NCBI GenBank assembly: GCA_035485715.1 | Contig: DATHNT010000013.1 | Span: forward strand, 26,448-90,447 | Length of the DNA stretch: 64,000 bases | Direction of reading: 5' to 3' | Source: Solirubrobacteraceae bacterium | GTDB lineage: Bacteria > Actinomycetota > Thermoleophilia > Solirubrobacterales > Solirubrobacteraceae | Part shown: in pieces, positions 1-64,000 of the stretch | How the letters are laid out: each line of letters starts with the position of its first letter | How positions within the stretch are numbered: the first letter of the stretch is position 1 | Position numbers and translations under genes: made by a program | The notes under the pieces: generated by a model | What the model saw: the letters and a program-made list of their open reading frames with translations, nothing else | What the model was told of the DNA's origin: nothing | The model's database searches: none

Positions 1-406
1 GGTGGCCGAGGCCCAAGCGTTCCAGCCACGGGCGGGCCATATCGTGCGCCTCCTCCAAACGCATTTTGAGCGCGAAGAGCTTCAAGGCAGCGTTGTCGAG
101 CGCACTTGCGCCCTGCATCAGGTGGAAGGACTGAAAGACAATCCCGACCGTCTCACGACGAAAGCGTGCGCTCTCACGCTTCGTCAGGCCCGCCAGCTCC
201 CGCCCGTCGAATGCGATCGAGCCCGAGTCCGGCCGCTTGATCGTGGCCGCCATCATCAGAAGCGTCGTCTTTCCGGAGCCGCTCGGCCCATACAGGGCGA
301 CGAACTCGCCGGGTGCGACACTCAGCGAGACACCATCGACGGCATTGACCGTATCGCCGCCGCCCTCGTAGCGCTTGACCACGTCTCGCAAAACAAGGGT
401 GCCCAC
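1..406 (-). CDS. ABC transporter ATP-binding protein, LolD/MacB-like (partial, runs off window start)
   Basis: Not in ORF track. Read by hand from GTG at 406 (overlaps upstream TAG): MGTLVLRDVVKRYEGGGDTVNAVDGVSLSVAPGEFVALYGPSGSGKTTLLMM...VFQSFHL. Intact Walker A and Q-loop; open to the window edge. Confidence 0.9.
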   Translation of the reverse strand, partial: MGTLVLRDVVKRYEGGGDTVNAVDGVSLSVAPGEFVALYGPSGSGKTTLLMMAATIKRPDSGSIAFDGRELAGLTKRESARFRRETVGIVFQSFHLMQGASALDNAALKLFALKMRLEEAHDMARPWLERLGLGH

Positions 407-1140
407 TATGCGCCCAGCTCTTGCGAGCCGCCACCAGGGAACTCGATCACCTTTCGCCGCGAAGCCGTCGAGGTCATGCGACCGTCTGACAGGCTCATCA
501 TGGGCTTGCAGCCACGTAGAGCGGTCGGCTCTTCCGAGGCGATCAGTTGCGCGCAACCGATCTTCTCAGGTAGCGAGCGCAACAGCTCGTAGAAGGCTCT
601 GGCATGTTCGGGGTTGCGAAACACTGCGGGCTCGTCCACGAGCAGTAGGCGGGGCTCGCGGATGATCGCGCGCGCCAACTCAACCAGTAGGCGTTCACTC
701 AGGCCAAGCTCGGCTGTGCGGCTGTGTCCAAGATGTAACGCTCCCACCAATTCGAGTGTTCGCAAGACGCGCTCCTCGGCTACCTTCATGTTCGGCGATC
801 CGCTGTAGAGCGGAGTCGAGATGTGCTGGATGACAGAGGTTGAGCGACTGGTACGCCACTCGCCGCGAACGACTGCTATGCCACCGTGACGACGCGCGTG
901 CGCGGTCTCGTCGTTGCTCATCTCGACAAGCTCGCGGTCATCCCATAAGACGCTGCCCTCGTCGGGGGCCATCAGGCCAGCGGCTATCTTCAGCAGCGTG
1001 GTCTTGCCGCCTCGGCGTGAGGCGAGCAGGCCGACCGTCTCGCCGACCTCTACCTCGAAGGAGACGCGATCCAGGACCGTGATCTCGCTCCCGCCGTCAG
1101 GAAAGCGCTTGCTTACCTGACGGAACGCCAGCAGGCTCAT
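406..1140 (-). CDS. Degenerate ABC ATPase-like protein (LolD/MacB-like fold)
   Basis: 244 aa. ABC-type N-terminus and Walker B LLLVDEP, but Walker A reads ASRRGGKT, the signature region LGLSE and the H-loop SEE. Overlaps both neighbours. Confidence 0.8.
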   Translation of the reverse strand: MSLLAFRQVSKRFPDGGSEITVLDRVSFEVEVGETVGLLASRRGGKTTLLKIAAGLMAPDEGSVLWDDRELVEMSNDETAHARRHGGIAVVRGEWRTSRSTSVIQHISTPLYSGSPNMKVAEERVLRTLELVGALHLGHSRTAELGLSERLLVELARAIIREPRLLLVDEPAVFRNPEHARAFYELLRSLPEKIGCAQLIASEEPTALRGCKPMMSLSDGRMTSTASRRKVIEFPGGGSQELGA

Positions 1141-1721
1141 TGCGGCCGCTTTTCACGCCGCGTTTCAAGCTCGCGGGTGGCTTCGTCAATCCACTCCATT
1201 TCAGCCTTCAATCGCTTGTCTACCGCTGAGCATTGCAGGCTGATGATCGTCCCCACATATGTGACCCTCAGAGTTTCGTGCGCCTCGTTCTCCTCCATCT
1301 CTTCGAGGAGGTCCAAGCGCCGCTCCGCAAGAGCACGCAGGAGGTCGGGGATGTCCTCTTCGGTCGAGAACGCCAAACGCGCATGCAGGTCTGTCCTGAC
1401 GACGCTCGACTTGGGCCGCGCCGCCAACCAATCGCGGCGGGCCTGTTCGCCCTTCTCGGTTGGGAAATAGACATCGCGAATATAGGGCGGACGCTTGAAA
1501 GCCTTCTGCTCAGAGCCCGCCAGCCCGTCAGCCTCCAACCGTTCCAGATACGAATAGATGTGTTTTGGTTCGACGCGCCATGAAGAGCCCATACGGAGAT
1601 TCGCGCGTCGCGCGATGTCCCACCCATGCCCAGGAGCTTCGATCAAGGCCGCGAGCACTGCGGCCCGGATCGGCGACTTGCCGTCGAGCGTGGCCTTCTT
1701 GCTTGTCTCTCGTTCAGCCAT
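1137..1721 (-). CDS. PadR-family transcriptional regulator
   Basis: wHTH pattern AVLAALIEAPGHGWDIARR...HIYSYLERLEADGL...YFPTEKG, followed by a C-terminal helical domain ending EMEWID. Confidence 0.85.
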   Translation of the reverse strand: MAERETSKKATLDGKSPIRAAVLAALIEAPGHGWDIARRANLRMGSSWRVEPKHIYSYLERLEADGLAGSEQKAFKRPPYIRDVYFPTEKGEQARRDWLAARPKSSVVRTDLHARLAFSTEEDIPDLLRALAERRLDLLEEMEENEAHETLRVTYVGTIISLQCSAVDKRLKAEMEWIDEATRELETRREKRPQ

Positions 1722-1890
1722 AGTCTTATCAGGCTAATCCTGAGAATCGGAACTCTACAGCAAACCCTGCGAGCACGATAATCCGCAATGGGAACACGAC
1801 ATTGGGTGGGTTGGTCGCGGGCCACCTGGTCGGTGCGGCGAGCAGCCTGCTCGTAGCCGAACTTCGCCTTCGCCGCGACTCGGCGGGGCC

Positions 1891-3228
1891 TCAGCCGATC
1901 GGCGCCAGCGAGTTGCCCGGCGCGATGCTCGAACAGTTCCGCGGGGCCGGCAGTCCGGCGAAACGTTCGGCGAGCCAGGCGTCGGCTTCTCCCAGCCACA
2001 CTGTCGCGCTCGGAACGTGGCTGAGATGTTCATATTCCTCGTACTGCACGGAGACGCCGCGGCTGCAGTACTCGCGCGCAAGGCTGCGCACATCGCCCGC
2101 GATCATCACGCCGTCCCCCGGACCGATGCCTTCCTTGTTGCCCGAGGTTCCTTCGAGTTCGCCACCGTTGCCCTGGCCGATGAACATCGGCATGCTGGGC
2201 GTACCACGACCACCCATGATCAGCTGGTTCACCACTTCGACGTAGACTGGCACGCTCTCGGGTGTCTGGTATTCGGGCTTCGCCATCTGCGCCCAAGTGA
2301 GACCCGGGTACTCGCCGAGCACGGTCTCGATCGAGGCGTGCTGGAGCTTGTTGTAGAGCTGCAGCCCGTATTCGTTCAGGTACGGCGTGAGGTCGACGTG
2401 GAAGGCTCGCGAGACTCCGATCACCGACATCGGGATCACGCCGGCCCAGACGGCGCTGCCTTCGACGTAGTGCAGGTTGTGCGCGGGATCGACGAGCACG
2501 CCGCCCATCGCCGCACCGACGATACGCGAGCTGATGTCGGGCGCGTAGGAAGACGCGAGCTCGGCGGCCCACCCGGTCGCGATCGCGCCACCGGAATAGC
2601 CGATCAGGCCGATCTTCTTTGCTCCTGCCGCTCCGGCGGCGGGAGAGCCGAGCACAGCACGCAGCGAATCGAGCGTGTTCATCCCGTACTCCGGGCCCGC
2701 CGCGAAATCTGCCGTCTCGCCCTCGGTGTCGGGCACGACGACGGTCTCCCCCGCGAGCAGTGCGGGCGCGATCAACCCCGACTCCGCTGTCGGGATCAGA
2801 CCGCCCAGCGTAACCCCGCCGGAGACGGCGTAGGAAGGCTCGTCTTCGGGATTCAGCGAGTCGTAGAAGGACTGGTAGGAGACGATCGTGGGAGCGCCAA
2901 GGCGCAGAGGCGGCTGCAGCACAGAGGTCACGTTGACCGTCGGCGCTCCCGTCTCACCCGTCGACCGATAGAGCAGTTGCACCGCTTTGATCGGCAGTGG
3001 CACGCCCGCCACGTGGTAGGAGAGCGTGCGTGTCTTCAGCACAGTGCCCGGCGCGATGTTCGCCAGAGGCGTGGAGCCTTCGTAGGAGTAGAAGGGATCC
3101 GCCTCGGGCGGCGCCGCCGCGCCCTCGGCCGGCATCGTGAGCACCATGAAGACCACCAGCAGCCCGACCGCGAGAATGCCCGCTCCCAATTTCATCCCCG
3201 ACCCGATCACAAGACGCATCGGGTCCAC
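1891..3228 (-). CDS. Secretory lipase (LIP family alpha/beta hydrolase)
   Basis: Signal peptide ending AEGAAA; QLLYRST, SYQSFYDSL..EDEPSY, PDTEG, nucleophile GYSGG, late His (LSHV). Start could be 3219. Confidence 0.85.
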   Translation of the reverse strand: MDPMRLVIGSGMKLGAGILAVGLLVVFMVLTMPAEGAAAPPEADPFYSYEGSTPLANIAPGTVLKTRTLSYHVAGVPLPIKAVQLLYRSTGETGAPTVNVTSVLQPPLRLGAPTIVSYQSFYDSLNPEDEPSYAVSGGVTLGGLIPTAESGLIAPALLAGETVVVPDTEGETADFAAGPEYGMNTLDSLRAVLGSPAAGAAGAKKIGLIGYSGGAIATGWAAELASSYAPDISSRIVGAAMGGVLVDPAHNLHYVEGSAVWAGVIPMSVIGVSRAFHVDLTPYLNEYGLQLYNKLQHASIETVLGEYPGLTWAQMAKPEYQTPESVPVYVEVVNQLIMGGRGTPSMPMFIGQGNGGELEGTSGNKEGIGPGDGVMIAGDVRSLAREYCSRGVSVQYEEYEHLSHVPSATVWLGEADAWLAERFAGLPAPRNCSSIAPGNSLAPIG

Positions 3229-3349
3229 CTCTACCCGCTGACGCGACCGGTAATCGCCGCCGATGTGGCTATCGCTCGTCGAGCCGTATTACGAGAACAA
3301 TCGGTTCACCCGTGCGCGCGATACCAGCGCCCTGACGCGGTCGCAGCGC

Positions 3350-4033
3350 TCAAAGTTCCGTCACAAGCCCAAGCGCAAAACCGTCATGGCCCTTGGCGCC
3401 AACCGTCTGGATCGCGGTCGCGCTCACACGAGACTCCGCGGCAAGCATCTCGTAGAAGCCCCGCACACCGGCCGCTATCCCACCATCCTCGGCACTAGAG
3501 GCGTCAGAGTCGAGGATCGCACCGCCGCGCACGACGTTGTCGCCGATGATCAACGTGCCCACCCGCGAGAGCTTCAGCGACCACTCCAGATAGCCCGGGT
3601 AGTTCTGCTTGTCGGCGTCGATGAAGATCAGATCGAACGGGGCCGTCCCTTCGTCGTGCATCTCGGGCAGCGTCTCCAGTGCCGGACCCACCCGGACCTG
3701 CACCGTATCCGCCAAGCCTGCGTTGGCTATGTTCGCGAGCGCGACCTCGGCGTAGCGGGACTCGCGCTCGAGCGTGACGAGGCGTCCGCCCTCCGGTAGC
3801 GCACGGGCAAGCCAGATCGTGCTGTAGCCACCGAGGGTCCCCAACTCGAGAATGCTCTGCGCGCGGTGGATACGCGCGAGCAGTTCCAACAGCTTGCCTT
3901 GGTTGGGCGTAATCGCAATGGGCGGCAGGCCGGCGGCCTCACTGGCGGCGATGGCAGCGTCAAGCAACGGGTCCGGCGAGAGCAGGTGCTCTGCTATGTA
4001 GCCATCGACGGCTGTCCAAAGGTCCTGGTCCAT
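3350..4033 (-). CDS. SAM-dependent O-methyltransferase (COMT/CCoAOMT-like)
   Basis: LELGTLGGYSTIW, FDLIFIDADK, IIGDNV motifs. ATG 4033 chosen because TATCTT lies 8 nt upstream. Confidence 0.9.
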   Translation of the reverse strand: MDQDLWTAVDGYIAEHLLSPDPLLDAAIAASEAAGLPPIAITPNQGKLLELLARIHRAQSILELGTLGGYSTIWLARALPEGGRLVTLERESRYAEVALANIANAGLADTVQVRVGPALETLPEMHDEGTAPFDLIFIDADKQNYPGYLEWSLKLSRVGTLIIGDNVVRGGAILDSDASSAEDGGIAAGVRGFYEMLAAESRVSATAIQTVGAKGHDGFALGLVTEL

Positions 4034-4070
4034 GGTGGAGGAAGATAAAGCAAGTCTCCTCAAACTACGG

Positions 4071-4099
4071 TTGACATCCCCCAAGATTCATGTTACAGT
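4071..4099 (+). promoter_or_regulatory. Near-consensus primary-sigma promoter for the secreted-protein/ABC operon
   Basis: TTGACA (4071-4076), 17 nt spacer, TACAGT (4094-4099), with extended -10 TG at 4091-4092. Confidence 0.75.
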
Positions 4100-4149
4100 C
4101 GGTAAAGTGAATTTGTAGGAGAGGTTCGCCAGCCAAATACGGGTCGAGT

Positions 4150-4176
4150 TCGGTCGGTGTCGCGCGCACCGACCGA
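4150..4176 (+). other. 5' UTR hairpin
   Basis: TCGGTCGGTG / CACCGACCGA perfect 10-bp stem with 7-nt loop, ending 4 nt before the AGGAGG RBS (4181-4186). Confidence 0.6.
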
Positions 4177-4196
4177 CGCTAGGAGGTGGGTTAAGG

Positions 4197-4964
4197 ATGA
4201 CGCGCAAAGTCAGGCTCATCCTTGGTGGCGTCCTCACCTCCATATGTGTGTTGGTGGCCACGGTAGCCTGGGCCACCAACACACTGACGGTCACCGAGGC
4301 CTTCACTCCCGACAAGCTCGGGGCGCCGACGAACCTCTCGATCACCGCGCAATTCGCCTCCAGCACCGGCGGGCCGCCCTCGCCGATCACCCGGCTCACT
4401 CTGTATGCGCCCGCCGGACTGGGAGTCGACGCGCGCGGTGCCGGCACCTGCAGCGAAGCGACGCTGCGGCTGCGGGGTCCCCAAGGCTGCCCGGCCACCT
4501 CGCGCGTCGGCTTCGGTGGCGGCGTGGGCTTGATCGAACTCCCCAAACAGGTGATTCGCGAGCGCTTCACGATCGACTTCTTCTTTGCTCCTCACGAACA
4601 AGGACATCTGGCTCTACTCGCCTATGCCAGCGCCGTCCAGCCCGTGGCCGTCGAAATAACCGTCATCGCCAAGGAAGTCCCTGCTCCCAAGCCCTATGGA
4701 CTCGGCTTCAGCGTCGAAATACCGCCCATATCGACGATCCCAGGGGCGACGCTTGCCTCGGTCGAAAGTGCCTTTGCGACATTCGGCTCGCCCAATGTCG
4801 CCTACTACCAGACCGTCCACGGCAAGCGCACACTCGTACACCTGAAGGGCGTCGTTGTGCCCAAGGCCTGCCCGCGCGGAGGCTTTCCCACCGAGGGAAC
4901 GATCGACTTCGCCGACGGCAGCACGCTCACCGTCAATCCCACCATCCCATGCCCTCACGGCTGA
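4197..4964 (+). CDS. Secreted 4-Cys beta-rich protein of unknown function (paralog 1)
   Basis: AGGAGG RBS, signal peptide ending AWA, C-x12-CP, CPRGGFP and terminal CP. Homologous to 5033-5803 and 38623-39435. Confidence 0.85.
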   Translation: MTRKVRLILGGVLTSICVLVATVAWATNTLTVTEAFTPDKLGAPTNLSITAQFASSTGGPPSPITRLTLYAPAGLGVDARGAGTCSEATLRLRGPQGCPATSRVGFGGGVGLIELPKQVIRERFTIDFFFAPHEQGHLALLAYASAVQPVAVEITVIAKEVPAPKPYGLGFSVEIPPISTIPGATLASVESAFATFGSPNVAYYQTVHGKRTLVHLKGVVVPKACPRGGFPTEGTIDFADGSTLTVNPTIPCPHG

Positions 4965-5032
4965 ACGCGGCCGCGCGTGGGCGCGCCGTCGCGCTGGGCA
5001 GGACAAACCCTGGGCACACGCTCCCCACACGC

Positions 5033-5803
5033 GTGCGCGGCGCGCTGGAAGCAACAATCGGCACACCTCTGCGCGCCCTCCCGCTGGCGCTGCTCCTCGC
5101 GCTCGTCGCCTGCGTCGCACCGAGCTCAGCGCTGGCAACCCGATCGACGACGACCGCAACGATCGCACCCACGCTTTTCCCCGACCGGCTTGGCGCCGAG
5201 GGTGCGCTACGGCTGACGATCGACTACTCGAGCGACGAATCGGCTGTGCCGCTGCCGGTCAGTAGCTCAGTTTTGCGTTTTCCCGTTGGGCTGGGTGTCG
5301 AAATACCCCATCTGCGCAGCTGCTCGCTCACACGCCTGCGCGCGCAGGGGCCCAAAGCCTGCCCGCCACAGTCGCTGCTCGGCCACGGCCACGCAATCGC
5401 CGAGGCGCAGGCCGGCTCGCAGGTCGTCAGCGAGGGCATTCAGCTCACCCTGTTCGTTGGGCCCTTTCACAACCTGCAACCCACTTTCGAGATCCTTGGC
5501 CAGGGCTACACGCCGTTCGACGAGCGCGTCGTGCTGACCGGTACCGTGCGCCCGGACAATCCTCCCTACGGAGAAGACCTGGTGCTCTCGATTCCACCGA
5601 TCCCGACCCTGCCGCTCGAGCCCGATGCCTCGATCGTCAGCATGTCGCTGACGGTCGGCACCGCTAAACCTCGCCATCCGATTACCGTCAACACGGTACT
5701 CGTCCCTCCCAGCTGCCCGGCCGGCGGCTTTCCCTTCGCTGCCGAATTCACCTATGCCGACGGCTCCACCAGCAGCGCCTTTGCCAGCGCTGTCTGCCCA
5801 TGA
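5033..5803 (+). CDS. Secreted 4-Cys beta-rich protein of unknown function (paralog 2)
   Basis: 3' half of track ORF 4157..5803. GTG 5033 gives a signal peptide ending SSALA; PDRLGA, C-x12-CP, CPAGGFPF, YADGS, terminal CP. Start is approximate. Confidence 0.8.
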   Translation: MRGALEATIGTPLRALPLALLLALVACVAPSSALATRSTTTATIAPTLFPDRLGAEGALRLTIDYSSDESAVPLPVSSSVLRFPVGLGVEIPHLRSCSLTRLRAQGPKACPPQSLLGHGHAIAEAQAGSQVVSEGIQLTLFVGPFHNLQPTFEILGQGYTPFDERVVLTGTVRPDNPPYGEDLVLSIPPIPTLPLEPDASIVSMSLTVGTAKPRHPITVNTVLVPPSCPAGGFPFAAEFTYADGSTSSAFASAVCP

Positions 5804-6351
5804 GTAACGAGAGAAAGCAGGTATCCGAGATGTCTCGGCAAAATCCTCCATCGCGGAATCTGCGACGGACACTTGCATCTACGCTCGCACGCGAGGACTC
5901 GTCGCGAAGGCTGCGACTGCTTGGCGCTACGGCCGCTTGCGCCGGCATACTGGCATTGCTCGCCGCACCGACCTCGCTAGCGGCGAAAACGTTTTCGCTC
6001 AACGAGAACGGCAACCTTCGCTTGACCGGTAAGCAGGGCTTCACCCTCAACGAGGAGGGGCCCGCCTCCGGCACCGTCAGCGGCACGATCTACGTACACC
6101 TGAAGATCGTCTCCAGCACGCGCGTCACTGCCGAAATCAGCATCTACCCGCACGGCGGCTCGATCACCTGCTCGGGCAGCGCCGGCTACAAACGCGAAGG
6201 CTCCTCCGCCCACTTCTCCGGTGGACTGTCGATCGATCGCGGTACCGGCAGTTACGCGCACGCGCGCGGGTCCGGGCTGAGCTTCAGCGGCACGATTCAG
6301 CGCTCCAACGACGCGATCGCCGTGCACGTCGGCGGCACGGCAGCGGACTGA
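5800..6351 (+). CDS. Secreted small beta-barrel protein (allene-oxide-cyclase/dirigent-like, tentative), paralog 1
   Basis: ATGA overlap with upstream gene; Arg-rich n-region and hydrophobic signal ending SLA. Mature part about 120 aa of alternating beta pattern with IDRGTGSYAHARG. About half identical to 39450-39956. Confidence 0.8.
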   Translation: MSNERKQVSEMSRQNPPSRNLRRTLASTLAREDSSRRLRLLGATAACAGILALLAAPTSLAAKTFSLNENGNLRLTGKQGFTLNEEGPASGTVSGTIYVHLKIVSSTRVTAEISIYPHGGSITCSGSAGYKREGSSAHFSGGLSIDRGTGSYAHARGSGLSFSGTIQRSNDAIAVHVGGTAAD

Positions 6352-6377
6352 CAACCAGCACAGGGGAGGCGATCGGA

Positions 6378-7097
6378 ATGCTCGAGCTGCGCGATCTGGT
6401 CAAGCACTATCCCGCCGTGGGCGGTGAGACCGTGCGCGCCGTGGACGGCGTTTCTCTCAAGGTCGAGGGCGGTGAGATGGTCGCCCTGTACGGGCCCAGC
6501 GGATCCGGCAAGACAACTCTGCTGCTGATGGTCGCCACATTGCTGGCGCCAACAGCCGGGGCGGTGTTGATCGGCGGACGCGACATCTCCTCGCTGTCCG
6601 AGCGCGAGGCGTCCAACTTCAGACTCTCCGAACTCGGCTTCATCCGCCAGAACTTCGACCTCCTGCCCGGCGTCAGCGCCATCGACAACACCGTGCTGAA
6701 GCTGTTGAAGGCGATGCGCTGGCGCGATGCTCAACGCCATGTCACACCCCTGCTCGAGCGTTTGGGCATGGGCGAGCGTTTGCACCACCGCGCGGAGACG
6801 CTCTCGATGGGCGAGCGCCAGCGCGTGATGATCGCACGCGCGCTCTCGACTGAACCGAGCATGCTGCTTGCCGACGAGCCGACGGGCAGCCTCGACACGC
6901 AGCGCGGGCGCGAAGTGCTCGAACTGTTGCGCAGCCTGTGTCGCGAGCGCGGCGTCGCCGTCGTGCTCGTAAGCCACGACCCGATGGCCGCCGAATACGC
7001 CGACCGCGTGCTGGCTTTGCGCGACGGGCAGCTGTGCGCCTACCAGCACGAGCAAGGCCCGCAAGCCCCTGCTCCACTGGTCGCAAACGGGGGTTGA
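6378..7097 (+). CDS. ABC transporter ATP-binding protein, LolD/MacB-like
   Basis: GPSGSGKT, LSMGERQR, LLADEPTGSLD, VSHD; RBS GGAGG. Confidence 0.95.
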   Translation: MLELRDLVKHYPAVGGETVRAVDGVSLKVEGGEMVALYGPSGSGKTTLLLMVATLLAPTAGAVLIGGRDISSLSEREASNFRLSELGFIRQNFDLLPGVSAIDNTVLKLLKAMRWRDAQRHVTPLLERLGMGERLHHRAETLSMGERQRVMIARALSTEPSMLLADEPTGSLDTQRGREVLELLRSLCRERGVAVVLVSHDPMAAEYADRVLALRDGQLCAYQHEQGPQAPAPLVANGG

Positions 7098-7099
7098 CG

Positions 7100-9619
7100 G
7101 TGAAGCTGTCGAACGCGCTACGCCTGTATCGGGTGCGTCTGCGCGCGCGCTTTCTGCAGGAGTGCTTTGCCGTGCTCGGCATCGCAGCCGGCGTCGCACT
7201 GCTGTTCGCCTCGCAGGTGTCGAGCTCGTCCCTGCAGGGCTCGGTCGCCCAGCTATCGCGTGCAGTCGTCGGCAAAGCCAATCTGCAACTCGTGGCGCGC
7301 GACCCGCACGGCTTTCCCGAGAGCATGCTTGCAAGGGTGCGCAATATCCCCGGTGTGCGGGTTGCGGCGCCGATATTGGAAGCCAACGCAAATGCTGTTG
7401 GGCCCCACGCCCGCGAGTCAATCGAGCTCGTAGGAGCGGATTCCGCTCTGTCTGCACTCCGCGGCACACTGCTCGCTCACGCCAACCTCTCGCCGTTCGG
7501 CAATATCGGCGCGGTCGCACTTCCCGCTCCCTTGGCCAAGGCGATCGGTGTCACCAAATTCGGGCAGGAAGTCAGCTTGCAGATTGCCGGGCGGACGGTT
7601 GACGCGCCGCTGTACGAACAGCTGCACGAACGCCAGATCGGTGCGCTGGTCGCCACACCGCTCGCGATCGCGCCGCTGTCCTACGCCCAGGAAATGACGG
7701 GCATGAGCGGTCGCGTGAGCCGCATCCTCGTGCAGAGCGCCGCCGGCTCACAGCCCAAGGTGCGAGCAGCGCTGACGGCACTTGCCGAGGGCCGCCTGAA
7801 CGTCGAGAGCACCAGCTACGACGAGACGCTGTTCGCGAAGGCGGCCACCGCCAGCAACCAGTCCACGGCTTTGTTCTCTGTCATCAGCGCCCTCGTTGGC
7901 TTCCTGTTTGCGTTCAACGCGATGCTGCTGACGGTGCCGCAGCGGCGGCGGCTGGTCGCGGACCTGCGCCGTGACGGGTACACGCCACTGACAGTGATCG
8001 CCGTGCTCTTGCTCGACGCGCTCGCTCTCGGGTTGATCGGCTGTGCGCTCGGGCTGGCGCTGGGCGAGGAGCTCTCGATTCACCTGTTTCATTCGAACCC
8101 GGCCTTCCTCTCGCTGGCCTTTGCCGTGGGCTCGCAGCGCGTCGTCAGTTGGCAGAGCGTCGCGATCGCGACCGGCGGCGGGATGCTGGCCGCAACCGTG
8201 GCGGTGTTGAGCCCGCTGCGCGACATCCTCTCGCGCGACCCGCTGGCCGCAATCAGTCCACGCGAAGGCAGCGGCGGCGCGCGCACAGGCCGACGCCGAG
8301 CGCTCGCGGGACTTGCTTGTCTTGCCGCCGCCACGGCAGTGCTGTTGGCCGAGCCGGATGCGGCCATTCCGGGCATGGTGCTGCTGCTCGGCGCGCTGCT
8401 GTTGGAGCTGCCGATCGTGCTCAGCGCGACGCTCGTAGCCGTCAAGCGGATCGGCTCTTTGATCGTGAGTCCCATCCCGCATGTCGCCGCAATGGAGCTT
8501 GGCGCCGCCCGCGCACGTGCCGTGGCGATAGCCGCAACGGGAGCAGTGGCCGTGTTCGGCAGCGTCGCGATCCAAGGTGCGCACGGCGACCTGCTGAGAG
8601 GGCTCGAAGGCGCGGCGCACGATACGAACGCCGCCACCGACGTTTGGGTAGCCCCTGCCGGCTCCTACAACCTGCTCGACACCACTCCCTTCACCCCAAC
8701 CGAGCGCTCGCGACTTGCACAGCTGCCGGGTGTGAAAGCAGTGCAGCTGTACCGCAGCGGCCTGCTCGACTACGGCTACCGGCGAGTGCTCGTGGTCGCG
8801 CCCGCGCGCGAAGCCACACCGCTGACACCCGCCGACCAACTGCTGCAAGGCAGCGCACACCAGGCCGAAGAACGAGTGCGCACGGGCGGCTGGGCGATCG
8901 TCTCGCAAGGGCTCGCCGAAGAACAGCACTTGCACGTCGGCCAGGTCTTCACCCCGCCCACACCCGATCCGCAGAGCTTCCGTGTGGCGGCGCTGTCGAC
9001 GAACCTCGGCTGGGCGCCCGGGTCGATTCTGATCAATGCAGCCGACTACGCGCGCGCGTGGGGGAGCCAGGATGCAAGCGCCTACAGCGTGCTGCTGAAT
9101 CCAGGCGTCCCGCCGAGACTCGCCGCCACCGAGATAAGGCATGCGCTCGGGCCTGGCACGGGGCTTGCGGTGCAAACCGCCGAAGCGCACGCGGCCGAGC
9201 AGGTCGCGCTCAGCCGCGAAGCCCTCGAACGACTCACACAGATCGCCACGCTGATCCCGATCGTGGCCGTGCTCGCGATGGCGGCGGCGATGGGCGCGAT
9301 GGTGTGGCAGCGCCGTCCGCGGCTGGCCAAGCTCAAGCTGGAGGGACTGCCGCGCGTGGAACTGTGGGGCACGATCCTGCTGGAGAGCCTGCTGCTACTC
9401 GGCGCCGGCTGCCTCACAGGGGCCGTCTTTGGCCTGTACGGCCAGCAACTGGCAGACCGTGCGCTTGCGCACGTGATCAACTTCCCCGTCGTCTATTCCG
9501 TCACGGCCCTGCCCGCGCTGCAGAGCCTCTCACTGGTAATCGTCACCGCGCTTGCGATCCTCGCGGTCCCAGGCTACATCGCCGCGTCGGTGCCGCCCGC
9601 GCTCGCGCTCCAAGATTGA
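7100..9619 (+). CDS. FtsX-like/MacB-type ABC permease with two extracytoplasmic + FtsX repeats (839 aa)
   Basis: N-terminal TM (LGIAAGVALLFAS), large soluble domain, 3-TM FtsX block (LVGFLFAFNAMLLTVPQRRR), then a second repeat; ends LALQD. GTG start chosen by alignment to the paralog at 36034. Confidence 0.9.
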   Translation: MKLSNALRLYRVRLRARFLQECFAVLGIAAGVALLFASQVSSSSLQGSVAQLSRAVVGKANLQLVARDPHGFPESMLARVRNIPGVRVAAPILEANANAVGPHARESIELVGADSALSALRGTLLAHANLSPFGNIGAVALPAPLAKAIGVTKFGQEVSLQIAGRTVDAPLYEQLHERQIGALVATPLAIAPLSYAQEMTGMSGRVSRILVQSAAGSQPKVRAALTALAEGRLNVESTSYDETLFAKAATASNQSTALFSVISALVGFLFAFNAMLLTVPQRRRLVADLRRDGYTPLTVIAVLLLDALALGLIGCALGLALGEELSIHLFHSNPAFLSLAFAVGSQRVVSWQSVAIATGGGMLAATVAVLSPLRDILSRDPLAAISPREGSGGARTGRRRALAGLACLAAATAVLLAEPDAAIPGMVLLLGALLLELPIVLSATLVAVKRIGSLIVSPIPHVAAMELGAARARAVAIAATGAVAVFGSVAIQGAHGDLLRGLEGAAHDTNAATDVWVAPAGSYNLLDTTPFTPTERSRLAQLPGVKAVQLYRSGLLDYGYRRVLVVAPAREATPLTPADQLLQGSAHQAEERVRTGGWAIVSQGLAEEQHLHVGQVFTPPTPDPQSFRVAALSTNLGWAPGSILINAADYARAWGSQDASAYSVLLNPGVPPRLAATEIRHALGPGTGLAVQTAEAHAAEQVALSREALERLTQIATLIPIVAVLAMAAAMGAMVWQRRPRLAKLKLEGLPRVELWGTILLESLLLLGAGCLTGAVFGLYGQQLADRALAHVINFPVVYSVTALPALQSLSLVIVTALAILAVPGYIAASVPPALALQD

Positions 9620-9626
9620 TACGCCG

Positions 9627-10346
9627 ATGGCCAAGGAAAGCGAGCGCGAGCAGGCACAGCGCGCGAGGCAGAAGCCGACACTCGAGCGCGAACGGACCGA
9701 ACGTACGAAGGCAAAGAAGCCGACGGGTGCAGGCGCCCAGCTCGAGCGCACCAAGCAAGAGCCCACCCGCGAGTACAAACAGGTCGAGCGCGCCAAGGCG
9801 CAGGAGCGCACACGCGAAGCGCTGATCGAGGCGGCAACCGACGAGTTCTTCGAGGGCAATTGGCTGAAAACCTCGCTCGACTCGCTCTCGCGCAAGGCCG
9901 GCGTCACCAGGCAGACACTGCTGCGCCACTTCGGCTCCAAGGACGGGCTGCTGATGCAGTCGCTGATGCGCGGCGCCGCACAGGTGCACGACCAACGCTG
10001 GAGCACGCCCACGACCAGCGTCGCCGACGCTGTGGACAACGTGATCGACCACTACGAAGATTGGGGCGAGCGCTCGGTGCGCGTCGGCGCCTGGCAGCGC
10101 GGCCCGACGGTGCTCGCCCTCTTCGCGAACGCTGCGCGCCAGATTCACTACGACTGGGTCGAGCACGCATTCGCGCATTGGCTTGAAGGGTTCGACGACG
10201 AAGCACGGGCGCAACTTCGGGCCATCTTGATCGTGCTGTGCGACGTGCAGACATGGTGGATTCTCTCCAACGACCTCGGCCTGCCGCGCAGGGAGGTCCA
10301 TGCGATCTTGACCGATCAGATCGAACGCGCACTGGAGGAGAAGTGA
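9627..10346 (+). CDS. TetR/AcrR-family transcriptional regulator with charged N-terminal extension
   Basis: HTH RTREALIEAA...SLDSLSRKAGVTRQTLLRHFGSKDGL. Confidence 0.9.
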   Translation: MAKESEREQAQRARQKPTLERERTERTKAKKPTGAGAQLERTKQEPTREYKQVERAKAQERTREALIEAATDEFFEGNWLKTSLDSLSRKAGVTRQTLLRHFGSKDGLLMQSLMRGAAQVHDQRWSTPTTSVADAVDNVIDHYEDWGERSVRVGAWQRGPTVLALFANAARQIHYDWVEHAFAHWLEGFDDEARAQLRAILIVLCDVQTWWILSNDLGLPRREVHAILTDQIERALEEK

Positions 10347-10392
10347 TGCAGGTCAGGCTCGCTTCGATACGCGCCGTCCCCATGCCCGCCCA

Positions 10393-10454
10393 GCGATCGA
10401 GCACGTACACATATTGGAAACGGGCGATCGAGCACGTGCACATGTTGGAAGCGG
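10393..10454. repeat. Tandem 31-bp direct repeat x2 (operator-like)
   Basis: GCGATCGAGCACGTACACATATTGGAAACGG / GCGATCGAGCACGTGCACATGTTGGAAGCGG, 28/31 identical. Confidence 0.85.
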
Positions 10455-10521
10455 CGGTCAAGTTGCCGTACGCGTGGGAGGCGGCGATGAAAATGCCGGT
10501 GCACCCGCGCCGGGGCCAGCG

Positions 10522-11853
10522 ATGAAGGTCTTGGCCTACACGTCCCCCGCGCGCGGCCACCTTTACCCGGCCGTGCCGATCATGGCAGAGCTCGCGCGGC
10601 GCGGCCACAGCGCGACGCTGTACTCGCTTGCCGGCGAGCTCGGACAGCTGGCGCCGCTTGGCATCGAGGGCGCCGCAATCGACCCCGCGATAGAACGCAT
10701 CGAGATCGAGGACTACCGCGAGCGCTCCCAGCTGGGCGCGATCCGCTCGGTATTCAGGGCGTTCCTGAAGCGCTCGGCGAGCGAGGCCCCCGACCTCGAA
10801 CAGGCGATTGCCAAGCACGATCCGGACTTGCTGCTGATCGACATCAACTGTTGGGGAGCAGCGACCGTGGCCGAGGCAAGCGGACGGCCGTGGGCCATAT
10901 ATTCGCCTTACCTGCTGCCGCTTCCCTCCAAAGACGCACCGGCCTACGGACCGGGACTGCGCCCGCTGGGCGGCCCGCTCGGGGCCGTGCGCGACACGAT
11001 CGTCAACCGCGTAAGCGAGCGCATCTCCTTTCAAAGCACGATGCCGCGGATCAACGCGCTGCGCTCCGAGCACGGGCTGCCCGCACTCGCACGCTTCGAC
11101 GACCTGCTGGCGGCGCCGAATCTGCTGCTGTCGCTGACCGCCGAGGGCTTCGAGTACCCGCGCGGCGACTGGCCGGCGAATGTGAAGCTGGTCGGCCCGA
11201 TGAATTGGAGTCCGCCGCTCGACGGACGCTCAGACAATGGTCTCGCTCACCGAACAGCACTCAACGAGGGAACTGCTCCCGAGCCACACTCTCCCGAGCC
11301 GACTTCTCCCCAACGCCTCCCAGATGCCCCCACGTGGCTGGACGAGCTGGCCGACCCACTGGTACTCGTCACCTGCTCGACCGAGCTCCAACGCGACAAG
11401 CGACTGCTGCACGTGGCACTCGAAGCGTTGCCGGCGGCCGGCATATCGGTACTCGGTACGACCGCGGCCCACGATCCCGCCGGCTTCGCCACCACACCCG
11501 GCAGCAAGGTCGTGCGCTTCGTCCCGCACGATGCCGTCCTCGGGCGTGCTGCGTGCGTGGTCTGCCACGGCGGCCTCGGCATCACACAAAAGGCGCTTGC
11601 AGCCGAGGTCCCGGTCGTGGTCGTGCCCTTTGGACGCGACCAAGCCGAGACGGCCAGACGGGTCGAGTTCGCCAAGGCCGGCGTGCGTCTCCCGCCACGC
11701 CACCTGACTCCCGAGCGGCTGCTCGGCGCCGTGCACGGCGCGATGCAGTGTCGCGAGGGCGCGCAACGCGTGAGTCGCGCTTACACTGCGGCCGGTGGAG
11801 CAAGCGCCGCGGCAGAAGCGATCGAGGCGATCGCCAGGGACGCATCGCGGTAG
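10522..11853 (+). CDS. GT1/MGT-family UDP-glycosyltransferase
   Basis: N-terminal GHLYP and C-terminal PSPG-like box FVPHDAVL...VCHGGLG...VVVPFGRDQ. Confidence 0.9.
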   Translation: MKVLAYTSPARGHLYPAVPIMAELARRGHSATLYSLAGELGQLAPLGIEGAAIDPAIERIEIEDYRERSQLGAIRSVFRAFLKRSASEAPDLEQAIAKHDPDLLLIDINCWGAATVAEASGRPWAIYSPYLLPLPSKDAPAYGPGLRPLGGPLGAVRDTIVNRVSERISFQSTMPRINALRSEHGLPALARFDDLLAAPNLLLSLTAEGFEYPRGDWPANVKLVGPMNWSPPLDGRSDNGLAHRTALNEGTAPEPHSPEPTSPQRLPDAPTWLDELADPLVLVTCSTELQRDKRLLHVALEALPAAGISVLGTTAAHDPAGFATTPGSKVVRFVPHDAVLGRAACVVCHGGLGITQKALAAEVPVVVVPFGRDQAETARRVEFAKAGVRLPPRHLTPERLLGAVHGAMQCREGAQRVSRAYTAAGGASAAAEAIEAIARDASR

Positions 11854-11867
11854 GGGTGTGCCCGACA

Positions 11868-12017
11868 GGCCTGCTCGGGACAGAGGGCCGGACAGGCTTA
11901 CGCGTGAAGGAGCGCCTCACAGGTTTGCTCGCGAGGGCCTGCTCGGGACAGAGGCCGGGACAGGCTCACGCGTGAAGGAGCGCCTCACAGGTTTGCTCGC
12001 GACAGAGGCTCACGCGT
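11868..12017. repeat. 68-bp tandem repeat x2 plus partial third copy (intergenic)
   Basis: Units at 11868-11935 and 11936-12003 are 64/68 identical; partial AGAGGCTCACGCGT follows. Confidence 0.9.
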
Positions 12018-12060
12018 TGGGAAAGCGCGGCTGGCGCTACGCCCAAAGGCGCCCTGAAAG

Positions 12061-13302
12061 ATGCTCGGCGTCGTTCACGTAGCGCCGGGCACGTTTTTTG
12101 CGGTCATCGCCGCTTCGGCGGTGGCAGCCACGATCGCGACACTCGCAGGAGGTCGCGGCTTGGTCGTACCGGTCGTCGTGATCGAGCTGCTGCTCGGGAT
12201 CGTGCTCGGGCCATATGTGCTCGGCCTGCACGTCAACCAGTTCATCCAGTTCTTTGCGGACCTCGGCCTCGGCCTGCTGTTCTTCTTCGCCGGCTATGAG
12301 ATCGACATGCAGCGGATCATGGGTCTGCCGCTGCGCCTCGGTTTGATCGGCTGGCTTCTCTCGCTCGCTCTGGCCTACACGATCGGTGGCGTGCTCGCCG
12401 CATCCGGGATCGTGCTGTCGCTCCTCTATACGGGCTCGGCACTTTCGACCACCGCGATCGGCACGCTGATCCCGATCCTCTCCGACGCCGGCGAGATGCG
12501 TACCCCTTTCGGCACCTACCTGCTGGCCGCTGGCGCCGTGGGTGAGTTCGGACCGATCCTGCTGCTGACACTGATCCTCTCAACGCAGAGCACCGCCCAC
12601 AACGCGGTCATCCTGGTCGCGTTCGTGGCCCTGGCGGTCGGGGTCGCGATCTTCGCGGTGCGTTCCTCCGAGCGCACGCTACCGCTGTTCGAGCAGACGA
12701 TCGAGGCCAGCTCGCAACTGGTCGTGCGCTGGATTCTCGTGCTCGTGTTCGCGCTCGCGCTGCTTGCTTTCGAACTGGGCCTCGACCTGCTGCTGGGCGG
12801 CTTTGCGGCAGGGATAATCACCCGTCAGGTACTCAAGACTCGGGAGCTGCCGGCGTTCGACTCAAAGCTGACGGCGGTCGCGTTCGGCGTGTTCGTGCCG
12901 TTCTTCTTCGTCGTCAGCGGCATGGGCCTCGACATCCACGCGTTGTTCGCGAGCGTCTCGGGTGTCTTGAAGATGCTGCTGTTCTTCGTGCTGTTCCTGG
13001 TCGTGCGCGGTACACCCGCGCTCGTCCTCTATCGCAAGGTGCTCGACGCACGCGCACGCCTGGCGCTGGCGCTGATGAGCTCGACGCAGTTGCCGCTTGT
13101 GTTGGCGATCACCGCGCTGGCCACTTCCAGCGGTCACATGCGGCCCTCGACCGCCGCCGCACTGGTTGGGGCCGCGGTCCTCTCCACGCTCGTCTTCCCC
13201 TTCGTGGCTCTGCGACTGCGGGGCGACTTGGGAACCACGCTTGACACGCCCGCCCTAAGCGGTGAGGATTGGCGCGTTGCCACCGCTAGCCAGGAGCATT
13301 GA
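12061..13302 (+). CDS. Cation:proton antiporter (CPA2 family)
   Basis: Polytopic; LLFFFAGYEID, STTAIGTL, AGAVGEFGPI, FFFVVSGMGLD. Confidence 0.85.
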   Translation: MLGVVHVAPGTFFAVIAASAVAATIATLAGGRGLVVPVVVIELLLGIVLGPYVLGLHVNQFIQFFADLGLGLLFFFAGYEIDMQRIMGLPLRLGLIGWLLSLALAYTIGGVLAASGIVLSLLYTGSALSTTAIGTLIPILSDAGEMRTPFGTYLLAAGAVGEFGPILLLTLILSTQSTAHNAVILVAFVALAVGVAIFAVRSSERTLPLFEQTIEASSQLVVRWILVLVFALALLAFELGLDLLLGGFAAGIITRQVLKTRELPAFDSKLTAVAFGVFVPFFFVVSGMGLDIHALFASVSGVLKMLLFFVLFLVVRGTPALVLYRKVLDARARLALALMSSTQLPLVLAITALATSSGHMRPSTAAALVGAAVLSTLVFPFVALRLRGDLGTTLDTPALSGEDWRVATASQEH

Positions 13303-13305
13303 GCC

Positions 13306-15516
13306 GTGACCGGCGTGCTGTACGGGCTGGCAAGATTTTGCGTGCGGCATCGCTTCGTGACGATCGCCGTGTGGCTGCTGGTGACGATCGTGCTCGTCAC
13401 CGTTTCACACAGCTTGGGCGAAAACACCAACGACAACCTGTCGCTGCCCGGGACCGACAGCCAGCACGCCACCGACACGCTCAGCCACTCGTTCCCTGAC
13501 CAGGCCAACGGCACGAGCCCGATCGTGCTGCACGCGGCCAAAGGCAAGCTGACCGAATCCAAGTATGCGAGCGCCGTCAATGAAGCGGCGGCCGATGTGG
13601 CAAAGGCTCCGCATGTCGCGTCGGTGGTCAATCCGCTCACCCCCGCGGGGGCCAACGCCTTGAGCAAAGACAAGTCGACTGGCTACCTGTCGGTCACCCT
13701 GGCCGTCTCACCAGGCGAACTATCCGTCTCAGAAGTGCAGACGATCATCGACGCGGCCGACCCGGCCAAGGCTGCCGGGCTGGAGGTGGAGACCGGCGGT
13801 CAGCTGGGTCAGAAGGTCTCCAAAACCTCGACCGAGTCCAGCGAGCTGATCGGGATCATCGCGGCGATGGTGATCCTGACGTTCACGTTCGGCACGGTCG
13901 TCTCGATGCTGCTGCCGATCCTCAATGCCGTACTCGCGCTGCTCTCGACGCTCGCGATCATCCGCCTGCTCGGGCACGTGATCAGCGTGCCGACGGTCGC
14001 CCCCACACTCGCGACGATGATCGGGCTGGGCGTGGGCATCGACTACGCGCTGTTCATCGTGACACGCCACCTGCGCGGACTGGACGAAGGGCACGACGTT
14101 CACGAGTCGATCGCGCGCGGCGCGGCGACCTCCGGCGGAGCCGTGTTCTTTGCGGGCTGCACCGTGACGATCGCGCTCGTCTCGCTGGCAGTGGCCAAAA
14201 TTCCGCTGGTCACGACGATGGGCCTGATGGCGGGTATCGCGGTCGTGGTCGCCGTGCTGGCGGCGCTCACGCTGATGCCGGCGCTGGTCGCGACAGCAGG
14301 TCCGCACATCAACTCGCTGCGCGTGCGCACGCCACCCTCGAACGCTCAATCCAAGCAGGGCGCATGGGCCAAGTGGGCCGCCGACATCGCCAAGCACCCC
14401 GCACTTGCGGGTCTGGCAGCACTTGCGATCCTGCTGCCGCTGACGATCCCGCTGCTGTCGCTGAACCTCGGACAGGAAGACGTGGCAGCGCTGTCCACCT
14501 CGACCACCGCGCGGCGCGCCTATGACCTGATATCGGCGAACTTCGGCCCGGGAGTGAACGGCCCGCTGATCGTCGCTGTCACGCTGGGCACTCCTGCGAA
14601 AGGCACAACCGACCCGCGCTTGGCGACGTTGCAGAAGGACGTGTCCTCCACAAAGGGGGTAGCCGCGATCACTCAGATCCAGATCGACAAGGCGGGCACC
14701 GCCGCCTATTTCAACGCAATCGCCACCACCGGGCCGGCCGAAAAAGCGACCAAGGAACTGGTCGACCACCTGCGCTCGAGCGTCATCCCCAGCTCTGAAA
14801 AGGGCACCGACATGCACGCCGACGTCGGCGGCAGCACGGCTGGCAACATCGACCTCGCAACACAAATCTCGAACAAGCTGCCGCTACAGATCCTGGTCGT
14901 GATCGCACTCAGCTTCGTGCTGCTGATCCTTGCTTTCCGCACCGTGGTGATCCCGCCCCAAGCGGCGCTCATGAACCTGCTCTCGATCGGGGCCTCCTAC
15001 GGCGTGCTGACCGCCGTCTTTCAATACGGCTGGCTCAGCGGCCTGATCGGCCTCAGCGGGCCGGTGCCGATCGTCTCCTATGTGCCGCTGTTCATGTTCG
15101 CGATCCTGTTCGGACTCTCGATGGATTACGAGGTGTTCCTCGTCAGCCAGATCGAGGAGCACGTGCACGCCGGCGAGGACAATCGCGGCTCGGTAATCTC
15201 CGGTCTGGTCACAAGCGCACGTGTGATCACGGCGGCGGCGCTGATTATGGTGTTCGTGTTCGGCAGCTTTGTGCTCAACGGCTCCCCCACGATCAAGCAG
15301 TTCGGCGTCGGCTTGGCCGTAGCGGTGATCCTCGACTCGACGGTCGTGCGCTGCCTGCTGGTGCCGGCTTTGATGATCCTGATGGGCAAGTTCAACTGGT
15401 ACATGCCGGGCTGGCTGGACCGCGTTACACCACATCTGAACATCGAGGGCGCCGAGTTCTTTCAGAAGCGCGACGCACAGCCAGAGCCCAAGCCCGCGGC
15501 GTTGACCGACGCCTGA
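13306..15516 (+). CDS. MMPL-family (RND) transporter
   Basis: Two MMPL repeats; GLGVGIDYALF and FAILFGLSMDYEVFL motifs. Confidence 0.92.
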   Translation: MTGVLYGLARFCVRHRFVTIAVWLLVTIVLVTVSHSLGENTNDNLSLPGTDSQHATDTLSHSFPDQANGTSPIVLHAAKGKLTESKYASAVNEAAADVAKAPHVASVVNPLTPAGANALSKDKSTGYLSVTLAVSPGELSVSEVQTIIDAADPAKAAGLEVETGGQLGQKVSKTSTESSELIGIIAAMVILTFTFGTVVSMLLPILNAVLALLSTLAIIRLLGHVISVPTVAPTLATMIGLGVGIDYALFIVTRHLRGLDEGHDVHESIARGAATSGGAVFFAGCTVTIALVSLAVAKIPLVTTMGLMAGIAVVVAVLAALTLMPALVATAGPHINSLRVRTPPSNAQSKQGAWAKWAADIAKHPALAGLAALAILLPLTIPLLSLNLGQEDVAALSTSTTARRAYDLISANFGPGVNGPLIVAVTLGTPAKGTTDPRLATLQKDVSSTKGVAAITQIQIDKAGTAAYFNAIATTGPAEKATKELVDHLRSSVIPSSEKGTDMHADVGGSTAGNIDLATQISNKLPLQILVVIALSFVLLILAFRTVVIPPQAALMNLLSIGASYGVLTAVFQYGWLSGLIGLSGPVPIVSYVPLFMFAILFGLSMDYEVFLVSQIEEHVHAGEDNRGSVISGLVTSARVITAAALIMVFVFGSFVLNGSPTIKQFGVGLAVAVILDSTVVRCLLVPALMILMGKFNWYMPGWLDRVTPHLNIEGAEFFQKRDAQPEPKPAALTDA

Positions 15517-15757
15517 GAGCAGCGACGGCGGCACAAGTCGATCTTCCTCCCTGCGGCCAAATGCGCCCTTTCCAGGGAGCACGCGAGATCCGCTCCTGAG
15601 GGCATGCGAAGTGTCAGGCCGCTGAGCCCAAATAAAACACTGCCCGAACAGCACCTCCAGCAGAACTGGCCGGCTAGCCAATTGTCGCTGAGCGCGCTAG
15701 GCTCAAGGCCCCCACGCAAGAAGCCCCCAGCGAGCGAAACAGGAACGGAGCCCCACC

Positions 15758-17155
15758 GTGAACAGCATCCTGGAGAACCGTCGCATCATGCAGCAACTTC
15801 CCCCCGGGCCCAAAGTGCCGGCCAGCGTGCAGATGGCAGGCTCGTGGCTGCGCCCGACAAGCGTCGTGGTACGCGCCCGCGAGCGCTACGGCAAGCGCTT
15901 CTCCGTGCGGCTGCTCGGCCAGCTGCCGTTCGTCGTCCTCTCAGACCCCGATGAGATCAAGGAAGTCTTCCAAGCATCCCCCGAGGTGCTGCACCCGGGC
16001 GAGGGCGCGCGCATCCTCGAGCCGATCGTCGGCCCGAACTCGGTGATCCTGCTGGATGAGAAGCCGCATCTGAGCCAGCGCAAGCTGATGCTGCCGGCCT
16101 TCCACGGCGATGCGATGCAGGCCCTGGCGGAGCTGATGAACGAGCTGACCGAGCGCGAGATCGCCACTTGGCCGCAGGACGAGCCGGTCCCGCTGCACCC
16201 GCGCCTGCAGCAGCTGACGCTCGAGATCGTGCTGCGAGCAGTCTTCGGGCTGGAGCAGGGAGCCCAGCTAGACCGCTTGCGCGACTTGCTGACGCAGCTG
16301 CTCGAGTTCGCCGAGAACCCGATCTCGCTGCTGCCGTTCGCCCAGCGCGCCCTGGCCGGCCGTGGCCCGATGGGTCGCCTGGAACGGCTCCGCGAGGAGA
16401 CCGACCGGCTGATCTTCGAGCTGATCGACGAGCGTCGTCGCGAAGACGCCCACGGTCCAGACGTGCTCACCATGCTGCTGGGCGCCGAACACGAGGACGG
16501 CTCGCCGATGAGCCCTACCGAGCTGCGTGATGAGCTGGTGACGGCGCTGGTCGCCGGCCACGAGACGACGGCTTCGCAGCTGGCATGGGGCTTCGAGCTG
16601 CTGGCGCGCAATCCCCGCGTCGCACAGCGCCTCTCCGCGGAGCTGAACGCGGACCCCGACTCGCCCTACCTGACGGCCACGATCCACGAGATCATGCGCC
16701 GCCGCCCGGTGCTGATGAACGCCGAGCCGCGCTTGGTCAAGCAGCCGGTGGAAATCGGCGGCGTCAGCTACCCGCCGGGCGTGGTGCTGATCGCAAGCGC
16801 CTATCTCGTCCATCACGACCCCGACATCTACCCGCAGCCATACGCGTTCCGTCCCGAGCGCTTCCTGGAGAGCGAGGGCGGCAAGGCTCCGGGCACCTAC
16901 ACGTGGCTCCCCTTCGGCGGTGGCCGCCGCCGCTGCCTCGGCGCGAGCTTCGCGATGCTGGAGATGAAGATCGTGCTGCGCAGTGTGATCGAGCGCAATC
17001 TCGTGCTGCCGGTCGGCGATCGCCCGGAGAGCGCGCGCCGGCGCTCGATCACGATCAGCCCGTCGCGCGCCTGCGAAGTGATCTTGCGCGCGCGGCAGGA
17101 GGCGAGCCTAGAGTCGGAGCCAGCTCTCGGAGAGAAGGTCCCGGTACTCGCCTGA
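15758..17155 (+). CDS. Cytochrome P450
   Basis: LPPGP, AGHETT I-helix, EIMR (ExxR), FRPERF, heme motif PFGGGRRRCLG. Start could be 15788. Confidence 0.95.
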   Translation: MNSILENRRIMQQLPPGPKVPASVQMAGSWLRPTSVVVRARERYGKRFSVRLLGQLPFVVLSDPDEIKEVFQASPEVLHPGEGARILEPIVGPNSVILLDEKPHLSQRKLMLPAFHGDAMQALAELMNELTEREIATWPQDEPVPLHPRLQQLTLEIVLRAVFGLEQGAQLDRLRDLLTQLLEFAENPISLLPFAQRALAGRGPMGRLERLREETDRLIFELIDERRREDAHGPDVLTMLLGAEHEDGSPMSPTELRDELVTALVAGHETTASQLAWGFELLARNPRVAQRLSAELNADPDSPYLTATIHEIMRRRPVLMNAEPRLVKQPVEIGGVSYPPGVVLIASAYLVHHDPDIYPQPYAFRPERFLESEGGKAPGTYTWLPFGGGRRRCLGASFAMLEMKIVLRSVIERNLVLPVGDRPESARRRSITISPSRACEVILRARQEASLESEPALGEKVPVLA

Positions 17156-17182
17156 CGCCCCGCCAGGGTGGATGACGGGGCG
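17156..17182 (+). terminator. Hairpin immediately after P450 stop
   Basis: CGCCCCGCCA-N7-TGACGGGGCG stem-loop; no U tract. Confidence 0.5.
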
Positions 17183-17244
17183 CTAACTCGCCCGACACCG
17201 CGCGGCTAGGCTGGGTGGTGGACACCAAATATGGAAGGTTCTGA

Positions 17245-17294
17245 ATATAACTTCTAGGTTGTGGTAAGGACTGCATACAACTTATAGGTTGTAT
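17245..17294. promoter_or_regulatory. Pair of palindromic operator-like sites, 30-bp period
   Basis: ATATAACTTCTAGGTTGTGG (17245-17264) and ATACAACTTATAGGTTGTAT (17275-17294; perfect 7-bp arms) in AT-rich intergenic DNA. Confidence 0.65.
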
Positions 17295-17354
17295 TTGTGA
17301 TCACCGCGAAAGACAACCACGTGCATCCCCATAATCGCTCCGCGTCATGCGACG

Positions 17355-17393
17355 CACCGCTCACCGCTCACCGCTCACCGCTCACCGCTCACC
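17355..17393. repeat. Heptamer tandem repeat (CACCGCT)x5
   Basis: Five exact copies plus partial CACC. Confidence 0.95.
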
Positions 17394-17538
17394 CGGCGGG
17401 ATAACACCTCTGTGCGCTTGACAGCAAGATCCACACTCGTTTGAGCGCGCGCCCGCCCGGGTATCAACGCTAGATCGGTCCGGGCGGGCCGCAAGGGGTG
17501 CTTGCCTGGCAAAGCCATTTCGCCGCAGGGAGGCAGAG

Positions 17539-18558
17539 ATGTTCGGTCGGCTTCGGTTTCATGTCCGCTCGCACGCGTGTATCGCGGTGCTCGCAGCGAT
17601 CCTCACAACGATGTGGCTGGCCTCGACCGCCGGCGCGTTCCCAGGACAGCGCGACCACTCGAGACACGCACACTCGAAACATGGCGGACCGCAGATCGGC
17701 CATCAGGCGCCCGGGCACGGTGGTCCTCCCAATGGGCAGAAACAGCCAGGCCATGGTGGCCCTCCTCCTGGCCAGAAAGGGCCTGGGCACGGCTTCCCAC
17801 AGGCCAGTTACCTGGCGCTCGGCGACTCGCTTGCGTTCGGCTACTCGCAGGCCAAGTTCGAAAGACTTTTACCGAACGAGAACCCCGCCGAATACAACAC
17901 GGGCTACGTAGACGATTTCGCCCATCTCCTGAGATTCGGCAACCCCAAACTTCAGGTCATCAACGACGGCTGCCCAGGCGAGACGACCGAATCCTTCATC
18001 AAGGGACCGTGCGAATACCAGTTGGCCTTCCCGTTGCATCACCCCTACGTGGGCGGCCCGACAAGCTCGCAGCTTTCTGACGCACTGGCCTATCTGCAGG
18101 CCAATCCGAACACAAACCCGATCACGCTCGACATCGGCGCCAACGACGCGCTCGGCGTGATCGAGCACACGTGTGAAAAGAAAGTGGAATGCGTAATCAA
18201 AGAAGCCCCAGCTCTGTTCGCGCACATAGCGACGAACCTGGGGCTGATCCTGGGCGACCTGCGCGGAGCGGACCCGCACGCGACGATCATCGTGCTGGGT
18301 TTGTACAACCCGTTCGGTGAAAAACTGCCGGGTGGCAATGCGTTGACGGCCCAGCTCAACGAAGTCATGGACAAAGTCGCCGAAGCGGTGGGCGCCCGCT
18401 TTGCGGATCCCCTGCCGCTATTCAACCCGCCGGGGAAGCTGGAAGAACCGACGATCTGCCTGCTGACGAATATGTGCAATGAACCCGAAGATATACACCC
18501 GACGGACTTGGGCTATGGGGTGCTGGCGGGGTTGATTGCCAAGCAGTACTTCTTCTAG
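17539..18558 (+). CDS. Secreted SGNH/GDSL hydrolase
   Basis: Signal peptide; blocks YLALGDSLAFG, GCPGETT, DIGAND, DIHP. His/Gly/Pro repeat linker. Confidence 0.88.
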   Translation: MFGRLRFHVRSHACIAVLAAILTTMWLASTAGAFPGQRDHSRHAHSKHGGPQIGHQAPGHGGPPNGQKQPGHGGPPPGQKGPGHGFPQASYLALGDSLAFGYSQAKFERLLPNENPAEYNTGYVDDFAHLLRFGNPKLQVINDGCPGETTESFIKGPCEYQLAFPLHHPYVGGPTSSQLSDALAYLQANPNTNPITLDIGANDALGVIEHTCEKKVECVIKEAPALFAHIATNLGLILGDLRGADPHATIIVLGLYNPFGEKLPGGNALTAQLNEVMDKVAEAVGARFADPLPLFNPPGKLEEPTICLLTNMCNEPEDIHPTDLGYGVLAGLIAKQYFF

Positions 18559-18585
18559 GAGGAACCTTGCGCCGGGGCCAGGCAC

Positions 18586-19788
18586 TCAGGGCGTCGGCCC
18601 CGGCGCAGGTGATCCCTGATGCCGAACTCGCTCGCGCATATCGGCGTAGCGGGTGACCTCATAGACGATCAGCAGGCTCAGCACCGCGGCGAGGATCGCG
18701 AGCGTCGCCAGCGATGAGACTTTCAACGTCAGCGTGATCGGCACCAGCGCCAGCAGCACGAGCGAGCAAACGAGCCGCCGGCCGCTGAGCGATTGGACGT
18801 TGCGCAAGCGGAAGGCGACGTGCGCGAGCAGATATGCGGCAGTGCCGCCGAGCAGGGCCACCGTGGGCACGAGCTCGAGCGGATCGCCGTCGTGCTCGAT
18901 CGTGACCTTCAAGCCAACCGCAAGCAACGCGATACCGGCCACCATCGGAAAGTGCAGATAGGAATAGGAGTCGCGCGCCAACTCGTTGCGCTCGCGTCCT
19001 TCCTTGGCATTCGACAGGCGCCGCTCGGCGACGAGCGCGGTCACATCGAAGTACGCCCACCACAGCGTCGCGGCAACAATCACCCCGAGCACAGCGGTGA
19101 CCACAACAGCGGTGTCGATCGTCGTGCGCGCCCCCACGCCGAGTGCCACGATCGACTCGCCCAAAGCGATCAGCACGATCAGACCATGACGCTCGGCGAA
19201 GTGTCCCGGAACGAGCTTCCAGCCGTCGGCGCCGAACAGAAAGGGTCCGCCGGCATCGAGCACCAGTGCAAGCCCCCACAGCCCGAGTTGCAGCGCGCCG
19301 CTCGTGGCGGCTGCGACGAACAGCAGCCCCGCCCCGATCGCGGTGCTGTACGCGAGACCGGCGACGGAATGTCTGAGCGCCGGGTCCTCGCGGCTTGCGA
19401 TCGTGAACAGCGCGATGTGCGCGCCACGCACGACCGCGTAGGCACAGGCGAACAGCAGCGCCTCGCTGCCGAACGCACCAGGCACGCACAGCGCCGCGAC
19501 GAGCATGGCGGCCATCGCCGTGAAGATCACGAGCCGCACGCTGCCCTCCTCCGGGTCGACGACGCTTGTCAGCCAGGCGTAGCCGGTCCAGGCCCACCAG
19601 AGCATGCCGAGCGCAAGCACGCCTTTGAGCAGCCCGATCCAGGTGGGAGTGCGTGCCATCAGCGTCGTGCACTGCGTCAGCGCCAGTACGAACACCAGAT
19701 CGAAGAACAGCTCCAGGGGAGTGACGCGCTCGCCTTCGCGCATGACGGCCGTCAACCGGGGACTGCGCTCCTCAGAGACGATGCTCAC
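18586..19788 (-). CDS. ltrA: Low temperature requirement protein A family membrane protein
   Basis: RVTPLELFFDLVFV, HFAERHGLIVLIALGESI, WWAYFD, YSYLHFP. Confidence 0.92.
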   Translation of the reverse strand: MSIVSEERSPRLTAVMREGERVTPLELFFDLVFVLALTQCTTLMARTPTWIGLLKGVLALGMLWWAWTGYAWLTSVVDPEEGSVRLVIFTAMAAMLVAALCVPGAFGSEALLFACAYAVVRGAHIALFTIASREDPALRHSVAGLAYSTAIGAGLLFVAAATSGALQLGLWGLALVLDAGGPFLFGADGWKLVPGHFAERHGLIVLIALGESIVALGVGARTTIDTAVVVTAVLGVIVAATLWWAYFDVTALVAERRLSNAKEGRERNELARDSYSYLHFPMVAGIALLAVGLKVTIEHDGDPLELVPTVALLGGTAAYLLAHVAFRLRNVQSLSGRRLVCSLVLLALVPITLTLKVSSLATLAILAAVLSLLIVYEVTRYADMRERVRHQGSPAPGPTP

Positions 19789-19834
19789 TTGCCCATCTTC
19801 GCAAGCCGCGTGAGGATCGTCCTAGGCTGAGACG

Positions 19835-20638
19835 ATGGACCTCACCGGCAAGACGGCGCTGGTCACAGGCGCCAACCGTGGCATCGGCCGTGCGCTCGTC
19901 GAGCGTCTTGCCGAATTGCCGCTGCGCTCGGTGCTGGCGGGAGTACGCAGCGTCGAGAGCTTCGAGGCCGTGAACCCACCGCCCGACGGCGCCCGAGAGG
20001 TGCGAGCCGTTCACATCGACCTGTCCTCGCAGGCGAGTATCGAGCAGTGCTGCTCGGAGTTGGGCGGGCAGCTCGGCCAGATCGATCTGCTCGTCAACAA
20101 CGCTGGGCTGATGACTGGCGGGCTGCTCGAGGAGCAGGACATCGGCGAGGTGTATGCGATGTTCCAGGTCAACTTGGTGGGGGTTACACACCTCACCCAG
20201 CGGGTACTCCCCGGGATGCTCGCGCGGCGGAAGGGGACAATCGCCAACAATGCGTCGATCAGCGGCTATGCCCACTTCCCCGCGGCGAGCACCTACGCCG
20301 CCGCGAAGGCTGGGATCGTCGGCTTCACCGAATCGCTGCGGCGCGAGCTGCGCGGCACTGGCGTGCACGCCATGCACCTCGTCACACCAGGCGTCGCGAC
20401 CGACATGCTGAAAGCCACCGATGAGGTGTACGGGCGCCACATGGACACATCCGGCTGGGACCGCATCCCTCCCGAGGAGTGGGCGGCCAAGGTCGTGGGC
20501 GCGATCGAAGCCGACCGGCGCATGCTCGGCCCTGGCGGTCGCTCCCGCTTGGCGATGCTCGCGGCGCAGGGACCAACTTTCGTGCTCGACGCGGTGACCG
20601 CCCGCTTGTTCAGTCGACGACCACGTAGCCAAGCCTGA
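19835..20638 (+). CDS. Short-chain dehydrogenase/reductase
   Basis: TGANRGIG, NNAG, YAAAK. TAGGCT 6 nt upstream of the ATG (leaderless). Confidence 0.92.
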   Translation: MDLTGKTALVTGANRGIGRALVERLAELPLRSVLAGVRSVESFEAVNPPPDGAREVRAVHIDLSSQASIEQCCSELGGQLGQIDLLVNNAGLMTGGLLEEQDIGEVYAMFQVNLVGVTHLTQRVLPGMLARRKGTIANNASISGYAHFPAASTYAAAKAGIVGFTESLRRELRGTGVHAMHLVTPGVATDMLKATDEVYGRHMDTSGWDRIPPEEWAAKVVGAIEADRRMLGPGGRSRLAMLAAQGPTFVLDAVTARLFSRRPRSQA

Positions 20639-20688
20639 CCTGGAGCGCACCGCGAGGGCGCTCGGGGCGGCTGGGCATCGCGGCGACT

Positions 20689-21924
20689 TCAGCCGGTGCT
20701 ACTGAGCTCATGCGTGGCCACCGACTGCCGCGCCCGCGCAGCGCGCCAGCCTGGCTTGGCCAGCAGCACCTGCACATCGCCGATGCGCCGCTCGGCAAAG
20801 CCGGCCTCGCAATAGGACAGGTAGAGCCTCCAGATGCGCTGGAAGCGCTCGTCATAGCCGAGCTCGGCGAGCCTGCCCAAGTTTGCCTCGAAGTTGGCGC
20901 GCCAGTGGCGCAGCGTCTGCACGTAGTGGAAGGTGATGTCCTGCAGCCCCGCGACGCGCATGTCCGTGCGCCGCTTGACGGCGCGTTCGATCACGCCCAA
21001 AGACGGTAGGCAGCCGTTCGGGAAGATGTAGGTGTTCATGAAGCTGTGCGAGGCCTTCTCGACCTCATAGGCGCGATCGTCGATCGTGATCGCCTGCAGC
21101 AGCATCGCGCCGTCGGGAGTGAGCAGCCGCGAGCAACAATCGAAGAACGTGCCGAAATGCTGCCAGCCGACAGCCTCGATCATCTCGATCGAGACGAGCT
21201 TGTCGTAGCGTCCGCGCAGGTCGCGGTAGTCCTCCAAGAGCACCTCGACCCGATCCTGCAGACCCGCGCGGCCGACGTGCGCGACGGCATGACGGTGCTG
21301 CTCGCGCGAGATCGTGGTTGTGGTGACGCGGCAGCCGCGCGTGCGCGCGGCATACAACGCGAACGCACCCCAGCCGCTGCCGATCTCGAGCACATGGTCA
21401 TCGGGCCGTAGGTCGAGCTTCTCGCAGACACGCTCGAGCTTGGCAAGCGCCGCCTCGTGCAGGCTCATACCCGGTCGCTCGAACAGGGCGCATGAATAGG
21501 TCATGCTCGGGTCGAGCAGCAGCTCGAACAGCTCGTTGCCGAGGTCGTAGTGGGCGGCGATGTCGCGGCGGCGACGGCGGCGCGTATTGGCGTTCAGCAG
21601 CATGCGTGCGCGTTGCGCTGGAGCCAGCAGCGGCGCGAGCACAGCGCGCAAGCGGTCGAGCGCGTCGGCGTTGCGAGCGGCGACGCGTACGACGGCGGTC
21701 GGGTCAGACGAATCCCACAGCTCCTGGGCATACGCCTCGGCGAGCCCGTTGCTGCCACGCAACAGCTTGCGCCAAGCACGCGGCGAGCGCACGTGCACGG
21801 TCGCGTGCGGCGCGCCGCTGCCGAACGTCACCTGTGCCCGACCGTCCTCGAGCACGGTGAGGCTGCCCGAATGGATGCGCCTCAACAATGCGTGCGCGAT
21901 CGTGCGTGCGATTCGCGTTGTCAT
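20689..21924 (-). CDS. cfa: Cyclopropane/methyl fatty-acyl-phospholipid synthase family SAM methyltransferase
   Basis: IAAHYDLGNELF, MTYSCALF, LEIGSGWG, SIEMIEAVG, YIFPNGCLP, YCEAGF. Confidence 0.9.
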   Translation of the reverse strand: MTTRIARTIAHALLRRIHSGSLTVLEDGRAQVTFGSGAPHATVHVRSPRAWRKLLRGSNGLAEAYAQELWDSSDPTAVVRVAARNADALDRLRAVLAPLLAPAQRARMLLNANTRRRRRRDIAAHYDLGNELFELLLDPSMTYSCALFERPGMSLHEAALAKLERVCEKLDLRPDDHVLEIGSGWGAFALYAARTRGCRVTTTTISREQHRHAVAHVGRAGLQDRVEVLLEDYRDLRGRYDKLVSIEMIEAVGWQHFGTFFDCCSRLLTPDGAMLLQAITIDDRAYEVEKASHSFMNTYIFPNGCLPSLGVIERAVKRRTDMRVAGLQDITFHYVQTLRHWRANFEANLGRLAELGYDERFQRIWRLYLSYCEAGFAERRIGDVQVLLAKPGWRAARARQSVATHELSSTG

Positions 21925-21961
21925 GCCACGCCTCCAGAGATCGGCGATGCGAGGCGCGCGC

Positions 21962-22732
21962 TCATGCGAGGCCTTCCTTGGGATGGCGATGCACCGGCAC
22001 GCCCTTCAACTTCAGCCGCAGAGCCTGGGCGTAGATCAGCGTGAGCATCCGCAGCGAGCTGGCCGGATAGCGCGCGCTCATGCGCGCAAGCGTGGTCTTC
22101 GTGAACTCATGTCGACGCAGCGAGAGCGTGGCGTCGAACGCCAGGTCTCCTTTACGAGAGCTCGCGATGTGCACCGACAACGTCTCGCCCGGCACGCTCA
22201 CACGCCACTCGTAGCGCTCGTCCATGCCCATGAACGGCGAGACGTGCAAAGCCTTGGCCGAATTGCCGGCGAGCACCGCGCCGGAAGTTTGGGCGGGTGG
22301 GCAGTACCCGCCGCCACGTGCGAGCACGTAGGCGTGGCGCTCGCCCCAGGGCGTGTTCGTCACCTCGGCGGCCACCGCCTCCACCGACTCGGCGGCCTCG
22401 TCCATGCAGTAGTAGAAGCTGACGGGGTTGAAGCAGTGCCCAAAGCTGCTCAGGTTGCAGAGCACGCGGACCGGCCCGGACGGCCGCACGCCGGCCTGGT
22501 CGGCCACGACGTCGCGCACCGCATCTGCCAGTGGCGTGTGCTTGTCACCCAGATAGTGGCGACGACGGAAGCGCGCGGGCCCGGGGCGGGACGCGAGCAG
22601 CCGGCCACCGAGCAGCGTGGGCAGCTCGTCGAGATCGATATAGGCCAACGCGAGTCGATAGCGGAACTCGTGCTCGCGCACATCGAAGCGCCGGTGTCGA
22701 ACGTGGCCATAGTAGATAGCGCTCACACTCAT
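21962..22732 (-). CDS. DUF1365 family protein
   Basis: GHVRHRR, FNPVSFYYC, EVTNTPWGERHAY, KALHVSPF. ATG 22732 overlaps the upstream stop (ATGA). Confidence 0.9.
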   Translation of the reverse strand: MSVSAIYYGHVRHRRFDVREHEFRYRLALAYIDLDELPTLLGGRLLASRPGPARFRRRHYLGDKHTPLADAVRDVVADQAGVRPSGPVRVLCNLSSFGHCFNPVSFYYCMDEAAESVEAVAAEVTNTPWGERHAYVLARGGGYCPPAQTSGAVLAGNSAKALHVSPFMGMDERYEWRVSVPGETLSVHIASSRKGDLAFDATLSLRRHEFTKTTLARMSARYPASSLRMLTLIYAQALRLKLKGVPVHRHPKEGLA

Positions 22733-23973
22733 AGCTCTACCCCGAAATGTGCGCCCACATCGAGCGCGCTGCGCACGCCGTCCTCGTGAAAGCCCCAACC
22801 CCAGTAGGCGCCGCAGTAGTGCGTGCGATTGCGTCCACTGATCTCCGCGCGGCGGGCCTGCACACGTACGCCCTCCGGCGTGTAGACCGGATGGGCGTAG
22901 GGAATCGTGCGGATCACCTGCTGGGGATCGATCGCCGCTGTCCGGTTGAGCGTCACACACAGCTCACGATCGGCTTTCAGCGACTGCAGACGATTCATGT
23001 GGTAGGTGACGGTGGCGCGCTCGGTTGGGGTCTCCAACAGGTGGTAGTTCCAGCTCGCCCAGGCGCGGCGGCGGCGGGGAAGCAGGCGCGTGTCGGTGTG
23101 GAGCACTGCCTCGTTGGCCTGGTAGGGCATCGCCCCTAGGATTTCGTGCTCGCGTGGGTCGGCATCGGCAAGCATCGCAAGCGCCTGGTCCGAGTGGGTC
23201 GCGATCACGACCTCGTCGAAACGCTCTGCCTCGCCACCGCGAGGCTTGACCATGACCGCGTCGTCTCGACGTTCGATCGCCTGCACCGCCGTGCCGAGCC
23301 GCAGGCGATGGCGCCACGGCTGGATGAGCGCACGCACGTAGCTCTCAGAGCCACCCGTGACCGTGCGCCAGTGCGGTCGGCCCGTCAACCCGAGCATCCC
23401 GTGGTTGTCGAAGAACTCGGCGAGGAAGCGTGCCGGAAAGCTGCGCAGCTGATGGGGGTCAGCCGACCACACGGCCGACACCTGGGGAACAATCAGCCTT
23501 TGCACAAATGCCTCTGAGAAGCGCTGCTCGGCCAGCCATTGCCCCAGCGAGATCTCGCCGCAGGAGCCACCCAGGAGCTCGCGGGCCGTGCGGTTGAAAC
23601 GCACGAGGTCGGCGATCATGCGATGGAACCATGGCGTCAGCAGGTGAGCACGCTTTGCGAACAGGCCGTTCGGCGAGGCGCTGTTGTACTCGAAGTCCCC
23701 GCGCCCATCGCTCACGCCGAAGCTCATGTCCGAGCGTTGCCAGGCCACGCCGAGCTGACGCAACAGACGCTCGAAGTTTGGGTAGTTGCGGTCGTTGAAC
23801 ACCATGAAGCCGGTGTCCACCCTGTGGGTCTGCTCGGGCGTCTCCACGCGGATCGTGTTGGCGTGGCCGCCGGCAGACTCGCCGGCCTCGAACACGACGA
23901 TCTCGTGTCTGGGATAGAGCAGGTGTGCCGCGACCATGCCCGAGACCCCGGCGCCGACGATCGCGATCCTCAT
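22729..23973 (-). CDS. FAD-dependent oxidoreductase (cfa-associated amine-oxidase-like/desaturase)
   Basis: IAIVGAGVSG, GGHANT, VDTGFMVFNDRNYPNF, YAHP, GAYWGWGFHEDG. Confidence 0.92.
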   Translation of the reverse strand: MRIAIVGAGVSGMVAAHLLYPRHEIVVFEAGESAGGHANTIRVETPEQTHRVDTGFMVFNDRNYPNFERLLRQLGVAWQRSDMSFGVSDGRGDFEYNSASPNGLFAKRAHLLTPWFHRMIADLVRFNRTARELLGGSCGEISLGQWLAEQRFSEAFVQRLIVPQVSAVWSADPHQLRSFPARFLAEFFDNHGMLGLTGRPHWRTVTGGSESYVRALIQPWRHRLRLGTAVQAIERRDDAVMVKPRGGEAERFDEVVIATHSDQALAMLADADPREHEILGAMPYQANEAVLHTDTRLLPRRRRAWASWNYHLLETPTERATVTYHMNRLQSLKADRELCVTLNRTAAIDPQQVIRTIPYAHPVYTPEGVRVQARRAEISGRNRTHYCGAYWGWGFHEDGVRSALDVGAHFGVEL

Positions 23974-24021
23974 GGGAGCAACACGATCCTCATCGGAGAA
24001 ATAGATAGCTCATGTCTGAGC

Positions 24022-24048
24022 ATTCGCTGGAGAGCCGCACCTGGATCA
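24022..24048 (-). promoter_or_regulatory. ECF sigma (SigK/RpoE-ChrR-type) promoter
   Basis: Minus strand TGATCC-N15-GCGAAT, about 48 nt upstream of the 23973 start. Confidence 0.6.
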
Positions 24049-24091
24049 GCGGCTCAGATCGTGCGACGTCTTCACGCGCTCGGCGCAAGGC

Positions 24092-24122
24092 ATTCCGCGC
24101 GCGGCAGTCCCGCGCGCGGAAT
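24092..24122. terminator. Perfect 13-bp GC hairpin
   Basis: ATTCCGCGCGCGG-N5-CCGCGCGCGGAAT, 13 nt after the stop of 24136-24795. Confidence 0.7.
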
Positions 24123-24135
24123 CAACGGTCCGCGT

Positions 24136-24795
24136 TTAGCCGACGTGTGCGAAGTGCGCGTCCACGCCGTCGAGCAGATCCCAATTACCGCGCAGTGCCG
24201 CCGTCGCGCACTCAACCATACGGTCGGCCTGGGCTCGTGCCTCATCCTCGTCCTCGCTCATCAACTCGGCGATCAGCTCCCGCGCCTGGCGTGCGTGCTC
24301 GACATCGAGCTTGGCGTGCAACTCGAAGTACTCGACCGCCGGGCCTTCGGGCTTGTAGCCGTAGCGCTCGACGAGCCCCTCGAGCTTGGTCTGGGCGATT
24401 GCCGGCTGGCTTGCCTCGACCGCGTACAGCACGGCAAGATGCTCCAGGACGTCGGCGCCGGCAGTCCACACCCGGGTGCAAACATCCGTCTCGCTCAGCG
24501 GACTACGCTCGCAGACACCCTCACCAGCAACAGCGTCCGCGAACGCATCCCACAACGCAACATGGCTGTGCTCCTCGGCCGCGTGGCGCTCGAGACCGGC
24601 GCGACGGTCCGGATCGGCCTTGGCGGCAACGCTGTCTGAGGCCTGTGCCAGCGCGACGACGGCGTGGCGGTACTCGCCGGCGTAGAAAGACAATTCCTCG
24701 GCGCTCAGCTCTCCCGCGCTCCAGCGCTGGTAGAACGGGTGCTCGAGCACGTCGCATTCACGCCTGGCCTGATCGATCCTGGCAATCACATCCAT
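24136..24795 (-). CDS. CADD/PqqC/TenA-like heme-oxygenase-fold diiron protein
   Basis: RBS AAGGAG; HPFYQRWSAGEL, EEHSH, LYAVE, TKLEGL, YFELHAKLDVEH. Confidence 0.8.
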   Translation of the reverse strand: MDVIARIDQARRECDVLEHPFYQRWSAGELSAEELSFYAGEYRHAVVALAQASDSVAAKADPDRRAGLERHAAEEHSHVALWDAFADAVAGEGVCERSPLSETDVCTRVWTAGADVLEHLAVLYAVEASQPAIAQTKLEGLVERYGYKPEGPAVEYFELHAKLDVEHARQARELIAELMSEDEDEARAQADRMVECATAALRGNWDLLDGVDAHFAHVG

Positions 24796-24904
24796 CCCGC
24801 GGCTCCTTCTGGTTCGTTTGGGCTGGGAGCACCCAGAGGCCCAGTAGGCAGGCACTCCCGATGCGGCGAAGTATGGCGGGCGCGTCGGGCGACACCGCCG
24901 TCGC

Positions 24905-25486
24905 CTATTGGACGGTGAGCTTGCCTTCCATGCCCGCCTGTCGATGACCAGGAACCGAGCAGTAGAAGACGTATGTGCCAGGCTTCAGATTCAACGTGAG
25001 CGTCCTCGCGCCGCCCTGGAAGGTGGGCGTCGCTGTCAGCACCGTGGTGCCCTGGGCGATCGTCATGTTGTGCATCAGCGGAGACATGTTCTTGAAATCG
25101 ATCGTGACCTTGCCGGCTCTGGCCGAAAGATTTTTCGTGGTGTAGCGCAGCTGGCCTTCGGGATCGGCTTCATCGGTCAGCGAGGAGGTGCCCGAGCCGG
25201 AGGCGGCTTCGCGGCCCGTCTGGGTGATCGGCGCGATCGTCGCCTTGGCGCTCGAGCCACCCGACGTGGCAACCGCCATGGAGACGGTAGCCAGTACGAG
25301 CACGGCCGATATCGCCATCACGGCGCGCTGGCCGCCCAACGAGCTCGGGAAGTTCGGGTTGCGCCGCCCCAAGACAACCGATACGAACAGTGCCCAGGCA
25401 ACGAGCAGACCGCCGGCGATGTAGTACGGCACCTTGCTCTTCTCGGCTGCAAGCACAGGCCCGAAGTGTGCTATTGCTGCAAACAT
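24905..25486 (-). CDS. Membrane-anchored plastocyanin/azurin-like cupredoxin
   Basis: Two hydrophobic N-terminal segments, then HNM and YCSVPGHRQAGM type-1 Cu ligands. Confidence 0.85.
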   Translation of the reverse strand: MFAAIAHFGPVLAAEKSKVPYYIAGGLLVAWALFVSVVLGRRNPNFPSSLGGQRAVMAISAVLVLATVSMAVATSGGSSAKATIAPITQTGREAASGSGTSSLTDEADPEGQLRYTTKNLSARAGKVTIDFKNMSPLMHNMTIAQGTTVLTATPTFQGGARTLTLNLKPGTYVFYCSVPGHRQAGMEGKLTVQ

Positions 25487-25534
25487 CCCGCCTGCGAGCG
25501 TAACCGATCCTCCGGTGGGTATGCTCTCTCGCCG

Positions 25535-26416
25535 ATGACCGACGCGGTGCGTACCCCGGACGAGCTGCTTGAAGGTCTCCCCGACTTTCCCTTCGAGGCG
25601 CACTATCGCGAGCACGACGGGCTGCGCCTCGCCCACGTTGACGAGGGTGAGGGCGCTCCGGTGCTTTTCATGCACGGCGAGCCCACCTGGTCGTTTCTGT
25701 GGCGCAAGGTGCTCGCGCCGGTCAGAGACGCCGGCTTCCGCTGCATCGCGCCCGACCTGCCCGGCTTCGGACGCTCGGATAAGCCGATCGACATCGACTG
25801 GTACTCCTACGACCGTCACGTGGCGGCAGTCGCTGCCCTGATCGAGGAGTTGGACGTGCGCAAAGCCACCATGGTCGTGCACGACCAGGGCGGTCCGATC
25901 GGGCTGCGCCTGGCGGTCGAGCATCCCGAGCGCTTCGAGCGGCTGGTGATCCTCGACACCGGACTGTTCACCGGCCACCAGAAGATGAGCGAGGCGTGGA
26001 CTGCATTTCGAGACTTTGTGGAGCGCACCGAGGACCTGCCGGTCGGCTTCCTTGTGCGGGGCGCCTGCAAGAACGATCCTGGCGACGAGGTGATCGCCGC
26101 CTATGAGGCGCCCTACCCGAGCGTCGCGTCCAAGGCGGGGGCGCGAGCCTTCCCGTTGATGATCCCGCATGAGCCTGACGCGCCGGGCGCCGCCGCCGGC
26201 CGGCGCGTGCTCGAGGCGCTCAAAGACGACAAGCGTCCGACGCTGATGTTGTGGGCCGACTCCGACCCGGTGCTACCGCTCGCCACCGGCGAGCGCTTCG
26301 CCGAGGCGATCGGTCGTGAGAAGCCACGCGTGATCGAGAACGCCTCGCACTTCCTACAGGAGGACGCGGGGCCCGAGATCGGCCGTCAGATCGCCGAGTG
26401 GCTCACGGCTGGGTGA
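25535..26416 (+). CDS. Haloalkane-dehalogenase-like alpha/beta hydrolase
   Basis: MTDAVRTPDE, HGEPTWSFLWR, PDLPGFGRSDKP, VHDQGG, SHFLQED. Confidence 0.85.
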   Translation: MTDAVRTPDELLEGLPDFPFEAHYREHDGLRLAHVDEGEGAPVLFMHGEPTWSFLWRKVLAPVRDAGFRCIAPDLPGFGRSDKPIDIDWYSYDRHVAAVAALIEELDVRKATMVVHDQGGPIGLRLAVEHPERFERLVILDTGLFTGHQKMSEAWTAFRDFVERTEDLPVGFLVRGACKNDPGDEVIAAYEAPYPSVASKAGARAFPLMIPHEPDAPGAAAGRRVLEALKDDKRPTLMLWADSDPVLPLATGERFAEAIGREKPRVIENASHFLQEDAGPEIGRQIAEWLTAG

Positions 26417-26427
26417 TCGCAAATGGC

Positions 26428-26465
26428 ATGCCCCCACGCGCGCGCCGGGGGCATCGCCCTTTTTC
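26428..26465 (+). terminator. Intrinsic terminator
   Basis: ATGCCCCC-N11-GGGGGCAT followed by CGCCCTTTTTC. Confidence 0.7.
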
Positions 26466-26509
26466 TTAGCCGACCCTGACTCAGCAGTCTCAGCCCCAGC
26501 GTCTCTTCC

Positions 26510-27406
26510 TCAACTGCCTCCGTCAGTCAACTGCACCTTCTCCGGCGCGGGAGCCAAGGCCGGCTCGGACTTGGAGGCGCGCAGTTCGTAGCCGCGGCGT
26601 GCGCTCGCGTCGGCCCCGGCCAGCACCTGGTCTGCCTTCAGCGCACGTGCCATCCCCTCCGAGAGTCGTCGCGGCAGCAGCACCCCCAGCGTGCTCGTGC
26701 GCTTGGCAGACTTCGGCACCCACACTTCCACACGGCCAGTCTGCAGAGCCTCGACGATCGCGTCGGCCACTTCGGTCGGCTGCAGTACCTTCATCCCGCG
26801 CGCCTGGCCAAGCCCGCCACCCAGTTCGGTGTTGACGACGAACGGCATCACGTAGCTGATGTCGACGTTGGCCTTCATCAAGCGCAACTCGCCGCGCACC
26901 GCCTCGCTGAGGCCGACGACCGCGTGCTTGGTCGCCGAGTAGGTGGCGCCGCCGGGCGCCCCGAACTTGCCGGCCTGGGAGGAGATGTTGACGATGTGGC
27001 CACGGTCGCGCGGGACCATCCGCTCCATGGCAAGCTTCGTCCCCAGGATCACCCCGTGCAGGTTGATGTCGACCATGCGCCGTGCGGTGAGGTCGTCCTC
27101 GTCGATGAAGCGCCCGATCGGCATGATGCCGGCGTTGTTGACGAGCACGTCGATCGGACCCAGCTGCTCTTCGGCCCTGTCGAGGAACGCGGCGAACGAC
27201 GCGCGATCGGTCACGTCGAGCGCCAGCGCCACGGTGCTGGGCCCGAGTTCCTTCGCGGTCTCCTGGGCAGCGGCAAGGTCGACGTCGCCGACCGCCACCT
27301 TCATTCCCTGGCGCAGGAGCGCCCGCGCGGTCGCCTTGCCGATCCCGCGCGCCGAGCCGGTGATCGCCGCGGTCTGGCCGGCGAGGATACGGGGCTGCTT
27401 GGCCAT
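26510..27406 (-). CDS. Short-chain dehydrogenase/reductase
   Basis: TGSARGIG, VNNAGIM, YSATK; RBS AGGAGG. Confidence 0.92.
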   Translation of the reverse strand: MAKQPRILAGQTAAITGSARGIGKATARALLRQGMKVAVGDVDLAAAQETAKELGPSTVALALDVTDRASFAAFLDRAEEQLGPIDVLVNNAGIMPIGRFIDEDDLTARRMVDINLHGVILGTKLAMERMVPRDRGHIVNISSQAGKFGAPGGATYSATKHAVVGLSEAVRGELRLMKANVDISYVMPFVVNTELGGGLGQARGMKVLQPTEVADAIVEALQTGRVEVWVPKSAKRTSTLGVLLPRRLSEGMARALKADQVLAGADASARRGYELRASKSEPALAPAPEKVQLTDGGS

Positions 27407-27451
27407 GCTGTCTCCTCCTGAAAATTGGTTGTGCAGCCAAAGCTAGCGCGC

Positions 27452-27707
27452 AAACGAAAACACCGCATCTTCCGGGGTCGTGCGGGGTTCTACGTGCAGA
27501 CCATCCCATCAGGCCTGTGGATGGTCCCGGAGGGGGGCCGGACCCGGACGATCCACGGCTTCGTCCGGGTCCGCGTATCGGACGTCACGCGGGGTGGGGG
27601 GGCCCGCGAGACGCCCTTCGATGCTCCGCTGACCCCCCGTTGACCGCTGCTGGTTCGGGACGGGTCGTGGGCATAGCCCAAACTCCCGTGCACGCAAAGG
27701 GGGTGTA
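27452..27707 (-). ncRNA. Structured ncRNA candidate with two C-run loops (6C-like)
   Basis: TATGTT -10 (27714-27719); several stacked hairpins, including C7- and C6-loop stems; U-rich 3' end. No credible ORF. Confidence 0.5.
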
Positions 27708-27785
27708 TTTCTGAACATACGTATCGTGGAATCGGAACAGACTGAGCCGCGGGCGGTACACACCCCGCCGCGCTAGGCTTCAACG

Positions 27786-28703
27786 GTGGCGTCGTTTCTC
27801 TTCCATCACCAGCGCATCGCCTACACGGAGTTCGGTGGAGGCCCAGCGGAGCTGAAGAGCGACGGTACGCGTGGCAAGACACCACGACGGGCCAAGGCCG
27901 CCAAGCGGCCCGTGATTCTCGTGCACGGCTTGCTGCTCTCCCAGAAGATGCACAAGCCGCTTGCCAAAGAGCTGGCGGCGCGCGGCAACCGTGTGATCAC
28001 GGTCGATCTGCTCGGCCACGGCGAATCCGATCGTCCCCGCGACATGTGGCGCTATTCGATGCACTCCTTCGCCGAGCAGCTCGTGGCCTTGATGGATCAT
28101 CTGGAGATCGGAGAGGCGGTCGTGATGGGCACTTCGCTCGGCGCAAACGCCGCGCTTCAGGTGGCCGCAACCGCGCCGGAGAGGCTGCGCGGGATGGTCA
28201 TCGAGATGCCGGTGCTCGACAACGGGCTGCTCTCCAGCGCCTTGACCTTCACTCCTATCCTGGTGGCGCTCACTTTCGGCGAGCCGCTGATGAAGCTTGT
28301 CGCGCGCGGCACCCGTGCGGTGCCGCGCCGGCTACTGCCCTACTACGGCAACGTGATCCTCGACCTCGTGCGCCAAGAGCCCGGTCCAGGCGGCGCGCTG
28401 TTGCAAGGTCTCTTCTTCGGGCGCATCGCGCCCCACCGAAACGAACGGCGCACCTTCAAGACGCCCACGCTCGTGCTCGGGCACCGGCGCGACCCCGTTC
28501 ATCCCTTCTCAGACGCGGGAATGCTGGCCGCGGAGTTGCCCGATGCCCGCCTGATCGAAGCAGACTCGCTCGTCGAGTTGCGCCTGCGCCCAGAACGGCT
28601 TACAGACGAGATCGCCGGCTTCCTCGACGAGGTGTGGACTACAAAGCCGCGCCGCGCCAGGTCGACGCGCAGCACACGAGCGAAACGCGTCTCCTCACCC
28701 TGA
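27786..28703 (+). CDS. Alpha/beta hydrolase
   Basis: LVHGLL, VDLLGHGES, GTSLG nucleophile elbow. TAGGCT 6 nt upstream of the GTG. Confidence 0.88.
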   Translation: MASFLFHHQRIAYTEFGGGPAELKSDGTRGKTPRRAKAAKRPVILVHGLLLSQKMHKPLAKELAARGNRVITVDLLGHGESDRPRDMWRYSMHSFAEQLVALMDHLEIGEAVVMGTSLGANAALQVAATAPERLRGMVIEMPVLDNGLLSSALTFTPILVALTFGEPLMKLVARGTRAVPRRLLPYYGNVILDLVRQEPGPGGALLQGLFFGRIAPHRNERRTFKTPTLVLGHRRDPVHPFSDAGMLAAELPDARLIEADSLVELRLRPERLTDEIAGFLDEVWTTKPRRARSTRSTRAKRVSSP

Positions 28704-28710
28704 CCCGCCG

Positions 28711-28822
28711 CCCTGACGGTCGGGGGGCAAGCCAGACAAGGACGCACCGACCGCCGACCGCCGTGTGCTTCAGCACACAAGGAGGGAGGACGCCGTATGG
28801 CGCCGCTCCCCGACCGTCAGGG
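28711..28822. repeat. 112-bp element with perfect 15-bp terminal inverted repeats
   Basis: CCCTGACGGTCGGGG (28711-28725) and CCCCGACCGTCAGGG (28808-28822), with inner hairpins GTGTGCT-TC-AGCACAC and CGCC-GTAT-GGCG; lies between convergent genes. Confidence 0.8.
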
Positions 28823-28824
28823 TC

Positions 28825-29940
28825 TTACTTCGGCGGGAAGAGTTCGAATTCGTTGATGGAGACGCTGCCCGGGTTCGCGGCTGTCGAGGTAGCCGGGGCC
28901 TTGGCCAGCCACAGCAGGATGTAGCGGTAGCCCTTGCCTTTGGTCTTCAACTTGAGCGTGGTGCTTTTCTTCTTCAAGACTTTCAGCCCGACGATGCGAG
29001 CCCAGGCCGGATCGGAGATCGACGCCGGCGGCGTACTGCCGTTCGTTCCATAGACTTCCACGGTGATTCCCGTGGTCGTCGTCTTGACGACAGTGCTTCC
29101 CAGCTTCTGCGGGTTCTTCAGGTCGAGCAGCAGTCCCTCGGCCATCTTGGGAGCGTTTTCGGTCTGTACCTGGGCCGTCCAAGCGGTGCTCGCTTCCCCG
29201 TCGATCGCGAGGCTGGGATCGCCGAACAGCGAAGGCGGGTAGTTGTAAGGGTTGTAGACGCTGGCCGCGTTCGTGTCGAGCAGGATCGGGCTCGGCGCTT
29301 CGGATTCGGCGCCTGTGTTCGTTTCGGAGCTGCTTGTTTCTTTGCTTTCGCTCGTGCTTTTCGTCGGTTCGCTGGTGGTTTTGGTCGGTTCGCTCGTGGT
29401 ATCGGTGGTTTTCGTTTCGGGCGGGAACAGCGCGTTGTTGGCTTCGCTGTCCGCGCCGCTCGTCGATTTGGGCGTCGGCGTTTGCAGAGGGATCTTCGGC
29501 GGGGTGGCTTTGACCGTCGTGGGCGTGCCCGGAACCGGGGTGGCACCAGGAGTCGAGGCGGCGCCCGGAGTCGTCGGCGTGGTTGTGGCGGGCACACCCG
29601 CTGCCGGAGTTTTTATGACCAGTGCCACAGCCGAGGACTTCGGCTTGGTCTTGTTCAATGCTGCGTACGCAGCCACCGCAGCGCCGCAAACGAGCACCGC
29701 TGTCGCCCCAAGGATCGCGATGCCCGTGCGCCAGCCCGGACCGCCGCCGAAAAGGCGTGGCTTGGCTGTGCCGCACTGCAGACACCAGTCCTGGCCCTCC
29801 TGCATCGGCAGCCCACATTTCGAGCACTGATAAGGCGCAGGAGCCGGGTCGGGCTGGGACCCGTTTGGGTCGATACCATTGGACTTCGCCGACTGCTCCG
29901 GCGAGCCCTCAGACCCTGGCTTCGTAAGCAAGGAACTCAC
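28825..29940 (-). CDS. Zinc-ribbon + TM + Thr/Pro/Ser linker + discoidin (F5/8)-like extracellular domain protein
   Basis: CSKC-x10-CLQC, one TM helix, low-complexity linker; C-terminus AIDG..TAW...GLLLDL...RYILLW..SINEFEL. Confidence 0.75.
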   Translation of the reverse strand: MSSLLTKPGSEGSPEQSAKSNGIDPNGSQPDPAPAPYQCSKCGLPMQEGQDWCLQCGTAKPRLFGGGPGWRTGIAILGATAVLVCGAAVAAYAALNKTKPKSSAVALVIKTPAAGVPATTTPTTPGAASTPGATPVPGTPTTVKATPPKIPLQTPTPKSTSGADSEANNALFPPETKTTDTTSEPTKTTSEPTKSTSESKETSSSETNTGAESEAPSPILLDTNAASVYNPYNYPPSLFGDPSLAIDGEASTAWTAQVQTENAPKMAEGLLLDLKNPQKLGSTVVKTTTTGITVEVYGTNGSTPPASISDPAWARIVGLKVLKKKSTTLKLKTKGKGYRYILLWLAKAPATSTAANPGSVSINEFELFPPK

Positions 29941-29969
29941 TATCGACCATTCTTACATCTCAGAGCCGA

Positions 29970-30950
29970 TCAACCTGCCGGCAGGATCTGTTTGTCGGTT
30001 GGCTGCATCCGCTCGTCCAGCTCCAGCTGCCAGTAGTAGCGCGTGAATGTGACCTCACGGCGATACTCGCCGACGTGCGAGGGCACGTGCTCGCCGGCGG
30101 CCATGCGCACGATCAGCTCGGGGTAGGAGCGGCCGGACAGGGCTGCCAACGCCGGCGCAGGGAAAGCTCCGCCGAAGCGCGTGTTGACATCGGTGATGCG
30201 CACGCCCAACTCCGGGTCGCGGAACACCTGGATCGTGGCGGGACCGCGCACCGCGAGCGCCTGCATCGCACTGCAACCCAACTCGACGAGCTCGGGGTCG
30301 TCGATCACGGTGCCCTTGATCGACTCGCCGCCACGCGACTCGAGCATCGTGCGCGGAATCGCGTTCAGGCAACGCCCATCCAGATCGCCGAGACAGTCGA
30401 TCGAGAGCTCCGGGCCTCCCATTGCCTGCTGCACCATAGTGGGCTCATCCACGTAGTCCACAAAGAAGCGAGCCTGCTCCGGGCTGTGCGCGAGATGGAT
30501 CGAGCGTGCGCCGGAGCCCTTCCGCGGCTTGACCATGACCGGATAGTGGAGGGCATCGAGGTCGTCATCGGGCAGCACCGTCGGAGGCGACGGCAGGCCG
30601 AGGCGCTCGAGCAGCAAATGCGCCTCGTACTTGTCGTAGGTGGCATGCGCCACCTGCGAGGAGGGGACGAGCGCCGGAAGCAGGCCCTGCTCACGCGCCA
30701 GCGCGAGCGTCTCGATGTCGAGGTCTGTCAGCGGCAGCACTGCGCCTACTCCGTATTCGGCGCATAGGCGTGCAAGCTCGGGCACATAGCCCGGGTCTGC
30801 GATCGGTGGCGGACTGACACGCACCTGCGCCGCGTACCGAGCAGGAGCCAGCGGGTTTGGGTCGACCGCTACCACTGTCGTAAGAGCGGCGAAGCAGGAA
30901 ACGATGTCGTAGCGCTTGCCGACGCCCGTGAGCATGATGCTCGGGGTCAT
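29970..30950 (-). CDS. ATP-grasp domain protein (polysaccharide-locus type)
   Basis: DKYEAH, YPVMVKPRKGSGA, QQAMGGPELSID, DVNTRFGGAFP. ATGA overlap with upstream gene. Confidence 0.88.
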   Translation of the reverse strand: MTPSIMLTGVGKRYDIVSCFAALTTVVAVDPNPLAPARYAAQVRVSPPPIADPGYVPELARLCAEYGVGAVLPLTDLDIETLALAREQGLLPALVPSSQVAHATYDKYEAHLLLERLGLPSPPTVLPDDDLDALHYPVMVKPRKGSGARSIHLAHSPEQARFFVDYVDEPTMVQQAMGGPELSIDCLGDLDGRCLNAIPRTMLESRGGESIKGTVIDDPELVELGCSAMQALAVRGPATIQVFRDPELGVRITDVNTRFGGAFPAPALAALSGRSYPELIVRMAAGEHVPSHVGEYRREVTFTRYYWQLELDERMQPTDKQILPAG

Positions 30951-31531
30951 TCCCATCCTCCCGTCTGGCCCTTGTAGAGACCCGAGCCACCGAGCACGAT
31001 CGCTACGGTGCGCCACAGGATACGTGCGTCGAGCGCGAGCGATCGGTGTTCGATGTAGTAGAGGTCGAGCTCGATGCGCTCGCTCCAGGGCAGCGCGGCA
31101 CGGCCGTTGACCTGGGCCCAGCCGGTGATGCCAGGCCTGATCGCAAGCCGGCCGCGCTGGCGCTCTGTGTAGCGGGCCACCTGCACCGGGATCGTTGGGC
31201 GCGGGCCGATGAACGACAGCTCGCCGCGCACCACGCCCAGCAGGTTGGGCAGCTCATCCAGCGAAGTCCGACGCAAGAGGGCCCCAACGCGCGTGACTCG
31301 AGGGTCGTTCTCGTTGATCGCTAGGCCCGCGCCCACGTGCTCGGCACCATCGACCATCGTGCGCAGCTTGAGCAGGTCGAACTCTTGACCGTCCTTGCCG
31401 ACGCGCCGTTGACGGTAGATCGGGTGCCCGCGCGACTCCAGCCTGATGGCGAGCATCGCTACCGCGATCACGGGCGCGGCCACGATCAGCGCGAGCGTGC
31501 CGAGGACGATGTCGATCGTGCGTCGGATCAT
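30947..31531 (-). CDS. Bacterial sugar transferase (polyprenyl-phosphate phosphoglycosyl transferase, PglC/WcaJ C-domain)
   Basis: RRTIDI, KLRTM, NDPRVT, RTSLDELP, SFIGPRP, PGITGWAQVNGR, DLYYI. Confidence 0.93.
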   Translation of the reverse strand: MIRRTIDIVLGTLALIVAAPVIAVAMLAIRLESRGHPIYRQRRVGKDGQEFDLLKLRTMVDGAEHVGAGLAINENDPRVTRVGALLRRTSLDELPNLLGVVRGELSFIGPRPTIPVQVARYTERQRGRLAIRPGITGWAQVNGRAALPWSERIELDLYYIEHRSLALDARILWRTVAIVLGGSGLYKGQTGGWE

Positions 31532-32703
31532 CTGGTCCCCTCCGCCGCTTCCCACGAAGGGGCAGTGCCATGGCGTAGCCAATCCCACAGGCCGGCGGCG
31601 GCGGCGAGCGTCGTGAGGAAGTAGTAGCGCGCGATCAAAAGGGGCCGCACACGTATCAAACCGCCAATCCCGGCGGAGGCGCCGAGGACGACCTGGAGGA
31701 TAAGGGTGATTTCATAGACGCCTCTGGTCCCGCCCGCCACGAGCGCAATGTTGGCGAGGAAGGCAAAGACGTGCAAAAAAGGGGTCAGGTAGCGCAAAAG
31801 CCGGTGGGAGAAGATCATCCCGGCGTAGCCGAAGGTGTAGCCGTGCGGGGAAAGCATGCCACCGCGCAGGACGATCGGCCACGTGTGGCTCATCATGCGC
31901 CGCTTGCGCCGCCACTCGCCCTCGATCGAGGGGACCATCTTCTCGGTGGCACGGGCGCTCGACACGTATACGGCGCGCCAGCCGCGCTTGACCATGTTGA
32001 ACGGGAACGACAGGTCGTGGCCCATGATCGGATCGACCACGATGTAGGACTCGCGACGGGTCGCGTAGATGGCGCCGTTGCCGGCGGTAATCGACGACAG
32101 GCGCGACTCGCGCGCGCGCTGCGCCATCTCATAGCGCCAGTACACACCCTCCTGGTTGGTGGCCTGGGCGCCGTCTGCGCCCTGCACGAAGCGGACCTGT
32201 CCGCAGGCGTAGCCCACTTGCGGATCCGCGAACGCGGCCACGAGCTCTCCCAGTGCATCCGGCTCCCATTGGGAATTGGCGTCGGAGAAGGCGACGATCT
32301 CCCCGCTCGATCGCTCCACAGCCGTGTCCTGAGCGACGATCTTGCCAGCGCGCGGGAGCTCGAGTACGAGGTCGGCGCCTGCGTCGCTCGCATGCTTGGC
32401 AGTGGCGTCCGTGCAGCCGTCGCAGGCCACGATCACCTGCAGCAGCTCGCGCGGATAGTGCAGCGCGAGCGCATTGGCGACCTTGGCGCCGATCACTGCC
32501 TGCTCGTCGTGCGCGGCGACGATCAACGACACGCTTCGATTTGGAGGATTGGTTCGTGCCTCTTCCCCCACCGCGGCTTTTGGCGCTGGCGCGAACAAGC
32601 GGGCCAGCACAGCCAAGGCAAAGGCATAGCCCACCTGTGTCCACACGATCAGGACAGCCGAAGCCCAGAACACGATCTCGAGCGCTGTGCGCATGAACCG
32701 CAT
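31528..32703 (-). CDS. GT2 glycosyltransferase with TM helices
   Basis: [35 protein letters not shown]; TM at both ends. Confidence 0.9.
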
Positions 32704-32721
32704 TCTGTCCGAGCGCAGACG

Positions 32722-33957
32722 CTAGCGCCGCTCCCCTGCTCCGAGGAGGAGCTCATAGAGCTCGATGTGCGCCGCCGCGATTGCCTTCCAGGAGTAACGT
32801 CCATTGGCGGCTGCCCTGGCCCTCACGCACATTTCGGTCAGGGCGGCCTCATCGGCCAACATCTCTCTCAAGGCCTTCCCGAGCGCACGGGGATCGCCCG
32901 CCTCTACGATCCTCGCAGCACCGGTGCTCTGTATCTCGGGGAAACCGCCGACGTCGCTCAGCAGCAGCGGCTTGCCGAACGCGAGCGCCGTGAACAGGAC
33001 GCCCGACTGGTCGGCCTGCAGGTAGGGCAGCACCACCAGGTCGGCTCGTTCGAAATAGGCGGGCAGCTCCTCGTCGGTCACGAAGTGCGGGTCGAAGCTC
33101 ACGTTTGCTGGCGCGTCTGCCCGCAGTCCTGAGATGTCCATGCGCGGCATGCCCGCGATCAAGAGCTCGGCGTCCTCGATCGGCTCCTCGCCCGCTGCCC
33201 CACGCCAGGCGTCCAGCAGCACGTCGATGCCCTTGTAGGGACGCATCAGGCCGAACATGAGCACGGTTGGGCGCTTGGCCTTGGCTTGGGCGCTTTCAAA
33301 AACGGGTCCCCCCCCGCGCGCACGGGGGGCATCGTCTTTTTCGGATGTCCCGACCTCCGCGTCCAGCCCAGTCATCCCCGCCTGCCGCTCCCCAGAGATC
33401 CCCGGAGCAAGGTGCGTGAACACGCCGTGTGGGATCACATGGACGCGCTCGCCGTCGGCGCCCAGCTCGTCGATCAGGCGCTCGCGACCGTGCTCTGAGT
33501 GCACCACTATCGCGTCGAAGCGGTCGTACAGACGCTTCTGCGCGGACAGCTGGCCAGGCCGGGGCTCACGTGGGAGCACGTCGTGGGCGGTCAGCACCAG
33601 TGGACGACGGCGCCCGTCCGCTGTACGTCTCGCCGGCAGCAGACGGCCGTCGAGATGTTGCACCGCCAGCCACTGGAAATGGACTACGTCTGCCGACCGA
33701 GCCGCGTGGCGGTAGCGCAACATGTCCGGTACGTGCTGGGCAAGCTTGCTGAGCATGCGCACACGTCCACCTGGGGCGCCCAGCGCGGCTCGGTAGAAGA
33801 ACTCGTGGCGCACGTACCCATTGGGTTGCGCGACAGGCCCGTAGGGGAAGCGACTGGTGAACAACACCACCTCTGTGTCTGCTACCGCCAGCGCATCGCA
33901 GAGCGCATGGTCGTAGGGTGGTGTGTAGGAGGAGGGGTCGACGACGTGAACGCGCAC
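32722..33957 (-). CDS. GT4 glycosyltransferase
   Basis: [50 protein letters not shown] start at 33957. Confidence 0.9.
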
Positions 33958-33975
33958 CGGGGAAAGACAATACGG

Positions 33976-35199
33976 ATGGCGCCGCTCAACCGTGTGGCGC
34001 TGCTTGTCACGTTCGCTCACGCCGCGTTCAGCTACTGGACGAGCGTATTCCCACGCGTCTGCTTTTACGTCGCCCGCTGGCGACGCCGCGCGCGGCGAAT
34101 ACCCGATCCCGTACTACGTCAGTTAGCACTCGACGCGCTCGACAAGCGCGGCAACATCGAGGGCGCAGCGGCTTTCGCCGCGTTCGTTCCGTTGGCCCGA
34201 CGGACCGACGTGACGAGGGCCACGAGCGCCTTCCAAGCGGCGTACAACCTGCTCGACATACTCGGCGAGCAGCCAAGCCCCGATCCGGTGCTCGACGGGC
34301 GACGACTGCACGAAGCACTGGTCTATGCGGTCACCCCGAAAGGCACCACAGCGCCGCGCGGCAGCGAAGTGGGCTCTCTCGACACGGACTCCTCCAGCGC
34401 CGATGGATGCACGACGGAGGGCGCTCGTGCACTCGACTGGTATGAGCATCATCCGCAACGCAACGACGGCGGATATCTGGACGCACTGATAGAGGAATGC
34501 CGTGACGCATTCGCGGCACTGCCCTCCCACCTCATGGCGGCGCCCTCAGCGCAGGCCGCGGCCGCTCGCATCGTCGCCTTTCAGAGCCTCAACCTGAGCA
34601 GGTCCCAGGGCGAGCACACCGGCTTGGAGCAGTGGGCGCGCGCAGCCACACCGCCCGGAACCGACTTGCAATGGTGGGAGACCGCCGCCGCGGCCGGCTC
34701 CTCGCTTGGCGTGCACGTACTGATCGCGGCCGCCGCCGGGCCGCAGCTCGAGATGGGCGAGGTCAACGTGCTGGCGCACGCCTACTTTCCTTGGATCGGC
34801 GGTTTGCACTCGCTGCTTGACAACCTGATCGACAAACACGAGGACGAGGCGGCGGGCCACCGCAGCCTGATCGAGTACTACGGCCCCGAGCAGGCCGCAC
34901 AGCGGATGAGGTGGATTGCCGAGCAGGCCCTCGAGAAGGCCGGCGGGCTGCCGCACAGCCGCCGCCACATCGTGATCTTGGCAGCGATGATCGGCAACTA
35001 TCTGGCGACGCCCGAAGCACACAGTGCCGAGCTGCAACCGATCGGCGACAGCGTGCTTGCCACGGTCAACGCGCTTCGGCGGCCGACGATGCTCGTGTTC
35101 GAGTTGCGCCGTCTACCCGCGCTGATACGGGCCAAGCTTGGGCATCCAGCCGACGATACACAGAAGCAGACAACTCCCAACGTGGACATTTTCAGATAG
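33976..35199 (+). CDS. DUF2600 family protein (YtpB/tetraprenyl-beta-curcumene-synthase-like class I terpene synthase)
   Basis: NDGGYLDALIEEC, WWETAAAAGSSLG, YFPWIGGLHSLLDNLIDKHED, SLIEYY, all typical of DUF2600. Confidence 0.85.
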   Translation: MAPLNRVALLVTFAHAAFSYWTSVFPRVCFYVARWRRRARRIPDPVLRQLALDALDKRGNIEGAAAFAAFVPLARRTDVTRATSAFQAAYNLLDILGEQPSPDPVLDGRRLHEALVYAVTPKGTTAPRGSEVGSLDTDSSSADGCTTEGARALDWYEHHPQRNDGGYLDALIEECRDAFAALPSHLMAAPSAQAAAARIVAFQSLNLSRSQGEHTGLEQWARAATPPGTDLQWWETAAAAGSSLGVHVLIAAAAGPQLEMGEVNVLAHAYFPWIGGLHSLLDNLIDKHEDEAAGHRSLIEYYGPEQAAQRMRWIAEQALEKAGGLPHSRRHIVILAAMIGNYLATPEAHSAELQPIGDSVLATVNALRRPTMLVFELRRLPALIRAKLGHPADDTQKQTTPNVDIFR

Positions 35200-35276
35200 G
35201 GTTTCTCCACAGGTCAAGCAGGAGGGGGTCGGTAGCATGGTCAGCTGCCGGCCGGTCACAAGGGAGAGGGACACGC

Positions 35277-36008
35277 ATGCTGGAGCTGCGGGATCTCGTC
35301 AAGCACTACCACACAGCCGGAGAGGAGACCGTACGCGCCGTAGACGGCGTGTCGCTATCGGTCTCCCAGGGCGAGATGGTTGCCCTTTACGGTCCGAGCG
35401 GCTCGGGTAAGACCACCCTGCTTCTGATGGTCGCCGCGCTGTTGGCGCCGACCAGCGGCAAAGTCCTGGTGAACGGCCGCGACATCTCTTCGCTCTCAGA
35501 GCGCGAGGCATCGCATTTCCGCCTCCAGGAAATGGGCTTCGTGCGTCAGAACTTCGATCTGCTGCCCGGCGTGACGGCGATCGACAACACGGTGCTCAAG
35601 CTGCTCAAGAACACCCCTTGGAAGGATGCCCACAAAAGCGTACAGCCGTTGCTCGAGCGCTTGGGACTGGGCGGGCGTCTCACGCACCGCTCCGAGACGC
35701 TCTCGATGGGCGAGCGTCAACGCGTGATGATCGCCAGGGCGCTGTCGACCGAGCCGAAGCTGCTGCTCGCCGACGAGCCAACCGGCAGCCTCGACACGCA
35801 GCGCGGGCGCGAGGTGCTCGAACTACTGACCGAGCTGTGCCGCGAACGAGGCGTGGCGATCGTGCTCGTCAGCCACGATCCCCAGGCGGCCGCATACGCC
35901 GACCGCGTACTGGCGCTGCGCGATGGCAAGCTGGTCGACTACGACCCAGACCAGGGTCTCGCGCCCACCAGCTCCGCACGCGGCGCGCACGACGACAGCG
36001 CGGCGTGA
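35277..36008 (+). CDS. ABC transporter ATP-binding protein, LolD/MacB-like (paralog of 6378-7097)
   Basis: GPSGSGKT, LSMGERQR, ADEPTGSLD, VSHD. RBS GGAG; TAGCAT -10 at 35233-35238. Confidence 0.95.
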   Translation: MLELRDLVKHYHTAGEETVRAVDGVSLSVSQGEMVALYGPSGSGKTTLLLMVAALLAPTSGKVLVNGRDISSLSEREASHFRLQEMGFVRQNFDLLPGVTAIDNTVLKLLKNTPWKDAHKSVQPLLERLGLGGRLTHRSETLSMGERQRVMIARALSTEPKLLLADEPTGSLDTQRGREVLELLTELCRERGVAIVLVSHDPQAAAYADRVLALRDGKLVDYDPDQGLAPTSSARGAHDDSAA

Positions 36009-36033
36009 GCGTAACGATCTCAGGGGGCAGGCG

Positions 36034-38550
36034 ATGAGGTTCGCGAACGTGCTTCACCTGTACCGCGTGCGTCTGCGTGCGCGGGCCCTGCAAGAGTGCT
36101 TCGCCCTGATCGGTATCGCCGCCGGCGTAGGGCTTCTGTTCGCCTCCCAGATCGCCAGCTCAAGCCTGTCAAGCTCGGTTGGGCAGCTCAACAGCGGCAT
36201 CGTCGGCGCCGCGACTTTGCAGCTGACCGCGCGCGCGGCACAGGGCATGCCGGAAAAGCTCGTCGACGAAACTCGGCGGCTGAATGGGGTGCGGATCGCG
36301 GCTCCGCTGCTCGAAGTGAGCGCCAACGCGGTCGGGCCGAAGGGCAGCGACTCGGTGGAGCTCGTCGGCGCCGACAGCACGTTGGCCGAACTCAAGGGCG
36401 CGCTCGTGCGCAAAGTGGCGCTCACTCCTTTCGCCGGCGTAGAAGCGGTCGTGCTGCCCGCGCCCGTCGCCAAAACGCTTGGAGCCAAGAAATTCGGTGA
36501 CATCATCAAGTTTCAAGCGCTTGGGCACACGAGCGAAGCGGCGCTCTATTCACGACTTGGCGAAAAGCAGATCGGCGCTCTGATCTCCAGCCCGATCGCC
36601 ATCAGCACGCTTGAATACGTACAGAAAGCGAGCGGCTTGAACGGACGCGTGAGCCGCATCCTGGTCGAGCCCAAGCCCGGCCAGACAGCGACTGTACGAG
36701 CCGGCTTGGAACGAATCGCCCAGGGGCGCTACGGCGTGGAGTCGGCAAGCTATGACGAACAGCTGTTTGCCAAGGCGGCAGCCGCAACCAACCAGTCGAC
36801 GCAACTGTTCGCGGTCATCAGTGCGCTTGTCGGCTTCCTGTTCGCGTTCAACGCGATGTTGCTGACCGTTCCCCAACGCCGGCGCCTGATCGCCGACCTG
36901 CGCCGTGACGGCTACACGCCGAAGGCGGTGATCGCCGTGCTGATGTTCGACGCCGTCGTGCTCGGCACGATCGCCTGCGCGATCGGACTGGTGCTCGGCG
37001 ATGAGCTCTCGATCCACCTTTTCCATTCGAACCCGGGCTATCTGTCATCCGCCTTCGCGGTTGGCTCTGAGCGCGTCGTGAACTTGCAGAGCATCGTCAT
37101 CTCGATAGTCGGCGGCATGGGCGCCGCGAGCGTGGCCGTGTTGAGCCCTTTCAAGGACATCGTCTCGCGCAACCCGCTTGCCGCGATCGAAACCAAGGAA
37201 GGCACCGGCGGAAGCACCTCGCCACTACTGACCATCTTCGGACTCCTGTGCCTTGCGGCCACACTCGCGATCCTGCTTGCCGCCCCACAGGCGGCGATCG
37301 TCGGGATGGTCACGCTGATCGCGGCGTTGCTCGCACTACTGGCGATACCGCTCAGCGGCATGCTCGCACTGGTGAGACGAATAGCGCCGAGCATCGTCAG
37401 CGCCGTACCGCACATCGCCGTGATGGAGCTTCGGGCCGGGCGCTCGCGCGCGATCGCGATCGCCGCGACCGGTGCGATCGCCGTGTTCGGCAGCGTCTCG
37501 ATCCAAGGGGCACACAGCGACCTGCTGAAGGGGCTGTACAACGCGGCAAGCGACGTCAATGCTTCGACCGACGTCTGGGTGTCGGCGGCCGGCAACTCCA
37601 ACCTGCTGATGACTTCCCCCTTTACCCCGACCCAGCAGGCAAAGTTGGCCGCGCTGCCTGGGGTGCGCTCGGTCCGCATCTACCGCGGGGGCCTGCTCGA
37701 CTACAACGACCGGCGCATCTGGGTGATCGCGCCGCCCAGCGAAGCCTCGCCGCTGGTGCCGCCGACACAGCTCGTGGAAGGTAGCGTCACCCAGGCCGAC
37801 GCGCGCGTGCGCGAAGGGGGCTGGGCGGTCGTCTCGCTGGCGCTCGCCGAAGAACACAAACTGAAAATCGGCCAGTCCTTCACACTGCCGACGCCGAATC
37901 CGAGCACGTACCGCGTCGCCGCGATCAGCACCAACATCGGCTGGGCGCCAGGAGCGATCGTGATGAGTGCCGGCGACTACGCAAAGGCCTGGGGCAGCAG
38001 CGACGCAAGCGCCTACAACGTGCTGATGCAGCCTGGCGTCTCGCCCGAGCAGGGCGTGCACGAGATCAGAGCGGCCCTGGGCAGCGAAACGGCACTCGCA
38101 GCGCAGACCGCTGAAGAGCACGCCAACACACTGCGCTCGATCACGCGCCAGGGCCTTGAACGGCTCTCGCAGATCGCGACCCTGATCCTGGTGGCAGCAG
38201 TGATGGCAATGGCAGCGGCGATGGGCGCGATGATCTGGCAGCGCCGTCCACGCCTGGCCAAGCTCAAGCTCGAGGGCTTCCCCCATCGCGAACTTTGGTA
38301 CACGATCGTGCTCGAGAGCCTGATGCTGCTGGGCGTCGGCTGCTTCAGCGGAGCCGTCTTCGGTCTCTTCGGCCAGCAACTGCTCGACCGCGCCTTGAAC
38401 ATCGTCATCAACTACCCCGTCGTCAGCTCCGTCGGGGTGGTGGTGGCGCTGTCGAGCCTCGCGCTCGTCACTGCCTCCGCCGTTCTGATGGTGGCGATCC
38501 CCGGCTGGTTCGCCGCCAAGGTGCAGGCCAGCCTCGCACTCCAAGACTAG
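36034..38550 (+). CDS. FtsX-like/MacB-type double-repeat ABC permease (838 aa, paralog of 7100-9619)
   Basis: Colinear with 7100-9619, sharing blocks such as LFSV/LFAVISALVGFLFAFNAMLLTVPQRRRL and RRPRLAKLKLEG; ends LALQD. Confidence 0.92.
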   Translation: MRFANVLHLYRVRLRARALQECFALIGIAAGVGLLFASQIASSSLSSSVGQLNSGIVGAATLQLTARAAQGMPEKLVDETRRLNGVRIAAPLLEVSANAVGPKGSDSVELVGADSTLAELKGALVRKVALTPFAGVEAVVLPAPVAKTLGAKKFGDIIKFQALGHTSEAALYSRLGEKQIGALISSPIAISTLEYVQKASGLNGRVSRILVEPKPGQTATVRAGLERIAQGRYGVESASYDEQLFAKAAAATNQSTQLFAVISALVGFLFAFNAMLLTVPQRRRLIADLRRDGYTPKAVIAVLMFDAVVLGTIACAIGLVLGDELSIHLFHSNPGYLSSAFAVGSERVVNLQSIVISIVGGMGAASVAVLSPFKDIVSRNPLAAIETKEGTGGSTSPLLTIFGLLCLAATLAILLAAPQAAIVGMVTLIAALLALLAIPLSGMLALVRRIAPSIVSAVPHIAVMELRAGRSRAIAIAATGAIAVFGSVSIQGAHSDLLKGLYNAASDVNASTDVWVSAAGNSNLLMTSPFTPTQQAKLAALPGVRSVRIYRGGLLDYNDRRIWVIAPPSEASPLVPPTQLVEGSVTQADARVREGGWAVVSLALAEEHKLKIGQSFTLPTPNPSTYRVAAISTNIGWAPGAIVMSAGDYAKAWGSSDASAYNVLMQPGVSPEQGVHEIRAALGSETALAAQTAEEHANTLRSITRQGLERLSQIATLILVAAVMAMAAAMGAMIWQRRPRLAKLKLEGFPHRELWYTIVLESLMLLGVGCFSGAVFGLFGQQLLDRALNIVINYPVVSSVGVVVALSSLALVTASAVLMVAIPGWFAAKVQASLALQD

Positions 38551-38569
38551 TCGGGGCCAGGACCCGCAT

Positions 38570-38615
38570 CATCCTCTGCCCCGACAGGCTCTTCGAGCCG
38601 TCGGGGCAGAGGATG
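38570..38615. terminator. Bidirectional terminator hairpin
   Basis: 16-bp perfect stem CATCCTCTGCCCCGAC/GTCGGGGCAGAGGATG plus inner GGCTC-TTC-GAGCC, between convergent genes. Confidence 0.8.
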
Positions 38616-38622
38616 AGCCGGA

Positions 38623-39435
38623 CTATTTCTTGTGAGGAGTCGGCGGCGGGCAGGGGACGTTGTGCGTCGCCACCACCTGGCTGCCGTCTTGGAACGTGAA
38701 CAGCGCGGAGAACGGGAAACCACCCTTTGGACACTTCGTCGGAAGTGAGATGCCCTGCGGTTTGTAACCAACCAGTTTTCCGTGCACTCGCTTGTAGTAG
38801 GTGAGATGTTCGGGGCCGATCGTCGATTTGACGTTGATGATCGACACCGGCGGTCCGTTCGTGACACTGGGTATCTGCGGGATCGCGGTGTCGAGATCGC
38901 CGCCGAATGCGCCTTCTCCGGGAAGCAATTCGCCCGCGAAGACGATCTGCGCATATACGGGCGCAAGCCCATTGGCGTAGAACAGCACCACGATGTTGCC
39001 TTCGTGCGGTGGCCCCATCAATGCCTCGATTTCAGGAATCTCCCGGCCCGCACCCTCTCCAAACGGCACTTCCACGAATGCGCTGCCGAATCCCAGTCGA
39101 GAGTTGGCGGGACAGCCCGCGATGCCTTTCGCCACCAGCGCTTCGGGCTTGCAGATTGCCAGCCCAAGGGTGGTCGTGACGTAGTTCATGCCCTTGGGCA
39201 TCCGCAAGCTGACGTGAGTCAGCGGCGAAGGTAGCCCGCCTGTCGTACTACCGATCGTGAAGCCGAAGCCGATCGTTGTCGAGGCGCCCAACTTCTCGGG
39301 CGTGAACGACGTCTGCAAGGCGACCGTCTCAGCTGCCTGCGCCGATGCGGAGATCCCGCACAGCACAAGTAGGCAGCTGAGAGCAAGCGGCCCAAGCACG
39401 AGGGCGCGAGCCCTGCGTATCCGCGCTCTGGACAA
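38623..39435 (-). CDS. Secreted 4-Cys beta-rich protein of unknown function (paralog 3)
   Basis: GGAGG RBS, signal ending AQA; PEKLGA, C-x12-CP, YYKRVHGK, CPKGGFPF, FQDGS, CP. Confidence 0.85.
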   Translation of the reverse strand: MSRARIRRARALVLGPLALSCLLVLCGISASAQAAETVALQTSFTPEKLGASTTIGFGFTIGSTTGGLPSPLTHVSLRMPKGMNYVTTTLGLAICKPEALVAKGIAGCPANSRLGFGSAFVEVPFGEGAGREIPEIEALMGPPHEGNIVVLFYANGLAPVYAQIVFAGELLPGEGAFGGDLDTAIPQIPSVTNGPPVSIINVKSTIGPEHLTYYKRVHGKLVGYKPQGISLPTKCPKGGFPFSALFTFQDGSQVVATHNVPCPPPTPHKK

Positions 39436-39449
39436 GATGCCTCCGCTCG

Positions 39450-39956
39450 CTAATACGACATGGGTCCGCTCACGTGCACCGTGACGGCGTCGTTTGAGCG
39501 CTGGATGGTGCCGCTGAAGCTGAGAGCCGAGGCTTTCGCTTTCGAGTAGGTACCACTGCCTTTGGTGATCGTCATCGTGCCCGAGAACGACGCGGTCGAG
39601 CCGGCCACGTGGTAGCTCGCTTTGGCGTCACCGCTGATCGAGCCGCCTTTGGGATAGACCTGCACCTGCGCGGTCACGCTGCGGGTCGAGGTGACGTCGA
39701 GCTGCAGGTAGAGCTTGCCGCTCAGCGAGCCTTTCGCCGTGCCACCCTCTTTGAGCACGAGCCCGTGTTTGTTTTCCAGGTGCAGGCTGGCGCTGTCGTT
39801 CAAGTCGAGCGTGCGCGCAGCTGTCGCATGCGGCGCCGCAGCACCGGCTCCGGCCGTGCCGAAGGCCGCAGCTGTCGCGGCAGCGCCGAGCGCAAGCGCG
39901 GCGGTTGAGATACGCATGCGAGCGGACTTGCGCTTGCGCGAAGACTGATTCCCCAT
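39450..39956 (-). CDS. Secreted small beta-barrel protein (AOC/dirigent-like, tentative), paralog 2
   Basis: GGAGGG RBS before ATG 39956; Ala-rich signal; ITKGSGTYSKAK and LSFSGTIQRSNDA shared with 5800-6351. Confidence 0.8.
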   Translation of the reverse strand: MGNQSSRKRKSARMRISTAALALGAAATAAAFGTAGAGAAAPHATAARTLDLNDSASLHLENKHGLVLKEGGTAKGSLSGKLYLQLDVTSTRSVTAQVQVYPKGGSISGDAKASYHVAGSTASFSGTMTITKGSGTYSKAKASALSFSGTIQRSNDAVTVHVSGPMSY

Positions 39957-40187
39957 CGTTCCCTCCATATGGCTGTTGATGTCGTGTCCCATTAGAACAG
40001 ACCCCTCTCCTCGGTACGACCCCCCCAAACCCAAAAGCCTAGTCCACATAGCGGAAAGGCAGTGCGGCTGGACAATTCTAGTGCATATAGGCCTACGAAG
40101 TTCAACCACTCACGCTAGCGGAAGTTGTGCATTTCCAACGCCAACCTCAGTCTGCCTCCCAAGGGATGTGCCCTAAGGTCACCCTCC

Positions 40188-41123
40188 GTGAGCCAGATCG
40201 AGCTGAGCTACTGCATCGTCAACACATCCCAGCGCGAGTTGATGCTGCGCGGGCTTGACGCGCTCGCGCGCGAGCGCGACGTGCTGCCGTTTACAAGCGA
40301 GGTGCTGGTACTCGACAACGGCTCGCGCGACGGCTCGGCGCAGGCAGCACACGAGCACGCCGCCGTTGACGAGGTGATCGCACTCGAGCAGAGACAGGGC
40401 AAGGCGATCAACGACTCCGAGTTGTTGCGTCGCGCACGTGGACGCTATGCGCTGTTGCTCAACGAGGACTCCGAGCTGCAGCCTGGAGCGACATTGGCGC
40501 TGCACGAGGCGCTCGAGCGCCGTCCCGACGCCGCCTGTGCGGGAGCCAAGCTGTTGCGTCCGGACGGTGCCGGGCAGGCATGCGCCTGGCGCTTTCCCAC
40601 ACCGCTCGCCGCCCTGGCAAGTGCGCTGCTTCTGCAGCGCCTCTACACCGTGCAGAGCAAGGGAGGGCGCACGCGCGAGGTGGACTGGTGCCAGTCCTCG
40701 GCACTGCTCGTCCGCCGCGAGTCAGCCGCACAGGTCGACTACCTCGACCCGGACTTCTTCGTCTACTCAGACGAGGTCGACTTCGCTCGACGCCTGCGCG
40801 ACGCGGGCTGGCGCAGCCTGTATGTGCCGAGCGCGGTGGCAATCCATCACGAGCAGCTGTCGACCGGCGCGGTGCCAGAGCGACGCATCGTCGAACTGTC
40901 CCGCAACCGCGACCTGTACATGCGCAAGCACCACACGCCAGCGGCCGCGCGCGCGGTGCGCTGGCTGACGGCTCTCTCCTATGCGGAGCGCGCGCTTGCG
41001 GCGCTGCTATTGCCTGGCCACCCGGCCAAGCGCTACTGGCGCCATGTGACGGCGACGCTGTTCCCTTCTCGGGGCGAGGGACTACGTGAGGCGGCCGAAG
41101 CCTACAACCGCTCATCCCAATAA
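40188..41123 (+). CDS. GT2 glycosyltransferase (WbbL/rhamnosyltransferase-like)
   Basis: SYCIVNT, VLDNGSRDGS, LLLNED, LDPDFFVYSDEVD. Confidence 0.88.
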   Translation: MSQIELSYCIVNTSQRELMLRGLDALARERDVLPFTSEVLVLDNGSRDGSAQAAHEHAAVDEVIALEQRQGKAINDSELLRRARGRYALLLNEDSELQPGATLALHEALERRPDAACAGAKLLRPDGAGQACAWRFPTPLAALASALLLQRLYTVQSKGGRTREVDWCQSSALLVRRESAAQVDYLDPDFFVYSDEVDFARRLRDAGWRSLYVPSAVAIHHEQLSTGAVPERRIVELSRNRDLYMRKHHTPAAARAVRWLTALSYAERALAALLLPGHPAKRYWRHVTATLFPSRGEGLREAAEAYNRSSQ

Positions 41124-41136
41124 CCATTTCGGGGAA

Positions 41137-41183
41137 GACAGCGCCGCATGCGGCGCTGTCCGGTCGGCGCATGCGCCGACCGG
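41137..41183. repeat. Two abutting perfect 24-bp palindromes
   Basis: GACAGCGCCGCATGCGGCGCTGTC (41137-41160) and CCGGTCGGCGCATGCGCCGACCGG (41160-41183). Confidence 0.95.
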
Positions 41184-41263
41184 TCACAGAGGTTGGGAGA
41201 GGTGCATGTCCGACCTGGAATTGGTCACAGAAGTTGAGAGAGGTGCATGCTCAACCTGGAACT
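41182..41263 (+). repeat. 41-bp tandem repeat x2 with conserved internal hairpin
   Basis: Units 41182-41222 and 41223-41263 are 35/41 identical; stems GGTTGGG/TCCGACC and GTTGAG/CTCAAC. Confidence 0.9.
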
Positions 41264-41271
41264 ACAGGCAG

Positions 41272-42462
41272 CTAAACGACAGCCAGCTCTTCCAGCAACA
41301 CGCTCACCACGTGCTCGTCCAACTGCGTGCCACTTACCCGCAACAGCTCCTCGCGCGCCTGCACATCGGTGCGCGCAGCACGGTAGGGACGATCGGTGAC
41401 GATCGCGTCGTAGGTGTCGCAAACCGAGATGATCCGCGCAGCCAGCGGTATCCGCTCGCCCGCGAGACCATCCGGATAGCCCTTGCCGTCGACGCGCTCG
41501 TGGCTGGAGCGCACCGCGGGAGCCAGGTGCGAGAAGGTGTCGATACGCTCGACCAGCTCCGCGCCGACGACCGTGTGGCTGCGCATCACGACCCACTCCT
41601 CCTCGGTCAGGGGACCTTCCTTGCAGAGAATCTCGCTCGGCACGGCGATCTTGCCGACGTCGTGCAGCATCGCCGCATAGTGGACCTCGCGCGCCTGTTT
41701 GGCGCTGAGTCCCATGCGCAACGCGACGCGTTCGGCCAAGGTCGCAACGTCGCTGCCGTGACAGGCGGTGTAGTCGTCCTTGGCCTCGACGGTGCTCGTC
41801 ACGACCGCAAGCGTGTTCGTGAAGGCCTGCTCGATGTCCGAGATCAGCCCGGCCCTATGGACCGCGGAGCCAAAACTCGCGGCGATCGCCTCCACCAACA
41901 CCGCCTCAGCCTCGCCGAGCGCTTCAGGCTCGACAGACTCGATGTTGAGAACGCCCCAGACCGACCCATCGACGACGATCGCCACACTCAACTCAGAGCA
42001 CGGATCGGTCTCGGGGTCGCGCGCAATGTAGTCGGGGTCCTTGCGAGTGTCACCCACGAGAGCCGTCAAGCCCGAGCGGGCCACGCGTCCGTTCACACCC
42101 TCGTTCACGGATTGCTCCACGATCAGAAACTCCGTCATCACCTCGGCCAGCGGCCCACGACCGGCCATCAGTCGCAGGACTCCGTCCTCGTCGAGTCGTT
42201 GCACCGCCGCCAGGTAGAAGGCGAAGGTCTCGTGCAGCTCATCTACGACCAGCTGCGTCATCTCGTCGACGTCTCGCGTGGCGGCCAGTCGCGCCGTCAG
42301 CCGGGCCGCCGCACGCAACTGGGAGCGCAGGTAGGCGAGCTCACCGGCCGCCGCGATGCTCTGCACACGCTCGTCAGCTCGGTAGCGGCGCAGGGCCTCG
42401 GCCCTGCGTGCAAGCTCACGCCGACCAGCTGGCCGGGGTGGATTTACAGTGGACTCACGCAC
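41272..42462 (-). CDS. GAF + HD-GYP domain phosphodiesterase
   Basis: GAF (GVNGRVARSG...SELSVAI...GVLNIES), then LHDVGK, SHERVDGKGYP, CDTYDAI, RPYR. Confidence 0.9.
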   Translation of the reverse strand: MRESTVNPPRPAGRRELARRAEALRRYRADERVQSIAAAGELAYLRSQLRAAARLTARLAATRDVDEMTQLVVDELHETFAFYLAAVQRLDEDGVLRLMAGRGPLAEVMTEFLIVEQSVNEGVNGRVARSGLTALVGDTRKDPDYIARDPETDPCSELSVAIVVDGSVWGVLNIESVEPEALGEAEAVLVEAIAASFGSAVHRAGLISDIEQAFTNTLAVVTSTVEAKDDYTACHGSDVATLAERVALRMGLSAKQAREVHYAAMLHDVGKIAVPSEILCKEGPLTEEEWVVMRSHTVVGAELVERIDTFSHLAPAVRSSHERVDGKGYPDGLAGERIPLAARIISVCDTYDAIVTDRPYRAARTDVQAREELLRVSGTQLDEHVVSVLLEELAVV

Positions 42463-42578
42463 GCAGGCGGAATCGGCTAAAAAGCCCCATAACTTGAGCT
42501 TTTGCGCGAAATCACGCGACCGGATTCGTCAAACCATCACCCCCTTTTGGATCGATCCAGAGGGATGATCAGGCAGAA

Positions 42579-44108
42579 TCAAATGTCTCTAAGCGAGTCC
42601 TCGGCGTATGCCTCAACGTCGCCGTGCCCGCGCCGGAAGGCCGTCACCCGCCTACGCCCGTCGAGCACGAGCGTGCGTGCCTGCTCGCGCTCGTTTGGCG
42701 CAAAGAAGCGCGTCAGCAGTAGCAGCACGGGGATCAGCAACAGCCACAGTACCCGCAGTACGAGTCCCGAAAGGCCAGTTGTTGGCAACAACAGCTCGCC
42801 TGAAACAGCCACACCCGCGAGGATTGCCGTCAGCCGGCCGAGGCGGCGCCAGTCGAAATCGACAGCAAACACATTACGAGTGAGCAGGTGCATGATCGCC
42901 ACCATCGCCACGTAGGCGCCGCAGAGAGCGATCCCCGCGCCGGCGAGGCCGAGACCGAGACCGGAGCTGGGTACGAGCACAAGCAGGAGCACCACGTTGA
43001 CCACCAGTCCGGCAGCCGCGGCCGGAATGTTGCGCTGCATCGCGCGCGCCCTGCCGGTGATCACGATCATCACCTGATAGAGCCCGTACAGCGTCCAGCC
43101 CAGCGCCAGCCACGGCAGCGCCGTGTGTGCTCCGAAGTATTCGGGATGAGCGAGCAACCGCACAAGCCAGCGGCCAAGCAAAGCCACGGCGGCGACGACC
43201 ACCCCCGTTGCCAATACGAAGTAGGTGGTAACGAGCGAGTACAGCTTCGAGGCCTCCATGTCGCTGTCGATCGAGTATGCAAGCGGTGGCCACGCATATT
43301 GGAAGCCGCGCACGAAAACGAATACGACTGTCGCGAGTTGGACCGCAATCGCGTATTCGCCGGCGGCTTCGTGACTGACGACGCGGAACAGGTACAGACG
43401 ATCGATTACCTGCAGCGCGTACACGCTCGCGTCGGCCGGCACCGTGGGTAGGCCGAACCCGAGCATCGCGCGCAGGTCGCCCAGGTGAACGCGTAGCGAG
43501 AAACGCTTACGCAGGATCCACCAAAGGCCGAGTACGACGAGCGCGCTGGCGCCGAAATTGCCGATCAACAGGCCACGCGCGCCCTGGCCTGCGAACACGA
43601 CCAGCGCGATCGTGAACGCCACCGTCATCGCCACGTTGGCGCCGGAGGCAAACATGTAAGCGCGTGCGCGCTCGTCCACTCGCAGCTGAGCGTAAGCCAT
43701 CTCGATGTTCGTGAAGGCCCACAGTCCGAGGATCGCGCAGTCCATCAACAGCGGGTCATCGAAGCCGAGCACAAGCCGTGACAGCGGCCCGGCAAGCGCC
43801 ACGCAGATCAGTGACACGACTGTCGTGGTCCAAGCGACTGTCGCGGTCGCCGTGCGCGCGATGCGCGTGCGGCGCTGCTCATCGGTGTCCGTGAAGTAAA
43901 AGCGCACAAACGCCTCCCCCACGCCAAGGCGCAGCACGATGCTCCCCAAGATCACCGTCGTCAGTAGAAGGTTGTATGCGCCGTAGGCTTTCGTCGACGC
44001 GTGCCCCGTGTAAAGCGGCAGCGTGATCACGGCAATGCCCTTGGCCACGATTTCCGCGGCCTGATAGGCCGCGCCCGTCGTAACCAGCCGCTTCAGGTAG
44101 CCAAACAC
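42579..44108 (-). CDS. Wzx-like oligosaccharide flippase (MATE/PST family)
   Basis: About 12-14 TM. GTG 44108 lies 7 nt after a TAGGTT -10. Confidence 0.85.
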   Translation of the reverse strand: MFGYLKRLVTTGAAYQAAEIVAKGIAVITLPLYTGHASTKAYGAYNLLLTTVILGSIVLRLGVGEAFVRFYFTDTDEQRRTRIARTATATVAWTTTVVSLICVALAGPLSRLVLGFDDPLLMDCAILGLWAFTNIEMAYAQLRVDERARAYMFASGANVAMTVAFTIALVVFAGQGARGLLIGNFGASALVVLGLWWILRKRFSLRVHLGDLRAMLGFGLPTVPADASVYALQVIDRLYLFRVVSHEAAGEYAIAVQLATVVFVFVRGFQYAWPPLAYSIDSDMEASKLYSLVTTYFVLATGVVVAAVALLGRWLVRLLAHPEYFGAHTALPWLALGWTLYGLYQVMIVITGRARAMQRNIPAAAAGLVVNVVLLLVLVPSSGLGLGLAGAGIALCGAYVAMVAIMHLLTRNVFAVDFDWRRLGRLTAILAGVAVSGELLLPTTGLSGLVLRVLWLLLIPVLLLLTRFFAPNEREQARTLVLDGRRRVTAFRRGHGDVEAYAEDSLRDI

Positions 44109-44205
44109 CAGCAAGAACCTAACGACCGCGTCGCCGTAGGACCTTCCCCGCTCTGCCTTTCACCGTTGCGAGGAGCAGTGACTCCCAGTCGGCTGTACCG
44201 GCGCC

Positions 44206-45591
44206 TCACTTCTGCGAGGCAGCCAGGGACGCGGAGCGAGCTTCGCGTCCGCGAGCACAGTAGGCGCTGTTGAGACTCCCATTGCGCGCTACCGCAAACG
44301 CCACCCCGAGCCCGAGCAGCGTCCACGTCAACGGATCCTCCAGAAAGTCCGCATACACCCAGGTGTGCAGCACAAGCGCGGCAAAGCAGGCAGCGATGGC
44401 GATACGCGGAGGAGAGCGGCCCGCGCCACGAAACAGCGTCGCCAGCGCTGTGATAATCAGCGCCACATACAGCGCGAAGCCGACGATCCCCTGCTCGGCG
44501 GCGATCGTCACAGGAATCGTGTGCGAGGCCGAGACGGCATTTGCGGCCGTGCCGCCTTCGTGGCTGCGGTACTCGGTTTCAAATGAGCCTGAGCCATACC
44601 CGCCGAGCGGGCGATCGACAAAAAGTTCCAGACCGCCCGTGATCAGTTTTGCGCGGCCGCTTGTCGCATTGTTGGCCGAGCCGCTGGACCCCTTCAAGCC
44701 AAAGTGCAGACTTGAAGGCGCCACCAGTACGAACACCACCGCTATGGCCGCCAGCGCAACGGACACATAGATCGTGCCGCGCACATCCCAGCGCCAGGCC
44801 GCCAGGATCGCAAGCCCAAGTAGCAGCGCCGCGATACTCGACTGCGAGAAACTGGTCACGAGCCCAGCAAGCAGCCAAGCCAGGATCGCCGCGCCCCACA
44901 GTTGCGTGCGTTTTTCGCGACTCCAAAGCACGACGGTCGTCACGGCGATCATCACGAGCGCCAGGAAGCGACCGTAAATGCTGGGATCGAAGAACAGCGA
45001 GTTGACCCTGAAATAGTTGTCGTACTCGTTCGCAGCCACCACTTTCGGGTTCAGGAATAGGGCTTTGCGGTAGTACTCGATGAAGCCGACACCGGCGAAC
45101 AGGACGGCCAGTCCCACCGCCGCAGCCAGGCACGTGAGCAACAGTCCTCGCGTCCACGGCGCCTCGCGCAACAGTATGTAGAGCAGCCCGAACGGGATAT
45201 AGAAGAACAAAAGGTTCTCAGCTCCCTTGCCCGGGTCCGAGGAGTAGGCGATCTGCAGTGTGTAGAGACCCACGGAGGCAAGCAGCAGCCAGTCGAGCAG
45301 CATCGGCGGCCGGGCGGGCGGGGCCGAATCATGGCCGCCGGGGCGACCCAACAAGCGCGGCAACAGATGCGCGAGTACACCGGCAGCCACAACCGCATAC
45401 AAGGGCAGCAGCAGATTCACGGTTCGGCCGTCGGCCGCGATCGGCAGCCTGAACGGCAGAGTGATCACAGCCAGCAGCGGGAAAGCCCGCGGATCGCGGC
45501 GCATTACGAGTACCAAGCCGGCGATCACGATCAACGCAGCGAGCACGGCGGCCGCGAGCACAGGCGCACTTGGCAAGGTCGTGGCGATCAT
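44206..45591 (-). CDS. O-antigen ligase/polymerase (Wzy_C) family membrane protein
   Basis: Polytopic; RVNSLFFDPSIYG, TSFSQS, GYGSGSF, SHTIPVTIAAEQGIVG. Confidence 0.85.
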   Translation of the reverse strand: MIATTLPSAPVLAAAVLAALIVIAGLVLVMRRDPRAFPLLAVITLPFRLPIAADGRTVNLLLPLYAVVAAGVLAHLLPRLLGRPGGHDSAPPARPPMLLDWLLLASVGLYTLQIAYSSDPGKGAENLLFFYIPFGLLYILLREAPWTRGLLLTCLAAAVGLAVLFAGVGFIEYYRKALFLNPKVVAANEYDNYFRVNSLFFDPSIYGRFLALVMIAVTTVVLWSREKRTQLWGAAILAWLLAGLVTSFSQSSIAALLLGLAILAAWRWDVRGTIYVSVALAAIAVVFVLVAPSSLHFGLKGSSGSANNATSGRAKLITGGLELFVDRPLGGYGSGSFETEYRSHEGGTAANAVSASHTIPVTIAAEQGIVGFALYVALIITALATLFRGAGRSPPRIAIAACFAALVLHTWVYADFLEDPLTWTLLGLGVAFAVARNGSLNSAYCARGREARSASLAASQK

Positions 45592-46151
45592 GGTCCAACC
45601 AGCTTGAAGGTGTGCGGGAACGGCACCGAGCGGTCTTCTTGGTGCAGCTCCACACGCACGCTGTATTCGCCGGGCGGGGCGAGTGCCCCATGGTTGTGGG
45701 GCACCAGCGTCGTGTACCCATCGGCCTTGCGCAACACCGAATAGCCGTGTGCCGTTCCCTCACGACCATTCCAGCGCAACGACAGCGTTTTGTAGCGTCC
45801 CACCGGCAGGTCCCGCACCAGGGTGGCCACCATTTCATCAGAAGAATTTTCGACGACCACAGTCACCCGATCGGCTTTCGCGAGCTTGAAAGCGATGTGC
45901 TCTTCTCGCGATTCGCCGCCGGAGGCCGGCGCGATCACATGGGTCAGCTTCGCTTCCTGAACAAGCGTCGGGGTGTGCTTGAGCCTCTGCGTGATCAGCA
46001 GGGCCCCAAAGCAGCCAACCACGAGCAGCGTAAACACGATCCGTGCCAAGCGCTCGCCTGAGCCGCCGTCGGCCCTCCGACCTCGCGCCCCGGCCTGTGC
46101 CCCGCCTCCATCGACGGGCATCTGAGCGCCGCCGGCCCGTGCGCCGCTCAA
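45588..46151 (-). CDS. Membrane-anchored small Ig-like (FlgD_ig-like) protein
   Basis: One TM, then VTVVV..VATLVRD..SLRWNGR..PPGEYSVRV; overlaps both neighbours. Confidence 0.6.
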   Translation of the reverse strand: MSGARAGGAQMPVDGGGAQAGARGRRADGGSGERLARIVFTLLVVGCFGALLITQRLKHTPTLVQEAKLTHVIAPASGGESREEHIAFKLAKADRVTVVVENSSDEMVATLVRDLPVGRYKTLSLRWNGREGTAHGYSVLRKADGYTTLVPHNHGALAPPGEYSVRVELHQEDRSVPFPHTFKLVGP

Positions 46152-46948
46152 GCGCCGCCGTCCCGAGCGAAGCGCTCGACCGTGTCAGAACGCAGTCCCA
46201 AGCGCAGCGTCTCCAGCGAGAGCACGTCCTCGGGTGCGATGTTGCCGAGGTTGCACTCGCTTCCGAAGCGGTGCAACAGCCACACCTGCTGTTCGCGTTG
46301 CGGCGCCTCGAATATCAAGCGATCGGCGTCGATCGCATGAACGATCTCGTCGATCAGCCCGGTGCGCACCTCGCCGTCGGCACGGTAGATGCCCGCCGTG
46401 CCCGACTCACGCGCCTCGGCGATCACCTTCCAAGCGCCGGCCTCCAGGTCGCGTTCGATCTGCTCCACCCACACATAGGGAGCCATGATGAAGTCTGCGT
46501 CCTTGCTGCCCACCTCCGAGAGCACCGTGAATTCGCCTGCAAGCGTGCGAATCAGATGGGCCTTGACCTCGGGCTCGAGCGAAATCGTCCCGTCGGAGAT
46601 CTCGACGTGGCGCAGGCCCAGCTCGTGCAGCCAGGCGATCAGGCCCTCGACCCGCCCTTGCTTGATCGCGACCTCCGTGAGCGTGCCGCCGAGTACCACG
46701 GGTATCCCGTGCGACGCGTAGCGCTCGAGCTTGGGCTTCAAGTTCGCTGTCACGAGCGCCGTGCCCCAGCCGAGCTTGACGATGTCCACGCTATCGCCGA
46801 CCGTCTCGATCAGGCCGTCGACCTCGGCCACCGACAGGCCGCGATCGATCACATGTGTGATGCCGCGCTCGCGCGGCTTGGGTGAGCGCGCCGGCACATC
46901 CAGGAAACCGGCTATCGCGCGATCTGGCTCCACTTGCGGGGCGCTCAC
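46148..46948 (-). CDS. comA: Phosphosulfolactate synthase (ComA family)
   Basis: KPRERGITHVIDRG, DIVKLGWGT, VEISDGTI, SEVGSKD, VIAEARESG, IFEAP, QQVW, NLGNI. Confidence 0.93.
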   Translation of the reverse strand: MSAPQVEPDRAIAGFLDVPARSPKPRERGITHVIDRGLSVAEVDGLIETVGDSVDIVKLGWGTALVTANLKPKLERYASHGIPVVLGGTLTEVAIKQGRVEGLIAWLHELGLRHVEISDGTISLEPEVKAHLIRTLAGEFTVLSEVGSKDADFIMAPYVWVEQIERDLEAGAWKVIAEARESGTAGIYRADGEVRTGLIDEIVHAIDADRLIFEAPQREQQVWLLHRFGSECNLGNIAPEDVLSLETLRLGLRSDTVERFARDGGA

Positions 46949-48627
46949 TGACCGCTGCCGGCGGCGCCTTCCGCGGCACCTCCGGCGCCGGTGCCTTCGC
47001 CAGAGCCTGTTTCACCGCTAGCCCCTGAGGCCGGTTCGCCAGTGCCCTGGGCGCCGCCGCCGCCGAGCTGCGCGGCCTGATCGGCGCCAGCGACCACGAC
47101 CACCGTCGCGTGACCGGCCAGCGACGCGGTGCTCCCTTCCATCGGCTGTACCCGAGTCACGTCGAGCGCTTTCGCGACAGCCTGCCCATCGGCGCGATGG
47201 CCTGTCGTGTATTGGACGACCGTAGTGGCATGCGTACCGGGCGGCACCGCCGAGGAGGCTTCCGCATGCTTATACCCGCTCTGCTGCAGGTCGTCTGCCA
47301 GATGGTGGGCGAGACCGTTGGTGCTCGTCCCGTTCACAACCGCGACGTTGAGTTCGCTCGGATTGGATGCAGGCGCAGGCGTCCTCGTGTGCGTAACCGT
47401 GGAAGGCGTGGAGGGCTGAGTAGCCGTCGGGTTCGGTTTGCTCCCGCCTTTCAGAGCCGACACCGCCAACACGATCACCGCCACACCGAGAACCACACCG
47501 CCCAAGATCAGCAAGGTCGTGCGGCCGGACGAGCGCTCCTGCTTGAAGTACTTCGGGCCCGAGCCGACCGGGGCGCCGGGCATCCGCGCAGCGCCGGCTC
47601 CCGAAACAGCGTCCCCCTCGCGCGCACGCGGAGAGGCCGGCTTGCGTGCACCGGGCTCTGCCCCCTTGGATCCTGCCGGAGCGGGTGGGCTCGCAACCGC
47701 GCGCGAGGCCACCGGCCGCGACGCCGCCACAGGTACGGGCGGGCGTGACGCCGCGGGTTGAGCTGTCTGTGCGGAGGAGGAGGCAGAGGCAGGCGGCACA
47801 GCCGCGGCTGCACCCGCCACAGTCGACGCCGGCACGCCAGGCGGCATCGGTGCGGAGGGAGACGGCGGCAAGGGTGAGCGTGGGGGCGGAACGCCAGCAC
47901 GTGCGGCCGCCGTCGCGGGCGCTGCAGCGGACTGCTCATCAGCCTGCGGCGGCACGGCAGCAGACTGATCCCGATCGGCTGCTGGGACCGTCTTGGGAGA
48001 TCCGGCACCATTTGCAGCAGATTGCTCGACGCCGGGCATCGGCACCCCTGCCACGGAGGAAGCAGCCGGAGACGCATCGGGTTGCGAAGGACTGGGTTGG
48101 GCGGCGCCGGCCGTCGCCTCATCCGCTTGGACCGCGCTTGGTTGGGCAGCGCCGTCAGTGCCAGGATCGGCTTGAGTGGGACCTGTCGCGGCTGGGGTGT
48201 CCTGGCTGGCCGCGACGGGACCTGCGACCGCCGGCTTGGCGGGATCGGCCGCGGCGGGATCGGGCTGGGCGCCGATCTTCCCCGCTGCCACCGTGGCGTT
48301 CACGGCCGTGGACACCGGAGCACTGACAAGTGGCGTCTTGCGCGGCACCACACGGGCCCCGGCGGCCCCAACAGCCGCGGCGGCCGGCGCTCCCGCGCGC
48401 TGTATGCGAGCGGCCGCCTCGGTGCTGACGCGCTGCTCCATCTCGGCGGCACGCTCGGGCGCGCGCCCTGCCCACTCGCGCAGGCGCTTGATCTCGCGCG
48501 CCTGGGCGAACGCCAGCAGCGACAGCAGTGCGATCCCCAACAGCGCGGCGAAGCCGGCGATCGCGCCCACCTTGGTGAAGGTGCTCGTCAGCGACAGTGC
48601 AAGCGGCAGCGCGTTCACTGCGTACAC
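46945..48627 (-). CDS. LytR C-terminal domain protein with two TM helices and long Pro/Ala-rich linker
   Basis: C-terminal VAVVNGTSTNGLA...TTVVQY...VVVVAGAD is LytR_C-like; no LCP catalytic domain visible. Confidence 0.8.
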   Translation of the reverse strand: MYAVNALPLALSLTSTFTKVGAIAGFAALLGIALLSLLAFAQAREIKRLREWAGRAPERAAEMEQRVSTEAAARIQRAGAPAAAAVGAAGARVVPRKTPLVSAPVSTAVNATVAAGKIGAQPDPAAADPAKPAVAGPVAASQDTPAATGPTQADPGTDGAAQPSAVQADEATAGAAQPSPSQPDASPAASSVAGVPMPGVEQSAANGAGSPKTVPAADRDQSAAVPPQADEQSAAAPATAAARAGVPPPRSPLPPSPSAPMPPGVPASTVAGAAAAVPPASASSSAQTAQPAASRPPVPVAASRPVASRAVASPPAPAGSKGAEPGARKPASPRAREGDAVSGAGAARMPGAPVGSGPKYFKQERSSGRTTLLILGGVVLGVAVIVLAVSALKGGSKPNPTATQPSTPSTVTHTRTPAPASNPSELNVAVVNGTSTNGLAHHLADDLQQSGYKHAEASSAVPPGTHATTVVQYTTGHRADGQAVAKALDVTRVQPMEGSTASLAGHATVVVVAGADQAAQLGGGGAQGTGEPASGASGETGSGEGTGAGGAAEGAAGSGQ

Positions 48628-48643
48628 ACGTTTCGAGGGGAAC

Positions 48644-50710
48644 TCATGACTCCCGGGAGTCTATGAGGGGCGCAGGCGCCTGAGCGCCGTGTCCCGAGCC
48701 GGGCTGCCCGCCCTGAGCGCTGTGTCCGGATACGTCCGACAGCTCGGCGCGCACGGTCGACAACTCCGCCACCTTTGCGGCAAGCCGGGCGGCGTCGCCC
48801 TCGAACACCAACAGCCTTATCTCGTCGAACATCGCTTCCACCGTCTCGGGCGAGAGCGGCTCGCGCCCGGCGAGCATGATCTTCTCGGCCTTGGTGGGAC
48901 GCGGCTGCTCGTAGCGGTTGAACAACTCCTCGTGCAGCTTCTCGCCAGCGCGCCGCCCGACGATCTCGACGGCCACGTCGCGATCGGGGTCCAGGCCCGA
49001 GAGCTCGATCATCGCGCGCGCCAGATCCACGATCCGCACGGGATCGCCCATATCCAGCACGAACACATCCGCACCGCGGTCGCCGTCGGAGACGAGCGAG
49101 CCCGAGCGGATGATCAGCTGCACAGCCTCGGGAATCGTCATGAAATAGCGGGTCATACGCTCGTCGGTGACGGTGACCGGGCCACCGCGCTCGATCTGGC
49201 GGCGGAAGATCGGCACGACGCTGCCTGAGGAGCCGAGCACGTTGCCAAAGCGCACGGCCGCGTAGCGAGTGCCGGCAAAGCGGGCGGTGGCGGCCTCCAG
49301 CGCGAACTCCGCCAGAGCCTTGGAGGCGCCCATCACCGTCGCCGGTGCGACGGCCTTGTCGGTGGACACCAGCACGAAGCGGCCGACTCCCATTTCCCCG
49401 GCGACGTGGGCCACCACACGTGTGGCTATTGCGTTGTTGCGCACCGCCTCGACAGGGTTGGACTCCATCAGGCCCACGTGCTTGTAGGCGGCGGCGTGGA
49501 ACACGACTGTGGGACGGTGCTCGGCGAATATCTCGCGCATGCGCTCGTCCTCCTTGCAGTCGGCCAGTACCGCAGCCAAGACCGAAGACTGCACGTGACG
49601 CTCGTCCTGCAGCTCGCGCTGAATCTGAAAGAGGTTGTCCTCGGCATGGTCGAGCAGCACGATCCGCCGCGGCCCGACGCGCGCGATCTGGCGGCACAGC
49701 TCCGAGCCGATCGAGCCGCCGGCCCCAGTCACGAGCACAGTCTCCCCGGCCAGATAGGCACCAACGCGATCGAGCTCCATCAAGACGGGCTCCCGCCCGA
49801 GCACGTCCTCGACACGCACCTCACGCACCTGGCGCGAGATCCCAGTGGGCGAGGATTGGTCCTGCAGGAGCTCGAAGACGGTCGGCAGCGTGCGCACCGC
49901 GATCGAGCGCTTGCGACATTCGCGCACTACGCGCGCACGTGTCGAGCCAGGAGCGGAGGGGATCGCGATGATCACTTCGTCGGGCTCGGACTCCTCGAGG
50001 ATGCGCGGCAGATCGCCCTCGGTATCCCCGCGCACCCGCACGCCGTCGATACGCAGGCCGTGCTTGCGCGCGTCGTCGTCGAGGAAGCCGACGGGCTGCA
50101 ACCCGAGCTCGCGATTGCGCAGGATCTCGCGCAACACAAGACGCCCGCCGTCGCCCGCTCCGACGATCAAGACGTTGCGCTCGCTACGCCCCCCGGCACG
50201 AAAGGCCCCCAGGGGGCGTCGCTCGTACAGGCTGCGCGCGATCACACGCACCCCGATCAGGAGCAGCAGCGAGAGCAGGAAGAAGAGGACGATCACGCCG
50301 TCGGGCAACTCGACGGCGGTAGTACCACTGGTCGAGCTGGACCGATCCGCGGTTGTGGCGCCGCGGGCGATCAGGTGGGGGATCTGGACAGGGCGCACGA
50401 CGGCTACTGCCACCACGGTGAGCAACACGATCGCGAGCACCGCGCGCGCTACGGCCTCGTAGTCGCGCTGGCCCGAGTATCGCCAGCGGCGCTGGTAGAC
50501 CCGCGAGAGCAACAGCACTACGAGGCTGCCGGCAAGCACCCACCAGACCGTCCGTTCAAACAGCTTCTCGTAGCGACCTTGCGGCCCATTGTCGAAGCGC
50601 AACTCCCACGCCAGCCAGTAGGCGAGCGCGACGAGCGCGCCGTCGAGCGCGAGCCTCGGTAGCGAGTGCCGGGTCAGGGACAGGGCCGGCGCACTGATCC
50701 GTCGGCGCAT
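48644..50710 (-). CDS. Nucleoside-diphosphate-sugar epimerase/dehydratase (PglF/CapD/WbpM family)
   Basis: 4 TM; LIVGAGDGG; VLVTGAGGSIGSELCRQ, HAAAYKHV, STDKAV, RFGNVLGSSGSVVP, MTRYFMTIPEA. Confidence 0.94.
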   Translation of the reverse strand: MRRRISAPALSLTRHSLPRLALDGALVALAYWLAWELRFDNGPQGRYEKLFERTVWWVLAGSLVVLLLSRVYQRRWRYSGQRDYEAVARAVLAIVLLTVVAVAVVRPVQIPHLIARGATTADRSSSTSGTTAVELPDGVIVLFFLLSLLLLIGVRVIARSLYERRPLGAFRAGGRSERNVLIVGAGDGGRLVLREILRNRELGLQPVGFLDDDARKHGLRIDGVRVRGDTEGDLPRILEESEPDEVIIAIPSAPGSTRARVVRECRKRSIAVRTLPTVFELLQDQSSPTGISRQVREVRVEDVLGREPVLMELDRVGAYLAGETVLVTGAGGSIGSELCRQIARVGPRRIVLLDHAEDNLFQIQRELQDERHVQSSVLAAVLADCKEDERMREIFAEHRPTVVFHAAAYKHVGLMESNPVEAVRNNAIATRVVAHVAGEMGVGRFVLVSTDKAVAPATVMGASKALAEFALEAATARFAGTRYAAVRFGNVLGSSGSVVPIFRRQIERGGPVTVTDERMTRYFMTIPEAVQLIIRSGSLVSDGDRGADVFVLDMGDPVRIVDLARAMIELSGLDPDRDVAVEIVGRRAGEKLHEELFNRYEQPRPTKAEKIMLAGREPLSPETVEAMFDEIRLLVFEGDAARLAAKVAELSTVRAELSDVSGHSAQGGQPGSGHGAQAPAPLIDSRES

Positions 50711-50731
50711 TGGCCTTGATTCTAGGGCTTG

Positions 50732-51811
50732 TCAGGGCGAAAGTGGCGAGAGCAGCAACTCCACCAGCCGCCGGGGATCGCGGCGGACGCGATTTGCGAC
50801 ATTCGCAGGGTCGCGCTTGGCCAGATGGAGTCGCTCCGCGCCACCGAGCTTGAGCAGACGACCTTCGCCGATCAGGCGCTCATCGACCGCCCCGAGGCGT
50901 CCCTCGAAGGTGGTGTAGACGGGCGTGCCGAGCGCCACCGCCTCGCGGTTCATCGTGCCCCCAGCCGAGATCACCAGATCGGCAAAAGCGATCAAAGACT
51001 GGGCGTCGATGGCCTGCTCGGGCACAGTGAAGCCCTCGACGCCGCGCAGCTGCGCACGCTGGTCCGCGGTTCTGGGCAGCACGACGGACTGCACCCCCTG
51101 TTCTCGCGCAGCCTCGCGCAGATGCGCGAGCACGTCGGCAAACAGGTCGTTTTCGAAGCGGTGGTAAAGCGATACCTCGGGAGGGGTCCTGACCACCACA
51201 AGTGGCCTCCCGCGGTCGATCGCAAGCTCGCCGAGCACCGCCTCGTCAGGCTCGAAGTCGGCGAGGTAGTACTCCTCCTTGAGCCCCTCGTAGGCGTGGA
51301 TCTTGCCCTTCGCGCCGTAGCGGTCCAAACGCTCGGGCGGGATCGCGTCGGGCACGACCACCGCCTGCGCAAGGCGACAGTTGACGTGATGCTGAACCGC
51401 CGCCCACTCGTAATCGAACGTCGTCGAGCAGGGAATCCGTAGCAGCCGAGCCGCGACGCTGATGTCGTTCGAGCCGTGGCCCAGCGCGATGTCGAAGCGC
51501 CCGACGGCGCGAGCGCCGCCCGTAACCGTGCCAGCCGGGCGAGCCGCCGCCGAGCCCCGCGACTCTCCACGCGCCCAGCGCACGAGCGCCGCCGAGCGGC
51601 TGGCGAGCCCCACCGCCTTGTCCGCAAGGCGCTCGCCCCTGTGATGCCCAATCGCCGTGTGGTCGATCGCAAAGCGGTCAAGCAACTGCAAGGTCTGGGC
51701 GAAGTCACGCGCGGTCACTCGCACTTCGTGGCCATCGGCGCGCAGCAGCTCGATGACGGGGCGCATGACAAGCACGTGCGGGCTGTTGGTGAGGTCGATC
51801 CATACACGCAT
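50732..51811 (-). CDS. DUF354 domain protein (GT-B-like)
   Basis: MRVWIDLTNSPHV, TARDFAQT, GLKEEYYLADFEPD, SAGGTMNREAVALGTP. Confidence 0.85.
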   Translation of the reverse strand: MRVWIDLTNSPHVLVMRPVIELLRADGHEVRVTARDFAQTLQLLDRFAIDHTAIGHHRGERLADKAVGLASRSAALVRWARGESRGSAAARPAGTVTGGARAVGRFDIALGHGSNDISVAARLLRIPCSTTFDYEWAAVQHHVNCRLAQAVVVPDAIPPERLDRYGAKGKIHAYEGLKEEYYLADFEPDEAVLGELAIDRGRPLVVVRTPPEVSLYHRFENDLFADVLAHLREAAREQGVQSVVLPRTADQRAQLRGVEGFTVPEQAIDAQSLIAFADLVISAGGTMNREAVALGTPVYTTFEGRLGAVDERLIGEGRLLKLGGAERLHLAKRDPANVANRVRRDPRRLVELLLSPLSP

Positions 51812-51921
51812 CGCAGGAGCACGCTAGCGCCCGTAAGGGCGGGCGGGCTCTCTGCCGGCGCCAGGGCTGTGCTGCGCTGTGCGGTGGCGGACACACAAAC
51901 GACAGGTATCGTTGCGGGCAC

Positions 51922-52614
51922 ATGGCCCACGTGCTCGTCCTTGCCTCGATCTCAGAATCGTTGGTCAACTCGATCTCGCACTTCGTGCGCGACGCCGGGC
52001 TGCCGGGGATCTTCGCCTTGATGGCGATCTCGAGCGCCTGCATCCCGATCCCCTCCGAGGTGGTGATGCTGTTCGCCGGCTTTGCCGTCGCGGACCCCAC
52101 ACAAAGCGCGGCGCAGCACCACATGACGATGACCGGCGTCGTGCTGGCGGGACTGCTTGGCACGATGGTCGGCTCGTGGATCGCCTACGGCGTCGGGCGC
52201 GCAGGGCGCCTGGAGCTGCTCGAACGCCATGGCGCCAAGCTGCACATGGGGCCCGCTCAGATACAGCGGGCAGATCGCTTCTTCCAGCGCTACGGCGAGC
52301 AGACGGTGCTGTTCGGGCGCATGGTCCCGCTCGTGCGCGCCTTCGTGTCGCTCCCTGCGGGCGTCGCGCGCATGCCACTCGGGCGCTTCACGCTGTTCTC
52401 GCTGCTCGGCACGATCCCTTGGGTGCTGGCGCTGGCATTCGCAGGTCACGCGCTCGGCAGCGACTGGACCACCGTGCGCAAAGGCTTTGAGTACCTCGAC
52501 TACGCGATCGTCCTGCTGATCGTCGCGGGCATCGTCTATGCGGTCGTGCGCCGCCGCTCGCGAGGGTCGGCCTCAGTGGCCGAGGAGAGCGAGCCGGCGG
52601 CCGACGTCAGTTGA
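51922..52614 (+). CDS. dedA: DedA-family membrane protein
   Basis: IPIPSEVVMLFAGF, YGVGR, FFQRYG, GRMVPLVRAFVSLPAG. Confidence 0.92.
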   Translation: MAHVLVLASISESLVNSISHFVRDAGLPGIFALMAISSACIPIPSEVVMLFAGFAVADPTQSAAQHHMTMTGVVLAGLLGTMVGSWIAYGVGRAGRLELLERHGAKLHMGPAQIQRADRFFQRYGEQTVLFGRMVPLVRAFVSLPAGVARMPLGRFTLFSLLGTIPWVLALAFAGHALGSDWTTVRKGFEYLDYAIVLLIVAGIVYAVVRRRSRGSASVAEESEPAADVS

Positions 52615-53492
52615 CCCGGGCCGGGATGCCGGGCTCTGTGCCCGAACTGCCGCTGCGTCACGCCGTGGTCCTCGGCCTCTTGCACGGCCCCACCGAGCTG
52701 CTGCCGGTCTCCTCCTCGGCGCACACCACACTCGTGCCGTGGCTGGCCGGCTGGCCTTACGAGCAGCTCGACCCAGGACTGCGCAAGTCCTTCGAGGTGG
52801 CCCTGCACGCGGGTACAGCGGCAGCCTTGTTGCTGTACCCGCCGCTCGAGTGCCAGCCGGTAGGGCCAGGCTTTCTGCTCGCGGCCTTGACGCCGCCCGC
52901 GCTGACCGGCTATGCGCTAGGCGGACAGATCGAGCAAAGGCTGGGAACCCCAGCCAATATCGTCGCCGGTTTGGTGGCCGGGTCGGTCGTGATGGGCGGT
53001 GTTGAGGTCTACAAAAAGTGGCATGCCCCCCACGTGCACGCGGGGCATCGGAATTTTGCGAGCAACACAACCCCCGCACAAATCGACGTCGTCCGCCCAA
53101 CCGCAAGCGACGGGCTGGCGCTGGGCTTGGCTCAAGCATTGGCGCTGATCCCGGGTGTGTCGCGCAGCGGCGCCACGTTGGCCGCAGCAAGGGCACGCGG
53201 CTTCTCACGCGAGGACGCAGACCAGCTCTCCTGGACGGTGGGATTGCCGGTGATCGCCGGCGCCACTCTGTTGCAGAGCACGCGCCTGGCACGCCGGCAG
53301 GCACGAGCAGACACGCCGGCAGGCACAACGCTGCCTCTGGCCATAGGCGCGGCAAGCGCTTTCCTCTCCACGCTCGCCAGCTCAAAGGCGCTCAATCGAC
53401 GCCGACGCGCCCAACTGCTGCCGGCCTGTATCGCCTACAGAGGGATGCTGGCGGCTCATGTGATCCGGCACATGCGCGATAACACCTGTTAG
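52611..53492 (+). CDS. uppP: Undecaprenyl-diphosphate phosphatase (BacA/UppP), divergent
   Basis: GLLHGPTELLPVSSSAH, EVALHAGT, QALALIPGVSRSG, FSREDA. Confidence 0.85.
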   Translation: MTRAGMPGSVPELPLRHAVVLGLLHGPTELLPVSSSAHTTLVPWLAGWPYEQLDPGLRKSFEVALHAGTAAALLLYPPLECQPVGPGFLLAALTPPALTGYALGGQIEQRLGTPANIVAGLVAGSVVMGGVEVYKKWHAPHVHAGHRNFASNTTPAQIDVVRPTASDGLALGLAQALALIPGVSRSGATLAAARARGFSREDADQLSWTVGLPVIAGATLLQSTRLARRQARADTPAGTTLPLAIGAASAFLSTLASSKALNRRRRAQLLPACIAYRGMLAAHVIRHMRDNTC

Positions 53493-53575
53493 CACGCCCT
53501 TCAATCCCAAAAAATATGCAGCTAGGCACGCCCTCAAGCAAGCGTTGGCATACTCAGGCATTCGAGACTCAAATC

Positions 53576-55132
53576 GTGAACAGCGCCATCCTTGGCACCA
53601 CACTCGGCGGTCGCTACCGCCTCGACGAGCAGATCGGGCACGGCGGTATGAGCACCGTCTACCGCGCGTTCGACACCGTGCTCGAACGCGAGGTCGCGAT
53701 CAAGCTGATGCACCGCGAGATCGCATCGGACTCGGGACAGCTCGAGCGCTTTCGGCGCGAGGCGCGCGCCGTGGCGCAGCTCAACCATCCGCATATCGTG
53801 ACCGTGATCGACGCCGGCGAGTGGGATGTCGGCGAGGGCTCGGGTACCGCCGAGAGCGAGTCCAGCGGGACTCCGTACATCGTGCTCGAGCACGTCGCCG
53901 GCGAGACGCTCAAGGATCTGATCCGTCGCGACGCGCCGCTGGACGTGCCCACGGCGCTCGCCTACGGGATCGAGATAGCCCGCGCGCTCGGCGCCGCACA
54001 TCTGCAGGAGATCGTCCACCGCGACGTCAAGCCGCAGAACGTGCTGCTCGGCGGAGAGGGCGGCGCGAAGATCACCGACTTCGGCATCGCGCGCACGCTG
54101 ACGGAGGAAGGACTGACCATGGACGGACGCGTGCTCGGCACCACCGACTACGTCTCCCCGGAGCAGGCGCTCGGGCAGCCCGTCACCGGTCAATCGGACG
54201 TCTACTCGCTCGGCGTGGTCCTCTACGAGATGCTGACCGGCTCAGTCCCATACAAAGGCTCCTCGCCGGTTGCGGTGGCGATGATGCACGTGCGCGAGGA
54301 GGTTCCAGACGTGCAACTGGCACGTCCCGAGGTCTCGGCGGCAACCGCTGCTGTAGTCGAACGCGCCACCGCCAAGGATCTCGAGCGGCGCTATCCAGGC
54401 ATGGCGGCCATGATCGCCGACATGGAGGAGGCCCTGGCGATCGAGACGGCCCGCTCCGGGCAGACCACCGGCGAGGTCACCGCGGTCCTGCGCACCCTGC
54501 ATTCGCCAGCCAGGCGCCTGCTGCCGTGGCGCCTGCGCCACCCAGCACGCTGGGCGATCTCGCTGGCACTGCTCGCGGCGGTCGTCGCGCTCGTGCTCGT
54601 CGCACTGGCGGGCCACACGCACAGCGGCACTGGCGTGGCGCCGGACGTGCACTCGAGCGCCGGAGTCACGCCGGTCGTGCTCAAACAGGAAGCGGCCAGC
54701 TCATACAACCCGTTCGGTACTGGGCCAGAACACGCCGAAGACGTGGCAAGCGTCATCGACGGGGATCTCACGACCTCGTGGAGCACCGAGCACTACATCG
54801 AAGGCAACTTGGGCAAGCCAGGACTCGGCGTCTCGCTCGACGCAAGCCCGGGCGTGGCCGCACGAGCACTCGAGATCCAGACGCCCACCCCGGGCTTTCG
54901 CGCCGGCGTATACGGCGCAACCGGTCCGCCCACCTCCACCCCGTCCAGTAGCAGCGAGAGTCTGACTGCGCTCGGCTGGAAGCAGCTGGCGCCGGCACGC
55001 AAGATCGGCGCGCGCACGACGATCCCGATCAACCCGACACGACTGGTCTACCGCTACTACCTGGTCTGGATCGTCAGCTTGCCGGCGAGGAACGAAACCG
55101 CACAGATCTCGGAGATCACCTTGTTCAAGTAG
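53576..55132 (+). CDS. Ser/Thr protein kinase with TM and discoidin-like extracellular domain
   Basis: IGHGGMSTVY, VAIK, HRDVKPQN, DFGIA, YVSPEQ; TM; C-terminus VIDGDLTTSW...YRYYLVW. Confidence 0.92.
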   Translation: MNSAILGTTLGGRYRLDEQIGHGGMSTVYRAFDTVLEREVAIKLMHREIASDSGQLERFRREARAVAQLNHPHIVTVIDAGEWDVGEGSGTAESESSGTPYIVLEHVAGETLKDLIRRDAPLDVPTALAYGIEIARALGAAHLQEIVHRDVKPQNVLLGGEGGAKITDFGIARTLTEEGLTMDGRVLGTTDYVSPEQALGQPVTGQSDVYSLGVVLYEMLTGSVPYKGSSPVAVAMMHVREEVPDVQLARPEVSAATAAVVERATAKDLERRYPGMAAMIADMEEALAIETARSGQTTGEVTAVLRTLHSPARRLLPWRLRHPARWAISLALLAAVVALVLVALAGHTHSGTGVAPDVHSSAGVTPVVLKQEAASSYNPFGTGPEHAEDVASVIDGDLTTSWSTEHYIEGNLGKPGLGVSLDASPGVAARALEIQTPTPGFRAGVYGATGPPTSTPSSSSESLTALGWKQLAPARKIGARTTIPINPTRLVYRYYLVWIVSLPARNETAQISEITLFK

Positions 55133-55202
55133 ACGAGGCGGCCGCCGAGACCACGCCCGCGAGCGCAAGCCTGGGCGCGGCCGGGTCAGGCACGCGAAGG
55201 CG

Positions 55203-57149
55203 TTACCCGTTCGCCGGCGGCGCGCCCGCAGCCGGCGCCGGTGCGGCAGGAGTGGTGGGGGTAGTTGTGGTGGTGGTAGAGGTCGAGGTGGTTTGCTGGG
55301 CGAGTACGCCAACGGCGATCGTCACTTCGCCGCCCTTGGACAGCTTGTGACCGGCCGCTGGGCTCTGCTGCACGACGGTCCCGACCTTGCTCTGTTCGGT
55401 GACCGTGCGCTGCACGGTATGCGAAGTGAGGTCGGCGGCAGTCAGCGTCGCCACCGCCTGCGCTTCGCTTTGGCCGACGAGCGAGGGCACTGTCGCTTGC
55501 TTGAGCGCCTGTGCCACCACGATCGTCACGGCTGAGCCGACCTTCAGGGAGGAGCCGGCCGATGGGGACTGCGATATTACGGTGCCCGCTGCCGGTTCGG
55601 CGACTTCGCGCTTGACCACCGTCTCTTTCAGCCCGGCGGCTGCCAGCGCCGCCGTCGCGGCAGCCTGCGATTCCCCTGTCACTTCCGGCACGCTGGCTTC
55701 CCGGGGGCCCGAGGACACGTATACCGTGACGGGGCTGCCGTGCTGCACCTCGATGCCGGCAGCAGGGTTGGTGGAGATCACCAGGCCCTTTTCGACGCTG
55801 CTGCTCGACTGGTTTTGGGCGGTCGGCTGAAAGCCCTTCTTGCGCAAGATCTTCAGCGCTTCGTCGCTCGTCTTGTGTATGACATCGGGCAACCCCAGAG
55901 TTTCCGGGCCCGAGGACACGTACACGCTTACGTGCGAACCCTTCGCGACGAGCGTTCCGTGTGGAGGTGTGGTGCCGACAACGAGCCCGTTTGCGACGTC
56001 CGCATTGGAGGTCAACGAGACCACGGGTGTCAACCCGGCCCGCTGCAGCGAGGTCACGGCAGCCGGCTGCGTCTCGCCCGTGACTTCCGGCACGCTCACG
56101 CGGTCCGTCTTCGATCCTGGCAGGAGTAGCAGCAACAGCACTGCCGCCACGATCGCAAACGCCGCCACGCCGGCGGCGATCCACCAGGCGCGCTTGCGTT
56201 TGCGCGCATCGTCCTCGGCCGAGTGCGTCTCCTCCGGCGGTAGCGGCGGCACCAACAGCGCGGCAGCCGCCGCGGTCTGCGTAGGCGGCGCCCCGTTGAA
56301 GGCGGGCGCCGGCGCCGGCGAGATGCCCTCGCGCGCCTGCTGCAGCGCGGCGATGAACTCATCCGCGCTCGCAAAGCGCGCCAAAGGATCCTTGGCCAGC
56401 GAGCGCATCACCACCGCGTCGAGCGCCGGCGTCACTTCGGGATTGCGCTGGCTCGGAGGGGTCGGTTCGGCCGAGACCTGCTTGAGCGCGATCGTCACGG
56501 CCGACTCGCCCTCGAAGGGCACGCTGCCGGTCAGCAACTCATAGAGGACGACGCCGACCGCGTACAGGTCGGAGGTCTCGCTGACCGCGTGGCCTTGGGC
56601 CTGCTCGGGTGAGAGGTACTGCGCCGTGCCCATGATCGAGCCGGTCAGCGTCATGTCCGAAGCCCCGGCGCGCGCGATCCCGAAGTCGGTGACCTTCGCA
56701 CGTCCCTCCTCGTCGAGGATCACGTTGTGGGGCTTGATGTCACGGTGGATGATCCCGCGGCGATGGGCAAACCGGACCGCCAACAGGATCTGCACGACGA
56801 TGTCGGTCGCATCCGACGGCGACAGCGGCCCATGCTCGCGCACGACGGCCTTCAGCGAGCGCCCCGGCAGGTACTCCATCGCGATGTAGTAGGTGCCGTC
56901 CCACTCGCCCCGGTCGAACACGGCGACGACGTTGGGATGCGAGAGACCGGCGGCGCTCGAGGCCTCGCGACGGAAGCGCTCGACGAACTCCTGATCCTCG
57001 GCGAAGCGATGGTGCAACAGCTTCAGCGCCACCTGCCTGCCGAGCAGCGTGTCGTGGGCGAGGTACACGTCAGCCATCCCGCCGGAGCCGAGCCTCGCGG
57101 AAACGCGATAGCGCCCGTCTATGACCGTGCCGGCCTCGATCGCGCTCAT
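55203..57149 (-). CDS. pknB: PknB/Stk1 Ser/Thr kinase with four PASTA domains
   Basis: LGSGGMADVY, VALK, HRDIKPHN, DFGIARAG, GTAQYLSPEQ; TM; four PASTA repeats. Confidence 0.95.
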   Translation of the reverse strand: MSAIEAGTVIDGRYRVSARLGSGGMADVYLAHDTLLGRQVALKLLHHRFAEDQEFVERFRREASSAAGLSHPNVVAVFDRGEWDGTYYIAMEYLPGRSLKAVVREHGPLSPSDATDIVVQILLAVRFAHRRGIIHRDIKPHNVILDEEGRAKVTDFGIARAGASDMTLTGSIMGTAQYLSPEQAQGHAVSETSDLYAVGVVLYELLTGSVPFEGESAVTIALKQVSAEPTPPSQRNPEVTPALDAVVMRSLAKDPLARFASADEFIAALQQAREGISPAPAPAFNGAPPTQTAAAAALLVPPLPPEETHSAEDDARKRKRAWWIAAGVAAFAIVAAVLLLLLLPGSKTDRVSVPEVTGETQPAAVTSLQRAGLTPVVSLTSNADVANGLVVGTTPPHGTLVAKGSHVSVYVSSGPETLGLPDVIHKTSDEALKILRKKGFQPTAQNQSSSSVEKGLVISTNPAAGIEVQHGSPVTVYVSSGPREASVPEVTGESQAAATAALAAAGLKETVVKREVAEPAAGTVISQSPSAGSSLKVGSAVTIVVAQALKQATVPSLVGQSEAQAVATLTAADLTSHTVQRTVTEQSKVGTVVQQSPAAGHKLSKGGEVTIAVGVLAQQTTSTSTTTTTTPTTPAAPAPAAGAPPANG

Positions 57150-58582
57150 TTGAGCAACGCTTCCATCACTTGCTTTGCGACGGGCGCGGCGAATGTGGCC
57201 CCTTGGCCCGGCACGCCCTTGAGCGTCACCGCGACGGCGACTGTCGGATTCTGCGCGGGCGCAAAAGCGATGAACCAAACGTTGTTGATCGCCGTGCCGA
57301 TCTGCGTTTCGGCGGTACCCGTCTTGCCGGCAACCCGCACCCCGGGAATCTGGGCACTGGTGCCGGTCGCGCCGGGACTGTAAACGACGGCTTCCATCAT
57401 TCCGGTGATAGACGCGGCGGTCGAGCGCTTCATCACCACCGACTGCACTTTGGGGGCGATGCGTTGCAGCACGTGCCCGTCCGGTTCTACGATCGAGGAG
57501 GTCAGGTGGGGGACCATCAGCTTGCCGTGATTGGCGACGGCTGCAGCCACCTCGGCCATCTGCAGCGGTGTCACCTCGAGCTTGTCCTGGCCGATACCCA
57601 TGCGACCCACATCGACGTATGTGCTGGTCGGCGCGATCAACCTTCCGTTCAGGTACTCGCCGCTGGCAGACATCTCCTTCGCCGGGTAATCGAGTTGCGG
57701 CTTGCGGTCGAAGCCGAAACGACGCATGTAGCGTGCCATCGTGGCCTTGCCGAGTCGCTCCGCCACCTGTGCGTAGACCGTGTTCACCGAATGGGCGAGA
57801 GCTTCGGTGAGCGTGATTTTACCGAAGCTCTCGTCGTTGTCGTTTTTCAGCGGAAAACCGGAGACGAGCAGTCCGTTGCGTCCGCTCAAAGTCGATTCCG
57901 GGGTGAACTGCCCTGTGTCGATCGCGGCGGTGGCGGTCACGACCTTGAACGTCGAACCCGGGGCGTAGCCATATTGGACGGCACGGTTCAAAAGCGGCGA
58001 GCCAGGCTCGCGCTCGATCTTCTCATAGCTGCGACGCGAAGCAGCCGCGTTCGCGTCATAGCTCGGCTTGGAAGCCATCACCTCGACCGCTCCGGTGCGC
58101 GGGTCGAGCGCCACGACGGCGCCTTCGTGTTCGCCGAGCGCGGCGATCGCCGTCTGCTGCGCTGAGGGCTGGAGTGTCGTGACGACCGTGTTGCCCTGCG
58201 GCTTGCGCCCTTGCAGCTGGTCGAGAATGCTCTGCACGCTGGTGCCGGTCTCGCCGTCGAGCGCGGCGTTGCGATACAGCTCCAAACCCACCTGCCCGCG
58301 TTCGATGAAGGAGTAGCCCACTGGCGCGGTGAACTCGCTCCCACGCGGATAGCTGCGTGAATAGGTGCCTTCGTCTCCACGCACACTATGAGCCAGCACC
58401 GTACCGTCAGCCGCCAGAATCGGGCCGCGGTCGATCCGCTCCTGCTGGAGCAGACCGCGCACATTCAGTTCGCTTGTACGCAACGAGGAGGCTTCGAAGA
58501 CGGTCCAGCGCGAGGTGAAGGCGATCAACACCGCGAACAGCACCACGACCAGCCCATACAAACGGACGATTGGACGGTTCAC
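57146..58582 (-). CDS. pbpA: Class B penicillin-binding protein (PbpA-type transpeptidase)
   Basis: N-terminal TM; STFK (SxxK), SVN, KTG motifs. Confidence 0.92.
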   Translation of the reverse strand: MNRPIVRLYGLVVVLFAVLIAFTSRWTVFEASSLRTSELNVRGLLQQERIDRGPILAADGTVLAHSVRGDEGTYSRSYPRGSEFTAPVGYSFIERGQVGLELYRNAALDGETGTSVQSILDQLQGRKPQGNTVVTTLQPSAQQTAIAALGEHEGAVVALDPRTGAVEVMASKPSYDANAAASRRSYEKIEREPGSPLLNRAVQYGYAPGSTFKVVTATAAIDTGQFTPESTLSGRNGLLVSGFPLKNDNDESFGKITLTEALAHSVNTVYAQVAERLGKATMARYMRRFGFDRKPQLDYPAKEMSASGEYLNGRLIAPTSTYVDVGRMGIGQDKLEVTPLQMAEVAAAVANHGKLMVPHLTSSIVEPDGHVLQRIAPKVQSVVMKRSTAASITGMMEAVVYSPGATGTSAQIPGVRVAGKTGTAETQIGTAINNVWFIAFAPAQNPTVAVAVTLKGVPGQGATFAAPVAKQVMEALLK

Positions 58583-58659
58583 GCGCGAGCACCCCCGTCC
58601 AAGCCTGTCCAAAGGCAGGCGGCGGGACCGGCGGCCGTCGGGGCGGTAAGCCGGCTCAT
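58579..58659 (-). pseudogene. 26-aa mini-ORF at the usual rodA position (possible deletion scar)
   Basis: ATG overlaps the pstP stop and its TGA overlaps the pbpA GTG; MSRLTAPTAAGPAACLWTGLDGGARA. No recognisable RodA motif. Confidence 0.35.
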
Positions 58660-59939
58660 CCTTCGCTCAACTGTCCCAGTTCGAGCTCACGCATCAGTTC
58701 GGCGGCGTCGCCTTCGGAGCGCAGCGAATGGTCGAGCAACGCCTGGCGACGAGCGGGCACGAGCGTCGAGGCGCTCACGCCCGAGACATAATCGCTCGTG
58801 TACAGCTTGATTTTGCCTGGGAGTTCGTAGGGCAGGCCGTTGTACATGGTCACCAGGCCGCGCTGATTGGTGCCGATGAAATAGACCGACTGCAACGCCA
58901 GGTACGCCGCAGCCGCCAGCAGACCAACGACGATCGACAGCACGACGAGTGTGCGCACGCGGCGAAGGCGTCTGCGCAACCGCGCACTTTTTGTGGGTTG
59001 GGAGGTCTGCTGCGGCCAGCGCGGGCGCCGCGGGGGCGCCGGCGCCTGGTTGCCGTTGAGACTCAGTGGCTGTTCGGCATACTCGTCATCGCGCACAGCC
59101 ACATCCGAGTCGGCCTGTGAAGTCGGGATGGAAGTTCGCTCCTGTGACGCCGAGGGGGCCGGCGGCACAGCCGCGACGGCGGTGATCGTGGTGTGCCCGT
59201 CGCCGGGCCGCTCGGCCTCGCTGAGCACCTCCTCCAAGCGCAGCAGCACGACGGTTATGTTGTCCTTGCCGCCTGCCCCGTTGGCAGCCGCGATCAGCGC
59301 CTCACCGGCGTCCGCCAAACGTTCGTGCAATGCGAGCAAGCGCAGCAGTTCGGCCTCACCGACCATTGTCGTCAGGCCGTCGCTACAGAGCAGATAGACG
59401 TCGCCCGGACGACCGCGGAAGGAGCGCACGTCCACCTCGACGCTCGCCTCCGGCCCGAGCGCGCGCGTGATCACCGATCGTTGCGGATGCTCCTCGGCTT
59501 CCTCGGGGGTCAACTTGCCCTGGCGGATCAGCTCGTCTACGAGCGAGTGGTCGTCTGTGAGGCGCAGCAGTTCGCCGTCGCGCATGCAGTACGCGCGCGA
59601 GTCGCCGACGTGGGCGATCGCGACATCCTGCTCGCCGACGTACACGGCCGTGATCGTGGTGCCCATACCGGCATGCTCGGCGTTGCTGTGCGAGAGCTCG
59701 TTGATGCGGGAGTTCGCCTGCTCGACCTGAGCCACGAGGCTACGCTCGGGATCCTCGCCGTCCTCCAGGCCCGCACGGAAGGTGTCGACCGCGACGCTCG
59801 AGGCGACCTCGCCGGCCTGCGCGCCGCCCATCCCGTCGGCGACGACGAACAGCGGCGAGCGTACGAGCAGCGAGTCCTCGTTGGCGCGGCGTTGCAGGCC
59901 AGTGTCGGTGCCAGACCAGTGTTCGGCCACACGCAGCAT
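58656..59939 (-). CDS. pstP: PP2C (Stp1/PstP) Ser/Thr phosphatase with TM and extracellular tail
   Basis: NEDS, VADGMGG, GMGTT, HVGDSRAY, TDDHS, LCSDGL, GGKDNIT. Confidence 0.95.
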   Translation of the reverse strand: MLRVAEHWSGTDTGLQRRANEDSLLVRSPLFVVADGMGGAQAGEVASSVAVDTFRAGLEDGEDPERSLVAQVEQANSRINELSHSNAEHAGMGTTITAVYVGEQDVAIAHVGDSRAYCMRDGELLRLTDDHSLVDELIRQGKLTPEEAEEHPQRSVITRALGPEASVEVDVRSFRGRPGDVYLLCSDGLTTMVGEAELLRLLALHERLADAGEALIAAANGAGGKDNITVVLLRLEEVLSEAERPGDGHTTITAVAAVPPAPSASQERTSIPTSQADSDVAVRDDEYAEQPLSLNGNQAPAPPRRPRWPQQTSQPTKSARLRRRLRRVRTLVVLSIVVGLLAAAAYLALQSVYFIGTNQRGLVTMYNGLPYELPGKIKLYTSDYVSGVSASTLVPARRQALLDHSLRSEGDAAELMRELELGQLSEG

Positions 59940-59953
59940 CAGTGGACCACCGG

Positions 59954-60472
59954 TCAGTCGACCTCGAAGACGAATTCGGAGTCGCCGATGCGCACGCGAT
60001 CGCCTGGGTGCAGGGGACGTGGGCCGTCGAGCAGCTCCTCGTTGAGGTAGGTGCCGTTGGTTGAGCCGAGATCCTCGATCACGAGGATCTTCCCTTGCTC
60101 GTATACGCGCGCATGGCGCGAGGAGGCGAACGGATCGCTCAAGCGTATCTCGGCAGTGTCGCCACGGCCGAAGACGACGTCGCCGCCAAGGTCATAGATC
60201 ATCCCCGGCTCGTGACCCGGAGCGCGCTCGACGACCAGGCGCGGTTCGCGGCCGAGCAGATCGGCCGGCCCGAGCGTCGAGGCCGAGTGCAGACCGGTCG
60301 CATCGGCGGGCACGGTTCCCGCCTGCACGGCGCCTCGGTCCAGGGCTGAGACCTGCGCCCCATTGCCGCGCAGGTCTCGCAGAGCGCTACGAGCCACCCA
60401 CAAAAGGAACAGGTACATGACAGCCAGGAAGCCGAACTTCAGCATCACCGACACAGGCGCGAGATTGTTCAT
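59954..60472 (-). CDS. fhaB: FHA domain protein with N-terminal TM (FhaB/FipA-like)
   Basis: LKFGFLAVMYLFL; FGR, ASSRHA, DLGSTNGT. Confidence 0.9.
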   Translation of the reverse strand: MNNLAPVSVMLKFGFLAVMYLFLLWVARSALRDLRGNGAQVSALDRGAVQAGTVPADATGLHSASTLGPADLLGREPRLVVERAPGHEPGMIYDLGGDVVFGRGDTAEIRLSDPFASSRHARVYEQGKILVIEDLGSTNGTYLNEELLDGPRPLHPGDRVRIGDSEFVFEVD

Positions 60473-61365
60473 GGGGCGATCTCGAAAAGCATCTCAGTCG
60501 AGCCGATCTCGATGCGGTCCCCTGTGTGCACTTCTTGCGGGCCGTGGACTGTGGCGCCGTTGACGCGCACCCCGTTGGTGGAACCAAGGTCCTCGATCGT
60601 CCAACCCTGACCGCCGGGGCGAAGCTCGGCATGGCGGCGCGAGATGCTCGAATCCTCGAGCACGATGTCGCAGTCGCGGCTGCGACCGATCGTTGCCCCG
60701 CGAGGAGCGACGAGCAGGCGTCTGCCCGAGACCAGTAGCAGCGCCTTGGGCCGCCGCCGCGCGCCGGTCTGCTCGTCGGCGGCGCGCGTGCGCTGGGAGT
60801 TACTGAAGATCATCGTGTTGCCGACCTCTTCGGGCTCCGTGTAGGCAGGCGCAGGTGCAACAGCGGGAGAACGGGCCCCGACAGCTGAGCCGGCAGGTTC
60901 GATCGATGCACCCGCGCCGCCGGCGGATGCAGCCGATGCGCGATGGCCCGTAGGAGCCGGCTGAGGTGGCTCCTCATTCACCGGTGGCTCCTCCTCGAGC
61001 CTTGCCAGCCGCGCTTCGATGCCAAATTCGCCGAGCTGCAGATCCTCGTCGGTGTGAAACACGATCTGCGGTCGCGAAGCGAGCGCCAGGTCCTCAGCGC
61101 GCGCGTGCTCGAGCAGATAGGCGCACAGTTCGTCGATCACCTCTTGCTCGACGCCCTCGTAGCGGGCGCGGTCGCGTGGCGAGAGCCAAACCGAGTATTC
61201 GTTGGGTGCGTACACGCGCGAGACGGAGATCGTCTTGTTCTCGTCCATCTCGCGTGCGAGCTTGTGCGCAAGCTCCATCGGACGGACCTCTGCTTTGAAG
61301 ACGCGCCCGAACGTGCCTTCGACGAGGCCGGCGATCATGTTCTCCAGTGTCCTCAGCGGATTCAT
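60469..61365 (-). CDS. fhaA: FhaA (DUF3662 + FHA)
   Basis: LENMIAGLVEGTFGRVF, VRPMELA, APNEYSVWLS; C-terminal IGRS, SRRHA, DLGSTNGV. Confidence 0.92.
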   Translation of the reverse strand: MNPLRTLENMIAGLVEGTFGRVFKAEVRPMELAHKLAREMDENKTISVSRVYAPNEYSVWLSPRDRARYEGVEQEVIDELCAYLLEHARAEDLALASRPQIVFHTDEDLQLGEFGIEARLARLEEEPPVNEEPPQPAPTGHRASAASAGGAGASIEPAGSAVGARSPAVAPAPAYTEPEEVGNTMIFSNSQRTRAADEQTGARRRPKALLLVSGRRLLVAPRGATIGRSRDCDIVLEDSSISRRHAELRPGGQGWTIEDLGSTNGVRVNGATVHGPQEVHTGDRIEIGSTEMLFEIAP

Positions 61366-61487
61366 CTCAGGGGCACCTCGAAAAGAGCACCTCAGCTTGG
61401 CCGCGACAAGCGCCTGGCGCATCCAGAGGTGCACGCATTTCGATACCCACTCTAAGGGCCGCGTGCGATGGGAGCGTGCGCATGTCG

Positions 61488-63278
61488 CTAAACGGGGCCG
61501 CGCAACGCGCGCGCGCAGATCGCAAGCGCACAGCCAAGCACCGCCCCCAACAGCGCGCCGCGCGGACTTGGTTGGCTTGCGTGCGAGAGCAGCGCCCGTT
61601 CCAGCAACGGCACCGCTGCTAGCAATGCGATCGTCCAGACGATCGCCGCGCCCACGTCCAAAGCAGCGCTGCGGCCGCGCACAAGCCACGGCAGGATCGC
61701 GCTCGCGAGCGCCCACACCGCCGCGCCGAGCAGCAGCTCGACCGTGAACGTCGGCACGATCACGTGCGTGGCGGCGGCGTTGATCGAGCTCTCCCAGGCC
61801 GCTCTCGGCGGCAGCCCTACTGGGGGCCCAAGCCACAGCCTGCGCCTCAGCAGCGACTCCGCGAGCGCCAGCCACCAGAAGCCGAGCGCGGCCAGTCCGG
61901 CGCGCGCAAGCCAGTTCGAGCGTTGGCCGGCCAACGCCGGAAAAGCACCCGCCAAGCCGGCAAGCCCGAGTGCCGGCGCCAGTCCTGCGGCCAGCCAGCC
62001 GGGACCCGAGCGGCGTGGCAGCGCCAGCAGTGGAGCGCCGGCGGCAAGCACCAACAGAGATACCCCGGGTAGACCGGCGAAGGCCTGCCAGGCGGCGAGC
62101 GTCAGTAGACAGCCGAGCCACAGCAGTCTTGGCAACGCCACTGTCCGGCTCGTACGAGCGCGGCCCTCCTGCTCGTCGAACTCGTCATCCAGATCGCGGA
62201 GATCGCCATCGCGAGCGGCACGGCGGGGGTCGGCAGCGTGCGTAAGTGCAGCGGCCGGCCAGGTGCGATCCAGGTTGACGCGGGGCCGAAAAGCGGTGCG
62301 CTCCTCCTGAGCATCCTCCTGCAGCGCCATTGAGTCAGCCCGGCGACGCGAACCACGACGAGCAAAGAGTCGTTGCCTCAGCCCCCGCTCCAGCGTGCGC
62401 TCGAGGACGTCGTGCAGTTCGCTGAGCGTGCCGCGCCGCTCGGGCTGAGCGAGCAGCGCCCGGTCGAGAGCGCGGGTGAGCTCGGGCGGGAGGTCGCGGC
62501 GGCGACGCTCCAGCGGCTCCACCGGGGCGCCAATGCGCCTTGCGGTGGCGGCGGGCGTGCGACCGCGCACAGGGTTGACACCACTCAAGGCCTCATACAG
62601 AACAAGCGCCAGCGAGTACAGATCGGCCGCGGGACCGGCCTCGTGGCCCTCACTCTGCTCGGGGGACATGTAAGCAAGCGTGCCGAGCACATCCCCGGTG
62701 CGCGTCAACGCGTCGTCTCCGGCCAGCCTGGCTCCGCCGAAGTCCGCGAGCTTTGCCAGCGGCGGGGCCACGCCGCGAGTCGGCGTGTGCTCTGCGGCGT
62801 CGCTCGGCACGAGCACGTTTTGGGGCTTGACGTCGCGGTGGATCACGCCGCGCGCGTGCGCGTGCTCCAGCGCGCTAAGCAACGCCACGCCGATCTCGAG
62901 CACCTCCTCGTCTGCGAGCTGATCCTCGGAGATCAGCTCAGCCAGCGTCGCCCCGTCGATCAGCTCCGAGATCAGGTAGAAGGCATCCGCGTCCGAGCTG
63001 GCCTCGTACAGCGCCACGATCGCCGGGTGCGCGAGTCTGGCCGTGGCGTGCGCCTCGCGCGTTGCCCGCTCACGGTCCTCCTCGGAGGGCAGCGGAATGC
63101 GCTTGACCGCCACGGCGCGATCGAGCTGCTCGTCGTGCGCGCGCCACACGGTGCCGAAGCCTCCAGCACCGAGCCGCTCCTGCAACAGGTAGCGCCCGAG
63201 CAGCAGCTCGCCCCGGCGGGTGGAGCGCTCGTCAGAGATGCGGATCTGGCCCTGGACAAGGGTTTTGGAGGAATCCAC
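61488..63278 (-). CDS. Ser/Thr protein kinase with polytopic membrane C-terminus
   Basis: LGAGGFGTVW, VAVK, HRDVKPQN, DFG, YMSPEQ; about six hydrophobic segments at the C-terminus. GGAGG RBS before GTG 63278. Confidence 0.88.
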   Translation of the reverse strand: MDSSKTLVQGQIRISDERSTRRGELLLGRYLLQERLGAGGFGTVWRAHDEQLDRAVAVKRIPLPSEEDRERATREAHATARLAHPAIVALYEASSDADAFYLISELIDGATLAELISEDQLADEEVLEIGVALLSALEHAHARGVIHRDVKPQNVLVPSDAAEHTPTRGVAPPLAKLADFGGARLAGDDALTRTGDVLGTLAYMSPEQSEGHEAGPAADLYSLALVLYEALSGVNPVRGRTPAATARRIGAPVEPLERRRRDLPPELTRALDRALLAQPERRGTLSELHDVLERTLERGLRQRLFARRGSRRRADSMALQEDAQEERTAFRPRVNLDRTWPAAALTHAADPRRAARDGDLRDLDDEFDEQEGRARTSRTVALPRLLWLGCLLTLAAWQAFAGLPGVSLLVLAAGAPLLALPRRSGPGWLAAGLAPALGLAGLAGAFPALAGQRSNWLARAGLAALGFWWLALAESLLRRRLWLGPPVGLPPRAAWESSINAAATHVIVPTFTVELLLGAAVWALASAILPWLVRGRSAALDVGAAIVWTIALLAAVPLLERALLSHASQPSPRGALLGAVLGCALAICARALRGPV

Positions 63279-63420
63279 CGCCTCCGCGTTCGCCGCGCCC
63301 AGCCCCTTACCTGCCGCAAGATCGTGCGATCCGTTACTGACTGAGAAGTTGCAGCAAACATTCCGGCTGACGGTGGGGTCATACTGATGTGCTTCACAAG
63401 CCCCTGCAAGGAGCACTCTT

Positions 63421-64000
63421 TTGTCGTTCTTCGACGACGAGGACGAGGAGCCGCCGACCACAGTCCGGCCGGCGCCCACTCAACAACAGTCGCGACCACA
63501 GCCGCGCCGTCCCCAACGGGGAGGGGGAGGAACGGGCCCTGGAGCTGGCGCATCCTCGATCGACCATCACGCGATGATGGTGCGCCGGCGCATTGCGGCC
63601 GGCGTCGGGGTGGTGCTGTTGATCGCGATCGTGCTGCTTGTCAACGGCTGTTTGAAGCGGGGTAAACAGCAGGCGCTCGAAAGCTACAACCAGAACGTCA
63701 ACCAGATCGCGGCGCAGTCCGAATCGCAGGTTGCGAAGCCCTTGTTCACGACGCTCTCCTCCGCCAGCGGCAAGCAGGCGCTCGACGTGGAGACGCAGAT
63801 CGACCAGTTGCGCCGCCAGTCCGAAGAAATCGCCGAACATGCCAAAGGGCTGAGCTTGCCGAGTGAGATGACCTCGGCGCAACGCAACCTGCTGCTCGCA
63901 CTCAACCTGCGCGTAGAAGGACTCACAAAGATCGCCGGACTCGTGCGCGAAGCGCTCGGCGGCAAAGCCCAGCAGGCCAGCACCTATATCGCGGGGGCAA
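63421..64000 (+). CDS. Hypothetical membrane-anchored protein (partial, runs off window end)
   Basis: Read by hand from TTG 63421 after AAGGAG: MSFFDDEDEEPP...VRRRIAAGVGVVLLIAIVLLVNGC..., then helical; open to the edge. Confidence 0.8.
   Translation, partial: MSFFDDEDEEPPTTVRPAPTQQQSRPQPRRPQRGGGGTGPGAGASSIDHHAMMVRRRIAAGVGVVLLIAIVLLVNGCLKRGKQQALESYNQNVNQIAAQSESQVAKPLFTTLSSASGKQALDVETQIDQLRRQSEEIAEHAKGLSLPSEMTSAQRNLLLALNLRVEGLTKIAGLVREALGGKAQQASTYIAGA

Follow-up and report, generated by a model that had tools for sequence, protein, structure and literature searches.

Secreted four-cysteine proteins of Solirubrobacterales as candidate extracytoplasmic partners of a type VII ABC transporter clade

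Three related secreted proteins, designated P1, P2 and P3 and encoded in a 64-kb stretch of Solirubrobacteraceae DNA (the whole 64,000 nucleotides analysed, referred to below as the window), belong to a “4-Cys” family whose genes, together with those of a second secreted family designated “SS” and those of one clade of ABC transporters, are inherited as one cassette that occurs in three gene orders. Since the 4-Cys proteins are consistently encoded with SS and with this one ABC clade, they are most likely transporter partners rather than pili, and we give about even chances to the proposal that the 4-Cys and SS proteins form an extracytoplasmic module, or partner subunits, of that clade, which is of type VII (FtsX/MacB). 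Both families are without annotation or detectable structural relatives, and both are locked to the one transporter clade. A periplasmic partner is described in the literature as typical of type VII ABC transporters. These transporters work through partners on the outside, and with every partner newly recognized, most recently TesA after EnvC, LolA and MacA, a new envelope process has come to light; the present locus offers a clean case in abundant but uncultured soil Actinomycetota.

Table 1. Coordinates of the features discussed, in positions of the window
Feature	Position	Strand	Remarks
Promoter-like site TTGACA-17-TACAGT, TG before the -10	4071..4099	+	10/12 consensus matches; upstream of P1
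P1, 4-Cys secreted protein	4197..4964	+	ORF; 255 aa; first gene of cassette A
P2, 4-Cys secreted protein	5033..5803	+	256 aa, or 284 aa from ATG 4949
SS1, small secreted protein	5800..6351	+	183 aa, or 173 aa from 5830
ABC ATPase A (LolD/MacB/FtsE/YbbA-like)	6378..7097	+	Pfam ABC_tran
Permease A	7094..9619	+	About 840 aa; start TTG 7094 or GTG 7100; Pfam FtsX (twice), MacB_PCD
TetR-family regulator	9552-10346	+	Pfam TetR_N; frequent 3' neighbour of cassette A, not core
GT1/MGT-family glycosyltransferase	10414-11853	+	Pfam EryCIII-like_C, UDPGT; NCBIfam MGT 1.5e-36; not core
DUF2600 (PF10776, YtpB family)	33997..35199	+	Pfam 7.4e-66; directly upstream of ATPase B
ABC ATPase B	35277..36008	+	81% identical to ATPase A
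Permease B	36034..38550	+	838 aa; 63% identical to permease A; same topology
P3, 4-Cys secreted protein	38623..39435	-	270 aa; convergent with permease B, 3' of SS2
SS2, small secreted protein	39450..39956	-	168 aa from ATG 39956; ORF extends to 40109

The window contains two diverged copies of the whole cassette, A and B (Table 1), the second of which lies inside a Wzx/Wzy glycan cluster; no tRNA or Rfam elements were found in the window. The NCBIfam models matched by ATPase A include LolD (2.4e-57), MacB (2.2e-51) and YbbA (3e-49), all below their equivalog cut-offs, and hydropathy predicts ten membrane helices for permease A, together with two outer domains that each span about 220 amino acids (residues 43-262, with MacB_PCD, and 495-716). 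Judged from these sequence assignments, the transporter is an FtsX/MacB-type mechanotransmitter and not an importer. A search of PDB sequences with the permease gave nothing at E <0.01 and, at E up to 10, weak matches to LolC, YtrF and MacB, so that the permease is not assignable by sequence to the YbbP subfamily; matches of its outer domain 1 to farnesyl-diphosphate synthase in the same search were discarded as spurious. The identity between cassettes A and B drops from the inside of the cell to the outside, from 81% in the ATPase through 68-71% in the membrane regions and 60% in outer domain 2 to 53% in outer domain 1, 47% in SS and 31-32% in the 4-Cys proteins, the fastest-diverging parts being the outer domains and the secreted partners.

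A preliminary description of this DNA had reported the three secreted open reading frames and considered them to be paralogues, and all three are present where it placed them. Pairwise BLASTP gives 32% identity for P1 and P3 (E 2e-42), 30% for P1 and P2 (E 3e-30) and 31% for P2 and P3 (E 5e-29), values far beyond chance, and a family HMM search finds no other copies in the window. The alignment of the three contains every motif that had been quoted for them, namely P(D/E)(K/R)LGA, P.G, C-x12-CP..S..G.G, IP.I, CP.GGFP, DGS and the terminal CP. It also bears out the absence from P2 of YY..VHGK, which is due to a nine-residue deletion; in AlphaFold models this stretch is folded as a beta-hairpin in P1, which a P2-type domain lacks. 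The AGGAGG at 4181-4186 precedes the ATG of P1, the stop codon of P2 overlaps the start of SS1 (ATGA), and the start of P2 is ambiguous between GTG 5033 and ATG 4949, the latter being the pipeline call (P0122).

The signal peptides attributed to the three proteins are recognizable as a hydrophobic N-terminal segment with A-x-A at its end, and cleavage is predicted after AWA (before T) in P1, after ALA (before T) in P2 and after AQA (before A) in P3. The signal peptide of P1 comprises residues 1-26, and the mature proteins have 229 (P1), 221 (P2) and 236 (P3) amino acids. A hydrophobic N-terminus is present in 115/127 full-length 4-Cys relatives, which predicts export to the compartment that holds the permease outer domains. 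The idea that these are lipoproteins was rejected: the lipobox-like LVAC of P2 is not conserved, and a lipobox-like motif occurs in 11/127 relatives. The hydrophobicity of the mature proteins was likewise set aside as evidence, their GRAVY of +0.12 to +0.16 being in the upper range of soluble proteins here (the median for soluble proteins of this high-GC genome is -0.08).

P1 has 841 homologues, and the 4-Cys family as a whole comprises about 1,700 clusters at 50% identity, of which the named members all come from metagenome-assembled genomes of Solirubrobacterales; the family appears to be lineage-specific, having so far been seen in that order only. The preliminary description had allowed for the possibility that the cysteines would not be conserved in homologues, but the four cysteine columns are near-invariant among 150 representatives of the 50%-identity clusters (148/148, 148/149, 145/145 and 145/145). 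The pattern C-x12-C...C-x26-C is common to about 150 diverse relatives, the first spacing being exactly 12 in 110/120 and the second exactly 26 in 115/120. Because the proteins are predicted to be exported and their cysteines are invariant, two disulfides in P1-P3 are plausible, and the invariant pairing would fit an oxidising, extracytoplasmic location. Overall, P1, P2 and P3 are probably exported all-beta proteins of about 23-24 kDa that are stabilised by disulfides.

The view that the family carries no recognisable domain was borne out by searches of Pfam, NCBIfam and the PDB. P1-P3 match nothing but noise in Pfam-A 2025 and NCBIfam r20 at E up to 1; when 110 diverse relatives were scanned for weak recurrent matches, no family was matched by more than one member; the long relatives give nothing usable in the Pfam and NCBIfam scans; and a 4-Cys profile run against PDB sequences finds only 6s5w_A, at E 0.89. 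The AlphaFold model of P1 (pLDDT 83.8, pTM 0.76) and that of a natural fusion discussed below are all-beta apart from one 7-residue helix. Of the beta-sandwich that had been suggested, the all-beta character is therefore present in the models, but these do not tell a sandwich from a barrel. The Foldseek comparison of AlphaFold models proposed in the preliminary description gave no significant match to a known fold at E <=0.001 in the PDB: with whole-chain queries, the best E value was 7.8e-3 (TM <=0.31) for P1 and 1.1e-2 for the fusion, and a search of BFVD with the P1 model returned one match at E 8e-4 whose TM of 0.17 is too low for it to count as significant.

The SS family is likewise unannotated. 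Its members in the window, SS1 and SS2, are 47% identical over the mature domain, which in SS1 consists of about 121 amino acids with eight consecutive beta-strands. Homologues of SS number 2019, none with a Pfam domain, those of SS2 being 168-169 amino acids long; SS1 and SS2 give nothing usable in Pfam or NCBIfam, and a profile search of PDB sequences with the family found no match. In-frame fusions of a 4-Cys domain to an SS domain occur in independent assemblies (P0173, P0264, which is NCBI HUN79009.1, P0285, L105 and L092). The SS domain of the P0264 model has a pLDDT of about 88-92, while the pTM of 0.59 indicates no confident packing between the 4-Cys and SS domains. The preliminary description had included neither the SS family (5800-6351 and 39450-39956) nor the second paralogous cassette that contains P3.

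The association of both families with the transporter was evaluated in surveys anchored on P1 and on the permease. The first, built on P1 orthologues, covers 80 genome loci, all from Solirubrobacterales metagenome-assembled genomes. P2 lies directly 3' of P1 in 80/80 of these, and SS comes next in 70/80, followed by the ATPase and permease wherever the sequence suffices. In the second, metagenome loci with at least 60% permease identity and full flanks have both 4-Cys and SS in 14/14 cases, compared with 1/10 loci of the sister clade (about 50% permease identity), a difference for which Fisher's test gives p of about 1e-5 if phylogenetic non-independence is ignored. The gene order may be 4-Cys, 4-Cys, SS, ATPase, permease (A), ATPase and permease convergent with SS and 4-Cys (B), or SS, 4-Cys, DUF2600, ATPase, permease (C); an exact search for P3 found no record, but its orthologues P0123 and P0144, used in its place, are arranged as P3 is. 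These co-location and co-distribution data are what would be expected of partners of a transporter. About 10/80 P1-P2 loci (L028, L051 and L064, for example) have no SS or ABC genes nearby, and in L037 a distant paralogue is found by itself next to an ECF sigma factor, so that family members can occur apart from the transporter.

The preliminary description had raised two functional possibilities. The second of these, that the proteins are substrate-binding partners of the permease, holds as regards the link to the permease, which synteny and co-distribution strongly support, but not in the canonical sense of a binding protein, since the substrate-binding proteins of ABC importers are two-lobed alpha/beta proteins, while those described here are modelled as all-beta and the permease is of FtsX/MacB type. 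The first, pilin- or adhesin-like subunits, found no positive support in the features that would be diagnostic of them. In this alternative, which we consider unlikely, P1/P2 and P3 would be the building blocks of a filament or layer associated with the wall, joined, for instance, through strand exchange, with the ABC transporter either assisting in assembly or having only a loose connection to it. Secreted all-beta proteins of about 25 kDa from adjacent paralogous genes do recall Gram-positive pilins and TasA/camelysin fibres, paralogue pairs resemble major and minor subunits, and one relative of 1201 amino acids (P0249) has three family-like modules, as is often the case in adhesins. The weak top Foldseek matches also include the Iho670 filament, the T6 pilin, YncM and a camelysin-like protease, but none of the pilin and filament matches is significant (E at least 0.008, TM <=0.31), and that to Iho670 (E 7.8e-3, TM 0.23) arises because the signal-peptide helix was left in the P1 model. 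An LPXTG-type signal (LP.T[GAS] in the last 60 residues) is found in 0/127 full-length relatives, many of which end 1-3 residues past the last cysteine. The leaders are ordinary n-h-c signal peptides in which A-x-A closes the hydrophobic stretch, rather than prepilin leaders of the type IV pilin or archaeal filament kind, and no sortase, usher, chaperone or SipW-type peptidase occurs among the scanned neighbours. The first strand after the signal peptide (residues 28-37), moreover, is confidently packed in the monomer model (pLDDT about 88), and polymerisation would leave unexplained both the strict co-distribution with one ABC clade and the fusions to SS.

Transcription data from soil bear on the same alternative. 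RNA contigs from a soil metatranscriptome cover 4127-4445 and 4489-4639 at P1, the first beginning 28 nt downstream of the promoter-like site, and P3 contigs were found in three soil metatranscriptomes, where those at 39292-39574 and 39387-39626 cross the SS2/P3 junction and indicate that SS2 and P3 share one transcript. No RNA was detected for the ABC genes in the metatranscriptomes in which the secreted genes were detected. This disparity suggests abundant products and would also fit structural proteins; the RNA baseline refers to the window outside 44001-64000.

The conservation of the cassette bears on another alternative, that the 4-Cys and SS genes specify a secreted protein with antibacterial action, the ABC genes providing immunity or export. 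In operons of the lactococcin 972 type, the gene of a Sec-secreted beta-sandwich bacteriocin precedes those of an FtsX-type permease and an ATPase; the present arrangement of secreted beta proteins with predicted disulfides directly 5' of an FtsX-type ABC transporter is reminiscent of this, and the value of ATPase A for TIGR03608 (“putative bacteriocin export ABC transporter”) is 6.5e-46, although this is below the cut-off and weaker than LolD or MacB. Bacteriocins are usually patchy in distribution, whereas the synteny of the cassette is kept across 80 species-level genomes together with its flanks, an OMT gene upstream and TetR and GT genes downstream (the latter two follow the permease, or directly follow P2, in many loci). 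P1 identity (56-93%) also tracks permease identity (63-94%) across loci, which with the conserved synteny indicates vertical inheritance. As there are in addition two to three paralogous cassettes per genome, and no match to Lactococcin_972 or a toxin family in Pfam, an antibacterial role is very unlikely.

The co-distribution evidence applies equally if the 4-Cys and SS proteins are not partners but cargo, that is, clients that need the transporter for release from the membrane or for maturation, as lipoproteins need LolCDE. The signal peptide often contains a cysteine (37/118 representatives at one column), as such a role might lead one to expect, but lipobox-like motifs are as rare as stated above and the signal peptides end in A-x-A, as for signal peptidase I. 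We know of no pump that serves only two or three particular soluble proteins, and cargo status is accordingly rated as highly improbable.

If the 4-Cys and SS proteins are instead partner subunits, as we prefer, the ATPase would drive motion of the permease outer domains by mechanotransmission, and the secreted proteins (P1, P2 and SS1 in cassette A, P3 and SS2 in cassette B) would dock on those domains and accept, retain or transfer a hydrophobic molecule of the envelope that comes from the outer leaflet, in a hand-off analogous to that of TesA on YbbAP or LolA on LolCDE. The identity of the cargo and direct binding are the weakest steps of this explanation.

TesA, an SGNH hydrolase with a defined active site, was proposed as the partner of YbbAP from genomic co-location (PMC12646458). 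The present system shares with YbbAP-TesA a LolD/MacB-like ATPase, a single permease of about 800-840 amino acids with the E. coli YbbP architecture (two FtsX domains, ten membrane helices and two outer domains) and a gene for a signal-peptide-bearing partner that adjoins the transporter genes. It differs in that there are two partner families, with two or three proteins per cassette, which are all-beta, predicted to be locked by cysteines and without a catalytic motif or known-family match; in that the host is a Gram-positive-type actinobacterium; and in that the permease is not measurably closer by sequence to YbbP than to LolC or MacB. The TesA precedent, and the same synteny evidence that supports the main explanation, would also suit a 4-Cys or SS protein that acts as an enzyme on the molecule extracted by the pump. 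Two conserved polar positions, E122 (89%) and Y203 (94%), could belong to an active site, but they are the only ones: across the family almost all conserved positions are Pro, Gly or Cys, which fits a scaffold or binder better than an enzyme. With no Ser-His-Asp, metal-binding or similar constellation, and no enzyme-family match in Pfam, NCBIfam or the PDB, a catalytic partner is quite unlikely.

LolCDE-LolA follows the scheme that is proposed here, in which a lipidic molecule is extracted from the outer leaflet by a type VII ABC transporter and handed to a soluble, beta-rich carrier docked on its outer domain. The best NCBIfam model for the ATPase is LolD, and the best matches of the permease are to LolC/E, all well below cut-off. 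The permease, however, is a fused double unit rather than a LolC and LolE pair, nothing found here points to lipoproteins as the cargo, and an mLolB variant is matched by the P1 model only at E 0.49; Foldseek found no significant match of the P1 and fusion models to LolA or LolB, nor to LprG, TesA or known carriers. Operons of the type of AttEFGH, or of Rv0986-Rv0988 in M. tuberculosis, combine an ABC ATPase with a permease of about 850 amino acids that has ten helices and two FtsX domains, and they include an adjacent exported, beta-rich two-domain protein (AttH-like, lipocalin-like). On this layout the size of the AttH-like protein resembles that of the natural fusions of 4-Cys to SS, but with E values up to 1 allowed, no AttH/CrtC-type Pfam match is obtained for P1-P3, SS1, SS2 or the 110 relatives.

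A polyprenyl-derived lipid is a possible cargo; our guess would extend to a terpenoid-derived lipid or a glycolipid. It is prompted by the persistent association of the wider transporter family with a gene of the DUF2600/YtpB type and by the position of cassette B in the Wzx/Wzy cluster. The YtpB/DUF2600 family has been linked to tetraprenyl-beta-curcumene synthase and C35 terpenoid synthesis (PMC5307852; bioRxiv 10.1101/2024.01.17.576085). The complete pathway, in which a polyprenyl or C35-terpenoid lipid or glycolipid would be taken from the membrane by a YbbP-like type VII ABC transporter and passed along secreted, disulfide-locked beta proteins of novel fold (from the SS barrel to P2 to P1, or from SS2 to P3) into or across the wall, is improbable as stated; if true, it would amount to an equivalent of Lol or Lpt in monoderms that is assembled from unrelated components, with a new class of type VII ABC partner. 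Carriers of terpenoid or polyprenyl lipids would show how lipids exit the membrane in monoderm bacteria, and would give a function to the widespread linkage of DUF2600 to ABC genes. Even if they are not carriers, solving structures of the 4-Cys and SS proteins would be worthwhile, since their models are confident and have no PDB match.

The DUF2600 gene is unevenly distributed among the cassettes. Cassette A of the window has no such gene, and it is present in only 2/85 loci of the cassette A type, which makes the lipid argument an indirect one where P1 and P2 are concerned. It occurs in 14/16 B-type loci with room upstream and in all 21 loci of the sister clade (16/16 with room upstream and five on truncated contigs), and in one locus, L102, it abuts the start of the ATPase gene.

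The three secreted proteins P1, P2 and P3 were found at the positions assigned to them in the preliminary description, and its proposal that they form one family (here the 4-Cys family) is confirmed by BLASTP, which aligns them over nearly their full lengths at 30-32% identity (E values of 2e-42 for P1/P3, 3e-30 for P1/P2 and 5e-29 for P2/P3). Every motif that had been listed is present in the P1-P3 alignment, the four cysteines are invariant, and the absence of YY..VHGK from P2 is accounted for by a 9-residue deletion. The signal peptides are likewise evident, each protein beginning with a hydrophobic leader that closes in A-x-A, and the mature lengths are 229 (P1), 221 (P2) and 236 residues (P3). 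The start of P2 is ambiguous: the source pipeline places it at ATG 4949, giving 284 aa that overlap the end of P1, while the alternative, GTG 5033, fits the spacing of P2 orthologues better. A family HMM detects no further copy in the 64-kb window. P1 and P2 belong to cassette A, which has a strong promoter-like site ahead of P1, and P3 belongs to a paralogous second cassette, B; each cassette also encodes a small secreted protein (SS1 or SS2), an ABC ATPase and a permease.

Features of the two cassettes in the window
Feature	Position	Strand	Description
Promoter-like site	4071-4099		strong, ahead of P1
P1	4197-4964	+	ORF, 4-Cys secreted protein
P2	5033-5803	+	ORF, 4-Cys secreted protein
SS1	5800-6351	+	small ORF, start overlaps P2 stop
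ABC ATPase A	6378-7097	+	LolD/MacB-like
Permease A	7094-9619	+	~840 aa
DUF2600 gene	33997-35199	+	PF10776
ATPase B	35277-36008	+	convergent with SS2-P3
Permease B	36034-38550	+	convergent with SS2-P3
P3	38623-39435	-	ORF, 4-Cys secreted protein
SS2	39450-39956	-	followed by P3

P1 as the sole query retrieves 841 homologues and a profile built from P1, P2 and P3 at least 2077, while a profile searched exhaustively against 1.84 billion cluster representatives has 1686 matches at E<=1e-3 and 740 at 1e-10. The named matches are all annotated "hypothetical protein" and come from metagenome-assembled genomes (MAGs) of Solirubrobacteraceae/Solirubrobacterales, an uncultured lineage. The fixed cysteine pattern extends to these homologues, the four columns holding cysteine in 148/148, 148/149, 145/145 and 145/145 diverse representatives, with spacings of exactly 12 in 110 and exactly 26 in 115 of 120 relatives. 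The remaining conserved positions are nearly all Pro or Gly, and the only conserved polar residues are E122 and Y203; this pattern of Pro, Gly and Cys disfavours the view that the proteins are catalytic partners of a transporter, as TesA is in E. coli. No domain had been recognised in the preliminary description, and none emerged from Pfam, NCBIfam or PDB-sequence searches with the window proteins and, one by one, 110 diverse members. The SS proteins constitute a second unannotated family, with 2019 matches in the same taxa and no Pfam domain, and a literature search found no paper on either family. A large secreted protein known only from metagenomes (P0249, 1201 aa, no Pfam domain found) carries a full C-terminal 4-Cys domain and two partial matches. 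The "LPAGL.GNP...C-x12-CP..S.IG" half of the family recurs in its N-terminal modules, and this half may be a module in wider use.

The AlphaFold2 model of P1 (68-sequence alignment) is confident, with a pLDDT of 83.8 and a pTM of 0.76; in it a signal-peptide helix precedes some 15 beta-strands, and a single short helix, 87-93, lies between C85 and C98. A P2-type domain modelled independently within a natural fusion protein, P0264, has the same strand order without the hairpin specific to P1 and P3, and the SS domain of that fusion forms eight consecutive antiparallel strands (pLDDT ~88-92). The beta-sandwich proposed earlier is upheld by the models of P1 and the P2-type domain as regards its all-beta character, and these models are compatible with either a sandwich or a barrel. 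Foldseek comparison with the PDB, the check proposed in the preliminary description, gave nothing significant (best E values 7.8e-3 for P1 and 1.1e-2 for the fusion, TM <=0.31), and a BFVD fold search gave nothing meaningful; the models may possibly represent a new fold. The earlier suggestion that the 4-Cys proteins are fibre, pilin or adhesin subunits can appeal to their apparent abundance and to the non-significant fold matches, and it finds no positive support beyond these points; the proteins fail the tests for sortase pilins and type IV pilins.

It is the genomic context that provides the decisive evidence. In 80 loci from 80 Solirubrobacterales MAGs, anchored on P1, P2 directly follows P1 in every case and SS comes next in 70, followed by the ATPase and permease where the sequence is long enough. 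The exact pattern of two family genes and one SS gene is found in 57/80, the loci outside it being mostly assembly frameshift splits or extra copies. In a second set of 80 metagenome contigs, anchored on the permease, all 14 loci with complete flanks and a permease at least 60% identical contain both families, while a sister clade of permeases (~50% identity), which carries an extra ATPase-like gene, has both in only 1 of 10. The same set of genes recurs in three orders: that of cassette A, that of cassette B, and a third running SS-4Cys-DUF2600-ATPase-permease in one direction. Independent assemblies also contain in-frame 4-Cys::SS fusions, namely the proteins P0173, P0264 (NCBI HUN79009.1) and P0285 and single uninterrupted ORFs in two further loci (L105:4632-6299, L092:235-1554), in which a P2-type domain is joined to SS by a basic linker of 40-60 residues and the SS signal peptide is gone; fusion loci hold only one 4-Cys gene upstream of the ABC genes. 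In one genome an inserted IS element (L081:9061-10434, DDE_Tnp_1 and DUF772 ORFs) parts the P3 orthologue from the convergent permease gene and leaves both intact.

Type VII ABC transporters typically work through a periplasmic partner, the latest case being E. coli YbbAP-TesA, in which a ten-helix permease has two periplasmic domains with the partner between them, and in which TesA was discovered through gene co-location (PMC12646458). Permease A combines a pair of FtsX domains with a MacB periplasmic-core domain, is predicted to have ten membrane helices, and bears two outer domains, each of ~220 residues; permeases A and B share the overall architecture of YbbP, and are only weakly similar in sequence to any solved FtsX-type protein. 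Because such transporters typically use partners and the architecture matches, the likeliest reading is that the 4-Cys and SS proteins serve this clade of transporters as an extracytoplasmic partner module, a reading to which we would give about an even chance. Counting against it are P1-P2 pairs that lack a nearby transporter (~1 in 8, often in genomes that also have a complete cassette, as in L027/L064 and L033/L051) and a lone distant paralogue. The latter (L037 ~3050-3817) scores 118 bits with the family HMM and retains all four cysteines; it adjoins an ECF-type sigma factor gene, and neither ABC nor SS genes lie within 8 kb. A bacteriocin with its immunity pump is disfavoured by synteny conserved over 80 species-level genomes. 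It is possible that the 4-Cys and SS proteins are the cargo instead of the partner, an arrangement for which we know of no precedent.

Identity between the two cassettes drops steadily from the cytoplasm outward, from 81% in the ATPase to 68-71% in the membrane regions of the permease, 60% and 53% in its outer domains 2 and 1, 47% across the mature domain of SS and 31-32% in the 4-Cys proteins, a gradient to be expected if co-adaptation to different partners or cargo has shaped the outer parts. Outer domain 1 of permease A (residues 114..205) gives weak repeated matches to farnesyl-diphosphate synthase (PDB E 0.03-0.5; NCBIfam PRK10581 E 0.007), which are probably compositional noise, if curious beside the DUF2600/polyprenyl link.

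DUF2600 is the family of YtpB, the tetraprenyl-beta-curcumene synthase with which C35 terpenoid synthesis begins, heptaprenyl diphosphate being the starting compound (PMC5307852; bioRxiv 10.1101/2024.01.17.576085). Its gene is persistently linked to the wider transporter family: it lies upstream of the ATPase in 14/16 loci of the cassette B order and downstream of the permease in 21/21 sister-clade loci (L137-L162, ~9640-10680), and is found also at L102:5053-6273. DUF2600 and the ABC genes may together form a separate system. Around cassette B, 30947-46948 is a Wzx/Wzy-type polysaccharide/glycoconjugate cluster (Bac_transf, GT2, GT4, GT2, a GAF-HD(HD_5) protein resembling c-di-GMP phosphodiesterases, a Wzx-like flippase, Wzy_C and the phosphosulfolactate synthase ComA), and P3 orthologues in L081 and L082 have the same neighbours; downstream of cassette A there are usually genes for a TetR regulator and an MGT-family glycosyltransferase. 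Given these neighbours and the DUF2600 linkage, the cargo can be guessed at, with a polyprenyl- or terpenoid-derived lipid or glycolipid as a reasonable candidate. Cassette A lacks DUF2600, as do all but 2 of 85 loci of its type, and the lipid argument is therefore indirect for P1 and P2.

The cassettes lie among many envelope and lipid genes: 12061-30000 encodes an Na/H exchanger, MMPL, P450, LtrA, CMAS, an amine-oxidase-type flavoprotein and a secreted GDSL/SGNH lipase (17539-18558) of the same superfamily as TesA, and 48644-59939 encodes Polysacc_synt_2, DUF354, DedA/VTT, BacA, two Ser/Thr kinases (one with PASTA repeats), a PBP and PP2C. The window contains neither rRNA nor tRNA genes, nor any Rfam element. 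At its left edge (406-1721, minus strand) lies what appears to be the beginning of a third paralogous system, with genes for a PadR regulator (1137-1721) and an ABC ATPase-like protein (406-1140); this system is ordered in L004 and L011 as PadR, ATPase-like, ATPase and permease (37% identical), with no 4-Cys or SS genes. A DUF2600 gene follows the permease in L011, and the L004 sequence ends inside the permease.

Three soil metatranscriptomes contain contigs near-identical to the window. P1 is covered in one run, one contig beginning at 4127, a short way past the predicted promoter, and P3 and SS2 are covered in all three, with a single contig across their junction in two (39292-39574 and 39387-39626); no contigs in these runs cover P2, SS1 or the ABC genes of either cassette. 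Several other window genes have similar contig depth, and the third system is also transcribed (920-1731, depth 9). The contigs establish these as real genes with fairly good expression, and no more, contig depth being a poor measure of expression. One contig ends at 38556, 67 nt beyond the P3 stop codon, in 15 letters that have no match and are rich in A when read on the RNA strand (AAAAAGACAAAAGAG); this could be a short-tailed 3' end or an artefact of assembly.

Follow-up and report, generated by a model that had tools for sequence, protein, structure and literature searches.

A conserved structured element of Solirubrobacteraceae that is probably the retained 3' end of a deleted gene

A conserved element of about 125 to 130 nt lies in a 379-nt intergenic region of a Solirubrobacteraceae genome, between a divergent pair of genes that encode an SDR-family oxidoreductase (minus strand) and an alpha/beta hydrolase (plus strand). 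The stretch of DNA that was analyzed, called the window here, is 64 kb long and has a G+C content of 66%. Based on the comparison with relatives, we think that positions 27456 to 27584, read on the plus strand, are probably the retained 3' end of a deleted gene (geneX), kept as an RNA module with a terminator-like hairpin, P1. The original prediction for 27452-27719, where the sequence that it quoted is indeed present, was an RNA of about 255 nt on the minus strand, possibly related to 6C or Ms1 RNA or else a new motif. A structured motif in this intergenic region is borne out, as it is conserved, apparently new, and without an Rfam match. The features are as follows, with the roman numerals of the original prediction kept for the hairpins.

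26510-27406, minus strand: SDR-family oxidoreductase gene, PRK07825-like, with ATG at 27406 and the Shine-Dalgarno sequence AGGAGG at 27414-27419
27440-27445, minus strand: TAGCTT, the -10 of the SDR gene (GCGCTAGNTT is kept across loci)
27456-27584, plus strand: conserved core element of about 125 to 130 nt (covariance model R1, 128 bits)
27463-27472, plus strand: box CCGCATCTTC, the old (T/S)-A-P-S codons of geneX, from geneX C termini of in-frame relatives
27473-27484, plus strand: variable 12-nt stretch, fixed in length and free in sequence (by identity), which holds the UGCGG arm
27485-27489, plus strand: conserved GGGTT block, the old Gly-Phe codons (by identity)
27499-27526, plus strand: helix P2 (hairpin v), GACCAUCC / GGAUGGUC (from the alignment)
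27529-27537, plus strand: near-invariant purine junction, unpaired between P2 and P1, GGAGGGGGG in the window and GGAGAGGG in the consensus
27539-27573, plus strand: helix P1 (hairpin iii), a G+C-rich stem of 11 to 13 bp with the near-invariant loop AUCCACGGCUU (from the alignment)
27580-27616, no strand assigned: hairpin ii, a second hairpin after P1 (14 loci), whose loop has a G-run on the plus strand and a C-run on the minus strand
27617-27773, no strand assigned: lineage-specific spacer outside the conserved element, from comparison with relatives
27774-27779, plus strand: TAGGCT, the hydrolase -10, 6 nt 5' of the GTG (comparison of 79 loci)
27786-28703, plus strand: alpha/beta-fold hydrolase gene, with a GTG start at 27786

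The hydrolase/SDR pair is present in all 80 related genome loci that were retrieved via the SDR protein, all of them from Solirubrobacterales/Solirubrobacteraceae MAGs. A TANNNT hexamer stands 6 to 7 nt before the hydrolase start (GTG or ATG) in 74 of 79 loci, whether or not these have the element, and comparison of the 79 loci revealed no Shine-Dalgarno sequence upstream of this start. In actinobacteria, a TANNNT motif just before the start codon together with the lack of a Shine-Dalgarno sequence is the promoter arrangement of leaderless mRNAs. By this pattern, the hydrolase mRNA looks leaderless and looks to be transcribed from its own promoter. As the hydrolase -10 is located just before the start codon, the element is upstream of the hydrolase promoter and outside the hydrolase leader. 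The SDR gene also has its own -10, as was predicted, and this hexamer is conserved across loci (TAGCTT/TAGNTT). In one clade it adjoins the box of the element (CTAGCGCACCTTC), and in the same clade the SDR gene is leaderless too (TAGGTT, 7 nt, and ATG), which places the element outside the SDR mRNA as well. The gene order at 24900-31600 of the window that is common to loci L157 and L158 is cupredoxin-like, dehalogenase-like alpha/beta hydrolase, SDR, (geneX), and hydrolase. Further along this syntenic stretch are genes for a 371-aa protein with no Pfam match, an ATP-grasp enzyme with a PylC-like N-terminal domain, and a sugar transferase. ORFs of 50 to 131 aa overlap the intergenic sequence at 27425-27885 on both strands (for example, 27490-27885 on the minus strand); these are typical high-G+C artifacts, since every one of them is broken by indels across relatives. 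At 27114-27165, unrelated metagenome and metatranscriptome contigs pile up very deeply, with loose ends, onto about 45 nt within the SDR gene, which is probably the conserved NNAG/cofactor-binding motif common to many SDR paralogues.

BLAST and iterated nhmmer searches over the 80 loci limited wide conservation to the SDR-side part of the predicted RNA, at about 27461-27581, which takes in the UGCGG region as well as hairpins iii, iv, and v. Only the four or five nearest relatives align to the 5' 135 nt, which hold the 5' domain and hairpin ii. The conserved length is therefore about 125 nt instead of 255 nt, and the 5' domain is a lineage-specific insertion. With the R1 covariance model, the element is single copy in the window and occurs in 40 of the 80 genome loci, being absent from the other 40; it is known from 97 Solirubrobacterales loci. 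Searching with a degenerate pattern of the P1 loop region brought up 76 metagenome loci, and in this metagenome-wide scan full-element matches sit only at the hydrolase locus. Nineteen pattern matches outside the locus have only the 25-nt pattern in common, and their contexts are unrelated. An origin from a repeat or a MITE/REP sequence was rejected because there is no further copy in the window and these 19 matches are unrelated. Where the SDR gene is distant (L024, L012, and L070) or on the other side (L126), the element is still found with or after geneX or a hydrolase gene. L126 has a complete but divergent element (11876-12016) directly after the stop codon of a dehalogenase-like hydrolase gene, facing a convergent SDR gene. 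There, and also in L116, GGAGAGGG is changed to GGAAGAGGGG and the box to CAUCUUUC, a pair of changes that are possibly compensating insertions. In L101, L114, L118, L144, and L086, the box unit GCGCACCTTCNGCG (or its CAGCATCTTCCGGG form) is present in two to three tandem copies just upstream of the element.

The 5' half of the element can be traced to a gene that some relatives still have. In L024/L122, L012, L070, L142, and L143, an ORF of about 260 to 290 aa, geneX, lies between the SDR gene and the element, co-directional with the hydrolase gene. Its product, which is rich in Gly, Ser, Thr, and Asn and has an N-terminal hydrophobic segment, is a secreted protein, and Pfam and NCBIfam searches with geneX matched no family. 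The last 16 geneX codons are the 5' half of the element (T/S-A-P-S-A-L-x-Q-G-F-N-L/V-Q-V-I-C-stop), with ACC GCA CCT TCN for T-A-P-S, GGT TTC for G-F, and CAG GTC ATC TGC TAG for Q-V-I-C-stop; the box is read in frame in L024, L012, L070, L143, L142, and L157. In gene-bearing relatives, the Q-V-I codons make up the P2 5' arm and the stop codon is within the P2 loop. The 3' half of the element is the geneX 3' UTR, consisting of the P2 3' arm, unpaired GGAGAGGG, and P1. The geneX stop codon precedes P1 in L024, L012, L070, L142, L143, and L157, as does the dehalogenase stop codon in L126, and P1 may well be a terminator-like hairpin that closes the geneX transcript unit.

A database search with geneX yielded 1784 homologues. 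Among the 120 homologues listed, 119 end in ...APSAL.QGF[NH]LQV[IV]C or a close variant, and P0052 is apparently truncated. This indicates that the coding sequence is the source of the 5' half of the element and not the reverse. geneX represents a large uncharacterized family (L024:2049-2873, minus strand; L157:2501-3286; proteins P0001-P0120) with an almost invariant C terminus. In L157, geneX is intact and 65% identical to that of L024, the full element is at the gene end (98 bits), and the synteny is that of the window (cupredoxin, dehalogenase-like hydrolase, SDR, geneX, hydrolase, a 373-aa gene, and ATP-grasp). L158 has a more distant geneX orthologue (52% identical) with the same protein ending and no SDR or hydrolase gene. 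Downstream of this orthologue there is no P2 3' arm, no GGAGAGGG, and no P1, which suggests that the structured 3' UTR is confined to the clade with the hydrolase gene next in line.

In the window, geneX is lost. The box has a Pro-to-Ser change, 1 nt is deleted after GGGTTC (alignment column 36), and TGC-TAG (Cys-stop) is gone. Both signs of a gene remnant, syntenic homology to an intact gene and a disrupted frame, are thus present, and by its alignment the 5' half of the window element is a noncoding fossil of the geneX end. The deletion junctions are not alike between clades, and lineages with an intact gene do not group together in the hydrolase tree but are interspersed with remnant lineages. 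This suggests repeated geneX deletions, each sparing the same ~125 nt. Alternatively, recombination between alleles is possible. We rejected a small ORF in the remnant, given the frame-breaking indels (the column-36 gap and the variable P2) and the lack of a start codon after GGAGAGGG. The differing downstream frame and length between lineages also led us to reject readthrough or recoding at the UAG in the P2 loop.

Two of the predicted hairpins turned out to be conserved helices in an alignment of 97 sequences with 88 distinct rows. Hairpin iii is P1, a perfect 13-bp stem in the window. In the 88 distinct sequences it is 99% paired, with 43 G.U wobbles and five pairs that have double changes. 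Hairpin v is P2, which is conserved but optional. It is 88% paired, with double changes in five of its eight pairs and many U.G wobbles, and its length varies, being expanded in some loci and missing from L081, L144, and L101. For P1 and P2 together, 94.3% of the cells are paired and 10 pairs have changes on both sides; none of 500 shuffles was as good, and slid controls reached 29 to 57%. The cells that are not Watson-Crick comprise 104 G.U or U.G on the plus strand versus 25 A.C or C.A, so that selection acts on the plus strand, as RNA or as a single strand, and not on the minus strand that had been proposed. The orientation of the parent gene in relatives also points to the plus strand. The supposed C-runs are then G-runs. 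The blocks between the helices, CCGCAYCUUC, GGGUU, GGAGAGGG, and the P1 loop AUCCACGGCNU, are unpaired and near-invariant. Read on the minus strand, the GGAGAGGG junction is the C-run of hairpin iv. Two C-run loops had been taken as a hallmark of 6C RNA, but this is the single C-run in the conserved part, and it is an unpaired junction and not a loop. The overlapping hairpin iv itself, from which the switch-like overlaps had been predicted, can form in 72% of the cells, far below the values for P1 and P2.

P1 and P2 covary, and the other proposed helices are less well borne out. For the CCGCA/UGCGG stem, pairing is at 45%, no better than in controls, and covariation is absent. A short form of a helix for the 5' box (P0-short) is 59% paired; controls were as good, and a helix for this box was rejected. 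A CCC/GGG mini-hairpin that RNAalifold drew around GGAGA was rejected as well, since other clades do not keep it. Pairing of YCUUC with GAGGG, a helix that ViennaRNA draws in the window, is possible in 98.6% of the cells, a count that is uninformative because both sides are near-invariant and of low complexity and slid controls reach 80 to 91%. In 32 rows, a C-G pair of this helix is replaced by U.G. In 96% of the sequences, GGGUU is a complement of the P1 5' arm (GRCCC), which leaves room for an anti-terminator-like alternative. The tail of P1 is usually GCGUAU or GUGUGU, with UUUUAU in a few loci, and its identity is 0.5 to 0.8.

Identity was compared in four clades that have no member with geneX and also over all 35 gene-less genome loci. 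The values in the four clades were as follows.

Box: 0.91-1.00
12-nt variable stretch: 0.37-0.71
GGGTT: 0.90-1.00
P2 arms: 0.75-0.89
GGAGAGGG: 0.95-1.00
P1 stem: 0.89-0.94
P1 loop: 0.89-0.99
Linker: 0.43-0.66

All 35 gene-less genome loci show a like identity pattern. At fourfold-degenerate sites of the hydrolase gene, identity is 0.59 to 0.67 in the four clades and 0.55 to 0.67 over both comparisons. Because the blocks are at 0.89 to 1.00 compared to these values, selection is at the nucleotide level, and these identities indicate that purifying selection acts on nucleotides that are no longer coding. Such values in remnant-only clades are not those of neutral decay. Some of the block conservation could be a carry-over of coding constraint, if the gene losses were very recent and independent.

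The remainder of the predicted RNA has a different history. The stretch is structured, in that 281 nt of the minus strand fold at -131 kcal/mol (z = -3.18 compared to shuffles); the core alone (27456-27584) has a fold z of -0.9 on the minus strand and -1.4 on the plus strand. Hairpin ii is real (z = -3.9 on the minus strand and -2.3 on the plus strand), but its conservation is confined to about 14 close loci. It follows the core in 14 loci, including the gene-bearing L024, with one position that is A.A, U-A, or G.U, and is somewhat older than the rest of the spacer. The spacer contains the predicted closed 5' domain (27632-27705) and the TATGTT -10 (27714-27719, minus strand). The domain has a z of -1.1 on the minus strand, and its closing stem, ACCCCCUUUG / CAACGGGGGGU, rests on an 11-nt duplication found in the window only. 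Conservation of TATGTT and of the U-rich tail stops at the nearest relatives. In L015, the core is 98.8% identical and the ~200-nt spacer is wholly absent; in a soil metagenome contig, 27578 is joined straight to 27787; and in the nearest relatives the spacer shows tandem duplications and indels. From these comparisons, 27586-27773 appears to be a slippage-prone, lineage-specific insertion, preceded by the sub-clade hairpin ii. The distance from P1 to the hydrolase start is not conserved and ranges from 11 to ~260 nt, with P1 abutting the hydrolase -10 in L010 and L015. Between P1 and the hydrolase start of L030 there are three direct repeats of CCGGGTCCGAGTATNNGAC, which is the P1 3' arm plus tail; slippage or duplication seems to have occurred where the element ends.

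No Rfam family, 6C, Ms1, and 6S included, was matched in the whole window at the gathering threshold. At E <= 10, neither strand of 27300-27900 gave a 6C, Ms1, or 6S match, which speaks against an identity of the 6C/Ms1 type. Matches to mir-5592, Scr6106, Pab19, and Guanidine-III were dismissed as chance, all being far under their cut-offs. Consensus scans of both strands found no sigma-70-type promoter and no U-tract terminator. Among the papers searched, none deals with small RNAs of Solirubrobacterales. In three soil metatranscriptomes, no contig was found on 27372-27857, at a depth of only 2 to 20x at which small RNAs are easily lost; contigs were present on the hydrolase gene (100% identical, 27878-28252) and on the SDR gene. 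Public reads over the intergenic region yielded only DNA-like metagenome contigs. Across 86 loci, the 75 nt that precede the element have no plus-strand TANNNT -10. The lack of an upstream -10, of a clear P1 U-tract, and of intergenic contigs weakens a reading as an independent RNA.

Taken together, we regard the element as a retained 3'-end or terminator-type RNA module, possibly a short noncoding RNA. What we count as established in favor of this are the homology and synteny with geneX, the covarying P1 and P2, the plus-strand wobbles, the block conservation after gene loss, and the separate promoters of the neighboring genes; counted against it is that half of the related genomes do not have the element. 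It is possible, but we say so only tentatively, that the element is a free-standing, Solirubrobacteraceae-specific noncoding RNA of ~125 nt that has outlived its parent geneX, in which GGAGAGGG and CCACGGC would bind a protein or pyrimidine/C-rich RNAs. An alternative is a neutral pseudogene fossil, geneX and terminator DNA that is functionless today, which would fit the 3'-end homology, the broken frame, the multiple losses, the half of the relatives without the element, and the fact that neither transcript nor promoter was found. We consider this rather unlikely, as the blocks stand at 0.89 to 1.00 in remnant-only clades in which adjacent stretches are at 0.37 to 0.71 and fourfold sites have diverged, compensatory changes hold P1 and P2 paired, and several deletions that look independent all left this module in place.

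The position of the element, always upstream of the hydrolase gene and co-oriented with it, and its invariant, aptamer-like unpaired blocks are also what a plus-strand cis-regulatory leader (a riboswitch or attenuator) of the hydrolase gene would show; P1 would then be a regulated terminator and GGGUU, given its 96% complementarity to GRCCC, the anti-terminator strand on the P1 5' arm. Such a leader is unlikely, however, when the hydrolase gene has its own TANNNT 6 to 7 nt before the start and no Shine-Dalgarno sequence (74 of 79 loci), so that the element is not within a 5' leader. In addition, the spacer from P1 to the start (11 to ~260 nt) is unconserved, a convergent SDR gene lies between element and hydrolase in L126, and the 5' half of the element is former coding sequence. 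A role at the DNA level, as operator or architectural sites or as cruciform-forming repeats that organize the divergent SDR and hydrolase promoters, could account for a position between two promoters, with the box abutting the SDR -10 in one clade and P1 abutting the hydrolase -10 in L010 and L015. This seems very unlikely, since the asymmetry of the wobbles between strands and the long stems with their compensatory changes indicate a nucleic acid in single-stranded form, the distances to both promoters vary widely, and the form is kept behind geneX or a dehalogenase gene. Least probable of all, to the point of being hardly credible, is the independent minus-strand RNA of ~255 nt transcribed from TATGTT, with two C-run loops, either of the 6C/Ms1 type or a variant that would bind to G-rich sites in mRNAs. 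Its hairpins exist, the minus-strand fold has the z of -3.18 given above, hairpin ii folds slightly better on the minus strand with one G.U there, and a U-rich run follows UGCGG in the window. Nevertheless, 6C, Ms1, and 6S matches are absent even at E <= 10, the 5' 135 nt are missing from L015 and from a metagenome variant, the closing stem of the 5' domain is window specific, the wobble asymmetry contradicts the strand, the CCGCA/UGCGG "terminator" stem is 45% paired, and in one clade, where the element adjoins the SDR -10, the RNA would run into that promoter.

If the retained 3'-end module is the correct reading, its history and action may be pictured as follows. In the lineage of the window, geneX was presumably deleted down to ~125 nt and its frame was broken, and what remained would work as an RNA. 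P1 would end and/or stabilize transcripts that begin in the region of the divergent SDR/geneX promoters. The outcome would be a short, structured noncoding transcript, and the leaderless hydrolase promoter downstream would be shielded. Single-stranded GGAGAGGG and the CCACGGC loop could be recognition sites for a protein or another RNA. Possibly, GGAGAGGG pairs with the YCUUC box, which would close the junction around P2.

Intrinsic terminators and 3'-UTR stem-loops of actinobacteria include an "I-shaped" type that is poor in U-tracts. P1 resembles an intrinsic terminator in being a stable, G+C-rich hairpin of 11 to 13 bp with compensatory changes and in its location just after the stop region of a co-directional gene in gene-bearing relatives, though not in the window. 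Behind it comes a short, imperfect, U-containing tail (GCGUAU/GUGUGU), and the consensus scan finds no terminator here. We know of no ordinary terminators with loop or junction sequences as near-invariant as the P1 loop AUCCACGGCUU and the upstream unpaired GGAGAGGG are across ~90 diverged genomes, and, unlike terminators, the module persists where the terminated gene is gone. Small RNAs derived from 3' UTRs, described mainly in enterobacteria, share the terminator of their parent mRNA. The element is similar to these in having the end of a coding sequence, a structured 3' UTR, a terminator hairpin, and conserved single-stranded motifs as possible seeds, a likeness in DNA-level architecture. 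Unlike them, its parent gene is deleted in most lineages, and the RNA would need its own production. By analogy, the nearest counterpart of the element is the type of gene-end terminator or 3'-UTR stem-loop module from which 3'-UTR-derived small RNAs arise. Unusual features are the invariant loop and junction sequences and the survival of the module after deletion of its gene. As in gene remnants, there are syntenic homology to the last 16 codons, a frameshift, and a lost stop codon, but blocks and two helices are at an identity of 0.9 to 1.0 when neutral sites are at ~0.6.

According to Mai et al. 2019 (PMC6486639), 6C RNA has two stem-loops that display conserved cytosine runs in their loops. 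The element shares with 6C RNA a high-G+C actinobacterial setting, hairpins, and, if read on the minus strand, a C-run. In contrast to 6C RNA, its conserved run lies unpaired between P2 and P1 and is purine rich (GGAGAGGG) on the supported strand, the second C-run loop (hairpin ii) is restricted to a sub-clade of ~14 loci, and the element is ~125 nt long, derived from a gene end, and without a model match. It also differs from Ms1 and 6S RNA, as there is no long rod with a central bubble but two local hairpins and unpaired blocks over ~125 nt.

A tempting 6C misreading is corrected by the comparative data, which place the RNA on the opposite strand, halve its length, and give it a different origin. 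The locus offers a natural experiment in which one family shows three states: geneX intact with a structured 3' UTR, geneX deleted with the last ~50 coding nt and the 3' UTR retained by selection, and everything gone. If the element functions only as a terminator or insulator, formerly coding nucleotides are still held by RNA-level constraint. If it is transcribed, it would show the structure of a 3' UTR turning into an independent noncoding RNA, and it would be the first RNA motif for the largely uncultured Solirubrobacterales. Should the free-standing noncoding RNA be real, it would document a regulatory RNA that survives the repeated deletion of its parent gene.

Follow-up and report, generated by a model that had tools for sequence, protein, structure and literature searches.

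A DUF2600 terpene-synthase homologue with an asparagine-type first metal-binding motif and its conserved linkage to a double-FtsX ABC transporter in Solirubrobacterales

What function might be performed by a terpene-synthase homologue whose first metal-binding motif departs from the Bacillus form, and does its position next to an ABC transporter reflect a shared role? These questions are raised by a DUF2600 gene in the window (the whole 64-kb stretch of Solirubrobacteraceae DNA analysed here). To our knowledge only three class IB terpene synthases have been characterised, all of them from Bacillus, and we found no assayed member of this actinobacterial branch in the literature. As the best overall explanation, to which we assign a probability of roughly 40%, we propose that the protein is a working class IB synthase whose terpene is handled by a Type VII transporter and by secreted proteins encoded alongside it. 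The gene and the relevant elements of its product are as follows, with residues numbered from the ATG at 33976:

33946..35199 (GTG start, 417 aa) or 33976..35199 (ATG start, 407 aa), + strand: DUF2600/class IB terpene-synthase homologue, type-1 (Asn-variant) paralogue (Pfam, PDB, AF2)
34246..34269, + strand: motif 1, NLLDILGE, residues 91-98 with N91, D94 and E98 (alignment to BalTS)
34339..34419, + strand: low-complexity insert KGTTAPRGSEVGSLDTDSSSADGCTTE, 27 aa, residues 122-148 (absent from BalTS)
34819..34845, + strand: motif 2, DNLIDKHED, residues 282-290 with D282, D286, E289 and D290 (alignment to BalTS)
35179..35196, + strand: C-terminal tail NVDIFR, of general form xDxFR (homologue C-termini)

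The protein scores 222.6 bits for the Pfam family DUF2600 (PF10776), where the cut-off is 25 (E=8e-66). Among proteins of solved structure BalTS (PDB 5yo8, E=8e-35) is the nearest relative, and a scan against NCBIfam returned no family match; a first-pass annotation, which had called it a DUF2600 terpene-synthase homologue, was thus correct on this point. Its AF2 model is of high confidence (pLDDT 90.3, pTM 0.90), and a Foldseek search with this predicted structure as the query recovers the BalTS structures 6loo and 5yo8 as the best matches (TM 0.88-0.89, rmsd 2.3 A; for 6loo_A, E=1.9e-18 and a target TM of 0.89), followed by ordinary class I synthases and prenyltransferases. Furthermore, G241 aligns with G208, the glycine of the kinked G-helix of BalTS near the substrate C1, and is invariant in the homologue alignment (A2). 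The core of the protein has a dN/dS of 0.08-0.15 (about 0.1), indicating strong purifying selection. The gene is a genuine relative of the bacterial large-terpene (class IB) synthases. It belongs to a large uncharacterised branch in Solirubrobacterales soil actinobacteria, for which more than 1,000 sequences were detected; public runs in which the locus was found come from soil and peat metagenomes stored as contigs, with no RNA run among them, and the 58-72% spread of contig GC hints that the branch extends more broadly beyond this order. The start codon is uncertain between the GTG at 33946 and the ATG at 33976: relatives have Thr at the position of Met-1, and most are called from the GTG 30 nt upstream, though the conserved stretch between the two codons might alternatively serve GT4, the divergent gene, as its promoter.

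The two motifs were defined as DYLDNLxD for the first and DY(F,L,W)IDxxED for the second (PMC5939612), and the Bacillus form of motif 1 given in the first-pass annotation agrees with this definition. In the alignment the BalTS segment 'DYLDNLcD' is paired with 'NLLDILgE' of the query, so that motif 1 is indeed unlike the Bacillus form: the central Asp is kept, and the first and last of the three Asp are replaced by Asn and Glu respectively. In the AF2 model this motif lies at the C-terminal end of helix 73-97. For motif 2, 'DYFIDQEED' of BalTS is paired with 'DNLIDKHED'; its earlier description as intact holds for the acidic residues, all four of which are present, but not for the Bacillus Tyr, which is replaced by Asn at a position where the branch consensus is Ser.

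Conservation was assessed in 131 cluster representatives with 38-66% identity, 129 of which aligned at motif 1. In all 129, D94 and E98 are invariant, and position 91 is Asp in 72, Asn in 52 (52 of the 131 sampled) and another residue in 5; among the 120 closest homologues the Asn is universal (120/120), as it is in every type-1 copy. At motif 2 the 131 representatives retain D282 in 121, D286 in 125, E289 in 92 and D290 in 125 cases. As read from this alignment, the metal-binding set of the branch consists of (D/N)-x-x-D-x-x-x-E in one helix and D-x-x-x-D-x-x-E-D in a second, and the branch signature can be written as (D/N)YxDxLxE plus LLD(S/N)LxDxxED. The published motif 1 is therefore probably too narrow, having been derived mainly from alignments of Firmicutes, proteobacteria and cyanobacteria (PMC5939612), and a mismatch to it probably does not exclude the query protein. 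Genome mining with the published patterns would miss this branch.

These observations bear directly on the idea, put forward in the first-pass annotation, that motif 1 was remodelled in this particular gene. Such a one-off change, combined with a special loop and yielding a new substrate or product for this enzyme, would accord with the differences of both segments from BalTS; the family alignment contradicts it, with the same motif form seen throughout the closest homologues and the Glu throughout the aligned representatives, and the N/E variant is largely the norm for the query's branch. The loop, earlier given as ~30 aa, is a real insertion of 27 aa relative to BalTS, but the significance attached to it could not be sustained: in relatives of 62-96% identity its length ranges from 0 to more than 50 aa, the AF2 model predicts it as disordered (pLDDT about 53), and its dN/dS of 0.25-1.1, against about 0.1 in the core, denotes relaxed constraint. 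A role as a functional insertion was rejected, since the length already differs between relatives of 65-70% identity, and the insert is probably without function. Hence, we regard a change peculiar to this enzyme as very improbable.

A more general concern is whether the Asn-variant is still catalytic. In BalTS, replacement of any of the six Asp by Ala abolishes activity (PMC5939612, PMC11234867), and therefore Asn at the first position could weaken or alter catalysis. It is conceivable that the Asn-variant has lost the capacity for ionisation and serves as a polyprenyl-diphosphate adaptor or sensor for the transporter, with an Asp-type paralogue 35-40 kb away remaining the enzyme. The presence of Asn in every type-1 copy, the intolerance of BalTS to Ala at this position and the retention of an Asp-type copy in the same genome are in line with such a loss. 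The tail could then be a docking peptide: homologues end in NVDIFR, DLDSFR, LDNFR or VDNFG, in each case after a variable basic linker, and residues 397-407 have a pLDDT below 50 in the AF2 model. Against a purely binding role stand the retention of the other five acidic ligands and of the kink glycine, and the free alternation of Asn and Asp across the branch (52 versus 72 representatives), which suggests that the two are interchangeable. Moreover, the NSE motif of class I synthases is known to bind Mg2+ through its Asn. This motif is named in the paper that defined the DYLDNLxD motif (PMC5939612), which also reports that ring formation by B. subtilis YtpB is controlled by its C-terminal extension; by analogy, the xDxFR tail might play a comparable role. 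On balance, loss of catalysis appears quite unlikely, and the pattern of D94, E98, D286 and D290, scored as invariant, the nearly invariant D282 and the low core dN/dS argue that the protein is still an enzyme.

Directly 3' of the DUF2600 gene, on the same strand, lie an ABC ATPase gene and a double-FtsX permease gene, in agreement with the exporter noted in the initial annotation, and genes for two secreted proteins follow on the opposite strand:

35277..36008, + strand: ABC ATPase of the MacB/LolD/YtrE/YbbA type (Type VII ABC; Pfam ABC_tran)
36034..38550, + strand: fused double-FtsX permease, 838 aa (Pfam FtsX in two stretches)
38623..39435, - strand: unk270, secreted, beta-rich (signal peptide with an AQA/AE cleavage site)
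39450..39992, - strand: unk219, small secreted beta-rich protein (synteny with unk270)

The best-scoring NCBIfam models for the ATPase are LolD, DevA, YbbA and MacB, all under their cut-offs, and its matches in the PDB are YtrE (7e-51, the best full-length match), LolD (1e-48), YbbA (9e-45) and BceA (2e-38). From its hydropathy the permease is predicted to cross the membrane about ten times and to have two extracytoplasmic domains, each of ~215 aa; in searches of PDB sequences it produced only marginal matches to MacB and YtrF, with BceB undetected, and it neighbors the ATPase in all related loci. The pair thus combines the defining components of a Type VII (MacB/FtsX) system, namely a LolD/MacB-type ATPase and an FtsX permease with large extracytoplasmic domains. 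Across type-1 loci the ATPase is 76-100% identical, as against 46-96% for DUF2600. We found no terminator-like site between DUF2600 and the ABC/FtsX genes, and a promoter and terminator scan yielded nothing informative.

Examination of gene-neighborhoods reveals a MacB/FtsX-type (Type VII) ABC transporter beside DUF2600 in at least 85 of 92 loci and in three gene orders. In the loci recovered by the genome scan, whose search patterns came from a 13-sequence alignment (44 diverse sequences being too divergent for this), the ATPase is directly beside DUF2600 in 76 of 80 cases, and the FtsX permease is present as well where the contig extends far enough. More remote representatives, at 37-49% identity and on contigs of 58-72% GC, have the order PadR-ABC-ABC-FtsX-DUF2600 or FtsX-DUF2600, and in locus L073 all five genes share a strand, with gaps of about 22 nt. 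A mere high density of such transporters was rejected as the source of this adjacency, as no FtsX gene was detected in the ~10-kb flanks besides the adjacent one. Since the linkage is kept in three gene arrangements, the connection between DUF2600 and the exporter is real and stronger than a single adjacency would indicate, and it is older than first supposed. This has consequences for an alternative in which the protein would independently make a C35-type membrane terpenoid, as YtpB does, to tune the membrane, and the adjacency of the transporter would reflect co-regulation or genome history. The only relatives with a characterised function are known to act in this way, and two loci (L059 and L065) in which DUF2600 has no nearby ABC or FtsX gene and adjoins a DAG-kinase-like lipid kinase are what one might expect of such an enzyme; nevertheless, inheritance alone is unlikely to have preserved the linkage through three gene orders on contigs of 58-72% GC, and we consider an independent synthase unlikely.

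The two secreted proteins add a further contextual element. Neither has a Pfam (E up to 10) or PDB sequence match. The AF2 model of unk270 is poor (pLDDT 59) and all-beta, and in Foldseek it gave no significant fold match, only generic beta-sandwich noise; homologues of unk219, with relatives of 168-180 aa, are all annotated as hypothetical and all come from Solirubrobacteraceae. Type-1 and type-3 cassettes, as well as a module devoid of DUF2600, carry the gene for unk270 together with the ABC/FtsX pair, and both signal-peptide proteins occur with the transporter in type-1 and type-3 cassettes, in one type-2 locus (L085) and in that same module. It is likely that unk270 is an extracytoplasmic partner of the transporter and, by analogy with Type VII systems, the co-conservation of the secreted proteins suggests that they may act as such partners.

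Several other features of the window also inform the interpretation:

29970..33957, - strand (divergent): polysaccharide-synthesis genes for GT4, GT2, a priming sugar transferase (Bac_transf) and an ATP-grasp enzyme (Pfam)
4197..10346, + strand: paralogous module without DUF2600 (blastp/tblastn within the window; Pfam)
1..1721, - strand: start of a type-2 cassette, with PadR at 1137-1721, an ABC gene at 406-1140 and a second ABC gene off the window edge (contigs with an identical ABC protein)

The rest of the polysaccharide locus encodes a second GT2, Wzx, Wzy and a PglF-like dehydratase. The divergent genes adjoin DUF2600 only in loci whose DUF2600 is at least about 58% identical and are absent from L051-L082; the locus was accordingly rejected as the enzyme's primary partner, the adjacency being confined to the query's sub-clade and the ABC linkage being general. 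The module at 4197..10346 encodes two unk270-like proteins, one unk219-like protein, an ABC ATPase (81% identical), an FtsX permease (62%) and a TetR regulator. From such near-identical modules without DUF2600 it follows that the transporter needs no DUF2600, and it probably has other or broader cargo, a point against our favored explanation. On contigs with the identical ABC protein the type-2 cassette continues with an FtsX permease (857 aa), an Asp-type DUF2600 (382 aa) and IclR; this paralogue, just beyond the left edge of the window, is 39% identical to the query, has FDYADTLME as motif 1 and contains no insert. No polyprenyl-diphosphate synthase and no squalene-hopene-type or other terpene cyclase was found in the 64-kb window, which likewise speaks against that explanation.

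In light of these paralogous cassettes an entirely different relationship between enzyme and transporter has to be weighed. A Bce/Ytr-like transporter might act on polyprenyl diphosphates that arise during the synthesis of cell wall or polysaccharide, or on antibiotics that have bound these intermediates, with DUF2600 destroying surplus or wrong-length competitors; the module would then provide carrier-lipid housekeeping or protection from envelope stress, and the terpene would be formed as a by-product instead of being the cargo. B. subtilis cells that lack ytpB are sensitised to bacitracin because they accumulate heptaprenyl diphosphate, which is thought to compete at BceAB, and antibiotics that target the cell wall induce the ytpAB operon (bioRxiv 10.1101/2024.01.17.576085). 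Likewise, the best match of the ATPase, YtrE, belongs to an ABC system with the FtsX-type permease YtrF, the presence of several paralogous cassettes in a genome is reminiscent of Bce-type resistance modules, which are paralogous too, and transporter modules without DUF2600 would be expected if the enzyme were an accessory. Within the query's sub-clade the module is embedded in a polysaccharide locus that depends on polyprenyl phosphate, with BacA/UppP 17 kb off. A PadR regulator and two ATPases are found in type-2 and type-3 cassettes, and PadR or TetR on the paralogous cassettes looks more like stress or detoxification than biosynthetic export, which counts against our favored explanation. 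On the other side, PadR is absent from the query's own cassette, the two outside domains of the permease do not form a Bce-like layout, no BceB match was detected, no sensor kinase is adjacent, Bce systems have no conserved secreted partners, and irreversible destruction of a carrier lipid would be costly. We view this housekeeping role as a possible, if doubtful, account of the module.

Returning to terpene synthesis and export, the conserved module would comprise the enzyme, the ATPase, the fused permease with its ten helices and two outside domains, and the two secreted beta-rich proteins. We envisage a DUF2600 enzyme that, at the inner membrane face, binds a long-chain all-trans polyprenyl diphosphate together with Mg2+ and ionises the diphosphate to yield a very hydrophobic terpene hydrocarbon of C25 or larger, linear or with one ring. 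The transporter could then pull this terpene from the membrane and hand it over to the secreted partners or the cell surface, in a manner that may resemble the extraction of hydrophobic cargo by LolCDE and YbbAP. Stated more broadly, our best guess is a polyprenyl-diphosphate-ionising enzyme with a membrane-lipid substrate or product that is handled by the transporter. More tentatively, we speculate that Solirubrobacterales might possess an undescribed pathway in which DUF2600, the transporter and the secreted proteins make a large terpene, extract it mechanically and deliver it to the envelope, as a terpenoid counterpart of Lol/YbbAP-TesA, with Asn-type and Asp-type cassettes handling different lipids. 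In any case, the near-universal pairing of this DUF2600 branch with a MacB/FtsX-type transporter offers a testable hypothesis, either terpene export or policing of polyprenyl diphosphates for envelope protection, and either outcome would give a function to widespread and largely uncharacterised actinobacterial double-FtsX ABC systems. The policing option, if true, would extend the link between ytpB, heptaprenyl diphosphate and BceAB that is so far known only from B. subtilis genetics.

Comparison with known systems places the query between two bodies of work. The founding class IB structure is that of BalTS, the beta-C25/C30/C35-prene synthase of Bacillus alcalophilus (5yo8, 6loo), with which the query shares the DUF2600 Pfam family, an all-helical fold (TM 0.88-0.89, 27% identity), a similar size, acidic motifs on equivalent helices and the conserved kink glycine. 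Unlike BalTS, its motif 1 reads NLLDILGE, so that the central Asn of DYLDNLxD is also not kept, and motif 2 has Asn for Tyr; it carries the 27-aa disordered insert and a longer C-terminus with the conserved xDxFR, originates in an actinobacterium of high GC and has an ABC transporter linked to it.

With the Type VII systems (YbbAP-TesA of E. coli, LolCDE-LolA, MacAB-TolC, FtsEX-EnvC and YtrBCDEF) the module shares the ATPase subfamily, and its permease, which carries FtsX domains, apparently consists of two fused units and has two outside domains, as YbbP does. In YbbAP-TesA, hydrophobic molecules are extracted from the membrane for a periplasmic partner (PMC12646458). By contrast, sequence searches match neither the permease, beyond its marginal MacB and YtrF hits, nor the secreted proteins to a solved Type VII member. 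The source organism belongs to the Actinomycetota, which typically lack an outer membrane, and the module includes a cytoplasmic terpene-synthase homologue, for which we found no such description among Type VII systems in the literature. It also differs from the BceAB type, in which a single outside domain lies between helices 7 and 8 of the permease: here there are two such domains, no kinase or response regulator adjoins, and the permease has no BceB sequence match.

Homologues of the query are named tetraprenyl-beta-curcumene synthase at JGI, and this appears to be an over-annotation. YtpB (BsuTS, the B. subtilis tetraprenyl-beta-curcumene synthase, EC 4.2.3.130), which converts heptaprenyl diphosphate to a monocyclic curcumene and has hepST and sqhC as partner genes, is of the same family with distant similarity only, and unlike the query ytpB lies in an operon with ytpA and no transporter; the heptaprenyl-diphosphate synthase and SqhC-type cyclase of the YtpB setting are not seen in the query window. 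The product of YtpB reaches the B. subtilis spore surface (PMC11708026). Like the query, YtpB has a C-terminal extension past the end of BalTS, and it too has a tie to an FtsX-type ABC system, in this case a genetic one, through the interference of its substrate with BceAB-mediated bacitracin resistance.

The open reading frame at 33976-35199 (+) translates to 407 aa and matches the Pfam family DUF2600 (PF10776) with 222.6 bits (E=8e-66); none of the NCBIfam models matched the protein. The sole solved relative that a sequence search detects is BalTS, a synthase from Bacillus alcalophilus (5yo8, 6loo, 6lop; E=8e-35). BalTS provided the first structure of the class IB "large-terpene" synthases, which carry the signatures DYLDNLxD and DY(F,L,W)IDxxED, and activity is abolished by mutation of any of six aspartates or by omission of Mg2+ (PMC5939612); the group later specified that the replacing residue in these mutants was alanine (PMC11234867). 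An HMMER alignment pairs motif 1 of the query, NLLDILgE (N91, D94, E98), with DYLDNLcD of BalTS, and motif 2, DNLIDKHED (D282, D286, E289, D290), with DYFIDQEED, while the G-helix kink glycine of BalTS corresponds to the invariant G241. Translation and this alignment bear out the reading frame, both motifs and the low-complexity insert described in the first-pass annotation. An AlphaFold2 model based on 44 diverse homologues (pLDDT 90.3, pTM 0.90) superposes on BalTS with a TM score of 0.88-0.89 and an rmsd of 2.3 A at 27% identity. Next in rank, at a wide distance, are canonical class I synthases and prenyltransferases. The predicted helix 73-97 ends in motif 1, and motif 2 is divided between the end of helix 260-285 and helix 287-292. 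Together, sequence and the matching predicted fold place the query in the class IB family. Judged by the alignment, it keeps five of the six acidic ligands, with asparagine, a residue able to bind Mg2+, at the sixth position. Purifying selection on the gene is strong, with dN/dS outside the insert of 0.08-0.15 against eight relatives, and the protein is conserved as if functional. That it acts as a non-catalytic binder is quite unlikely.

Motif 1 had been described in that annotation as remodelled, which does not hold against the query's own relatives: all 120 of the closest homologues (61-100% identity) have YN[LFYMV]LD[MIL][LI]GEQ as motif 1, and all 120 have [LMF][LM]DNLIDK[HR]EDE as motif 2. 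As the N/E form is common to the closest homologues, a one-off remodelling that gave this enzyme a new substrate or product is very improbable. Searched exhaustively with HMMER, 1.84 billion cluster representatives yielded 1163 relatives, and those of the best 150 with at least 300 aa (131 sequences, 38-66% identity) were aligned. D94 is aspartate and E98 glutamate in 129 of 129 aligned representatives, whereas residue 91 is aspartate in 72, asparagine in 52 and another residue in 5; in motif 2, D282 is conserved in 121 sequences, D286 and D290 in 125 each, and E289 in 92. These counts point to a branch signature of (D/N)-Y-(L/V/A)-D-x-(L/V)-x-E and L-L-D-(S/N/H/Q)-(L/V)-(V/I)-D-x-x-E-D, in which the glutamate ending motif 1 is universal and asparagine a common alternative at its first position. 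The Bacillus motif as published is evidently too narrow to cover this branch: in its literal form (DYLDNLxD), motif 1 is found neither in the query nor anywhere in its branch.

With one genome scanned per GTDB species, 303 relatives came to light, and the top 80 of them all come from Solirubrobacterales or Solirubrobacteraceae metagenome-assembled genomes; the window sequence is also present in soil metagenomes. Several of the scanned genomes, and the window's own genome, contain two DUF2600 copies. The second copy of the latter belongs to a cassette at the left edge of the window:

406-1140 (-), ABC ATPase, then the start of a second ATPase, running off the window
1137-1721 (-), PadR regulator

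On two contigs with an identical ATPase protein this row continues as an 857-aa FtsX permease, a 382-aa DUF2600 protein and IclR (L088, one of the homologous loci fetched from other genomes and contigs, 8001-14576). The 382-aa paralogue is 39% identical to the query, has the Asp-type motif 1 FDYADTLME and is without insert. Given such an Asp-type, insert-free paralogue in the same genome, the asparagine or aspartate of motif 1 therefore distinguishes paralogue classes, and the asparagine is no lesion.

The insert (KGTTAPRGSEVGSLDTDSSSADGCTTE, residues 122-148, an insertion relative to BalTS in the HMMER alignment) is absent in some relatives at 65-70% identity and exceeds 50 aa in others, with unrelated sequences. 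Its dN/dS is 0.25-1.1 and its pLDDT about 53, predicting disorder, and we read it as a tolerated disordered loop. The last 11 residues of the model are likewise predicted to be disordered (pLDDT <50). The C-termini of the query (35179-35196) and of the 120 closest homologues share a conserved xDxFR end (NVDIFR, DLDSFR, LDNFR, VDNFG), preceded by a variable basic linker. By analogy, this tail could cap the active site, as proposed for the C-terminus of YtpB, the Bacillus subtilis tetraprenyl-beta-curcumene synthase, or serve in partner docking.

Downstream of the DUF2600 gene lies a transporter with two genes for signal-peptide proteins, unk270 and unk219, and a related module occurs elsewhere in the window:

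35277-36008, ABC ATPase, 77 nt after the DUF2600 gene
36034-38550, double-FtsX permease (838 aa), 25 nt after the ATPase, two FtsX domains by Pfam
38623-39435 (-), unk270, signal peptide, convergent with the transporter genes
39450-39992 (-), unk219, signal peptide, convergent with the transporter genes
4197-10346 (+), DUF2600-less module, including a TetR regulator
4197-4964 and about 5129-5800, unk270-like genes of that module
5800-6351, its unk219-like gene
6378-7097, its ATPase, 81% identical to the ATPase at 35277-36008
to 9619, its double-FtsX permease, 62% identical to the permease beside DUF2600

No terminator-like site was found in the 77-nt gap. Hydropathy gives the permease about ten membrane segments, along with two extracytoplasmic parts, each some 215 aa long. 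The nearest NCBIfam models of the ATPase are LolD, DevA, YbbA and MacB, all below cut-offs, and its nearest solved structures are YtrE, LolD, MacB, YbbA and BceA; by sequence, the pair falls in the Type VII, or mechanotransmission, ABC superfamily. Neither unk270 nor unk219 matched Pfam or the PDB. The module without DUF2600 indicates that these two proteins go with the transporter and not with the enzyme, and that the transporter can occur alone.

Searches with tblastn of the neighbour genes against all fetched loci (L001-L092) distinguished three cassette types. Type 1 (DUF2600, ABC, FtsX, then unk270 and unk219) is present in every locus with a DUF2600 at least 58% identical where the contig reaches far enough, and in L051-L067 (about 50% identity), which lack the polysaccharide genes. 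In L072-L081 it is rearranged, with the secreted-protein genes shifted yet still in the cassette: directly 5' of DUF2600 on the same strand in L073, L075, L077, L080 and L081 (in L073 as five genes in one row with gaps of about 22 nt), and 3' of the permease in L072. Type 2 (PadR, ABC, ABC, FtsX of about 855 aa, Asp-type DUF2600, often then IclR) occurs in L069, L070, L078 and L082 and on contigs of distant representatives (37-49% identity, tblastn), twice in L083, and with two secreted-protein genes in L085. In type 3 (L068, L071, L074, L079), PadR, ABC, ABC and FtsX lie on one strand and diverge from unk219-like, unk270-like and DUF2600 genes. FtsX followed by DUF2600 is seen at differing contig GC (71.6% in L090, 57.6% in L092), and tblastn detected no FtsX gene besides the adjacent one in the roughly 10-kb flanks of the fetched loci. 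In all, DUF2600 and the transporter are linked in at least 85 of 92 loci. The query shows genetic coupling both to a Type VII ABC transporter and to the two secreted proteins. The transporter is missing with complete flanks only in L059 and L065, where DUF2600 follows a DAG-kinase-like gene; in L066, L076 and L091 the contig breaks off near the gene on one side, and the remaining side has no transporter. A membrane-terpenoid role unrelated to the transporter is unlikely. In L065 (8895-9890) and L059 a YegS-type lipid kinase gene and DUF2600 are followed by RelA, RecJ and SecDF, and the type 3 cassette of L074 occupies the same chromosomal site. In relatives, mobile or selfish elements have inserted within the module or next to it: a HicAB toxin-antitoxin pair (L001, 17129-17547), transposase genes between permease and unk270 (L002, 14704-16077) and a group II intron reverse transcriptase directly after DUF2600 (L083, 11723-13189).

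Adjacency to polysaccharide genes is restricted to the query's sub-clade. Divergent genes upstream encode GT4, GT2, a priming sugar transferase and an ATP-grasp enzyme (Pfam), and farther downstream lie another GT2, a GAF-HD protein, a Wzx flippase, a Wzy polymerase, a ComA-like enzyme, a LytR_C protein and a PglF-like dehydratase, all of which make up a surface-polysaccharide locus. The DUF2600 start codon is ambiguous (GTG 33946 or ATG 33976), and the conserved stretch 5' of the gene may instead serve the divergent GT4 gene, which is probably leaderless, as its -10 region. The two genes have almost no intergenic space (33940-33990; GT4 GTG at 33957, -), and TATTGT, 9 nt 5' of that GTG, suggests leaderless transcripts with each promoter inside the other gene's 5' end. 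The ComA-type (2R)-phospho-3-sulfolactate synthase (46148-46948, -; Pfam E=4.6e-87) adjoins the LytR_C and PglF-like genes, an unusual setting, and may provide a sulfonated sugar or sulfolactate decoration. At the locus edge, 28825-29940 (-) encodes a conserved 371-aa protein with an N-terminal zinc-ribbon-like CxxC pair, one membrane segment, a Pro/Thr-rich linker and a C-terminal domain with a faint F5/8-type-C match and no significant Pfam family. Elsewhere, a cyclopropane-fatty-acid-synthase-like methyltransferase, a DUF1365 protein and a flavin amine-oxidase-like gene (20689-23973, -) look like a membrane-lipid modification set, near an LtrA protein and a GDSL lipase. At a distance of 17 kb from the DUF2600 module lies a BacA/UppP undecaprenyl-diphosphate phosphatase (52611-53492, +), and after it comes a cluster for cell-wall growth (55203-60472, -) of PASTA kinase, penicillin-binding transpeptidase, PP2C phosphatase and FHA protein.

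Based on homology and synteny, we propose that the DUF2600 enzyme would form a hydrophobic terpene by ionising a long-chain polyprenyl diphosphate, and that the transporter would act on a lipid tied to this reaction. Type VII ABC systems handle hydrophobic cargo with outside partners, YbbAP-TesA being the closest layout to this module (PMC12646458), and the YtpB product arrives at the B. subtilis spore surface (PMC11708026); because of this cargo and this destination, extraction or export of the terpene product is favoured, and the statement as a whole is tentative, at a probability of about 0.4. The main rival, somewhat unlikely, is that the enzyme removes competing polyprenyl diphosphates on behalf of an envelope-protection transporter. 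It has a parallel in B. subtilis, whose cells accumulate heptaprenyl-PP when ytpB is lost and become sensitive to bacitracin via BceAB interference (bioRxiv 10.1101/2024.01.17.576085). This rival also agrees well with the PadR and TetR regulators, with the expansion of paralogues and with the modules that lack DUF2600.

Neither a DUF2600-ABC linkage nor a characterised actinobacterial member turned up in full-text literature searches. JGI labels homologues "tetraprenyl-beta-curcumene synthase", which is unwarranted; the 64-kb window contains neither a heptaprenyl-PP synthase nor a cyclase. Within its uncharacterised branch the gene itself is ordinary, and the new element is the conserved module of enzyme, transporter and secreted proteins. 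By Pfam score, predicted fold, motif 2 and kink glycine, the query belongs to the family of BalTS and YtpB, and it would work like them; it differs from BalTS in a motif 1 that deviates from DYLDNLxD and in its additional 27-residue insert.
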